The notes beneath the pieces were generated by a model that saw nothing but the letters and a program-made list of their open reading frames with translations, made no database searches and was not told the origin of the DNA. A stretch of DNA of 60,626 nucleotides, the filler included, from Stramenopiles sp. TOSAG23-3 (lineage: Eukaryota): assembly GCA_900128585.1 (NCBI GenBank). It is 12 parts of 12 records of this genome, joined end to end, with 100 filler letters (N's around TTAATTAATTAA, not from the genome) between each part and the next. Parts side by side here need not be neighbours in the genome. Positions count along the whole stretch, not along the records: positions 10,155 to 15,129 come from LT643649.1; 11 more parts are not named here. One strand, 5' to 3'. Position 1 is the first letter of the stretch; each line of letters opens with the position of its first letter. Position numbers and translations under genes: made by a program. Of the stretch, positions 1 through 60,626 are shown one piece after another.

Positions 1-2
1 TT

Positions 3-74
<72 letters not shown>

Positions 75-126
75 TCGACCTTTCTTTCTTTCGACCTTTC
101 TTTCTTTCGACCTTTCTTTCTTTCTT
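1..126. repeat. (TTTC)n microsatellite at contig end
   Basis: Seen directly. Confidence 0.95.
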
Positions 127-868
127 CTATTCTATTTCTTTCTTCTATTGTATTTCTATATTATATGTATAACTTTTCCTTTCGAGTCTAAATGTGTAAA
201 AAAACGAGAAGTTAGTTAGTTAAATTAGATTTTAAAATAGTAATATACTGAATATATTAATAATAATACAATATTATAATATAATATCAATTTAGATAAT
301 ATATGTATAATATATAATATTGGATTTCTCAGCTGAACCAAAGCAGAGCCACACAGTTTGAAGTTCAATTCGGAAGGAAGAAAGAAAGAAAGGAAGAAAG
401 GAAGAAAGGAAGGAAGGAAGGAAGGAACGAGAGAGGAAGGAACGAGAGAGGAAGGTACACTTGAAAAAAGAAAGAAGGAAAAATTAGGATTTTATATAAT
501 TAAGTAAACATTATATAATATAAATTAAATATATTTATTATATGTACTGTAAGTATAATTAATATTTTGTTATAATTTAAATATAATAGTCTACCTTAAT
601 TATGGATAAAATCGATCATGTCAATGTGAGAACCAAAAAGACAGAAAGAACGAAGTAGTTGGAAGAACAACTAAACACAGTAAGGAGAATAATATAGAGA
701 GTAGAATACGCATGTGACACCACCGAATGGAACGAGATGTTGTAGAAACGTATGTATGAAAGGACTTGGAAATAGACACGTACATCAACAGCAACTTTCA
801 CACCAACACGTTTTAAATAAACACTTTACGAAAAGAAACACAACGTTCACTATCCACACTTAATAAAC

Positions 869-2407
869 ATGGTAAAATTCTCATCCCTATTCTACGCCGG
901 TGCCGCACTCTTTGCGGTGTCCGCCCAAGGAGTCCCAACCTTCCCCAGCCAGTGGAACTCGGACACCGCGTCCAAGCTTCTGTTGTGGCAAGGCGGTACG
1001 CACAACAGCACCGACGGTTCTGCGTGCTGCCCGAAGGAGGCACCGCAATGCAAGGTTCAAGCCGAAGGCCAACTTGGCACCCAGTTCGTTGACGGGAAGA
1101 ACAACATGACCGCCTTGCAGGTTGGTGGCCAAGCCATTATCTCCATCTACAACGGCCCAGGCGCGGGCAAGGAGTACTTGGTCGAGCCCTCCAAAAGTGG
1201 GTCCGGGTGGACGTGCCAGTCCTACTGCCCGTTGCAGAACAGCGATTTCTACAACCCGCTCACCTTCGACCCGTCCGCGCAGGACATGGGAAAGGCCAAG
1301 CTACCAAACGGCCAAACCTACGAACACTGGCAGTGGCAAGACAAGCTCTTCAAGACCATCAGCATGGACACCCAAGACTGGTTCATCACCCCGGGCTCCA
1401 ACGCGAAGCCATACCTGAACGCCGAGGCCCTCACCCCGTTCGGCGGCGCGCAAATCGCCGAGACGAGCACCGAATTCGACAACTTTGCCGCCGGATTGGG
1501 CAAGTTCAGCTTCAAGATTGACAACCTTTCCAGTTGCCAAGAAAGCGACAAATGCCAACAGAACAACGGGCTGGTCGGCAACTTCTTGAAGAAACACTTG
1601 AAGAACAAGCCGCAAGCCCGCCGCTCCCTTCTGGACAAGGCCGAAGAGATGGCCAACAAGAACAAGAAGGAATCCGTCGAGATGCAATTCATCGCCAAGA
1701 AGGACGCCACTGCCGCCCAGTTCCCAAAAGACTGGTCGGCCAGCGTCACCAACACCATGCTGATCAACCAAGGCGGCCAACCAGGCCCAGAGGGCTCCCA
1801 ATGCTGCACCTCCTCCTTCAGCGGCCAATGCCAAATCCAAAGCCAATACCAAAACGGCATGAAGTACTTTGACTTCACCAACCAGCGCACCCGCATGGAA
1901 GACCCCATCAACGGTATCGTCGTCGCCCTGTACGGTAAGGAAGGCAAGAACATGCTGGTCGTCCACAACGGCACCCACGACGTTTGCGAAAAGTACTGCC
2001 CCATCGACCCCCGCGACACCCTTCCAGGAGGCAACGATTACTTCTTGGACCCGAACGCGACCGACCTTGGCAAGACCACGTACAAGGGCCAATCCGCGGA
2101 GCACTACCAATGGAAACAGACCATCTTCAAGGTAATCACCATGCAGACCACGGACTTCTACGCCTCCGAAGCCGACTCCACCCCGTTGGGCGCCGAGTCC
2201 AAGCTTACCCCGTTCGGCGGGCCACAAATTGGCAGCCAAAGCACCATGTGGGACAACTTCAAGGCAGGCACCCCGCCCGCCAGCAAGTTCGACATCCACG
2301 GCGTCGACACCTGCCCACAAGACCCGCAATGCGGTCAACAAAAGTACCAAGCCCGCCGCTTGGCCGACAAGCAATTCCACTCGTTCGCCACGTACCACTC
2401 CGTCTGA
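869..2407 (+). CDS. Secreted protein with two tandem Cys-containing domains, ependymin-related (EPDR)/LolA-fold-like
   Basis: N-terminal signal peptide; clear internal duplication (FPSQW/FPKDW, CC..C, C..YCP, TPFGG, C-x5-C); YFDFTNQRTRME resembles the ependymin YD.xNxRxR motif; strong C-ending codon bias. Confidence 0.65.
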   Translation: MVKFSSLFYAGAALFAVSAQGVPTFPSQWNSDTASKLLLWQGGTHNSTDGSACCPKEAPQCKVQAEGQLGTQFVDGKNNMTALQVGGQAIISIYNGPGAGKEYLVEPSKSGSGWTCQSYCPLQNSDFYNPLTFDPSAQDMGKAKLPNGQTYEHWQWQDKLFKTISMDTQDWFITPGSNAKPYLNAEALTPFGGAQIAETSTEFDNFAAGLGKFSFKIDNLSSCQESDKCQQNNGLVGNFLKKHLKNKPQARRSLLDKAEEMANKNKKESVEMQFIAKKDATAAQFPKDWSASVTNTMLINQGGQPGPEGSQCCTSSFSGQCQIQSQYQNGMKYFDFTNQRTRMEDPINGIVVALYGKEGKNMLVVHNGTHDVCEKYCPIDPRDTLPGGNDYFLDPNATDLGKTTYKGQSAEHYQWKQTIFKVITMQTTDFYASEADSTPLGAESKLTPFGGPQIGSQSTMWDNFKAGTPPASKFDIHGVDTCPQDPQCGQQKYQARRLADKQFHSFATYHSV

Positions 2408-2828
2408 GTCGATGCGATGGCACGAGTCGGTGGATGACCCGCGGGAGGACGAAAGGGCACACCGCGTGACCCGAAAGGCCCCCCCCGGTTGGGCCATCTC
2501 ATGGCAAGACGAAATACAAAGGAGTCTTTTTTTACGAGACCAATACGTCATACGTGGAAGGCTGCGCCGAGTATCGTTGGAAACACAACATATAACGCGT
2601 GCCACACCATTTTATACAATGCATATATATATATATTATGCACGCCATAACATAGATTTATAATATATGTTTTCGTAAAAAATACAAGTTGATATCTTAT
2701 ATAAAAAAATATTTGTTTGAAGGACACTCAAAAAAGAAAAAAAAGAAGGTAAACCGTTCAAGAACCTAAATCTATATATATACTGACATAATTTTTTAGA
2801 TACTGATACCCCCATTTATAACAAAATT

Positions 2829-4271
2829 TTATTTCGTTGGAAGCTGAAACCCCCGACGGCGCAACTCCGCGACGATGCTCTCAAACTCCGCCCGCCCGGT
2901 CTCGGAGGACTGCAGGTCGCCCGAACGGGACAGTATGTACGCGGTATCGGTTCGGTCGCCATCGATCACCACCAAGTATTCATCTTCCGATACGCCATTC
3001 TTGCCGACCTTTCCGTGGTCTACTACCCCCGACATGATAAAGTACATTTCTTTTCTACCGATCAAAAACCCGTCTGCATCTACCCAAGCTTTCGGAAAAT
3101 GCGTCACAAAGTTCACAAACTCATCCTCCCCCTGCTGGGTTGGAGCGAGGTACGGCTCCATTTCGAATTTTGCCCTCTCGCCGTTCTTCCCCACGCAACG
3201 AAGGCGAAACGTGCGGGCCCCGCCCTCGGCGCTGAAAACAAGACTACCAAACTTTTCCCCCGGCGGACATTTCGAAATGGCGACCTGAGACCCGCGCTGC
3301 CCCCGCCGAAACAGCAGCTGCATCGCCGCGGGCTGGGTGCACGCCTCGACGGCCCACGCCCCTCGAATCGCATCGGTGTCCAGCTCGTCGTAACTCAGGG
3401 CACTTTGGGGAAGGTAAAGCTTTTTCTCGCTAATGTCTTTGTGGTACTTTGGCAGCGGGAAGAACCCACTAGTAGTCCGCTCGTACTTTCGGTACCCCTC
3501 CCCGTGCTCCGTTTCCCCCAGCTTGTCCAGCATGGGGGCGTCCACGTACGCCAACTTCCCCAGCATCAGCACTGGGCCAAACAAAAGACTGAACACCCCG
3601 CCGCCTAGCGCAGGCAACGAGGCCCATACCATCCAAGAGAAAAACAAGTCTGGGTGACGTGTATACTCGTACATTCGGTCGTAGAACGGCTTCGCGTCCT
3701 TCGGCCGAAGGTTGCATATCCCTGCGGCCACGGCGGAAGACACCATAATTACGCCGCCAAGGAAATTCCGCATGGTAAACTTTGACGCGTTCTTGCACAC
3801 GAAGAAAAATGGAATCGTCGTGGCGACGCCGAGCAGGGCGTCCTTGGTGGCCTTCGCAACGTCTAAACCCGCTTTCTTCTCGGGGCGTTTTGTCAGCCTG
3901 TTTTGGCGCATCTCGGAGAGTCCGGCGCCGTAGAACACTGCGGCAAGGCACGAAAACGTGCGCCGTGCGATGCTCCCGGGCAAGAACGCGGCGTAAAATA
4001 GGGCGACCCCGCTGAAGCACACCCGGCCCACGTCGACCGGCAGGGGCGTCTGTGTATATTCCACCCCGTACGCTTCGTACGTACACCCAAGCCCGTAGAA
4101 TACTGTACCCCCGATCGTACCCTGAAGGAAGGTGGCGAACGGGGACACAGGCTTGCGCTCCGCGCCCTTCAAACCCCCGCCGGCTGCCGCCTCTTTCTCT
4201 GCCGTGGCATACCGACGCCGACCAAGGAGCCGAATACGCCCAAGAACGTGTCTACTGGCGGCGCGAAACAT
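2829..4271 (-). CDS. Membrane protein: DUF1295/steroid-5-alpha-reductase-ICMT-like domain plus C-terminal lipocalin-like domain; probable mitochondrial presequence
   Basis: ATG at 4271 (MFRAASRHVLGRIRLLGRRRYA, Arg-rich, no acidic residues); YEYTRHPDLF and GYRKYERTTSGFFPLP motifs; lipocalin-like GAW and AYILSR motifs. Confidence 0.7.
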   Translation of the reverse strand: MFRAASRHVLGRIRLLGRRRYATAEKEAAAGGGLKGAERKPVSPFATFLQGTIGGTVFYGLGCTYEAYGVEYTQTPLPVDVGRVCFSGVALFYAAFLPGSIARRTFSCLAAVFYGAGLSEMRQNRLTKRPEKKAGLDVAKATKDALLGVATTIPFFFVCKNASKFTMRNFLGGVIMVSSAVAAGICNLRPKDAKPFYDRMYEYTRHPDLFFSWMVWASLPALGGGVFSLLFGPVLMLGKLAYVDAPMLDKLGETEHGEGYRKYERTTSGFFPLPKYHKDISEKKLYLPQSALSYDELDTDAIRGAWAVEACTQPAAMQLLFRRGQRGSQVAISKCPPGEKFGSLVFSAEGGARTFRLRCVGKNGERAKFEMEPYLAPTQQGEDEFVNFVTHFPKAWVDADGFLIGRKEMYFIMSGVVDHGKVGKNGVSEDEYLVVIDGDRTDTAYILSRSGDLQSSETGRAEFESIVAELRRRGFQLPTK

Positions 4272-4897
4272 AGAACGGCCGAACACAAAAAGGGGAAGGA
4301 AAAGGACACACACTAGAAAAGAGAAGATAAAAAGACGAAGGCTGTTTAATTAGACCGTATAACAGTTCTTTCGAAATCTTCTTCTTCCCATCCTTCCTTC
4401 TTAAATATGTTCCGTATGTGTCGGAGATGAGATGAAATGGAAAGTCAACTAATAAAAAAGAGAGTAGATATAGTACAGATACCTGTACCGGTTGTAGTAC
4501 CACCAACAAAGAAGTAATAATAATAATAAAAAAGTAATAAAGAAGAAGGTCGTCCGTCGTCGTCGTCTTCTTCTATTAATTATTATTTAATTAAAAAAAA
4601 AAAAATATCTTTTTTTTTTTCTTCTTCTTCTTCTTCTTTTTTTTGTGAAGAAGAAGAAGAAGAAGAAGAAGAAAGAAGAAAAAGAAGAAAACAAACAAAA
4701 TGAGCGTCGAAATGATGAGAAGAATAAAGACTGTACTTAAATAATGTATTATTTAAATAGATAATATTTGTAAATAAAAATAATATAATATATTATAACT
4801 ATATAAATACTGTACTATAATAATTATTCTATACAATATTTATTTTAATAGATATTTTATACTTATAATAAAATACAATACGTTTTACTTTGAGGAC

Positions 4898-4977
4898 TTT
4901 TCTTCTTTTCTTCTTTTCTTCTTTTCTTCTTCTTCTTCTTCTTCTTCTTCTTCTTCTTCTTCTTCTTCTTCTTCTTC
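4898..4977. repeat. (CTT)n microsatellite at contig end
   Basis: Seen directly. Confidence 0.95.
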
Positions 4978-5077
4978 NNNNNNNNNNNNNNNNNNNNNNN
5001 NNNNNNNNNNNNNNNNNNNNNTTAATTAATTAANNNNNNNNNNNNNNNNNNNNNNNNNNNNNNNNNNNNNNNNNNNN
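4978..5077. other. Artificial contig linker N44-TTAATTAATTAA-N44 (first of 11; others at 10055-10154, 15130-15229, 20194-20293, 25254-25353, 30314-30413, 35372-35471, 40427-40526, 45480-45579, 50533-50632, 55584-55683)
   Basis: Identical 100-bp spacer with stops in all six frames; the intervening contigs are ordered by non-increasing length (4977 to 4943 bp). Confidence 0.99.
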
Positions 5078-5374
5078 TTACATCCATAGGAATTTTACTG
5101 AACAGAATTAGTAACCTATATGCAAATAGCACCTGTGACGAATACCGGTCGTCACAAAGTGGAGATCAGTATTATTATTATAAATTAATAAATAATATGG
5201 AAAAATAATAATAACAGCTCACAAAAAAATTTGAATCATCTGCCGCCGCCTTCACTTTTTAAAATTTAATCTTCCTGGCAAGTTTTTGATTACAACACTC
5301 TTCCGTTGAAAAAGAACGTTAGACCCGTTAGTTTTTGATAGAAAAAGACAGCTCAGGGTAGTTCATCTCAGCCC

Positions 5375-6901
5375 ATGGACGTCCCCAAAGGAAAGATGGC
5401 AAGTTCTACTGTTTCAGCCCCAGCCCCGCCTTTCTCGTCGGGAGAGTTGAACCTGAACAAAACCTTTTCCGAGGGTAGGCGAAGCTGCAAATATAAAATA
5501 ACATGCTTCAAAAACCCCGTGTATAAATTCGCCTGTGCGGGGATGCTGTGTTCAACTGTGCACAACATGGTTTATTCAATCTTGTCAATTTCTTTGATAA
5601 CGATAGCAAAAGAGTTCGGTTTAACATTTACCCAGCGTGGCTTCATTCTAAGCGGTTTCTCCTTGACGTATGCGTGTTTTCAAATACCTGGGGGAGTTTT
5701 CGTGCAAAAATTTGGAGCCTTTATTGGCCCATTCCTTAGTTCGATGGGAAGCTGCGCATCCTTGCTGGCAATTCCATTTTTAATCGACAATGTTTCTGAT
5801 AGCCACGCTTCGGCTGTAATGTATATATTTTATGGTGCCATGTTGGTTTTGGGAGCTTTGGGGGCAGGGTTTAATCCGGCGTTTCATACGATGATATCCT
5901 ACAAGGTGACCGTAGAAGAACGATCTCTGGTTCACAACGTTGTGTACTCTGGCCAGCAGCTAGGGTCGATACTGTCTACCGTTGGTGTTGACATTGGGAT
6001 AAGTGCATTTGGTTGGCGGAATACGTTCGTCATTGCCGCTGCAATATGTTTTGTCGCTGGTCTAGTTTGGTTTCTTGCCGTAGACACAGAGAAAATGCCA
6101 AACGTTCACGATGCTCCTGACTCTTCGTATCAACAGCTGGAGGGATCGCCAAAATTTACCGTAGAGAAATTTAGAGACGACAAGGAGGCGGATAGATTAG
6201 AAGAACAGCATTTTACTCGGTATGAGAAATGGAAGGCGGTGCTGATCGCCCCTGCATTTTGGGTTATCTGCGTAAACCATTTTGGTTCTGTTTGGGTGTC
6301 TAGAGTAGCTGTAAATTGGGGTCCGACATTTTTACACTCGAGAGCCGCAATCCCGTTCCTTGATTTAGGGTACCTTGCGGCCCTCCCGAGGGTTTTTGGT
6401 TTCTTTGTTATTCTCGGTTCTGGAAAACTGGCATTTTACCTGCTAGGGGAAAGGAACTGGACAGTTGTCCAAGTCCGGAAGGTTTTGCAAACGGTTGGAT
6501 TAAGCATTCCTGCGCTGCTTCTAATTTGGATGAATTATGAAACCAATACTGTTTTAGTATCCGCGTTATTCCTGTTGGCGACTGCGTTCAACGTCATAAC
6601 CTTTTGCGGGTACCATGTAAACCATATAGACATATCCCCAGATCCAACAATGACTGGTCTGATGTACGCTATTACCAATACCATTGGCCAGATTGCAGGT
6701 ATAACAGAACCACTGATTGACGGGGCAATATTGCAAGTTAAGAAGCATGGCGAAAACGTTAATCATGAAAAACTTCCCTCGCCTTCCCTCTCTGCATGGA
6801 CACACGTCTGGTACATTGTTGTCGGAGTGAGTGTAGTTTGCACAGTACTATGGAACATTTTTTGTAAGGGAACTCCTCTTCCAGTCAGAAAATTACAGTA
6901 A
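5375..6901 (+). CDS. MFS anion:cation symporter (SLC17/sialin/PHT4 family)
   Basis: About 12 hydrophobic segments; family motifs G.ILSGF..Y...QIPGG, GW...F, VRK, NHIDISP, G.MYAITNT.G. Confidence 0.9.
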   Translation: MDVPKGKMASSTVSAPAPPFSSGELNLNKTFSEGRRSCKYKITCFKNPVYKFACAGMLCSTVHNMVYSILSISLITIAKEFGLTFTQRGFILSGFSLTYACFQIPGGVFVQKFGAFIGPFLSSMGSCASLLAIPFLIDNVSDSHASAVMYIFYGAMLVLGALGAGFNPAFHTMISYKVTVEERSLVHNVVYSGQQLGSILSTVGVDIGISAFGWRNTFVIAAAICFVAGLVWFLAVDTEKMPNVHDAPDSSYQQLEGSPKFTVEKFRDDKEADRLEEQHFTRYEKWKAVLIAPAFWVICVNHFGSVWVSRVAVNWGPTFLHSRAAIPFLDLGYLAALPRVFGFFVILGSGKLAFYLLGERNWTVVQVRKVLQTVGLSIPALLLIWMNYETNTVLVSALFLLATAFNVITFCGYHVNHIDISPDPTMTGLMYAITNTIGQIAGITEPLIDGAILQVKKHGENVNHEKLPSPSLSAWTHVWYIVVGVSVVCTVLWNIFCKGTPLPVRKLQ

Positions 6902-7219
6902 AGCGATAGCACAATGTCTGTAAACAAAAAGAATGGCTGTTATTTAGGAAAAATATCTTTTTTAAAAACAAGAAAATTGTTTAAAAACAAGAAACTTGGG
7001 GAGGATCTGCAATAGGAGGGAGATATTGTTCTTGAACTGACACCTTCTTTTTTCTTTAATTTTTAAATTTACTATTAAAATAACAGCCAATTTTTCTTGT
7101 TATATAGTATATGTTTTAAGACTCTCATTTTTTATCTGGTGATACGTATGAAATTTTATCTCTAAATAACACAGAGCGTACAGTATTATTTTTGGCCTGC
7201 CCTCTCCTAAAAATGTGTT

Positions 7220-9718
7220 TTAGAATTTTCGTATTGCATTTTGAATATTCTCTGCGCTAAAATCACTTCTTAGGTTTAGCGTTTTTACCAGGTCTTCTTG
7301 GTTCAATTTCCGTATCGTCTTGTCTTCCATAAATTCGGAGATATCCTCCAATACCTCGACACTAAGCACGAGGGCCATTTCGCTGAGCCTAGCAAAGCGT
7401 TTTCGCACATTACGGGAACTTCGTTCGGTAAACAGAACCAACAGGGCTCGCAGGTCTTGGTCAAACTTTAGGCCCCCAAAGTGACTAAAAACCTTTCGGC
7501 GCAAGGCTCCTTCCACTCGCCGTGATACTGTTTCGATCACATGGTGGAGAATGTACTCAAAATTTCGCTTGACAAAGGCTATTCGGTAAGGATCGATAAT
7601 CACCTTCAGCCGTTCCACAATCTCCGATCGAAATGGATCCAAAGCCTCCATTTCATCGTATTCATTTTCATCTAAATCGTACCGAACCACGGAGCCTGCG
7701 CCATTCATTGCGTCCATTACCCCACGCACTCGCAGACGATGGGTTGCGCAAAGCTTTCCCAATCCAGCATCCAAAATTTTCTTACAGTGTGACCCACAGC
7801 TGCTCAACATTTCCAAACATCCCGCTATTTTGTCTTGGTCGCCATCTTCGAAAAAGACGGCCCGGCCCTCCTCCCGAAGTCGTTCCACTAGTCTACCGGT
7901 GTACTGAAACGCAGCGTGCAAATTGTTTAGAGTCACTGCGGACGATTCAGAGTCTTCCAACATCTGTAAGCCTATTTTGTTCAGGGCAGAAGCAGAGTAA
8001 TCATCGCCCAGCAGCAACTTCCCGTTGTCTTCCACATGATCAGTTCGTCTGCCATACCCCTCAACCAACGAGCTGCTTACCACGTTGCCAGCAAAATTTA
8101 TTACGGCGCAGTAATTGTCAACAACGCCCGTCGCTAAAGCCCGCATTGCACTATTTTGCAACAAAAAGAAGGTCTCTTCGATTGCCGAACTTGCACAACT
8201 CTCTGGCATTGCCCCAACGACTTGAAACGCACCATTTAGATCCCTGTGGTACCCTGGTGGTATTGAAATTTCGTCTCTTTCAAATGCAGACGTGCTGTTC
8301 TGTTGCATAGACTCGGCTTCCAGCTGTATGTAGTGCGCCGAAAGTTCCTGAAGCGCTATGCCAAGCGCCGACCGCCCTAATTTTTCGCGGGTCAGCCCGA
8401 ATTGGCCAACATCCAACGCTTTTGTTTGGGGCGTTAACGTTGGAGATGGGGCAGGTGTATCCTCGTCGCTGTCCTCGTCCAGAAAATCGCCACCGTCAAC
8501 ATGATCGTCCTCGTCGCTAGAAACGGCACTAGGCGCAGGTTCCTGCTTGTCGAAATCGCCCCGTGATATTTGTTTCCCCTGTTCTATTAGCCACCGAAAG
8601 TAATTTTCACAGTGCTGTGTCAACATGGCACATTGGTTCAAAACATAGTCAGCTTCGGCTGATAATGGTATTTCCATCCCGTTCGCATCCAACCCTTCCG
8701 TTTCCCCATTTCTTAGTTTTTCCGTCAGGTTTATCAACCGTTTATCATCAATGAAGCGTTTGATAAGTTTTGAGGCAATGAAATCGCATTCTTTGTTGAC
8801 CGCGGAGATCACGACGGCGAACTGGTGCGACAGTTTAGTTGGTTCAACGGTGACGTTTCCACCACCTTTCATGCAGTTTTCTGCAGTTGCTTTGCCTGTT
8901 TGCATAAGTTCAGAGGAGCGATTCAGCAGCCTAGACATGATTTGAACGTGGGGCATTGCGTTCGGCCTGTCGTCCACGGTGAGCATTTCGTCATCGTGAT
9001 GGGACTTCAACAGAGTCTTTAAAAATCCTACGTAGCGTTTCAGCCCATCATCGGATTTTCCCAGGGCAGCAAATACACGGTAATATTGCACGATCGCATT
9101 TTCGTCCCCAGCCGCCAGCGCTGCGTCAAACTTATCCACCGTGACTTGTTCCAAACGGGTTTCGGCGTCTGCAATAATTCGGCTGTGCTCCGAGCTTACG
9201 TCGATGCCTCTCGTTTGCATTGCAGTTTTACACAGCTGCACGTGTTTTGCAGCAGACGAGTAATCCCTCTCTCGCAGTGCACTTTTAATGCATGAAATGC
9301 TCTCTTTGACTTGGATTGTGGCTTTCGTCAGCGCGATCTTGGCCGCAATTGCAATTTTTTTATCCTCGAGGGCGTGAACTTTTTTGCTAATACTTGAAGC
9401 CGTCTTGTTTGCCAACTCAAGCTTGTCCCCGACTTTACTTAACCAGTGCTGGGACTTTTCTGTTTCAACCGAAGCGATCCGACGATATTCTTCAAGCTGG
9501 GGGAGAATAGTAAGCTCAAAAAAGTCCTGCGCTTCATCATCATCCAGAGGACTACTTTTCGGATACAAAAATTTCATTATAGCTTCCTCTGCTTTTGCAT
9601 CCTCGTCTTCTGTTGCTTTCAGAAGCACTTGAAATTCCGACAGAGTTTTGCACCGCATCACGTCCTCGTACTTCCCGTTTCCGGCGCCCTGGTCTCCTTG
9701 TTCCGTCTCCAACGACAT
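7220..9718 (-). CDS. COG4: Conserved oligomeric Golgi complex subunit 4
   Basis: DYSSAAKHV N-terminal motif, IEETFFLL...RALATG core, YDLDENEY, and C-terminal FSHFGGLKFDQDLR...RKRFARLSEM...LNLRSDF. Confidence 0.93.
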   Translation of the reverse strand: MSLETEQGDQGAGNGKYEDVMRCKTLSEFQVLLKATEDEDAKAEEAIMKFLYPKSSPLDDDEAQDFFELTILPQLEEYRRIASVETEKSQHWLSKVGDKLELANKTASSISKKVHALEDKKIAIAAKIALTKATIQVKESISCIKSALRERDYSSAAKHVQLCKTAMQTRGIDVSSEHSRIIADAETRLEQVTVDKFDAALAAGDENAIVQYYRVFAALGKSDDGLKRYVGFLKTLLKSHHDDEMLTVDDRPNAMPHVQIMSRLLNRSSELMQTGKATAENCMKGGGNVTVEPTKLSHQFAVVISAVNKECDFIASKLIKRFIDDKRLINLTEKLRNGETEGLDANGMEIPLSAEADYVLNQCAMLTQHCENYFRWLIEQGKQISRGDFDKQEPAPSAVSSDEDDHVDGGDFLDEDSDEDTPAPSPTLTPQTKALDVGQFGLTREKLGRSALGIALQELSAHYIQLEAESMQQNSTSAFERDEISIPPGYHRDLNGAFQVVGAMPESCASSAIEETFFLLQNSAMRALATGVVDNYCAVINFAGNVVSSSLVEGYGRRTDHVEDNGKLLLGDDYSASALNKIGLQMLEDSESSAVTLNNLHAAFQYTGRLVERLREEGRAVFFEDGDQDKIAGCLEMLSSCGSHCKKILDAGLGKLCATHRLRVRGVMDAMNGAGSVVRYDLDENEYDEMEALDPFRSEIVERLKVIIDPYRIAFVKRNFEYILHHVIETVSRRVEGALRRKVFSHFGGLKFDQDLRALLVLFTERSSRNVRKRFARLSEMALVLSVEVLEDISEFMEDKTIRKLNQEDLVKTLNLRSDFSAENIQNAIRKF

Positions 9719-10154
9719 ACTGATTGGCAGAAGATGAAGAACGACAACAAAGCTCCAAGTTCCTCTTTCTTTTAGCCCGTTCGCGCGTTAATACGAAGAA
9801 CCTTACTTCTTCGATTAAATCTTCTTAATCCCTTTGTCTTTTTCCATCTTAAAATATTATGTGAACTTCTTTTCAATTAAAAAACTAGAAGGGAGTTAGT
9901 GATACGAAAAATAACATTGAATAACATCGAAAAAACTTATTTAGAAAAAGTTCTATTTTATTTTCACTATACAAATTTATATATGAAGTTGTTACAAATA
10001 CAATATTTTAGGTTTTTGCAAAACAATAAAAGAAGGGCTAGCTTCTTTGGTATGNNNNNNNNNNNNNNNNNNNNNNNNNNNNNNNNNNNNNNNNNNNNTT
10101 AATTAATTAANNNNNNNNNNNNNNNNNNNNNNNNNNNNNNNNNNNNNNNNNNNN

Positions 10155-13100
10155 GTATTTTCTAAGCTTTCTCACAATTCTCTGGCTAACCAATCAAACA
10201 AGTCCAGCGGGTTTTACTTCGAAGTGACAAAAATTCACGCTGTGATTACAGGTGGAAGGATTACTTCTAATGAATCGTCAAATGTCCCTTACATAATTCA
10301 CAGAGATGCATGCCATGTTACGTTTAAAATCCCGGAAAGATTCCAAGTCTTGGGCGCGTACCTTAAAACAAATATATTATCATTAAGTGAGATTACGAAC
10401 AATATGAAAAAGTGTCATCCATACATTAAGAAAACGAGCGTTAAAGATCTTTTGAGGGCACTCGTTGTTACCGACGAAATGGAACTGCAGAAGGCTGAAG
10501 CTAAGACTAAACTGTTGAATGATTTGAAACTTAAGTTTAAAATCGACGGTGGTGAAATGCTCAACGATCCAGCTGATATTGTCTACAAGATTGGGGATCA
10601 TAAAAAACGATCGTATAATTTAGCTGTTTTCAACGGGGACGGCGTCGACGTTTCGGCCGATGTCAGCAAATTTTGCAAAGTTCTAGTAGAGTATGTAAAT
10701 TATAATCCAGAGGAGTTTGGAAACAAGGAACTGGAGGAAAATGAGTGGGGTCCGACGTCCTATCATTTCCAAACGAATTTTTATTGCAATATGGACAATG
10801 CGGGTACTTTCACCAGGCGCTTTACACTGCAAAATGAGAAAACGGGAAAGAAAATTACAACAAAACAATTGTCAGAGATAGTCAAATTTCCAGAGAAGTC
10901 ACAAATTGCGGTAGACGTCGATCTGCAAAATCCTTACCTCGACATGGAACTCCGTCAAGGAACCACGTTCAGTTTTGAATATGAGTTACTGGACAAGCAC
11001 AGCAACAAACTGCCCCCTTCCTTGTGCAAGGCTGCTAATATAACGTTCCAAAACAATGATTTTTCCTTGAAAGGCATCCCTTCATACGATCATAATTGTC
11101 GTACAAGACGAAGGTATTCAGAAGCAATGATCAAGCCCAAGCGTGACACAAACAAAGCATTTACAAGCGTACAGAAGGTAGCATTTGAAATCTATTTAAA
11201 TGGTAAAAAATGTAGGAGCAAAATTCACTTCAATAAAGTACGGCCAGGGAAGGTCCACAGTGTCCAGGTGAAAAGTGGGATGGCAGTTCGAGCAAACAAT
11301 GGACCGAGATATAAGCCGAAGCGGCTGGTGTGTACGACGAGCGACGAGTACGGAAATGTTACCGATGACTGGAACGAAGACCAGACAACGATCCAGGGCG
11401 ACTCTTGTGCTTATGAAATCACGAAATGCGATCGTGGAAGAATGGAATTGATGCCAAATATCAATTGGGGGACCGTTGATCGGGGAAAATCTAAGAAAAC
11501 AGACAAATTACGTTGTGGTGATTTGAAAATGCCCAGTATAGAATGTGAATTTACAAAATATCTCCAACCCAATGCAGTGAAGCTGGTGAATAAAAACTCC
11601 GGAATTCCGTTGGAACAGCCCGTACATGTTAATTGTGGTTACGATAAGCTAGATGCGCGGTTAGCATTCTACTGTGATGATGTTTTATGCAAAAATGATG
11701 AAGTAGAACAATACGTGAAAAATGGAAAGTGCCGTATTGTAATTGATGACCAGCCCGACGATTCAACCTTTAGTTTTGAAGAAATTCCAAAACGTATATA
11801 TTTTCCCACTGAAGCAGGCCAAAAGCTTTTGACCATTCAAGTGCCAATGAAGGAGGAACCTATTGGAGCGCTTGAAGCGTCCTGTAGTATTATAGTTGGC
11901 GCTGATTTATCATCACTGAAGTGGACGCTTGTCAAAAAACACAGAGGTGATGACCTAGCAGGCATTACTATTGGCGAAAGCCTTGGTACGTTATTTGAGT
12001 CCATTGTGTGCACTGATCGGTATAAAAATCCTGTGATGCCATCAAAACCTCCAAAATTTGCCCTTCAGTCTGAATGTTTCTCTTTATCAATTGACACATT
12101 TGGCGAAAAACTAAGAAATGGCTATAAAATAGACAGCAAAATGTCCGTAACTGGCCGTTTCTCTGAAAACATGCCAGATGAGACGCAGATAAGTATTCTC
12201 ATCGATGGATCTGAAGCAGACGAAAAAGTAAAGATCAAGAAGGGTGAACCAAAAAGGGTAATTTTTTTTTATCGCGGTGAAGAATTGAGCAATGGTGTGC
12301 TGAACGTAGAAACAAAGTACAAGCGACAATTGGAGTACAAAATATTTGATGACAATGGAGACGTAATTGAACGCCAAATTGGTTGTATGTTTACACTGGA
12401 TAAAGTTTCTGTTCTAAAGCGGGCGAACAAAAAAGTCAATATAACAGGGGAAGGTCCCTTGAACAGCCATGCTACCTTAAAATGTCGGGTTGGGCATAAT
12501 AATTCCGTGCTGCTGGGCCAAATAAAGGTCAATTTGGTACTTAAGACTGATAAAATCTCCAAAATATCATGTGTACAACCACCAGTCAGACGTACGTATG
12601 TAACAACAGACTGTTTTAAGCATTTGAAGTTTAAAATAGAAACTGAGAATGGTTTGTGGCCTACACGTTTACGGTGGGAAAAAAGCTGCACGCTATCCCT
12701 CAAGTACAAAAACATAGACGACGAGAGCCATTTTGAAGATGATAACCGCAAGATTTTTGCGAGAGCAAAGTTTGACAAACAAGACAAAACGATAAGTTTC
12801 CAAGCCGGACAAGGAAAAATGTTTGAAAAGGTGGGAGATTTCGAAGTGACATTGTCTATTGAAGGTTGCCGTGATTCTGCTGTTTGTCATTTTCACGTAG
12901 AAATAGGAGAAACAAAGGCTTATGTCTGCACAAAGTCCACTGTGGTTGAAACCATTGAGCTCAATTTCGTGACTCACAATCCGCATCTTTTTGATGCAAA
13001 GCGCGGCCATTTTATGCTTCAAAAGCGTGATGTTCACAATAATCTATCAACGGTCAGTGAAAACATTGTGCTTCGACTCACCCCTGTACCGAAAGAGAGT

Positions 13101-14621
13101 AATCGCAGAAGTAACGATGGAGCTGCTCCTATTTCGTCCGCCTTGGCGCCGACCAGCAGCAGCGGGCTTTCTTTGGGTCTCGGAGAAAACACAGGTAATC
13201 CAGCAGACTGTGAAGTGTTTGCACACTTGCTTGGCGCGAGCTCAGAGGGGAACAAAATGGTTCAATTTGAACGAAGGGGGTTTCCTTTGGGCGACCTGCA
13301 AGTGGATTATTGTGCCCAAAATATTTCTCAATGTTGTTTTGGACAATATAGACTTGAGGCGCGCCTTGAAAGCGAGAATGTCGAAGATTTCAGACCCTGT
13401 GAAAGAGAAGACGGCGAGAAAAGGTTTCCAACTGTATTTGTGAGCATAGAAACAGATGTTTCAGAGGAAAAGAACCTTTTGTTAACGGAAGAAACTCGAT
13501 TGAAAAGGGGGAAAAAAGATTTGGAAAGAGAATTAAAGAAATTAAAAAATACCCGCAGTAGAGCACTCGCAATACAGAGAAAGATCAATGATCGAGAGCA
13601 TCCTTTGAAAATTAAATTGGGTGAACTAGGAGTTGGCAGCCCAGAATGCAATCAAAGTGTAGATGAATGGGCATTAGACGATCTTGAGAAAAAGAAACTC
13701 GAGATTCAGATAAATGATGATAAATACCAGGAAGCTAAACGATTGATAACGACCAGCGATCGGCACTACAGTAGCATCCCTGCCCAAGACATCTACGATT
13801 TACCATTCTTATCGAATGTTCGTGTAAGTCACAGTATAAATCGTGTTGCTATTAGTGCTTATCTTGACCAAATGATGACAATGACTCCAATAACTCCAGA
13901 TTGGGATAACCAAGCGCCTAATAAATTTAAAATAGGAGACGAAAATTGCACATTGACTTTGTTTGATGTACCTGAAACGCATCCTGAAAACTCCAATTGT
14001 TCCAACGCTTTTTCAAGTGTTTGCGTGAAAGATGGTATTTACAGGAAGGCATGTAACCAATTACTGCGCCACGTCATCATTTTTTCGGACGAAAATGCTG
14101 CCTTTGAGTTCCAGAAACAGTGCATACAAAATAATGAAGCTCTAAAGAATGTCCTGGTAATTGAGCAAAAAGAGGATGGCAGTAACGAAGGAAGTATACC
14201 TTTTAATGGAAAGTATTACACAGTCTCTATTATTGACCACCAAGGTTGCAAACGTGCCTTACCTCCTCCACAGTATATCGTTAAGGGTTCGAATGTTGAA
14301 CATCGAACGGAATCTGAATCAAGCGCGGAAGGCGATCCATTTTTGAAACAAAACGAAATGAGATTCATGCAATGCAAACGAGCAGAAGACGGGGTCCGTA
14401 AACTTATGGATCTGAAATCAGAATTAAAAGAGGTAACAGAAGACCATATTCCTTCCTATCAGGAAAAACTCGATGAAAAAGAAAGGAAATGTAAAATATT
14501 AAGTGAGCAAATTGAGCAAGTGGAGGAAAAGATTGAAAGTCTTGATAAGAAGGGGAACGGGAAAAGGAAACGAGGTGCGAGGGAAGAAACGCGAAGAAGA
14601 AGAACAAAATCGAGGAGATAG
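10155..14621 (+). CDS. Large SMCHD1/GMI1-like protein, 5'-truncated (Ig-like repeats, coiled coil, SMC-hinge-like domain, coiled coil, basic tail)
   Basis: Frame is open from the contig edge at 10155. Recurring D-x-Y/N/H-x-N turns (DEYGN, DRYKN, DDNGD, DVHNN); hinge-like segments AISAYLDQMM and QLLRHVIIFSDENAAFEFQK lie between coiled coils. The CDS is certain; the family call is moderate. Confidence 0.6.
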   Translation, partial: VFSKLSHNSLANQSNKSSGFYFEVTKIHAVITGGRITSNESSNVPYIIHRDACHVTFKIPERFQVLGAYLKTNILSLSEITNNMKKCHPYIKKTSVKDLLRALVVTDEMELQKAEAKTKLLNDLKLKFKIDGGEMLNDPADIVYKIGDHKKRSYNLAVFNGDGVDVSADVSKFCKVLVEYVNYNPEEFGNKELEENEWGPTSYHFQTNFYCNMDNAGTFTRRFTLQNEKTGKKITTKQLSEIVKFPEKSQIAVDVDLQNPYLDMELRQGTTFSFEYELLDKHSNKLPPSLCKAANITFQNNDFSLKGIPSYDHNCRTRRRYSEAMIKPKRDTNKAFTSVQKVAFEIYLNGKKCRSKIHFNKVRPGKVHSVQVKSGMAVRANNGPRYKPKRLVCTTSDEYGNVTDDWNEDQTTIQGDSCAYEITKCDRGRMELMPNINWGTVDRGKSKKTDKLRCGDLKMPSIECEFTKYLQPNAVKLVNKNSGIPLEQPVHVNCGYDKLDARLAFYCDDVLCKNDEVEQYVKNGKCRIVIDDQPDDSTFSFEEIPKRIYFPTEAGQKLLTIQVPMKEEPIGALEASCSIIVGADLSSLKWTLVKKHRGDDLAGITIGESLGTLFESIVCTDRYKNPVMPSKPPKFALQSECFSLSIDTFGEKLRNGYKIDSKMSVTGRFSENMPDETQISILIDGSEADEKVKIKKGEPKRVIFFYRGEELSNGVLNVETKYKRQLEYKIFDDNGDVIERQIGCMFTLDKVSVLKRANKKVNITGEGPLNSHATLKCRVGHNNSVLLGQIKVNLVLKTDKISKISCVQPPVRRTYVTTDCFKHLKFKIETENGLWPTRLRWEKSCTLSLKYKNIDDESHFEDDNRKIFARAKFDKQDKTISFQAGQGKMFEKVGDFEVTLSIEGCRDSAVCHFHVEIGETKAYVCTKSTVVETIELNFVTHNPHLFDAKRGHFMLQKRDVHNNLSTVSENIVLRLTPVPKESNRRSNDGAAPISSALAPTSSSGLSLGLGENTGNPADCEVFAHLLGASSEGNKMVQFERRGFPLGDLQVDYCAQNISQCCFGQYRLEARLESENVEDFRPCEREDGEKRFPTVFVSIETDVSEEKNLLLTEETRLKRGKKDLERELKKLKNTRSRALAIQRKINDREHPLKIKLGELGVGSPECNQSVDEWALDDLEKKKLEIQINDDKYQEAKRLITTSDRHYSSIPAQDIYDLPFLSNVRVSHSINRVAISAYLDQMMTMTPITPDWDNQAPNKFKIGDENCTLTLFDVPETHPENSNCSNAFSSVCVKDGIYRKACNQLLRHVIIFSDENAAFEFQKQCIQNNEALKNVLVIEQKEDGSNEGSIPFNGKYYTVSIIDHQGCKRALPPPQYIVKGSNVEHRTESESSAEGDPFLKQNEMRFMQCKRAEDGVRKLMDLKSELKEVTEDHIPSYQEKLDEKERKCKILSEQIEQVEEKIESLDKKGNGKRKRGAREETRRRRTKSRR

Positions 14622-16875
14622 TAACGGCGACGAAGGAGTGGCGGTGTTGGCGCGATAAATATTGAGTTACATTAACATATGTTTTAACATACGTACATAT
14701 CATATCCTTGTTCTTATTTTACGACCTGAGCGACACGTCAACCCACTATACTGATCATTCCTTAAACGATTTACAAGACAGAAAAGAGTACCTTTAAAAC
14801 AACAAGAGGATATTTCATAATACTGTGTAGATGAAACGATAAGAGTAAATCGATCAAGAAGAACACAGGAGCAGAAACAAATCGCAGTATATGAAAGAGG
14901 CAAAACTTCACAGGACAAAAATATATTACATTGTAAGGAAGAGGATGGATTGGTAGTGTCGTGTATAACTTTAGATAATATATAGATCTAAATTACATCC
15001 ATTATTTTCTTTTATTTATAAATTCCTTTAACATATTTCATTTCCCCTACATGATACATCACTAAAAAAACGCGTACCCAATGGTCGCTGCCCCGTCTAA
15101 CGCTGCGCTCGGGTGGGCATTGCAAATCCNNNNNNNNNNNNNNNNNNNNNNNNNNNNNNNNNNNNNNNNNNNNTTAATTAATTAANNNNNNNNNNNNNNN
15201 NNNNNNNNNNNNNNNNNNNNNNNNNNNNNCACTTTTATATTATATCAATATACAGTTCAATTATTATTAAATTTCGCCAAGACCTTCCTCTTCCGCACGC
15301 ACGCATTTAATCAAAAATTGTAAACCAAACATTCATCCATTCATTCAATTCTACCTTTTCTGTTTATTAGAATGAACCATCATTTTTTTATTATTATTAT
15401 TATTTTTATTTACTACTTCTCTTCTTCATTTTTTTCGTTCCATCATCATCGTATTAATTTGTTGTTTTTTTTCGGGTTGGTTCTTGTCAGTCTATTTATT
15501 ACTAAAACATAATACTAATTAAATAATGAGCTCGTAGTGTACGTAGTGGAGTAGTATTTATTATTATTATATATAGGAGACTCTACTATTTCTTTTACTC
15601 TCCCTACATGGTATAATGGCAATTTAATTAGCTCTCATCCATTTAACTTTAGATTGGCTCTCATAGTTAATCGTATTCTTATGTTAATTCTATTAATCCA
15701 TTGTATTCTTACATACCACTATTTCATCCAACTTAGAAATTACGAAACATACAAAAGTTAAGTGAAGATTAAACGGATGAAAAACAATATATTTATTAGA
15801 CTTTCCTGATAATTACAATAGTAGTAGTACAGCTGTGATATAAAAATATGTTTAGTTTAAAAAAACAAATAATTATAATGGAACAAACGAACTATGCAAC
15901 TATATCCTTAATATGTAAATGATCGAATCGGTTTGGAAAGAAAGAGATAGAGAAAGTGTACAGTAGTAGGGCAGGAAGGCAGGCAGGCAGGTAAATAAAT
16001 ACAATACAATACAATACAATACAATTCAATCAAATCAAATCTGACAACTTTTATCATATCACAGCAACAAGGCAAGGAAGGGAATTCGTTCTGATAGGGA
16101 GTTTATTCGTAATTAAATTAAAAAATAGAGGAATCGAAAACCTATGCTGTGGGATGTATTGTTTGAATATCAAAAACTTATGCTGTGGCATGTCTTTACT
16201 ATTTGAATTATAAAAACGTCTGTGATTGGTTTATTTCCTCTTTGTTTCTTGGCTTGGTGGTAATTATTGGTAATAATAAATAGAAAACAATAAAAAGCCC
16301 TAAATCTATCTCTATACTTAAAATCGAAAATCAAAATCTCCGTCCACTCTCCTCTACGTAGATAAAATCCAATGGAAGTTACGTAAACATCTCGATACTA
16401 TATATTGTACTACAGTTTAGATTATTATTGGAATAAATCATTCGAAATGAAGCAATAATACACAATGTACAAAATATCTAATAATCAATAATCATTATCT
16501 CATTCATCATCATTCATCATCAAAAAAAATAAATAATAATAATAATAATCAATCTACTAACTACAGAGTATCTATATTATTATCCCCCTCCCGCCCTCCG
16601 CCGCCACATCAATCATTTCAAGAAATCATCTCATATAAAAACAAATTCAGTCACAACATGTTGATATACGGCAGTCGTCACTATCTGTCTATTTCTTTTC
16701 TAAGTTACGAAAAGTAATGTAGGTATGTGTTGCACATACGAACAAACAAACAGGAGTGAAAAACAATACTTTACGATTCTACCCGTTTTCAATCCAGTTG
16801 TTCAAACGTGTAAGCAACTCTGTGGATATTGCAGCAAAGTTTCGCATCGGCCGTCTACGAAGCGCGTCCGCGAAC

Positions 16876-18305
16876 ATGTCTCTTATTACTTCCCAGAAGC
16901 GTAAGAAAAATGTGCAACAGGGCGGGAAAGGTGGGCCGTCGAAAAAGAAAAAAGACAAGGACAAGCCTATGATCCCCCCCCCCCTGTCGAAGGCGGGCCG
17001 TTTGTTCCCGGCCATCGCCTGTTTGCAAAGTACAGGGACGAAAAACATTTGCGCCCTTGTGAGGTCATCGCGACGAACTCCGTAGCGACGAAGTCTGTCG
17101 GTGAAGGCGAGGGGGACTCCGAGAAACACCCTTTTCAGTACTACGTTCACTTTTTAGAATTTAACCGTAGGATGGACTGCTGGGTTGAATTCGAAAACAT
17201 AAGCATAAGGAATGAAAATGGGGAGCTGCCGCCGCAGGAAGAGATCAAAGTCGGTCAGGCACACGCCGGACGAAACAACGGCGATACGGTTAACTTTTTG
17301 GAGGAAACGGGCGCCGAGAGCAACGAGGGTATGGACGAAGAGAGCCTCCGGGACCACGAGACCGTGACCAAAGTCAAAAACGTGGCGATGATTGAGTTGG
17401 GAAGGCATCGTATGGAAGCGTGGTACTTCTCGCCGTTCCCGCCCGAACTTTTCCCGGATGGCGATCAAACAAAACCCATCCCTATTTTGTACCTTTGCGA
17501 GTTTACCTTGAAATTCTTTCGACACAAGAGTGAGCTCCAGCGTCACTACAAAAAGAACCCGTCGAGGCACCCGCCCGGGAACGAAATTTATAGGGACGAC
17601 GCGACTATGCTGTCGATGTTTGAAGTTGATGGTACGAAAGAGAAAAGCTTTGCACAAAACCTTTCCTGGTTGGCGAAAATGTTTTTAGATCACAAGACCC
17701 TTTATTACGACGTAGACCCTTTCCTGTTCTACGTCCTCACGGAACGGGATGACCGGGGGTACCATATTGTAGGGTTTTATTCCAAAGAAAAATATAGTGA
17801 ATCGGGCTACAACTTGGCGTGCATCTTGACCTTGCCGGCCTACCAGCGGAAGGGATATGGGAAATTTTTAATCGAATTTAGTTATGAGCTAAGTAAGAAA
17901 GAGAAAAAGGTTGGGTCTCCCGAAAAACCGTTGTCGGACCTCGGGCAATTAGGATACCGCAGTTACTGGAGCGAGATACTGCTGCAAGTACTTATTGATG
18001 GGGGAGAGAAGCACATGTCAATCATTGACCTGTGCAAAATTACTTCCTTCAAAGCGGACGATACAATACAAACGCTGCAGTCCTTGAACTTGTTGAAGTA
18101 CTACAGTGGAAACTACTTGATTTACATTACGGACGAAGCGCGCGAAAGACACAAGCGGTACCAAGAGCGCAAGAAGAAGCAAAAACGTGTAGACCCAGAA
18201 AAGATTCACTGGGCACCATTTGAAAGCGGGAGAAAACGCGATCAATGGAGCATTCGGAGTATTGTCCGAGGAGAATTCAACCAAGACGGCGATGATGACA
18301 AGTAA
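16876..18305 (+). CDS. MYST-family histone acetyltransferase (KAT8/MOF/HAM1-like) with N-terminal Tudor-knot; frame break near the 5' end
   Basis: YYVHFLEFNRRMDCWV chromo-barrel; WYFSPFP, HPPGNEIY, LAKMFLDHKTLYYDV, NLACILTLPAYQRKGYG, GSPEKPLSDLG. The ATG at 16876 is out of frame with 17049-18305 (see findings). Confidence 0.93.
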
Positions 18306-18839
18306 GTATCGTCCTTTGCGGTGTAACTTTCTGTTTTTTCATTTCGTCGCGCAATTACTACTTGGGTCAATCTACTTAAATCTCAATATTTTTTGTACTT
18401 ATTATATATATTACACTAGCATTATTTGTATTATTATATTTCGACAACATACACACAAGCTGGTATGTGGAAGAAGAAATAACAGCTCTTCTTGGAGTTT
18501 CTTCTCCCCGATGAAGAAGCAGTTTCGTAGTCATTTCCACCAGCAACCCCTATCATTATATTTCCCCATTCTAACGGCTTGCATGAACGTGATTGGCCGA
18601 TGCTGGCATGGCAGCAGCTGATTAGTGTTTATATATTGTATTTTTTAAAATTAAAATTTGTAGAGGAGAGCAGCATGAACGAAATACGAAGTTCACATTG
18701 TATTATTATTTGGTGAAACAAAAAAAGAACAGTCGGCGACCATTTGTGCCCTTCGTGCAAAGGACTGATAAACAGTGTCTCTTTATGGTTCAATTGAAAT
18801 ACGAAATTTCTGCAAACCAGGCCTGCTCGAAGAGAGTGA

Positions 18840-20003
18840 ATGCTGACAGAATTTCTTTTTTGGTCCGATAGTATGCTGCTTTCAATACCCCAGGTTTTCC
18901 TGGCCTGCAGTAGACTAACTTTTAAAGCGCTCATATGTGGCGTAGTCGTTTTGTTCCAGCCCGTGGCCGCCATACCAGAGTTGGATATGCACTTTCCCGC
19001 AGGTATGCAAAGCAACGCGTCTGGAAATTTATTATACAATGTTTCACGTGACTGGATGTCTGCGTCTTCGTACGACCCTTCACGAGACCCTCGTTTGGGG
19101 GCCGGGAGGCTACATAACACGTCGGAAAATGCAGCATGGGAGCCGACTGCAAGCACTCCGTACGAATACTTGGAGGTGGCTTTTCCTGGGCCAACAACAA
19201 TATCTTCGTTGCAGATACAAGGGAGTGAGAAAGCGGATGGCGGACAGATTACGTCATTTCATATACACTACAGTTTTGATGGAATCGAGTATAAAATATA
19301 TATGATCCGAGATGTACCCCGACTATTTGAGTGTACGCTGAGAAACGGGACGGAGGATCTAATTTTCAACGAAACACTGGACAACTCAACAGTCCAGGGC
19401 TACCCGTTGCGGGCGCAATACATCAGAATTGTACCGCAGTCGTGGTATTTAAAGATTGCAATTAGGATAGAGTATTTTCGTAAAGTGGTATGTGGGGATG
19501 GGTTCTTGGATTTCTTAGAAGGTTGTGATGATACGAACATTTTGTCTGGCGATGGTTGCTCGGGTTATGATGGAAAACATACAGGGACACCGCTTGGCCC
19601 GTGTGAAATAGAGGTAGAGACGGTTCAAACTGATCTGTCCGGGGTACGGACGTTCGTTACCGGGTTCAAGACCGCTTCGGTGGCCCCGCAGACGTTTGGG
19701 GCGATGAAGATATTAAATCAATGCAACCCATCATCAAATTGTCATGAATGCGCCCAGCTTCGAACGACGTTTCCGACACAGACTAGAGACGAAAGTACCC
19801 TGGAATATTGGACAGACCCAAATTACGCCCAGTTTTGCGCGGGTCAGAAACCTGCAGCGTTTCTTCACCCAGACGACCCAGCAGACATCCCGTTAACTCG
19901 GAATGACGATGGGCACTACTACCGTACAACCGACCCCAGGGCTCAAACGGATGAGCATGGTTTTCACTCATCAGGTTTAAGGCTGTATACTGATTTCGAC
20001 TAG
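18840..20003 (+). CDS. Secreted discoidin (F5/8 type C) domain protein with a Cys-rich CGDG/CDD repeat (DUF4215/Myxococcus Cys-rich type)
   Basis: Hydrophobic leader ending VAA; MSASS..AW.P..EYLEV..IQG..YSFDG..AQYIRIVPQSW..IAIRIE; CGDGFLDFLEGCDDTNILSGDGCS. Confidence 0.85.
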   Translation: MLTEFLFWSDSMLLSIPQVFLACSRLTFKALICGVVVLFQPVAAIPELDMHFPAGMQSNASGNLLYNVSRDWMSASSYDPSRDPRLGAGRLHNTSENAAWEPTASTPYEYLEVAFPGPTTISSLQIQGSEKADGGQITSFHIHYSFDGIEYKIYMIRDVPRLFECTLRNGTEDLIFNETLDNSTVQGYPLRAQYIRIVPQSWYLKIAIRIEYFRKVVCGDGFLDFLEGCDDTNILSGDGCSGYDGKHTGTPLGPCEIEVETVQTDLSGVRTFVTGFKTASVAPQTFGAMKILNQCNPSSNCHECAQLRTTFPTQTRDESTLEYWTDPNYAQFCAGQKPAAFLHPDDPADIPLTRNDDGHYYRTTDPRAQTDEHGFHSSGLRLYTDFD

Positions 20004-20069
20004 AAGCGCAACTACTTTAAACCTAATCCTAACTTGGTTTTGTAGTTTTGTTTCATTATTGGTTGTCAA

Positions 20070-20192
20070 TCACCGAGGGGATGATATATTTTCCAATGAA
20101 CGATTTGATTCCAATTGTCCATTAACGTCCTCATCCGATATCTCACTCAGAGATAAATCAATCCTTGTACGATCTTCCAAGCAGCGGCTTAA
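20070..20192 (-). CDS. Possible 3' end of a CDS truncated by the contig edge
   Basis: Open frame LSRCLEDRTRIDLSLSEISDEDVNGQLESNRSLENISSPR* from the contig end; too short to identify. Confidence 0.3.
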   Translation of the reverse strand, partial: LSRCLEDRTRIDLSLSEISDEDVNGQLESNRSLENISSPR

Positions 20193-20295
20193 TNNNNNNN
20201 NNNNNNNNNNNNNNNNNNNNNNNNNNNNNNNNNNNNNTTAATTAATTAANNNNNNNNNNNNNNNNNNNNNNNNNNNNNNNNNNNNNNNNNNNNTT

Positions 20296-20347
<52 letters not shown>

Positions 20348-20823
20348 TAATTTTTTAAATTAAATTCTGAACCCTAAATATATTTATCCTATATAAAATA
20401 GTACATAAATACATATACTTATTCTTATATATCAATCCTGACTTCTCTTCAAAAGAATGTACTTTATTGTATTCTAACAATACTTTATCTATTTAAACTA
20501 AAAGAAGAAGGGTTTTCTAATTTCTAATATAAAATAGAAGAAGAAGAAAGAAGAAGAATGAATAATGTATTTTTTATTATTATTGGTTTTGCGTTGCTTT
20601 TTTTGGACCCGAGAACGAAATGGATTGCGGATCGAACGTATCTATATTTATATATGGAATGAAAGGAGAATTAATTGCAATTATAGAATTAGAGGAAGGT
20701 AGACAGTTATTCGCGTGTTTTATTGCGGTACAATTCTGTGTTTTATTTCTGTACAGTTTTGTTCGGGGAGGATTGTAGTAGTATAGTACGGCGTAGGACG
20801 AACGGACAGGGAAGCAGTGCGGA

Positions 20824-21783
20824 ATGAACTTTGCCCGGTGTTTTGTGAACGGCGCGTGCCGCCACCGTTCGTTGAATCGCATCAAGCGTGTTCAAAATGT
20901 TCAGCACAAAGCGGGACGGGCGAGCGATGGTTCGGTGTTCAGTACATGCGCGCACCTGCAGTTGACGCGGACACTTAGTAGCAGTAGTAGCCGCAACCGG
21001 TACCCGGATTTCGCGGACGTCCCGACGGAGGAAGAGACGGACGACGTCAACGCCCTTATTTTGAGCAGTGGCGACGATACGGGCGCGTTGGTGTTGGGGT
21101 GGGACATGGCGCACAGGACATGGACCATGCCATCCTTGGAGGCGCACATGTACACCCTGGGGCACCCGAATGCCCCCTCTAGTTTGAAGGCGCGAAGCAC
21201 GTACAACTTGAAAGAGTTGTTGACCCTGGTGAACGAAACGGGGAAGAGCATGGATTTTTTCACGGGCCTTGCGCAGGAGCACATCGTTACCTTTTTAGAG
21301 CAGGCCACTGAACAAAACGACGACCTCGTTCACGTCCTGGACTTGGTCTCAGTCTGGTACTTTGCGTCCCCAGAATGCAGAAGGGTAGAGGGGGGGGGCG
21401 GCGACGCAGGGGACGCCACGGGGCCAGACCGGAAGGAGCTGACGCAGGCCCTGTTCAAACAGATCAAAGCCATCAATGCCAGCGACCGGACCGATGGGGC
21501 GTACTATAGCGGGGAGATGCTGAAAGGCCTGTGCGATTTGTACGGCGTGGACTTCGAAGAGGGCCAGCCCGACGGGTCGACAAAGCACATGCAAATAAAG
21601 AAGGGAGACGTGATACTCGACTTGCTGTACGAATCTACCGTCGCCGAATTTTTCAAGCAGGCAGACGAGTCGTTCTTAGCGCCTGCCGCCGAGGGCGACA
21701 ACAAAGTTCAGTTTGAAACGATCCAATCGTACTTTCAGAACGTGGGGGACTATTTGCTGCTGATGTCGGAAGAGATGCACTGA
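20824..21783 (+). CDS. Hypothetical protein, possible mitochondrial presequence
   Basis: 319-aa ORF with GC-rich coding composition against AT-rich flanks; Arg/Ser-rich N-terminus; no family recognised. Confidence 0.7.
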   Translation: MNFARCFVNGACRHRSLNRIKRVQNVQHKAGRASDGSVFSTCAHLQLTRTLSSSSSRNRYPDFADVPTEEETDDVNALILSSGDDTGALVLGWDMAHRTWTMPSLEAHMYTLGHPNAPSSLKARSTYNLKELLTLVNETGKSMDFFTGLAQEHIVTFLEQATEQNDDLVHVLDLVSVWYFASPECRRVEGGGGDAGDATGPDRKELTQALFKQIKAINASDRTDGAYYSGEMLKGLCDLYGVDFEEGQPDGSTKHMQIKKGDVILDLLYESTVAEFFKQADESFLAPAAEGDNKVQFETIQSYFQNVGDYLLLMSEEMH

Positions 21784-21864
21784 GCGGGCGTGGGGTTCTG
21801 CTTTAATACGTATCTACATAACATCCTATATCTAGTTTTACTGTTACAATGGCTATTCTGTTTA

Positions 21865-24800
21865 TTAGAAATCCTCGTCGTCGCTCGTGAAGTCGACCAC
21901 CCGTGCACCCTGCACCATGATGGGCGCTTTCAATTCCCCCATGCCCCGTCGCCCGCCTTCTCGAGAATTGAGCCCCCGGCGTTTGTTTTCTAGACGGGCT
22001 TTAATCTTCTCTCGGTGCCATGCCTGGTTTCGCTGCAGGGTGGCGGTCAGGCCTTCCACCTCCTTCTCATGCTGGTCGCGGATGGTCAGCACTTGCTGGT
22101 ACGCGGACGTGGTCTTTTGGGGCTGCTTCATGCCCATCGTTGCCGCGTGCCGCTGCGCCAGCATCGCATGCTTTTGCGCCAGCATCGACTGCCCTTTTTC
22201 GAACTGGGTCAGCCGCTGCAGCAAGGCCTCCCGCTTTGCAGCCTCGGCCTTGAGGGCAGCATCCTTTCGGGCCAACTCTGCCTTGAGGCGCTCCGCTTCC
22301 GACACGGTCGTTTTGGCTTTTAATTGCTCCTCGTAGAGCACCTTCTCCAGCTCCGCTCGCTTTCGCTTCTCCTCTTCCAGCTTGGCCTCCCGCTCCTCCA
22401 GCCTCGACCGCGCCTTGTCCATCGCGTCCATCGCACTCTTTCGCTGGGACGCCAGCTGCTGCCCCATCTCCTTCCGGATGGCATCGGTCTTCTTCCGAGC
22501 CTCCTGCATTTCCAGTATGAATTTCGTCTCCTTTTTCGCCAACTCCTTGGACGATTCCTCGGCAGAGCTGGCCTTGGACTCGTAATTCACCCGGAGTTGG
22601 CTCAGGTGGCTTTCCACGTCCTTGACGCGCTGCTCTTCTTTGTGCAACGCTTCCAGGAGCATGTGCATTCTCTTGTTGCGCTTGCTGGCCCGCTTTTTCA
22701 GCTTGTCCAGCTCGCCCTGGAGCTTCGCCTGCTCCGCCTTTGCCTTCTCCGACGTCTCGCTGACCTTGCTTTCCGCGCGTTGCTTCATCTCCTCCAGGGC
22801 GTGCTCGAGCTCGGCCCGGCGGTCGTTCTCTTCTTCCAGTTGCTGCTGGAGCACCATGCTCCGCTCCTCGTGTTCTGCGGCCTTCTTTCCGGTCTCGATC
22901 GCCTTTGCCCGCGCCTCCTCGGCCCCCCTCCGTTCCACGTCGAGCTGGCGCTCCATCTCCGACGCCATCTCCCCCGCGCGATTGTTCGTTTCCTCCAGCT
23001 GCCGCAGCAGCCGAGATTCCTTCTCCCTCGCTTTTTCGTTGCTTTCGGAGAGCTTGTCCGCTACTTCTCTCTGCACTTCCAACAGGGCCGTTTCCAGCCG
23101 CGTCCGGCGCTCTTCCTCCTTCTCCAGCTGGGACTTCAGGATCGAGGAGCGTTCTTGGTGGCCTTCGATCACGCGGCTCTTGACCTGGGCCTCCAGCCTA
23201 ACCTTCTCCAGCGCCGCCCTCTCATCCGCTATCCGCTTCTCCATCTCCGCTTCCATTGCCTTCCGTTTCATGTTGAGCTCTTCCAGCTGCGCTTCGAGCT
23301 CCCGCTCCTTCGCCTTCGCCCTCGTGCTAGTCTCGCTTACCTTGCTTTCTGCCTGCGCGTGGACCTCCCGAAGCGCTTTCTCCAGCTCTTGCCGTTTTCG
23401 GGACTCGGTCTCGAGCTGGGCCTGGAGCTTGCTGCTCCGCTCCGCGTGCAGTTCCATCGCTTTCGCCTTCTCGTGCGCCTCTGCCTGCGCCAGGATTGCC
23501 GCGGCGCGCTCTTCGCTGACGCGTTTGTGCATTTCTTCGGCCACCTCCTTCTCGCGCCGGTTGGACGTGTCCAGCTCCGCTTGGAGCCGCTCCTTTTCCC
23601 CCCTCGCCCGGTCCGACGTGTCACTGACCTTGCTCTCCAAATCCTTCTGCAAGTCCCGCATGGCCCGCTCGAGCTCCGCCCGCCTTGATCGCTCCTCCTC
23701 CAGCTCTGCGGATAGCTTGTTGCTTTTCTGCTCGTGCAGCCTCGCCTCGCTGTCCTTCTCGACGGCCTCCGCCCGGGCCTCCGCCAGCACCCTTCGTTCG
23801 GCTTCAATCTTCTGCTTCATTTCGTTCGCCATCTCGTGCGCGCGCAGGTTCGACTCCTCGAGCGCCTTCTGCAGGCGTTCCTGCTCCACTTTCGCGTGCT
23901 GACTCGTTTCGCTGACTTTGCTCTCGGCCGCCTGTTCTGCCGACGCAAGGGCGTGCTCCAGCTCCTTTCGTTTCTGCTCTTCCACCTCCAAGTCCCTCGC
24001 TATTTTCTCCATGTCCTCCCTGTACGCGCGCTCCCCGTGCTCCTTCGCGAGCTTCTCGGCGATCAGCTTCTCCTCAAGCTCTGCCTTTTCCAGCTGCAGC
24101 TGCGCTTCTTTCAGCTCCGCCTCGGCGATCGCGTCCTTGGCCTGCTGAGCATGCTCTTTGAACGCGTTTTGCTCGCCCTTGAGTGTCGACAGAAGCTCGT
24201 TTCGATGGGTGGGGCTTTGTTTCGGGGACAACGACTTCGTGCCCCCCTTTGGGCTCGCTTTCCCGCTCCACTCCCCGGTCATTTCCCAGAGCCCGTCGTT
24301 CAGCATTCGCGTCTTCATGCGTTCTGCCTCCAGCAAGCTCAGCTGCAGGGCCCTTTCCAAATCGCTCTCCTCGCGCTGCCGCTGCCTTTGCTGCTCTTCC
24401 TGGGACACCTTGTAAATCGTCTGGGACTCTGCCAGGATGCTCGGGTCAATGCCGTCGGGGTCCGAGGGCGTTCCCCGTGCGTTCGCCGACAGCCTGGGCT
24501 TTGGGATCTTCCCGCCGCCCTTCTCCTGCCCCACATGCTCCTTGTTGTAGGCCTCCGAGAGCTCCGACTCGTACTCTTGGAGCCGCTTCAAGTCTGCTAT
24601 TAGCACGGTGACCTGCGTGGGGTTCGTGAGCAGCGCGTTCATGGACGACGAGGAATCCGGGGAGTTCTCGAAGCACTCTACGATTTGTTTGGACGACGGC
24701 TCTCCGCCGGTCTCCTTCACCAAATCGTACATGCGATTCAGGAGGGTCCCAGGCATGCGAAACTGGGAGCGGCGGCACTTGGCCTTCTGCTTCGTAAGGT

Positions 24801-25253
24801 CATCCGAGATTTCGTCCACGGTGCGCTCCTTCGCGCTGCCGGTCATCTGGGGCCTCGGAATCCTGGTCCGCTTCGCCTCCCCACACATGTCGCACTTGCG
24901 CACATTCCCCGGGTTCAGGAACGTGCACTTTGCGCACGCCCACTGCGCCCCCTCGCCCTTCCCCGACTTGGTTTCTTCCGCACCAGGCGTGTCCCTCAAG
25001 TAGTCCGACGCGGACAGCTTGTCATGCTTCACCTCATCCCACCGGCGGTTCATCATTCCTGCAAACTCCTCGAACGAGTCGAACGTCAACAGTTTCCGAA
25101 GCACGTCCTTGACGGCCGCGTCCCTGGGCCCCCGATCTCGCTCTTTCAGTCGTTCCTCGCACGCACGAGCAAACGTTTCGTCGTCCCCCCCGAGATCCCT
25201 CAGGACGGTTGCCACGCAGGTGTCCACCAACTCTTTGAACCGGTGCCATATAT
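21865..25253 (-). CDS. Coiled-coil protein with partial BART (ARL2-binding/CFAP36-like) domain, RanBP2-type zinc finger, UIM and 96-aa tandem repeats; probably 5'-truncated
   Basis: LLTFDSFEEFAGMMNRR (end of BART); WACAKCTFLNPGNVRKCDMCG (zf-RanBP2); EESDLERALQLSLLE (UIM); ESKVS(E/D)TS recurring every 96 aa. Confidence 0.75.
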
Positions 25254-25353
25254 NNNNNNNNNNNNNNNNNNNNNNNNNNNNNNNNNNNNNNNNNNNNTTA
25301 ATTAATTAANNNNNNNNNNNNNNNNNNNNNNNNNNNNNNNNNNNNNNNNNNNN

Positions 25354-28300
25354 CGAAGAAGGAAGAGGAGCTGAAGCAGTTCCTCGACCAAGAAAGGGAA
25401 GAGCTGGAGAAAGAGAAGGCCGCCCAGGCGATGGCCCAGCAAGAGGCGGAGGAGATGCTGACCCACGCGCAGGACGAGCTCCTGGACATGGAGACGGACG
25501 CCGAGAAGATGAAGCGTGAGAACGACTCGCTCGTGGAGCAGCAGCTGGAGGAACAGAAAGAGATGGCCGTCCAGCTCGTCGAGGAGGAGCGCGAGAAAGC
25601 GGAGCTGACCATCAAGCGGCACATCGAGCACGAGAAGCGGCGCCACGAGGAAAAGTTCCGGGTGACGGAGGAGCGGCTGGGGCAGGTAGAAGAGAACGAA
25701 GCCCGGGACCTGGAGTCCCTCAAAGAGCTGCACGAAGAGAAGGTGGTCGAAATAAAGCACGAAATTTCCCGCACCAAGCGGATGCACGACGCCGCGCTGG
25801 AGGCCAACAGGGAGATTATTACCCGAAAAGAGCGGGAGTTCGAGGAGGTGATGTACCGCACGAAGCGGAAGCAGGAGGAGGAGATTTTTGAGTTGGAGTC
25901 TAAAGTAAGGAAGCTGCAGCTGGAGCAGGGGGCGAAGAAACTGTTCAAGAGCTCGGGGAAGGCGAAGTTCGAGGAGGCAAAGCACGCCCTGGAAGAGAGG
26001 CGGCGGCAAATAGAGAGCGAGCGGAAGCAGAAAGAGCGGGACCACAAGGGGGAACTAAGCAGGCAAGCGCAGGAGCACCGGCGGCAAGAGGACCGGCACA
26101 GCGACACCGTGAAGCAGCTGGAGGGCAAGCTGCGCAGGGTGAAGAAGGAGAACGAGCGCGAGTTCGACCAGCAAACGAGGAGGCTGGAGCAGAAAAAGCA
26201 GCAGCACCGGCAGGAGCTTGAGCGGGCAAGAAAAGACCACGACAAGAACATAGAGCGGATCACGGCAGAGAAAAAGAAAGAAATGAAAGAGGCAAAGAAG
26301 GCGCACGACGAGCACCTGAAAAAAACGAAGACCGACCTGGCCAACTCGAGCGACCCCGACAGCATCCTTAGTTCAACCCTGGGGGGCAAACACAACGCCG
26401 TGTTGAAGCACGGCATGAAGTGGAAGTCCAAGTCAAAGGTAAGGTCCGTGGAACGGAACGCGGCCGACATACTCAAGGAGAAAGAGGAGGAGCACCGGCA
26501 GCACCTGCAGAAACTGAAGGAGGAGAGGGAAAAAGAGATCCGCGAGCAGCAGCAAGCAGAGAAGGTGTACCGAAACGCGCAAGAGATGCTTTTAAAGAAG
26601 CACATGGCACACGTCGAAGAGGAGCACAGAAGGAAGCGGCAAATGGAGGAACGGGAGATCGCGAGGATCAAGAAGGAGCACGACGAGTTGCTCAAGCAGC
26701 AGCAAAAGACGCACAGCCACGCGTTCGACAAGGCCTTGAAGGAAAACGAAGAAACGATGCGCGAGTTCAGTAACCAACACGAGGAGAAACAGCGCGCCCA
26801 CAAAGCGGAAGTGGACAGGGTGAAGGAAGAGCACGAACGGCGCCTCAAGGAAAAACATTTGGAGAACGAGCGGGCGATTGAGCAGGTCAGACAAGAAAAC
26901 GCCGCCGCAGTGGCGCAGGCAACGCGAGAGCACGGAATCAAGATGAAGTTCATCATGAAGCTCAACGCCGCCGCAGACCGGAAGACCAACATGGTGGCGC
27001 GCCTGGGAAGGTCCTGGAAGCACAACGTCTCGAAGAAGAAGGCCCGGGAGGAAGGGTTGAGCAAGGCCAGGGAGACCGAGGCAAAGATGAAAGAGAGGGA
27101 GAAGCAGATAAAGGAGAAAGAGAAGGAACTTGCGGACAACCTGAAACGCCAGAAAGAGCACTACGATGCCGAAGTAAGGAAGCAAAAACTAGAGGAGGAG
27201 AATTACCGGAAAGAGCAAGACAGGATCTACAAACGGGACCTTGTCCGCACCGAGGAGATGCTGCGCAAGAAAGAGGCGGAGCAGGAGGGGGAGCTGGAGC
27301 GGGCCAAGCGGGAGCACGCCGAGCTGCTGGCAAAGCAGGCGGCCAGCCACAGCCACCAGTTCGACAGGGCCCTGCAAGAGAACGAGGAAAAGTTGAAGAA
27401 GTTCCAAGAGCTGCACGACCATAAGCAAGAGAAGCACGCAGAGGCAGTGGCGAAGATGAAGGAAGAGCACGACCGCCACATTCGCGAGAAGCATGAGGAG
27501 TCCCTCCGCCTGGTCCGACAGGCGAAGGAGGAGAACGAGGCCGCCGTTGCCCAGGCGAAACGGGAGCACAACCTCAAGATCAAGTTCATGAACAAGCTAA
27601 ACAAAGTGGCAGACCGGAAAGCGAACATGGTCGGGGGACTGGCCCGAAAGTGGAGGGGCATCTCACAGAAGCGCACCGCAGTGTCCAAGGCGCGCGAGGA
27701 GGCGATGGAAAAGATTCGAAAAGCAGAGAGCCACCGGCTGGAAACGGAGACGAAGCTAAAAAAGCGGGAAGACGAAATGCGCGAGGAACTCCGGAAGGAG
27801 CAGGAGAAAATGCTCCAAGTCATGCGCGAGGAGGAGGAGAAGCGCTTGAACCTCGAGAAGAAGCTGCAGAAGGACAAGGACACCCTGGTGGAGCTCCACA
27901 AGAAAGAGCAAGGGAAATCGGCCTTCAACAACACCCTAAGCAAGTGGAAAAACCGAAGCAAGGAGAGGCAGCGCAAGATCGAGATGGAGGAGGAGCGGAA
28001 AAAGGCGGACCGGCGCATTAAGCAGGAGGAGGAGGACCGGAAAGCGTTGGAGAAGAAGCTGGCCAACCAGGAAGACAACATGCTCCAGCAGGAAGCTGCG
28101 ATGAAGAAAAAGGACGAGGAGATGAAGCGAAAGAGCGCGGAAATGGAGAAGAAGATGAAAGAGATGAAGGAGCAGGAGAAACAGATCCTCAAAATGCAGG
28201 CGGAGCAGAAAAAGCTTACGCAAAAACGGAAGGAGCAGGAGGAGGTGCTCGAGAAAGTGAGGGAAGAGAAGGTGAAGCAGGAAAAAGAGCTGGCAAAGGC

Positions 28301-30281
28301 GCGGGAGGCACAGACGAAGATGGAGCAGGACGCGAAGAAGAAGCAAACCATGATCGAGCAGCAGCGCAAAGACGCGGAGGAGGCGCGGAAGCTCGCGGCG
28401 GAAGCCCTGGAGAAGGAGAAGAGCGTGATCGGGGCGAAGCTTGAAGCGCAGCGCCAAAAGATGCTCAAGTTGGAGGCGCAGCACGGGAAGTCCGAGCGGG
28501 CGAAGCTGCTCCTGGAGGCAGAGAAACACGAGGAGCGAAAGCTGTTCGAGCTGTTCGAGAAGACGGAGAAGCTGGCCAAGGAGAAGCTCGAGGAGGAGCA
28601 CAAGAAAGCGCAGCAGCTGCTGACGGAGGAAAAGAAGGACAAAAAAAGGCTCCTGGAGGAAGAGAGGGCAGTGGCCAAGCGCATCGTCGAGAAAGAGAAA
28701 GAGATCGCGCGCGCGCAGATCAAGCAGGAGCAGGCCGCGGCGGAGGCCGAGATTGCGAAGGAGAAGGCGAAGGCCCAGGAAGAGATCCTGAAGATTCAAA
28801 AAATGAAGAAGGATGCCCTGGAGAAAGCCGCGGCGGCCGAGAAGAAGGCGAAGGGCATTGCCGTGAAAGCGAAGATTGGGGGGCGGATCGGGAACAAGCT
28901 GATGATGAAGAAGCTGAAGAAGAGCAACCTCGTCATGAAGTTCGCGCAGAAATGGAAGAAAAAGTCCGACCTGAGCGCGGCCCTCGGGAAGATCGAAAAA
29001 ACCCTGGAGCTCGAGCGCAAGCGGGAGGCGTCCCTTCGCACGCGGGCGGAAAACATGGAAAAGCACCTGTTCGAGCGGGACAACCAGCTCAAGGAGGCTA
29101 ACCTGAAGATAAAAGAGCTCGAAGAAACGAAGCTCAAGGCGATGACGGAGGAGCACGCTGCCGAAATCAAGACCCTGACCGAGGGCTTCGAGCGGAAGCA
29201 CGACGAGACGACGGAGAAGCTGGAAGGGGAGCTGCGGACGTTCCAGGCGCGCGCGGAGGAGTGGAAGGCTGCCGTAGGCGCGGCGGAGACCCGAATGAAC
29301 GACCTGGAGAATGAGACGAAGGAGACCATTGCCAAGCTGGTGAAGAAGATCGAAGCCAAGAACGACCTGATGCACCGCGCCCGGATCCGCGTCGCAAAGC
29401 TCGAGGCGGAGCGAAACGTCCTTCGACGGAAGATCGACGAGTTCCGCTCCCGGGAGGCCACGCTAGCGGAGGAGGCCGCGACGGAGGCGGAGCGGCAGGT
29501 GAACGCGCTGAGCGAGCTTCGCCGGCAGGTGGAGAAGGACGCAGAGGACCTGGACATGAACCGGGGAGTCGACCCTGACTTGCTCCTGGCAAACGGTTCG
29601 GGCCGGCTGAACCAGAACAACGCGTACCAGAACACCACGTACTCGTTCTCCGGCCTGGGCAGGGGCTCGCGCGGGCACCACCGCGCGCTGGTCGGGACCG
29701 ACAGCGTGCTCGACGCTGCGATCCGCGCAGCGCCGCTCCCTTCAAGGTCACGGGGCGCGTCCCCCGTTTCGCCGCCGAGCGTTTCCGACGCCCGCGCCAC
29801 CGCGGCGGGCAACGCTTCCCCGTACGCCACGGTGCCCGGGGCAGCGATGGAAACCAAGGAACAGCTTGAAGTGAGCCAGAAGCGGCGGGAGGAGTACACA
29901 AAAATGGCCTACTTGGACCGGCTGCAGTCGCAGGTGGCCCAGGCGCGGGCAGAGGTGAACGTGGCGAAAGAGGCCATACGGCTGCAAAGCATACGGAGCA
30001 ACAGGTCGCGGATCGACCCGTCCTCGCCGACCAGGCTGAGCATCGGGGAGCGGCTGCTTCAGCACCGAATGGAGGTCCCCCTGATGGTATCGCCCTACGG
30101 GGATGGCAGCAGGGCCGGGAGCCCAGTGCCGCTGGAAGGCGAGGACCTGCTGTACGACGAGGTCATCGGCTTCGAGGGGAAGAGCGCGTTTGCCTCCGGC
30201 TGGGGGCCGGGTGGTCTCAGCGGAATGATGAGCACTGGGCAAGGGGCAAGAAGCATGAAAGGGTTTGGGTCGCGCTACTAG
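25354..30281 (+). CDS. Very large E/K/R/Q-rich coiled-coil or single-alpha-helix protein, 5'-truncated, with an internal duplication
   Basis: >1600-aa open frame; charged helical composition; duplicated HSH(A/Q)FD...REH...K.KF..KLN..ADRK.NMV block 212 aa apart. Confidence 0.85.
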
Positions 30282-30413
30282 CCCGACTTTGCTGGGGGGG
30301 GGGGGGGGGGGGGNNNNNNNNNNNNNNNNNNNNNNNNNNNNNNNNNNNNNNNNNNNNTTAATTAATTAANNNNNNNNNNNNNNNNNNNNNNNNNNNNNNN
30401 NNNNNNNNNNNNN

Positions 30414-30623
30414 CTTCTTCTTCTTCTTCTTCTTCTTCTTCTTCTTCTTCTTTCTTCTTCTTCTTTTTCTTCTTCTTCTTCTTCTTTCTTCTTCTTCTTC
30501 TTCTTTCTTCTTCTTCTTCTTCTTCTTTCTTCTTCTTCTTTTTATTCTTCTTCTTCTTCTTTCTTCTTCTTCTTCTTCTTCTTCTTCTTCTCCTTCTTCT
30601 TTTTCTTCTTCTTCTTCTTCTTC
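30414..30623. repeat. (CTT)n microsatellite at contig end
   Basis: Seen directly. Confidence 0.95.
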
Positions 30624-31108
30624 GAGAAACGAGAACCACAATAAATTTATGTCCTGAATATGTATTATAATGTTTTTTCCATCAACTCTTCTAGAATTTA
30701 CTTTTGAACTCACAGGAGAGATCGTTGACCCCTAGTAGTTGCTGACTGTTCTCCTTGTCGACTCGGTCTTGTTCCTCAAATTACGTTTTGGCATGAAAGA
30801 GCCGGAAAGAGTCATATTATACGTACTGCTGCCTGCCCCCCCCGTCCTCGGTTCATCTTTCATCTCAGGATCTGAGGTTAAAAAATGATTCAAAAAGTAT
30901 AGTAATAGCATTCCTATATAATAATGATTATAAGTACAACATACGGGTTTTGTCTCGGGTGCTTCCCCCGGCTGAACTGCCTACCCGTTCTTGTCCGCGT
31001 CCAGGTCTTCGAAATCTTTCCAGATCTCTTGAATCTCTTGATCGTCGGTCTTTCGGAGCCTGCACAACTGCAAGAGCGTGAAACCGAGGACGATTCTGAC
31101 CAAATGAG

Positions 31109-34100
31109 TCAGTCCGCAATTTTAAAATATTGCAATCGATATTCAGACGGGAACTTTCCCCTTTCGCCCTCTGTTTCCTGTTGAGTGAAATTCACGTGAG
31201 GATTATCTTTCAAACAAACTTTCCATCGCTCTCCCCAGCAAATTACGGCTGGGCTGTCATCATCAATGTACGTCGTCCCGATAGACGTTTGTACGGCTTC
31301 GCATTTTACTTTATGATAAGTACAGACGAGAGCAGAGCGTTCCTTGTTGACATAAGTTTGAATTTTGCAGACCGGTAATTGGCCGTTGTTCATTACGGTG
31401 AGGTTAGATATGTTGTAATTGTCTATTGGTAACGTGAGCACGCCAGCAAAGTCTTCAAAGTAAACTTCCGGGATGGAGCCGGATAAGTTTGTCCCATGCG
31501 CCAATATGCAGTCCATTTGGACTGCCCGCGAGGGGGGTATCCGAGGAAGTGTTCCGTGGAGGAACGGGTTCGCTTGCACACGAAACACTTTAAGATTGTT
31601 GTTCATCAAAAGCTTTCTCGGTATAGTGCCATTCAGATTATTCCGACGCACATCAAACAATCTCAAATTCGACATGTTCCAGCGAGGCAGGCTTCCGAAC
31701 AGGTTTGATTCTCGAACGCTAAAATCTACCATACGTGGAGTCCACAGCTCGTAGTCTGGGTGGATGTACCCTGGGCTGCCAATCTTTGCGAGGGACAGAA
31801 CATGCTCTAATGTAGATATTTTAGGCGGAAATCCAACAGAATTGAAGCTAAAATTCTTATTGTCCGCGTACGATAAATATACTTCGCTCACGTTCCACAA
31901 AAATTGCGGGAAACTGGCGTTGACCGATGTGTCCCGGAGCAAAATACTTATGAATTCGTACTCGCCAAAACAATCTGGAAAGTGGTCTATTGGGTCGTGC
32001 AACGACATTTTGGAGAGAGCCAAGTGCCGCAACGTTGTAAAGGAGCAAAAGAACCCCAAAGTGAAATTTTTTTCCATGCGCATAACGTCGTCCGGTCGGA
32101 TGTGAAACATCACCACTTCCGATCTTGATTCTCTTAAAATCGTAAAAGGAAATTTAGTAATAGGGACGTACCTGTAGACGACCAGCCTTTGTTGGTTGCC
32201 CGTTAGCCTGGTCGTTAAATTGTGGTTCCTTGTCTCAATGAAATCCGAAAACTCGCTGTCAAACGTAGAAATTCCGTTGTCTCGCAAATCGATGACTTCT
32301 AATTTGCCCCATTTCGATGCGTAATCGTTCTTTTCATCGTCAGCCTCTACCCTTGCCCTGAACATTGTCTGAAATTTGTTGTATGACAAATTTAAGTATT
32401 TTAAGTTTTCGAACTTGTTTAAAATTTCAACCACAACAGTTCCCTGTGATAAATCATTTACGCTAAGATCCAACCGGCTTACAGCCGGAAAGTTTTTCTT
32501 CAAAAACAACAAGGCATCGCAATTTTCAAAGGTATCGCAGCGCGAAAACTCGGCATTCACTTGTTTCCCATTTGCCCGCCGACCCCTCCAAACGATAGAA
32601 CGTTCAGCCGGGTTCCCTCGAACGTCCAAGGCAAAGGAGTTTTTCCAATCTAATGCAAGAATCTCCCTCGGAATTCCCGTTGACGATATTTCATTGTGGG
32701 AAAGCCCCAAATACTCAAGCTTATCGAATCCTCCTATACAGGGCGTTAATTTTTTAATGTTGCAATTCGACGCATTTAAGAAAATTAAAGAATGGCGCAT
32801 ATGCTGGCAAATGAACGCGGTCGGGAACGAGTGCTCGTCGTCTTCATTGTTCACATTTCTATCGTTCAGAATCAACTTACTTTCTACAGGATTGCCGGAC
32901 AAATCTACACGCTTTAAACTCTGCAACAGAAGCAACCCCGTGGGAAGCGCTGTTAGCCCGTTGCCAGTAAGCTCCAGTCTTTCCAAGTTCACGCATTTGC
33001 CGATGTCCTCAGGAATAGAGGCTATGGGGAGACCATGGACCTTAATCTCTAAAATGTTTTCGTACCCACACGAGAATTCCCCCGAGAAACCGCCCAACGT
33101 CATTTTCTTTGGAAAAGCATTTTGCCACAAGAGCACACCTAGCTCACCGCTGCACTTGTCGTAGGTGATCGCAAGGCGGATGGAAGTCCAGCAAATGAGC
33201 GCGGTTCCCACCAGGATGATTAACCAAGAAGTGATGGTCTCAAAGAGCGCCTCTCCTCGAGTCAACGCTTGAAGGACCTTACTGCTGTGGCGCTTTTTCG
33301 ATACCTGCCTGCTCAGGTGCCTAACAAGGTTGGATTGTCTTGCTTGCGCTTCCTTCTGACTCTTCTGCAGGATGTTCTGCATGATGGAGGCCACACGCAT
33401 TAGAATGGACACAACTGGGAACAGGGTCAGTAAGTTCACGAACCAGGTGGTTTTACGGCCTTTCAGCGGCTCGCCTCCTCTCCACAGAGTAATGAACAAG
33501 TAATTCAAGTCAAGAACGCTGTCAACAATGTACACCATGAACTTACCATAATTTCTGGAACACCGATGACGGAGTAGAATCAAAAGAGGCGATACGACTA
33601 CATTGGCCAGCATCACGACGAGCGCAAACGTCGTATACAATAAGTTTGCAGTAGAGAGAAACTCGGTGAACCCAATGAACTGTATTATAATTTCGATCAA
33701 TTCCATGATAAACGTTTTTTGGAAAAAAAACTTTCCTCGGCGCAATCCAAAATTGTCCATGTAAAACTTTTGGACTCGAAATACCACACTGTTGTTTCCA
33801 ATTAAAAGGCCCGAGGAGCTGTTTCTGTTCACCGATTGCCTTTCCGATCTCCCCATTAAGAAGGTCACGCCTCTCAAGATAGAAGAAAACTGCAAAATTG
33901 CAAAATACGACGATACGATTCCGAGGAAACAGTGGCAATATATCCACCAGTATTCACTTCTAGCTTCAAACTTGTCCGCTACAAGCCTTTCTTTCCGTGC
34001 ACTGAACCAAAACATAACTGCCCCAAGAAGCAGAGAAAGGCCGCCGCACACTGCAAGCCCGAGTTTCTCACGGGTTGTGATGGGTAAGTACGTAACCCTT

Positions 34101-35371
34101 CTAACGCCAACCGACTGCCTCGACATCCTTGACTTTCGGTTACGACCCTTGGTTGAGCCTGCGTGAACTTCGTGGCTCCTAATCAACAAGCGAAGAAATG
34201 ACGCGAAAAGGACAGCAATTAAGTACACAGCAACGTGGACTGCCGTTACGGTTGGCTCTTGCTTTGTCTCCCCAATCTCCCTATTTTTGCTGAGATCATC
34301 GATGTAATCAATTATGACGTCGTCACCGCAAGTGTTGATTTCCGCTTGCAGTAAATCTTCTTCCGCGGATCTTTTCGAAAGGTCATAACATCCCCGTTTC
34401 TTGTTCTTAAAATTTGTTTTGCATGTGCTTGTGACCTGCGAAATAATCTTGTTAAACTCCAACTTTAGAAGCATAAAAATTTCGTCCAGGGCAAGGTGAA
34501 TTTTTGGTTTCTGGTTCCTGTCTCCATTAAATGCAGCAGTCATTAGCTGGTGGGCCAATTTATTAAATTCACCTTTGACGTCCGACAACTGGTTTATCTG
34601 CTTCACAATCCCATCGTTCAGCGTGGCCTCGCCCCCGCATTTCTGTTCCCATACTTCGCATATAGAGTCGCATTTTGGCAATAGCGTGCAGGAAGGCCCA
34701 CAAGTAGGCAGTATTGTGGAGCACATGAACATCGACGTTAGCTTGTAGCAATCTTCATTCACTTGCGTGCTTAATATATTTTGGAACTGGGCCCAAGCGT
34801 CATTGTAGATCTTATCAATAGTTCGGAAGTCATCATCTCGCTCCGAGGTACGGATGATATCTCTCAGCGGCCCTGTCGTCGCAGCAAACGGTCCACCACG
34901 CTCTGCCTCCTGCAAGCAAGGGCTTTTAAAATTAAAACGGTCGGCGACGATGGTGCAATTCATAGTCTTGGGCGGAACAGGCAAGGGTGTGCGGGAAGTG
35001 GATTCTACTGTGTGTTCGACGTTGGCAAGTAAGACGGGGAGAGCGGCAACCCAGATAAAGAAAGACAGCATTCTGACTTGTTTGGTTTCCCGCTGTTTTC
35101 GGCTTTCTTCAAACATATTTACCGCACGCATGGCAAATAAAATGATAACTACTGTCACGCTAACAGACGTCGCCGCGTAGTCTTTCAAATTCGTACTCGT
35201 CGACGCCTCGAACACAATGTATCCCGTAGCAACGAGGAAGGAAACGATGATCGTGATCAAGACCGTAGAAAATTGGCACGACACTCCGAACTGTTTATTG
35301 ACCCAAGACAACCGGCGATCCCGGGACGGGCGACGCTTCCCGCTTCTTCTAGTGCTTTTTCTGCCCCCCCC
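31109..35371 (-). CDS. Multi-pass membrane protein with a Frizzled-like cysteine-rich domain and C-terminal leucine-rich repeats; 5'-truncated
   Basis: Frame is open to the contig edge. CYKLTSMFMCSTILPTC...PKCDSICEVWEQKC matches Fz-CRD spacing; about 10 hydrophobic segments; LxxLxLxxN and plant-type L.GxIP LRRs. Confidence 0.8.
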   Translation of the reverse strand, partial: GGGRKSTRRSGKRRPSRDRRLSWVNKQFGVSCQFSTVLITIIVSFLVATGYIVFEASTSTNLKDYAATSVSVTVVIILFAMRAVNMFEESRKQRETKQVRMLSFFIWVAALPVLLANVEHTVESTSRTPLPVPPKTMNCTIVADRFNFKSPCLQEAERGGPFAATTGPLRDIIRTSERDDDFRTIDKIYNDAWAQFQNILSTQVNEDCYKLTSMFMCSTILPTCGPSCTLLPKCDSICEVWEQKCGGEATLNDGIVKQINQLSDVKGEFNKLAHQLMTAAFNGDRNQKPKIHLALDEIFMLLKLEFNKIISQVTSTCKTNFKNKKRGCYDLSKRSAEEDLLQAEINTCGDDVIIDYIDDLSKNREIGETKQEPTVTAVHVAVYLIAVLFASFLRLLIRSHEVHAGSTKGRNRKSRMSRQSVGVRRVTYLPITTREKLGLAVCGGLSLLLGAVMFWFSARKERLVADKFEARSEYWWIYCHCFLGIVSSYFAILQFSSILRGVTFLMGRSERQSVNRNSSSGLLIGNNSVVFRVQKFYMDNFGLRRGKFFFQKTFIMELIEIIIQFIGFTEFLSTANLLYTTFALVVMLANVVVSPLLILLRHRCSRNYGKFMVYIVDSVLDLNYLFITLWRGGEPLKGRKTTWFVNLLTLFPVVSILMRVASIMQNILQKSQKEAQARQSNLVRHLSRQVSKKRHSSKVLQALTRGEALFETITSWLIILVGTALICWTSIRLAITYDKCSGELGVLLWQNAFPKKMTLGGFSGEFSCGYENILEIKVHGLPIASIPEDIGKCVNLERLELTGNGLTALPTGLLLLQSLKRVDLSGNPVESKLILNDRNVNNEDDEHSFPTAFICQHMRHSLIFLNASNCNIKKLTPCIGGFDKLEYLGLSHNEISSTGIPREILALDWKNSFALDVRGNPAERSIVWRGRRANGKQVNAEFSRCDTFENCDALLFLKKNFPAVSRLDLSVNDLSQGTVVVEILNKFENLKYLNLSYNKFQTMFRARVEADDEKNDYASKWGKLEVIDLRDNGISTFDSEFSDFIETRNHNLTTRLTGNQQRLVVYRYVPITKFPFTILRESRSEVVMFHIRPDDVMRMEKNFTLGFFCSFTTLRHLALSKMSLHDPIDHFPDCFGEYEFISILLRDTSVNASFPQFLWNVSEVYLSYADNKNFSFNSVGFPPKISTLEHVLSLAKIGSPGYIHPDYELWTPRMVDFSVRESNLFGSLPRWNMSNLRLFDVRRNNLNGTIPRKLLMNNNLKVFRVQANPFLHGTLPRIPPSRAVQMDCILAHGTNLSGSIPEVYFEDFAGVLTLPIDNYNISNLTVMNNGQLPVCKIQTYVNKERSALVCTYHKVKCEAVQTSIGTTYIDDDSPAVICWGERWKVCLKDNPHVNFTQQETEGERGKFPSEYRLQYFKIAD

Positions 35372-35938
35372 NNNNNNNNNNNNNNNNNNNNNNNNNNNNN
35401 NNNNNNNNNNNNNNNTTAATTAATTAANNNNNNNNNNNNNNNNNNNNNNNNNNNNNNNNNNNNNNNNNNNNTTGTTTTCATTATTTCATATTAACCACTT
35501 TTAAACTACATATATATATTGGAATAATATATAGTTATATTCGAGAAGCGACGAGTCATTATTTCTAGTTGTATATAAATCCCTAAAAATAGAAATTCTA
35601 GAAAGCGTTTTGGAAAATAATAGAAAAGAGCCGGCATTTGCTGCTGTGGTGCTTATTAACAAAAGAACAGCAACAACAACAAAGAAGAAGAAGAAGAAGA
35701 AGAAGAAGAAAGAAAAAAAGTAGTAGTAGAATTTTTTAATGAATTACAATTATTAGAGAGTGGTCAATTGCTAGATAGAGCTAATGTAGAGGAGGGGTAT
35801 GAAGAGTTTCTATTGTTCCCGTCGCAGGTTAATTTTCTAAATGAAATATAAGGATTCTACTACTTCGTAGACAAATAATTGTAGGAAACATAGGTCCAAA
35901 AATCGTCTCGTAGGTACTAACTTGACTAAGCTGGCCAA

Positions 35939-36955
35939 ATGGGGAAAGGGAAAAAGGGAGGTGACAAGAAGAAGGCTGGGGCCGTGGCTGCTGACGCCTT
36001 GACTCCGGAAGAGTTTATTGCCAATTACAAGAAAGCGTGTAAGCTATTTGGTACTTCACCGGATGATCGTGTAGTGAACCATTTGTTAGATGAAGAGGCA
36101 GAGAACAAGACTTCTATGTTCACGGCTTCCACGATTGGCCCTGCCGGTGTACGGGCAATCTGCGCTGCGATTTTAGGAAAACACCCTGACTTTAAACCAA
36201 TGACGCCTTTTACTGCGTACACTTCCCTTCATTTTATGCGTGTTGGAATGGGGGCAGATGGTGCCAACTCCGTAGCAGAACTTCTCAGAACAGGAGGGGA
36301 ACAGAGTACCATACAAGCCCTCCGCTTATTGGATAACAGGATCGACGTGCGAGGGTGCAAAGCGCTCGGGGCCTCCTTGGGCTTCGGTTGCAACGTTACT
36401 TTAAAATACTTGTACATCAGCAACGACGATACTGTAGGAGACGATGGTTGCACGGCACTGTGTAGAGGCCTTCGAACTAATGGGAGCTTAAAAAAGCTGC
36501 ACCTGGAATATTGTGGGATAGGCGCAAAGGGTGCAAAGGGGATCGCTGGAGTCATTGGCTATGGCCGTACTGAAATTGAATCCATCAGCTTGCGAGGAAA
36601 CCAAATCGGTGGAGAAGGCTTAGTTACTATCTGCAAGCCATTAGAAACAAACACGAAGCTGACCTCTTTGAATTTGCAAGACAATTGCGTGTCATCAGAA
36701 CACCTGGAAGAGCTAGAAGCATTGAGAATAGCCTTGGATGCAAACAATACCCTGGAGGAGTTCATCTTTAGCGACAACCCCATTGGCGGAGAAGGCTGCA
36801 GTGTGCTGGCGCCCGCACTTCATAAGGACGCTAACAAAAATCTGAAAAGTGTACAAATTCATGCTAAAACTCCGAAGGGTTTGTTTGACGAATTGAATCG
36901 CGCTGGTGGGGGAGGGAAAAAGAAAGGAAAGAAAAAAGGAAAAAAGAAGAAGTAA
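35939..36955 (+). CDS. RNI-like leucine-rich-repeat protein with Lys-rich termini
   Basis: 28-aa LRRs (LKKLHLEYCGIGAKGA, LTSLNLQDN, ISLRGNQIGGEG); N-terminal YKKAC..G..P cap; GKKKGKKKGKKKK tail. Confidence 0.88.
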   Translation: MGKGKKGGDKKKAGAVAADALTPEEFIANYKKACKLFGTSPDDRVVNHLLDEEAENKTSMFTASTIGPAGVRAICAAILGKHPDFKPMTPFTAYTSLHFMRVGMGADGANSVAELLRTGGEQSTIQALRLLDNRIDVRGCKALGASLGFGCNVTLKYLYISNDDTVGDDGCTALCRGLRTNGSLKKLHLEYCGIGAKGAKGIAGVIGYGRTEIESISLRGNQIGGEGLVTICKPLETNTKLTSLNLQDNCVSSEHLEELEALRIALDANNTLEEFIFSDNPIGGEGCSVLAPALHKDANKNLKSVQIHAKTPKGLFDELNRAGGGGKKKGKKKGKKKK

Positions 36956-37430
36956 AGGAAGAACCGTTCTTTCATTTATAGCAAGTATTTGATGAAATCG
37001 TTGGTAGAGAATTTCCGTGTCAATTCTATGATTAAATACAGAAATAAAGTTTTGATGAGATAAGAAAACATATTATGGGTTCTTCTAAAAAAACTAAANN
37101 NNNNNNNNNNNNNNNNNNNNNNNNNNNNNNNNNNNNNNNNNNNNNNNNNNNNNNNNNNNNNNNNNNNNNNNNNNNNNNNNNNNNNNNNNNCTGTGTTTAT
37201 ATTCCCTCATCCCTAACATTATATTGTATGCTCTGATTATACTGTAAACTTAATAATATAAACACAGCATCAAACATGTTGGTAAAAAATGTGAAATGTA
37301 CGAACCACCGGTATACTCCTATTAGAGACTACGATAATACGCCTCGTTCAAGTACAGTCATTGGGGGTGTTGTCTGACTACCAGAAAGAAAAACATAAGA
37401 GAGAGGGCGTGCCTAAAATCTTTTACCGGT

Positions 37431-38445
37431 CGGTTTCTCCTAACGAGTGACAAATTCACCTAATCTGGGTACAACAGTAAGGAGATGTTGGCCTTCCTTA
37501 CAGCTAAAATAGTAAGGGGGGGATTCTCCTAACGAGCGACAAATTCGCCCAATACGGAGTACCAGTACTACAAGGCGACGAGGGTAGAAAACCGAGCGCC
37601 ACCTGTTAAAAAGTAATTTGCGTTCGGGTTGACCTTCGTTACAGATAAATAGCAAGAGCGGGTTTTTCCTAACGAGCGGAAAATTTGCGTCTATGTTCGA
37701 TAAAGATATCTTTACTGTGTCTATGGGAGAAAACCTAGCGTCTACTTAGTAAGAGCGGGTTTCTCCTAACGAGCGGAANNNNNNNNNNNNNNNNNNNNNN
37801 NNNNNGATATCTTTACTGTGTCTATGGGAGAAAACCTAGCGTCTACTGTTATAAAATAATTTGCGGTCGGGCTAATATATGCTAGGAGATGTTGACCTTT
37901 TTTACAGATAAATAGTAAGAGCGGGTTTCTCCTAACGAGCGGCCTTCTTTTTACAGCTAAATAGTGGGCGGGTTTCTCGCCTTTGGTACTCCACTCGTTA
38001 GAAGAAACCCGCTCTTCCTTTTGTACTCTACTCGTTAGGAGAAACCCGCTCTTCCTTTTTACTACAAATTATATTTTAGCAGTAGTCGCTAGGTTTTCTC
38101 CCATATAAACACACTATTAATACTGTTAAAATATCATTTTTTGCGTTCGGGCTATTAGACTAGTTTTATATTATGCTAAAGGCAGGAGAGAAGATGTTGG
38201 CCTTCTTTTTACAGCTAAATAGTAAGGGGGGGTTTCTCCTAACGAGCGGAAAATTCGTCCTACCGCCGCACGCGCCACGACGATAAATTAAAGATATCCT
38301 ATAGTGTACACTGTGTCTATAGATAAATGAAAATACATTATCGATTGTCAATCCAAACTCCTTATTATTTCCCTGTAACGACGGTCAACATCTATTACCA
38401 TTGTTGCAGCCCGACCAAATTATTTACTTAAACAGTAGACGCTAG
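37431..38445. repeat. Modular direct/inverted repeat array, core AAGAGCGGGTTTCTCCTAACGAGCGG
   Basis: Forward cores at about 37431, 37514, 37654, 37751, 37917 and 38224, a partial core at 37967, inverted cores at 37993 and 38030, plus shared accessory modules; N gaps at 37099-37190 and 37779-37804. Confidence 0.9.
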
Positions 38446-38698
38446 TAGGTCTGTACTTCTGGATGTTGGTAGGTACGAGTAGACACAAGTAAGTGCCGTC
38501 GGGGCATACCTTCGTCGGGTTCAGGCAGCAACCAAATGTTCGATGCATTCCTTTTAAAAGATTATGTTTTTTCAAAAGACAATAGAAAGGAAAAGTAAAA
38601 CACGATTTTGAGTTGACTCATACCGCTCCTTAATAGCTTGATAAACGTAGGCACTGGTCTGCACACTCACAATCGCAAGTCTAGCTGCTTTCCTGCCC

Positions 38699-39952
38699 AT
38701 GAAGCCTCAGTTGACCAAAAAAGAGTCCGTGGCGGCTGCATTTCGTGCTGCCAACATAAAGGGCATAGACTCGCACAAAAGAAAACTTAGGGATGGCGCC
38801 GATATCGGTAGTAAAACTTCCCGGCGAGCTCAGTTTATCCAAAAACTCTGGACAATGGTAAATGCTCCAGAGACGGCAGAATGCGTGGTTTGGGTGGACG
38901 ATGGAACAGCTTTCACGATCAACGACCACGATAAATTTTCGACGGAGATTTTGCCATTTTTCTTCAACCACCAAAATATGGCTAGCTTTGAAAGACAAAT
39001 GAACTTTTACAGCTTCCAAAAGATGGGGATAAACGAATTCGCTCCGTCGGGGAAGCGCTTCAAGCGCGGGTCCCCAGTCAAGTTCAAGCACACCTACTTC
39101 CGCCAAGATGAGCCAGAGAATCTAGGCCTCATCGTCCGGAAGACGTGCCCTCTGTTGCACGCAAATATGGAGAGTGAACTTACAGATCTAAACAAAGAGC
39201 TCCTAACTCTACGATATGAACGAAAACATCTTGAATCTAAGCTCAAAAGTTTGAAACGCTTCGTAGCCACAGACCAGAAGGATCCTGCTGTGGAGGGCAT
39301 GATCCAAGCCGCGCGGGATGTGTGGAACAAGGTTCACGCACAGGAAAGAGACGCGCAACTCGTAAACAAAAACGGTGCAACATCACATCATTTAACGACA
39401 GCCGAAGTTGCTGCTGATGCTGATTTAAATTTCACTAATTGCAATAGATCTCTTGACGGGTTTGCCTTGCCCGAGCTCCTCGATCTTGACGAATTTTTGG
39501 CAGAATCGTTCTCTTCCCAGGAAGACGTACTGCGAGACCGCGCCGCCCACGTATTCAATGGTAGCTGGGGGGAAATCGAGGAGCACCTGCAACTGGTTGG
39601 AAATGGGTGCAACACTCCCAAACGATTCCCTTGCAAACGACAGTCTTCACTTAAAAGGTCGAGTCCAAGGAAGGAGTGGAAGCCACGGAAAAAACTAAAA
39701 CTAGATGATGAACCTTGCCGTCCGCTGGGCATTGCCCCAATAACGCTGGAATCGTTAGAGTGCGGGATCGATTCTTTTTTGAGCAAAGATTTCTCAATTC
39801 AGGAGGCAAAACTGCCCTGTTCCTGGGACGACCTATATTCGTCGTCACCAAGGCAAGCTTCAAAGAAAAAGCTTGGACCATTCTATTTCGACATCCCACA
39901 CCTTTTGCCAGAGGATTTGAACGTGGCAGATTTGGTCAGTGCGTGGGCATAA
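38699..39952 (+). CDS. Heat-shock-factor (HSF) type DNA-binding transcription factor
   Basis: FIQKLWTMVN...W..DGTAF.I.D...F..EILP.FF.H.NMASF.RQMNFY.F.K...FKH.YF, followed by a heptad coiled coil. Confidence 0.93.
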   Translation: MKPQLTKKESVAAAFRAANIKGIDSHKRKLRDGADIGSKTSRRAQFIQKLWTMVNAPETAECVVWVDDGTAFTINDHDKFSTEILPFFFNHQNMASFERQMNFYSFQKMGINEFAPSGKRFKRGSPVKFKHTYFRQDEPENLGLIVRKTCPLLHANMESELTDLNKELLTLRYERKHLESKLKSLKRFVATDQKDPAVEGMIQAARDVWNKVHAQERDAQLVNKNGATSHHLTTAEVAADADLNFTNCNRSLDGFALPELLDLDEFLAESFSSQEDVLRDRAAHVFNGSWGEIEEHLQLVGNGCNTPKRFPCKRQSSLKRSSPRKEWKPRKKLKLDDEPCRPLGIAPITLESLECGIDSFLSKDFSIQEAKLPCSWDDLYSSSPRQASKKKLGPFYFDIPHLLPEDLNVADLVSAWA

Positions 39953-40526
39953 CCGAGAAATGGTCCAACAAGAACGCCCAGTCTAGTCACTTCTAAATAT
40001 TTTTCAAAATACGCACAAAAAATCTAATTCAGCTAAAAATCATTAAAAAACGTTTTACACTCTAAAAGAAGTCTAAAAATTAAATATTTATTTTAAAATA
40101 ATTGAATCTTTGAAAAAAATATAAAAGTCGCGTGTGTGGTGTGATACTTGGACTTGAACACAAAGCACCATTGTCTTCTCCTCGTTACCTTTTTCATTCG
40201 ACAATTAAAAACCTATTAGCTGCATCATCTCCTAACACCAAATCGGTCGAACAAATCATCTGAACGCGACGCACCGCAGAAGTCAAATTATAATTTTTTC
40301 CCTTCCTTCTGACCGTCCGTTTGCCGCGTGCAGAAAGGCATGGCTGCATAACCTCACTCTAGGCCAATCATTTTTGCAGCCATGCTAAAATCCCCGTCTA
40401 AATTCGGCTCGAAGCCGGCCCGCTTCNNNNNNNNNNNNNNNNNNNNNNNNNNNNNNNNNNNNNNNNNNNNTTAATTAATTAANNNNNNNNNNNNNNNNNN
40501 NNNNNNNNNNNNNNNNNNNNNNNNNN

Positions 40527-43500
40527 TTCTGGTATTGGCCTGTTGGACAAGACTTGCAATTCGTCTGCTGCTTTTGGTCCTGGTATTGGCCTGTTGGACA
40601 AGATTTGCAATATCCTTTTTTGGCTTTTTCGCAGTTGTCAAGGTATTGTCCTTTGTCACAAGTTGGGCAGGAGCAAGTCTTAGAGTAATATTCCTCGTAC
40701 CAATGATTCCAGCTAGGTTTACAACCACAATGGCCACAACCACAGCAGACCCAACAATGTGTAACTTTCACCCATTTGCAACAGTATTTACCTTCATCTA
40801 CTTTGTCTGGATCGCAACTACCGGCAACAACTGAAACAAGCGTCATAAATAGGAAGAATATTCTCCACCTACCACCTTGACCGCAACGGCCACAACCAGT
40901 GCGGTTTCTTCTGTAGCACCAACGGTAGCAGACGAAAACTGCGAAGGCGGCGGACAGAATCGAAACGCCATATTCCAATATCAGGTCTTTCACCCCCTCT
41001 GGTGAAATTGTCGCTGCTAAACTTAGAATAACGAAAAGTGCAACTACTTTCCCGTAGACGTGCGTACCCGTTGCTTGTGGTTTCTCAGGATAATACTCGG
41101 ACGTGATCTTTTGGAGGAAGTTTTTAACCATATTTTCTTTTGGCGCGTTTAAATTAGGCAAGTTTTCTGCTGCTTTTTTAGCATTAGCAAAAAACTCTTT
41201 TTCATTTTCGGAAATAAATTTATTTTCCAAGCGCTCGTTAATCTCCCATGCAAAGCGAGCTAGTTCAATTTCCATCTTCCATTCAAAAATACAATTATTC
41301 TTAGAATCCACGACATACTGCTTTAACGTTTTTAGTTGTCTGTTTTTAACGATATCTTCTTTTTTATCACAATTTTCTAAGAGTTTCTGTAACGCATACT
41401 CCACGTCGCCATTTTCTTCTAATAATTTTTTTAGGAATGTGTCATCTCCGGGTCCCCAACAAATCCTGTTTGCTCGTCTTAGAATATCAGTTGATTCAGC
41501 TTCCTGTGAGCTAATTGCATTTTCCTCCTCGAATAAAGCTCTTTTTTTAAGGATATTTTGGAAACATTTTTTCATTTTGACAAAGGTTAGGAAGCTAATT
41601 GCATTTTCCTCCTCGACAGCGTCTTTATACGTGTCACATGCGATGTCGAGTTCGGCTTGAAATAAAGCTCTTTTTTTAAGGATATTTTGGAAACATTTTT
41701 TCACTTTGACAAAGTTTTTCACATCAATGTAATCATTTGTGCTTATTGTTTCCGGCTCGTGGAAGCTATGCATCAAATCAATTTCGTTTTCTAGCAGGAG
41801 ATTTGGTTCGTTGCTAGTAGCGTCATCGTCATGTACATTTTTACAAAGAAAGCATTTTCTTAACTTCCTTTCGTCCCAAACTGGGTAAGTGCTAGTCGAG
41901 ACTCCCCCCCCAGGGCGAACTTCATCAACGGTAGGCTGAATTTCCTCGAATGATTGAGTGTTCACCAAGCGCGTAAAGAAACAATTGTCTATAATACAAC
42001 GGCATAATATGCATATGCATAATATGCCTAATATACAGGCGACGACGCCTGTATCTATAATCGCCTCATCCTTCCCACTCACTGGAGATACCTGGTGTGG
42101 TATAAGTTTGACTAGTACCTCATTGGAAGACACATTGTTAGAACCTTTCACACTATCGTGAACAAGAACTCGAAATGTGTTATTTCCGTCACTTAGGTTA
42201 CCTGGATTGACTTTAAGAAAATATTCAGGAGGTTTCAAATCTGTCTTAATATCCTTCCATGATGAATGGCGATCTTCGAACTGCCCTAGTTCCATCTTTG
42301 CGTTCATTTTTTTCTGCCAATAGTATTTCAGGCTCCCCATGTCCCCCCGTCTGTCTGGATCATTTGCATCTGCAACCAGAATAATTTTTGTTTTTGTTTC
42401 ATTCGTGAAAAGGAACGATACATTATATTCATCTCGCTTATTCGAAAAGGTGAAAATACTGACTGTTGGCGGCTTGTTCACACGTTTAATGGCGAACACA
42501 CAGGTATCAGTTCTCTGATGTTTATGGTAAGGTAGATCCCAGAGGGCATCCAAACACATTATATGAGTGTATGTATGATTGAAGACGAATGCGCGTGATA
42601 CTAAGCTTAGAAAGCTCGTTGCACTATATTGAGTAAGCCGAGTTTCTGCTATAATAAGGTCTAAGACGTTCGTTGTAAGTTTTACACGGTTTGAAAAAAA
42701 ACGCTGGAAAGCGCTTACCCACTCAGATGTGTCGCCTCTTAAGTCGAGTTTTAGTGTTGCATTCATAAAAACTTCGGTGCCCACATGATCAAGCTCGTAC
42801 TCTGTTGGACCATGATTAAGCCATTCTACCAACGGCCACGTCACATTGAACACAAAAGTTTTGTTGGCAGTTCGATTGGTTACTTCTTCCTTGACGCTTA
42901 CTAAAATTTGGTGTAGACCTGGTGTCAGATTACGGTATGTCCAAATGCCACGTTCTTTGTCTAACCACGGTCGTCTACCTTGAGGGACGCAATCACTAAC
43001 TTCTGCTGGGAGAACATTCGAATCCCACTTCACTGGCCACAAGCTAGTAGAGTATTTCTCATCGATTAAGTCCACTTCGCCATATGTGCAGGGAATTGAC
43101 TCATGTATCTCGCCAATGGGCCTCAATGTACTAAACTTGAGAGGTGGTAAAAAATACACGGGCACAGACTCATTATACTGTTTCCACCCGTTTGAGGTTT
43201 GCACTGTCACATTCACAACCAAATGGATTAAGAACGTAGTGGTAGTACTTAAACTTTCCCGCTTTTCTTTTTCCATTATACGTTTTGCAAAGTCACTAAA
43301 GTTTAATTGGTCATAGGAAAGATCACAATATATTATATATCGATGCCACACACCGTCCTGTTCACTGCCGTTCTTCTTTATAGCTTCCAAGGATTTCCAT
43401 GGGCTTCCCTCACTTGTAGTCTCCCAGCGCCATTGGACTTGGGAGATACTTTTAATCCACTTGAATGAATCTTTAGAATCGTTGAAAGTCATGTCGAAAG

Positions 43501-54966: not shown

Positions 54967-55583
54967 TTATTCGTCATCTGACGAATCATATAGTTTCACA
55001 GAAGAAGGCGTGTTCCCGTTTTTTTTGTCCCTGTCCATTACTGCGTCCACGTCAATTAGCAAAGACAGCAAAGATTGGTCGTTTGATGAATTGTGAAAAG
55101 TGTCAGCGTGGCTCATTGCCCTCATTTTCGCGGCAAGTAAGTAAAAGGAGTGCGCAAATGCGCTCCTAACATGCTGAAATCTATACGAGTTCTTCGCAAG
55201 ATCGTCATCTGGCGACTCGGGGTTTTCGATGGAAAGCATGTTTGGCCTATCCGGTCTGTACCAACCTTGTTTTTCCTTCTTATTAAATAGCTTTCCTTGC
55301 CCTCGAACCGACAGGCCTACAAGCGGGTAATTCAATTTTGTGCCGAAGAACTCCAAAAACTGCAGCAACATAGAACCGAGGTCTAGGGGCAGTTCGTTTT
55401 CCCACTGTTTCCGCATTTTCTTTATAAGCCATTTGGCACGTTTCCTTTCTCCAGATGAGCTCAGATTTTCGCCAGCAGAATACTGTGACGTAACTGATTC
55501 TTCTTCCATATACCGCTTGTGCCACAGCTCTCGAGCATGATACTGAATGGAGGCAATGCACATGATTTGGAGCATGAAAGATC
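54967..55583 (-). CDS. TENT4: Non-canonical poly(A) polymerase TENT4/PAPD5/Trf4-like, C-terminal PAP-associated domain (5'-truncated)
   Basis: LGSMLLQFLEFFG..LNY..VGLSV and MLSIENP..P.DDLAKNSY.F..VR.AF. Confidence 0.85.
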
Positions 55584-55944
55584 NNNNNNNNNNNNNNNNN
55601 NNNNNNNNNNNNNNNNNNNNNNNNNNNTTAATTAATTAANNNNNNNNNNNNNNNNNNNNNNNNNNNNNNNNNNNNNNNNNNNNCCCCCCCCCCCCCCGTG
55701 AATAATATTTATAATACATAATAATACTTGGTACAACAACCCGACGAAGAAGGAACGAGGAGGAGTAAGGCACTTCTTGGTAGAAGGAGAACTATTACAT
55801 TTTAACGTACATTTAAAACGCACATGACGTCAAGCAAATTATGTATGCCTGTCCTCATTTTTGGACTAAGAGTCATAGAATATCGTTCTGGTATTTAACC
55901 GTGCAACCGTACGTATTATTCTCCTGGTGCGTTGAAGTTAACGT

Positions 55945-57222
55945 ATGGAGGGCCTGTCGTTTTCGCAAAAAGACTTCGTCGCCGATTTGGCGGCTATCTC
56001 AAAGGTGAAGAACTTTGAGCCTTCCTTTGGGGTAGACGTTGATAAATTTTTGAGTGGCGATTTCGATAATATATTTGACGAAGAGACGCAGGTCGAGGCT
56101 CTATCGAATGCCTACGCATCCTTTGTTTCCTCGAGGAATGTTTTTGACCACCTACACGAACGAGCTTTAGTCGAATTGTCGAACCGTTTCAGCAAAATTA
56201 TTAACTTGTACAAAACTGTTAGCCCGCTCGATGGGGGGAGCGAAAAGGCCTTGCTTGCCCAAGAGGAAATACGCCGTCAAACCACCGAAAACGTAAACCT
56301 GGCGAAAGAGAGGCACCGACCCGTGGAACAGCAGCTCGCTGCCCTGGCTGGTGATTTTGCCTGCCGTCTGGTGCCGGCTGGTAAGGAAGCCACGTTTGTT
56401 CTCCAAGAATTCGAGACGTTTTCGAACACACTTAACGAAAGCATTACCAAGCGGGATTACTTGGACTGTTTTGTTTCCCACATGTACGATGTCAGTTTTT
56501 CGGTCCCTGTAGACTACATTCGGCAGCTTTCTGGCTCCCCGTCCAGTTCATTGAATTCAGCGTACGCTACAAGCATGCAAATGCAGAAAGACGTCGAGAG
56601 GGACAAATTTTTGATTAACGGGATTTTGTACAAAGGCTCGAAGAATGGCTACTTAGGAATCTGGAACGCGGTGCAGAAGGCAATACTGTCAGCACACGAG
56701 CAGCAGCACGCAACACCGGCTCAGCTCGCAGATTCGCATCATCGCCCATCGTCTCCTGGTGCCGTTGCGACGCAGGCTGAAGAAAGGGTCAGCGGCTTGA
56801 AGCCGTTTGAAAAACTGTCGCATTCCGAAATTAATGGTTTCGTAGGCAACGTTCTGCACGCAGTAAACCGGACCCAAAGCGGTGGGGATACCTTTGATTT
56901 GCTCAACACAACATTCGGAAGCAGCGGGATCGCGATGTTGGTTCCGAATTCAAAGACCGCTTCCCCATTGAAAATCGATATTGATTGCGGTGCATTTAAA
57001 GAAGAAGATTTTCGCTGGAGTTATGGAGTTCGTGCCCGTGTTATAGCACCTCTGACGTTTAATATTTGTGACATCAACCCGGAAACTGAAGAAGACGCAG
57101 TCTGGGCAAACGTCACAGGGTTTTTTGAGCGGCTTCTTGTCTTGCCGCTGTGTGGCCCGGCGGAGTATGATCGTGGCCTAACGGACACGGGAAGCATCAA
57201 CATTGAAATGGGTATGGATTGA
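55945..57222 (+). CDS. Hypothetical protein
   Basis: 425-aa ORF with ATG start and coding composition; QMQKDVERDKFLING segment, but no family recognised. Confidence 0.75.
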   Translation: MEGLSFSQKDFVADLAAISKVKNFEPSFGVDVDKFLSGDFDNIFDEETQVEALSNAYASFVSSRNVFDHLHERALVELSNRFSKIINLYKTVSPLDGGSEKALLAQEEIRRQTTENVNLAKERHRPVEQQLAALAGDFACRLVPAGKEATFVLQEFETFSNTLNESITKRDYLDCFVSHMYDVSFSVPVDYIRQLSGSPSSSLNSAYATSMQMQKDVERDKFLINGILYKGSKNGYLGIWNAVQKAILSAHEQQHATPAQLADSHHRPSSPGAVATQAEERVSGLKPFEKLSHSEINGFVGNVLHAVNRTQSGGDTFDLLNTTFGSSGIAMLVPNSKTASPLKIDIDCGAFKEEDFRWSYGVRARVIAPLTFNICDINPETEEDAVWANVTGFFERLLVLPLCGPAEYDRGLTDTGSINIEMGMD

Positions 57223-57717
57223 ATGCGCTTCTCTTCGCACAACGTAAATGTAGAATGTGTGTGGTGTGCGTATGACAATGTATTGCAACACTATAAACAG
57301 AACATAAGAGAACTTTAGAAAAAAAACATTTTTGCACCATTCGGTACTTTACTCCAGAATTTTGAAAATAAGAATCACAGAAGGAGAACGAAGTAATTCA
57401 AAAAAACAAGAAAATTGGCTGTTATTTAGTAATTCAAAAACGAAAATTGTTTTTATTTAAAGTTACATGACTACTGAAATTTCCAATTCATCCCTCCTTG
57501 CAAATACTAAAAAAGTATAAAGCATACTAATATAATTGGTTTTTAAAATTTGTTTGCTGCCCTCACTAAAGTTAATTACACTTTTCTTGTACGAATCATA
57601 CTGGGATTTGTTATTCTGCTCCAGAAAACCTCTCTCAAGTATTCTATTTTGCTCACTATCCTTCAGTCTTCACTATCTTCCTCGTGTGAACTCCATTCGT
57701 GGTTGCTTCGAAGCGTT

Positions 57718-58344
57718 TTATAATTTTTCGCATTCTTTGGAAGTCCAATCCACCGTCTTCATATTTTTAGCATCCCACTGAACGCCTTCTTTTTTTGCCT
57801 CAGCTTGCATGGCCTGCAACACGGAGGGGTCTTCCATCTTGTTCCGTGTGGCAATAACAATTTCCTGAACTAAGATATCTAACTTGACCGTGCATGAGTG
57901 CATTATGAGTTTGTCGTATACATTAGTGGTGGCGTTCAAAGTTGCGTCAACTATAACTGTGGGGAACAACAAAAGCTTTGAGCCTGGCATTTTGGCCCGT
58001 TTAATATAATACCCGAGGTTGGCTTCCGAAGCGTTGGCTGGAGGGTTGTAAATTTCAGTGATAGTAAACGGCAGTGGGCCGTACTGAACCGAAAAATCCA
58101 TGTTCAGAACTTTCGTGGCATCAAAATACGTTCCATTCAGTCTTTGGCAAGTAGACCCTACTTGGGCTATGTCAATATAATTGTGTTCGTACCATAACCC
58201 TTCCATGAATTTCGGGTTAAAGGAAGACTTTACGTAGTCAGAACGTTCACTAAGCAAGTCAGGGCAAGTGGTACCTTCCGAAATGCGCACTGCAAGAACG
58301 ACAAGTACAGCCACCGCAGAAGCGGCGCTAGATAGGAACTTCAT
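57718..58344 (-). CDS. Secreted lipocalin (apolipoprotein D-like)
   Basis: Signal peptide from the ATG at 58344; C-P...FNPKFMEGLWYE (SCR1 GxW), paired Cys, IVIATR (SCR3). Confidence 0.85.
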   Translation of the reverse strand: MKFLSSAASAVAVLVVLAVRISEGTTCPDLLSERSDYVKSSFNPKFMEGLWYEHNYIDIAQVGSTCQRLNGTYFDATKVLNMDFSVQYGPLPFTITEIYNPPANASEANLGYYIKRAKMPGSKLLLFPTVIVDATLNATTNVYDKLIMHSCTVKLDILVQEIVIATRNKMEDPSVLQAMQAEAKKEGVQWDAKNMKTVDWTSKECEKL

Positions 58345-59083
58345 TTTAATCAATCGATTTGTTCGTTCTTATACAACAATAAGGTGTTGCGTGTAAATTA
58401 ATTATCTAGTCTTCCTTCTTACAAATTGATCATCCTGTTTTCACTTTTTATTTCTCTAAATTTTTTCTGTTTGGTGTTTCATATCTTGTCAATCAAACCC
58501 TCTTCTTCTTTTCTTTCTTCCTTGTACGTACCTCCTCCTTCTTCGTACTTCTTGGTACCTCGTACCTCTTTTAATAACACCCCTTCCATCATTCCTCCTC
58601 CTGTGTAGATGGTGGGTGGTGGGATTTTTGGATTATTTATTTTGTGGTTCGTTGGTGACTTATGGTTTTGTTGTTGTTGATGATTGAGAAGAAGATTTTT
58701 TTATTTTTTTTTAATTCGATTATTAGTTATTAGACAATGTTGTACTTGGTAATATAATTATTCGATTATGAAGTATTACGAGGACAGCAGAGTAGCAGAG
58801 TTCGATTGTTCGATTTGTTCATTTTCTTTATACTAAAATAATATTATAAATACACTTTTTATTATTAGAATATTAAATTAGAATAGTAAAATATGTGCTT
58901 TTATTAGACTATTATTATTGGCAATTATTATTATTCTGATCATTATACTTTCTTCTCACGATTTTTTGAGTGGTGTGAAATATTTATTATATTTGCCCCT
59001 TGTACATTTTCACGACGACAAGCACCGCTGCTGTAAAATTGGATCGTATCACTGTAAAGTATTTCATCATCTATAAAACTCTA

Positions 59084-60079
59084 TTATTTTGTCTTTGATG
59101 GCGCAGAAACGTTTTCGTGAGACTCTTGATAGGATTGCAGCGCAGAACGCCACAACAACGCAGGGAAGAAGCAGACGTGGGACCACTCGAACGCCAGCTT
59201 TTTCGCGCGACCATATTTTTTGTTTCCCTCGAGGCTGACTAAAGTTGCCCTTTGTTTCGTGACATCGTGAGCGCGTCCCTGCATCGACATTGCAACCATC
59301 GCGACCGAGTAGTAGATCAGAGTCTCAGATTCGATCAACTCCGCTGCAGAGCGAACCACGAAGATACCACATAGCACCCCTGGCAGCAATGGTTTCGGTG
59401 ACGCTGAAATTGCTGCCATTAGGCCGATCACCGCGTAAAAGATGGTGTCTGCTTCTGCAGAAAAATGGCCGCGATACCCGAGCCAAGTTACGCCCAACCG
59501 GGCGCTAATAACGAGGGCAAAGGTTCCTATGGTTCCTCCCACATCCATACCAACCCCTTTCAGTGATCTGCGGTATGTCTTGCGGCCAGAAACACGGTCT
59601 ACAAAGAGAGAGCACAAGACCATCACGAGGAGAAACGCTGCCATGGCGCCGATTTCAAGCGTTCGCGCAGGGATATGGGGTGTTGCGATATACGCTGCGC
59701 ACATGCTTATAGTGGATAAAATCGTACTAATTGGGGGGCTTCCCTTCGAGTGGGCCGATACTAGCGTTAGTATCCACAAGAACACCGTTGCCGCAGTAAA
59801 CCATCGAATCTGCTGCACACCGTTCCAAACAGGTACCTGAAACGAGAACAAGGCATCCACACGTCCCAACAGCGCAAAATTGCCGACCAGTTGAAAAAAA
59901 AGGCAGACGAAGTGCAGCATCAAATTGAGCGGATCGGAGTGGTCGCGCCGAAAGTGCCGGTACGCGGTATCGTAACCATCTCCAAAAAACAACAAAAGTA
60001 CTGGTTTCCAGGGGTAGAAGAAAAAAGCCCCTGGCGTGTAGAGGGCACACGAAGAGAACGAGTTCACAACAAACTCCAT
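59084..60079 (-). CDS. Multi-pass membrane protein, Mpo1/DUF962-like (His-motif fatty-acid dioxygenase family)
   Basis: Y..F...HSDPLNLMLH near the N-terminus, later Q..AH and FE motifs; many TM segments. Confidence 0.65.
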   Translation of the reverse strand: MEFVVNSFSSCALYTPGAFFFYPWKPVLLLFFGDGYDTAYRHFRRDHSDPLNLMLHFVCLFFQLVGNFALLGRVDALFSFQVPVWNGVQQIRWFTAATVFLWILTLVSAHSKGSPPISTILSTISMCAAYIATPHIPARTLEIGAMAAFLLVMVLCSLFVDRVSGRKTYRRSLKGVGMDVGGTIGTFALVISARLGVTWLGYRGHFSAEADTIFYAVIGLMAAISASPKPLLPGVLCGIFVVRSAAELIESETLIYYSVAMVAMSMQGRAHDVTKQRATLVSLEGNKKYGRAKKLAFEWSHVCFFPALLWRSALQSYQESHENVSAPSKTK

Positions 60080-60358
60080 TGTTGCATTCGTATATTTCTC
60101 TTAACCGTTGTACCTCCACGTTCAGTTTTAGTGCAAACCTGGTTGATATTGTTGAGTTTACGAAAGAGTTACTTACGTTAATTTCTTCCTCCTCTTTGGG
60201 GGGGATTCTTATTTAAGTCTTATTCTTTGTTCAACAAAGTACGACATTTTGTTGCTGCTGGATATTATTTATTAAAAAATAATACTACTACCGCCGTTTT
60301 TTTTTTTCAAATAATAATAATATTATTATATAATATTTATTATAAATTATTATTATTA

Positions 60359-60626
60359 AGAAGAAGAGAAGAAGAAGGAAGAAGAAGAAGAAGGAAGAAG
60401 AAGAAAGAAGAAGGAAGAAGAAGAGAAGAAAAAAAGAAAAAAGAAGAAAGAAGAAAGAAGAAGGAGAAGAAGAAGAAGAAGAAGAAGAAGAAGAAGGAAG
60501 AAGAAGAAGAAAGAAGAAAGAGAAAGAAGAAAGAAGAAAGAAGAAAGAGAAGAAGAAGAAGAAGAAGAAGAAGAAGAAGAAGAAGAAGAAGAAGAAGAAG
60601 AAGAAGAAGAAAGAAGAAAGAAGAAA
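60359..60626. repeat. (GAA)n microsatellite at contig end
   Basis: Seen directly. Confidence 0.95.

Follow-up and report, generated by a model that had tools for sequence, protein, structure and literature searches.

What gene ends at one edge of this set of protist contigs, and does it belong with the chromatin ATPases of the SMCHD1 type? The window, meaning the whole 60,626-nucleotide stretch of Stramenopiles sp. TOSAG23-3 DNA that was analysed, consists of separate contigs strung together with N44-12mer-N44 linkers. The artificial linker at 10055..10154 joins two separate contigs, and position 10155 is the edge of contig C3554. From the first base of that contig a stop-free plus-strand frame runs to a TAG at 14619-14621 (10155..14621; 1,488 aa). 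No introns were seen in it. When the contig was shuffled 200 times no frame exceeded 172 aa, and the long ORF of the first-pass annotation is real. The contig edge cuts it at the 5' end. We think that it is probably the 3' end of a highly diverged marine-protist gene with SMCHD1-like architecture, and that it would supply the C-terminal three quarters of a protein at least 1,984 aa long. A COG4 gene at 7220-9787 sits on a different contig and is not genomic context for the ORF. The linkers had also prompted the idea of a viral origin, which was dropped because the neighbouring contigs carry ordinary eukaryotic genes.

Does an ATPase lie upstream, as the first-pass annotation predicted when it placed a GHKL domain beyond the contig edge? 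The first 79 nt of the ORF (10155..10233, plus strand) are identical to the final 79 nt of contig C1172, which in turn overlaps contig C2609 by 79 nt, and C2609, C1172 and C3554 form a single frame of at least 1,984 aa that is open throughout. Each exact 79-nt overlap occurs in one other place only in this genome. An independent JGI/IMG protein record, P0002, spans the C2609/C1172 join and agrees with the frame at 19 of 20 residues past it, then departs from the frame. The C1172/C3554 join is spanned by none of the listed contigs and comes from the assembly overlap by itself. Thus ATPase and probable hinge are placed on one polypeptide by two in-frame exact overlaps, with an independent crossing for the C2609/C1172 join only. 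The walk bore out the prediction: what it reached in frame was a GHKL motif together with an S5 domain of SMCHD1 type, and not an unrelated domain; no further contig of this genome was found upstream of C2609.

C2609 carries both the S5 domain and the region of GHKL motif III. Its ATP-lid motif matches PF13589 at model positions 66-115 (E 2.5e-4, 21.5 bits; curated cut-off 25), and the motif III glycine run is intact. The best Pfam match for the S5 domain is PF22899, SMCHD1_S5, in two stretches (E 2.4e-5, 24.7 bits; cut-off 27), and Morc6_S5 (PF17942) gave no match at E <= 10; the S5 match thus appears to be of the SMCHD1 rather than the Morc6_S5 type, with both family scores below cut-off. 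The ESM Atlas put C2609 with GHKL clusters at 0.91. The assembled part of the GHKL domain in this copy is the second half only, so that motifs I and II (catalytic Glu and Asn; DNGxG) and the UBL domain fall outside the assembly. A lysine at aa 230 of the C2609 frame would lie in the S5 switch-loop region. An AlphaFold2 model of the ATPase/S5 piece was uninformative: its structure matches were noise (best Z 3.5), and Foldseek returned nothing under E 0.2.

The genome holds a second copy, which aligns with this one at 26% identity on contig C4017 and at 41% on fragment C1734. C1734 shares the intact ATP-lid glycine motif, exceeds the PF13589 cut-off (32.3 bits) and contains motif II, beginning after motif I. 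C1734 and C4017, between which no contig link was found, may belong to a single gene or to two.

What lies between the ATPase and the hinge? In the window, a long linker rich in beta-type residues occupies 10155..13454 (aa 1-1100), and it may be a chain of Ig-like domains. The earlier description of about 1050 aa of beta-rich D-x-Y-G-N repeats holds in its composition and in its turns, loosely defined: D-x-[YFH]-x-N occurs four times in aa 1-1100 (aa 280, 397, 621 and 959; starts 10992, 11343, 12015 and 13029, plus strand) against 0.42 in shuffles (P = 0.001, for a pattern picked post hoc). The exact motif occurs once in the ORF (aa 397), and because self-BLAST of the ORF protein finds no internal repeats, repeats are something that we infer. 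No Pfam family exceeded its cut-off in C1172, in the end of C2609 or in six 200-aa linker pieces, and by Pfam no BAH domain was detected between transducer and hinge. The idea of an Ig-repeat protein that is secreted or sits at the cell surface was dropped, given the lack of a hydrophobic segment (top 19-residue mean 1.37), the basic tail and the GHKL motif upstream.

The C-terminal module begins with a short coiled coil at 13455..13760, of two predicted helices (aa 1101-1157 and 1169-1202), close to the 13465-13750 first proposed. A second, at 14337..14555, has a helix predicted at aa 1395-1458 (14337-14528). It is followed at 14559..14618 by a basic tail, a likely nuclear localisation signal; the last 25 aa carry a net charge of +11, and the paralogue likewise ends in a basic tail. 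Both coils and the tail were thus correctly anticipated. The helices have pLDDT mostly of 65-86, with lower values midway along the first coil (42-53) and at its end (about 30).

Is the globule between the coils, at 13761..14309 (aa 1203-1385), an SMC hinge? We think that it probably is, in strongly diverged form. The two peptides that had been likened to the SMCHD1 hinge are present, at aa 1230-1241 (13842-13877) and aa 1300-1321 (14052-14117), and the hinge reading has gained several concordant signals, each of them weak and none giving a confident fold. The segment matches PF06470 (SMC_hinge) at E 0.1 and MukB_hinge at E 0.25, and the C4017 hinge matches PF06470 at E 0.067. The two PF06470 scores, 13.5 and 14.0 bits, are below the cut-off of 22.5, and the match falls at model positions 77-112/115 in both of these 26%-identical paralogues and in 0 of 10 other segments scanned. 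Rap_GAP also matches this segment (E 0.02) and is absent in the paralogue, whereas the SMC_hinge match recurs there. When a joint profile of the two paralogous hinges was run against the PDB, two of three matches (ranks 1-2) were SMC4 hinges; the SMCHD1 hinge 6n64 was absent at E <= 10. PDB sequence searches with single pieces or two alignments gave nothing relevant. Phmmer found neither 6MW7 nor 6N64, the solved ATPase module and hinge of vertebrate SMCHD1, a protein of 2,005 aa in human. For aa 1090-1488 the ESM Atlas returned, all at 0.92, DMS3-like clusters at ranks 2-3 and, at rank 4, a cluster in which 59% of members are SMC_hinge, on a background in which 4-10 of 100 shuffled proteins score 0.9. 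The Foldseek check that had been proposed for this part ranked an Smc5/6 hinge region first (E 0.04), from a low-confidence model. The genome has three separate canonical SMC hinges; an HHalign comparison with three canonical hinges yielded E 0.31, local HMMs of this hinge and the canonical ones did not cross-match in either direction, and deepening of the canonical-hinge profile added 1 of 43 loci and 0 of 87.

Modelling adds little. Two AlphaFold2 models from two-row alignments had mean pLDDT of 49.9 and 33.7, with values below 50 over most of the globule, and a structure search with the C-terminal model brought up coiled coils of a generic kind (best Z 9.7, rmsd 1.9, 72 aligned). Absence of 6n64 and 6mw7 from the matches of such low-confidence models is not evidence. 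A complex prediction for two hinge copies scored 0.00, with an uncertain fold and the alignment not used.

According to PMC7458401, the glycine motif is GX6GX3GG in canonical SMC hinges and GX6GX2GG in SMCHD1. GX6GX2-3GG is matched by two of the three canonical hinges of this genome and neither by this protein (P0001) nor by its C4017 paralogue, which bears out the suspicion of a degenerate motif. At the expected place (14178..14246) glycines stand at aa 1342, 1346, 1352 and 1364, with no GG and with a changed spacing: G-x5-G or G-x9-G, and 12 residues later one lone G. The paralogue reads G-x7-G-x10-GG, this copy keeping fewer hinge glycines, and in both a Pro-Pro-Pro run follows. The net charge of the hinge core is -4 here versus +5 in the paralogue, and so acidic a core is a poor fit to a DNA-binding pore. 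Most likely the altered motif affects the way in which the hinge interface opens, without abolishing the fold. We treat the motif as a conserved feature of hinges that does not define the architecture; the protein is classed as a variant.

What, then, might this protein do? We think it rather likely that it is a fast-evolving chromatin-bridging ATPase of the SMCHD1 type. The S5 match, from one contig, and the hinge matches, from another contig and from the paralogue, point independently to two halves of a single known architecture. The layout would be an N-terminal GHKL ATPase with S5 transducer, a beta-rich linker of about 1,350 aa, a coiled coil, the hinge, a second coiled coil and the basic tail. 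By analogy with the family, and with the mechanism of vertebrate SMCHD1 described in bioRxiv 10.1101/2025.07.08.663435, bioRxiv 10.64898/2026.02.05.704097 and PMC7458401, the protein would enter the nucleus by means of its tail and form a head-to-head dimer through hinge and coiled coils. It would bind DNA at more than one site, would bridge and compact chromatin, and would open and close its clamp through the binding of ATP at the GHKL end. Its most likely job would be compaction and silencing of repeats or heterochromatin. The genome in which this role is proposed encodes four C5-methyltransferase domains and a PAZ-PIWI protein (Argonaute).

Might the same architecture serve mainly in double-strand-break repair by homologous recombination, as in GMI1, and not in silencing? 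GMI1 shares the GHKL-hinge layout and has a link to break repair (PMC5651269), and human SMCHD1 has been reported at damage sites (PMC4004971). No chromo-shadow (HP1) match was found in the genome, a weak point in favour of repair, since the controls of that search were blank. The methyltransferases and the Argonaute speak the other way, as does an S5 domain that matches a model named for SMCHD1, and we consider repair unlikely as the main job, though the best of the alternatives.

A less probable scenario, which we would doubt, is that duplication has left this copy as a non-catalytic or decaying partner: a scaffold like DMS3, paired with a paralogue that has stayed more conserved, or else a gene on which selection has relaxed. 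The divergence of the second copy, the fewer glycines and acidic hinge core of this one, and the departure of P0002 from the frame are all in keeping with it. So is the scarcity of relatives. Phmmer with the C2609 frame gave two matches among 1.84 billion representatives: P0002, a fragment of this same gene and the only relative, and P0003, a repetitive bacterial adhesin rejected as spurious. Word-based homologue searches gave 0 of 4,831, 0 of 1,890 and 0 of 6,743 candidates, and locus scans 0 of 60 and 0 of 290 metagenome contigs and 0 of 34 and 0 of 256 viral contigs, sets that near-identical records may fall outside. A PF22899 search of the genome failed to pick up C2609, giving instead an unrelated ORF on C6002, so such genome searches can miss diverged copies. 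Population variants (n=15; 6 synonymous, 9 non-synonymous) give a pN/pS of 0.39 that is not clearly below neutral (P = 0.07), and the constraint on the ORF that they indicate is weak. Against decay, 1,984 codons are open, and the ORF is intact, with neither indels nor joints, in all four other runs examined of the 20 that hold part of the stretch; the ATP-lid glycine motif is intact as well, and there is a candidate switch lysine. Two metatranscriptomes have contigs along the ORF, in 25 of 30 and 20 of 30 bins (counted without a silent control stretch). The segment 14471-14802 has no cover in either RNA run.

Canonical eukaryotic SMC proteins pair as heterodimers. Could the two copies do likewise? 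We give a low probability to a duplicated SMCHD1-type gene of which both copies rebuilt the glycine motif and diverged past the reach of sequence searches, and whose acidic hinge (this copy) and basic hinge (the paralogue) would heterodimerise. The result would be a two-subunit GHKL-hinge machine, whose fast evolution would come from a role against mobile DNA or viruses.

A partly accidental likeness, through a wrong contig join that makes the ORF part of another gene or through a globule that is no SMC hinge (a MORC-like ATPase with an unrelated tail), could draw on the C1172/C3554 join, on hinge E-values of 0.04-0.3, on the Rap_GAP match and on the ESM Atlas background, but is very improbable, given exact and complex in-frame overlaps that are unique in the genome, S5 and hinge matches that name one architecture from separate contigs, and a paralogue that repeats the SMC_hinge match and not Rap_GAP.

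Nearly all work on SMCHD1 concerns mammals; there the protein silences the inactive X chromosome as well as repeat arrays. Our preferred reading, a diverged SMCHD1-type ATPase, would make this duplicated, very diverged and transcribed-looking copy from a free-living marine protist a data point on the role of an ancient family where there is no X inactivation or imprinting. Such copies escape standard annotation thresholds, with no Pfam family over cut-off and none found by phmmer. A hinge lacking the glycine motif is also a natural test of how much hinge opening matters, though experiments are limited in an organism that is apparently uncultured. The suggestion of a little-studied system outside animals and plants was overstated: Iyer, Abhiman and Aravind described the MORC GHKL+S5-hinge lineage in 2008 as distinct and ancient in eukaryotes (PMC2292703). 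No new system is revealed, and because such proteins were already known to be ancient the find is modest, the worn hinge motif and the second copy excepted.

How does the protein compare with known systems? That MORC lineage also fuses GHKL and S5 to a hinge and coiled coils (PMC2292703); MORC ATPases differ in that here neither a Morc6_S5 match nor a CW or other MORC reader domain was detected. Canonical SMC1-4 proteins of cohesin and condensin share a hinge-like segment, SMC4 hinges being the top PDB matches, but this protein has no ABC ATPase halves and no SMC_N Pfam match, its coils measure about 100 and 65 aa and not several hundred, its GHKL motif is N-terminal, and its hinge is C-terminal, the ORF ending about 100 aa past the globule. 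Arabidopsis DMS3 has the same succession of coiled coil, divergent hinge (probable here) and coiled coil, and is described as having no ATPase (PMC5651269); a stand-alone hinge of that type does not fit a frame that runs 1,100 aa upstream within the window and on into GHKL and S5, with more than 1,590 aa before the first coiled coil. Arabidopsis GMI1, compared by its description (PMC5651269), is alike in its GHKL ATPase module coupled to a C-terminal SMC hinge, probable here. Vertebrate SMCHD1 differs in keeping GX6GX2GG; here, moreover, there are two paralogues, the UBL domain and motifs I-II fall outside the assembly, and BAH is undetected. Motif III and the candidate switch lysine are about 195 aa apart here versus 287 in SMCHD1, and that lysine is about 1,754 aa from the protein end versus 1,480. 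Vertebrate SMCHD1 nevertheless has the same order of parts: GHKL, then the S5 transducer, a long linker of beta-rich type, and a hinge (probable here) with a short coiled coil on either side. The module that starts with the first coiled coil and ends at the C-terminus measures 388 aa here and 390 aa (1616-2005) in human SMCHD1 (PMC6620310).

The ORF that fills contig C3554 (window 10155-15129) very probably belongs to the SMCHD1-type family. Starting from the first base of the contig, its plus-strand frame stays open as far as 14621, which gives 1,488 aa, versus 172 aa for the longest frame in 200 shuffles, and it can be carried upstream through two short contigs. C3554 begins with the same 79 nt that end C1172 (535 nt), and C1172 in turn begins with the 79 nt that end C2609 (1,113 nt); a search of the assembly, G000, placed each overlap at those two places only. 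Read through all three contigs, the frame stays open and in phase, for a total of 1,984 aa, and the assembly has no contig upstream of C2609. A GHKL domain had been predicted beyond the contig edge, and the in-frame extension does carry matches to HATPase_c_3 (E 2.5e-4, 21.5 bits, below the cut-off of 25) and SMCHD1_S5 (E 2.4e-5, 24.7 bits, below the cut-off of 27), with no match to Morc6_S5 in the Pfam scan of the C2609 frame. C2609 was also found independently as one of eight matches in G000 to PF13589, of the GHKL family; six of the other seven, judged from their translations, are one MLH1-like gene, three Hsp90s, another that is MutL-like and one that is Topo VI-B-like, and the seventh is contig C1734. 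The Topoisomerase VI-B-like protein, so identified, lies at L014 (G000:C4936) 578-2800 (+). The ESM Atlas places the C2609 frame with GHKL clusters, mostly bacterial (0.91), and a plant MORC cluster (0.87). An ATP-lid glycine run at aa 30-37 of this frame appears, from its place in the PF13589 match, to be the counterpart of SMCHD1 motif III (residues 234-238; accessible text of PMC6620310), and lysine aa 230, within the S5 match, is a candidate switch lysine.

Downstream, beta-forming residues are abundant in aa 1-1100 of the C3554 ORF, where there is no membrane segment. The first-pass annotation saw beta-rich repeats with D-x-Y-G-N turns in this region; the beta-type composition stands, and the looser D-x-[YFH]-x-N is enriched there (4 versus 0.42 expected, P = 0.001, for a pattern picked after looking), but self-BLAST finds no internal repeats and the exact motif occurs once. 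The two predicted helical stretches flanking a globule, at aa 1101-1202 and aa 1395-1458, and the basic C-terminal tail are as it described them. Pfam gives nothing better than E 0.5 for the whole 1,488-aa protein. Just 3' of the stop codon, at 14731-14950, is a dispersed intergenic repeat with 33 further matches (71-94% identity, two segments) on other G000 contigs; its only Rfam match is snoR64 at 23.4 bits, below the gathering score of 45, and it is possibly a short mobile element.

Is the globule (aa 1203-1385; window 13761..14309) an SMC hinge? Each piece of evidence is weak, and the pieces point one way. Scanned alone, the globules of this copy and of a paralogue on contig C4017 match SMC_hinge PF06470 at E 0.1 and E 0.067, over model positions 77-112/115. 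This is the sole Pfam match of the paralogue globule, and it appears in none of ten other segments of the same scan; the globule of this copy also matches Rap_GAP at E 0.02 and MukB_hinge at E 0.25. When both globules were combined in one profile, 3 of 177,635 PDB sequences came back at E <= 10, of which the top two are SMC4 hinges (E 0.1, 0.3); the SMCHD1 hinge 6n64 was not returned, though it is among those sequences. Counting against a hinge, HHalign with three canonical hinges gave E 0.31, though colinear across 91 columns, local HMMs gave no cross-match among 290 ORFs, and the predicted model has pLDDT < 50 for most of the globule. In favour, the top Foldseek match of this poor model is the Smc5/6 hinge region (E 0.04). 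For the C-terminal part, the ESM Atlas gives an unnamed eukaryotic cluster (0.93), then two DMS3-like clusters plus one for SMC_hinge, all at 0.92, against a baseline at which 4-10 of 100 shuffled proteins reach 0.9.

Canonical hinges carry GX6GX3GG, and SMCHD1 has GX6GX2GG adjoining the interface that opens, according to the accessible text of PMC7458401. The strict motif is present in two of three canonical SMC hinges of G000 and in neither paralogue; the hinge glycine motif is degenerate, as had been remarked, with glycines remaining at other spacing. Those left after the last hinge helix are at aa 1342, 1346, 1352 and 1364, among strands modelled at pLDDT ~50; the C4017 paralogue retains a GG further on. 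The register of the motif is ambiguous. The net charge of the hinge core is -4 in this copy versus +5 in the paralogue.

The C4017 paralogue aligns with the C3554 ORF over ~700 aa (26%, E 7e-10). Its piece, L016 (G000:C4017) 2-2041 (+), holds the end of the linker, the coiled coils, the probable hinge and a basic tail; L013 (G000:C1734) 3-515 (-) holds GHKL motifs II-III. No contig link joins the two in G000; they are pieces of at least one paralogue. Both the architecture, with its probable hinge, and a gene duplication are evident.

The twelve window contigs, of ~5 kb apiece, are separated by artificial linkers, and the flanks of C3554 give no real gene context. The source organism is a eukaryote, because neighbouring contigs encode COG4, a MYST acetyltransferase, HSF and HAUS6; G000 is a eukaryotic assembly of 28.4 Mb in 7,088 contigs. 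Among other frames, 40529-45478 (-) is open across its whole contig (1,650 aa); it has PKD-like Ig domains plus an ephrin-receptor-like cysteine motif and probably belongs to a giant surface protein. At 31112-35371 (-), a multi-pass membrane protein combines a Frizzled-like cysteine-rich domain with leucine-rich repeats. A single frame combining a CAP-Gly domain with FAM221 lies at 46089-47294 (-), and a secreted-looking 528-aa frame, apparently of two similar halves and with nothing in Pfam at E <= 0.001, at 821-2404 (+). Very long charged coiled-coil frames occupy 21868-25251 (-), which starts with a BART domain, and 25356-30278 (+); their contigs have GC 0.57-0.59 versus 0.40-0.47 in the others.

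What might the protein do? By analogy, silencing-type compaction is the job toward which we lean. As in vertebrate SMCHD1, a dimer joined at the hinge, with a flexible, beta-stranded linker, would bridge and compact DNA directly in an ATP-modulated manner, and might hold a second DNA site at BAH-IGL-1; the accessible texts describe, for the vertebrate protein, such ATP-modulated bridging and compaction (bioRxiv 10.1101/2025.07.08.663435) and a BAH-IGL-1 site that boosts ATPase activity (bioRxiv 10.64898/2026.02.05.704097). A silencing context is present in G000, which has genes for four C5-methyltransferase domains and for a diverged PAZ-PIWI protein. The C5 cytosine methyltransferase domains are L021-L024 (G000:C3576, C3127, C701, C6579), one of them in a 2,129-aa frame that by its size could, we presume, be a DNMT5-type enzyme. 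The strongly diverged Argonaute is L025 (G000:C814) 1-2505 (+), with PAZ at E 1.7e-8 and a Piwi match to positions 1-168 of 302 only, within the piece scanned. Searches of G000 for Morc6_S5 and chromo-shadow domains gave no matches, and the controls were also blank. Beside this silencing context, a main job in repair like that of GMI1 (accessible text of PMC5651269) seems unlikely.

With the exception of the possible source and of one run that has no label, the sequencing runs containing the stretch are labelled as marine or seawater metagenomes. At 90% likeness, four runs from four studies cover 28, 26, 25 and 20 of 30 bins, without joints along the stretch or indels in the ORF; two of the four are metatranscriptomes, whose contigs cannot prove transcription. 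The 15 ORF variants (6 synonymous, 9 non-synonymous; pN/pS 0.39; P = 0.07 versus neutrality) would fit a working gene that is changing fast. A non-catalytic or decaying partner, to which the altered glycine motif might speak and the indel-free frame does not, is improbable. P0002, an independent JGI/IMG record of a fragment of the same gene, spans the C2609/C1172 join, with 19 of 20 residues past the join matching; it keeps to C1172 for ~20 residues beyond the join, then switches to another C1172 frame, which it follows to a stop (C1172 ~138-240). The shift reflects either an allele with a deletion or a fault of assembly. The C1172/C3554 join at 10155 is crossed by none of the listed contigs from the four runs; given the overlaps and the hinge matches, a wrong contig join, or a globule that is not a hinge, is very unlikely.

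The first-pass identification of an SMCHD1-type gene is most likely right. We found no paper on SMCHD1 in stramenopiles, protists or unicellular eukaryotes, in a literature short of most subscription journals (the GMI1 paper included) and of supplements, where protist homologues may be given, and no relatives besides the gene itself among 1.84 billion representatives. The family is already known beyond animals and plants: the accessible text of Iyer, Abhiman and Aravind 2008 (PMC2292703) describes a eukaryotic lineage, both ancient and distinct, with MORC GHKL+S5 fused to a hinge and coiled coils. From first coiled coil to C-terminus this protein has 388 aa, versus 390 in human SMCHD1 (accessible text of PMC6620310); particular to it are its extreme divergence, second copy and rebuilt hinge glycine motif.
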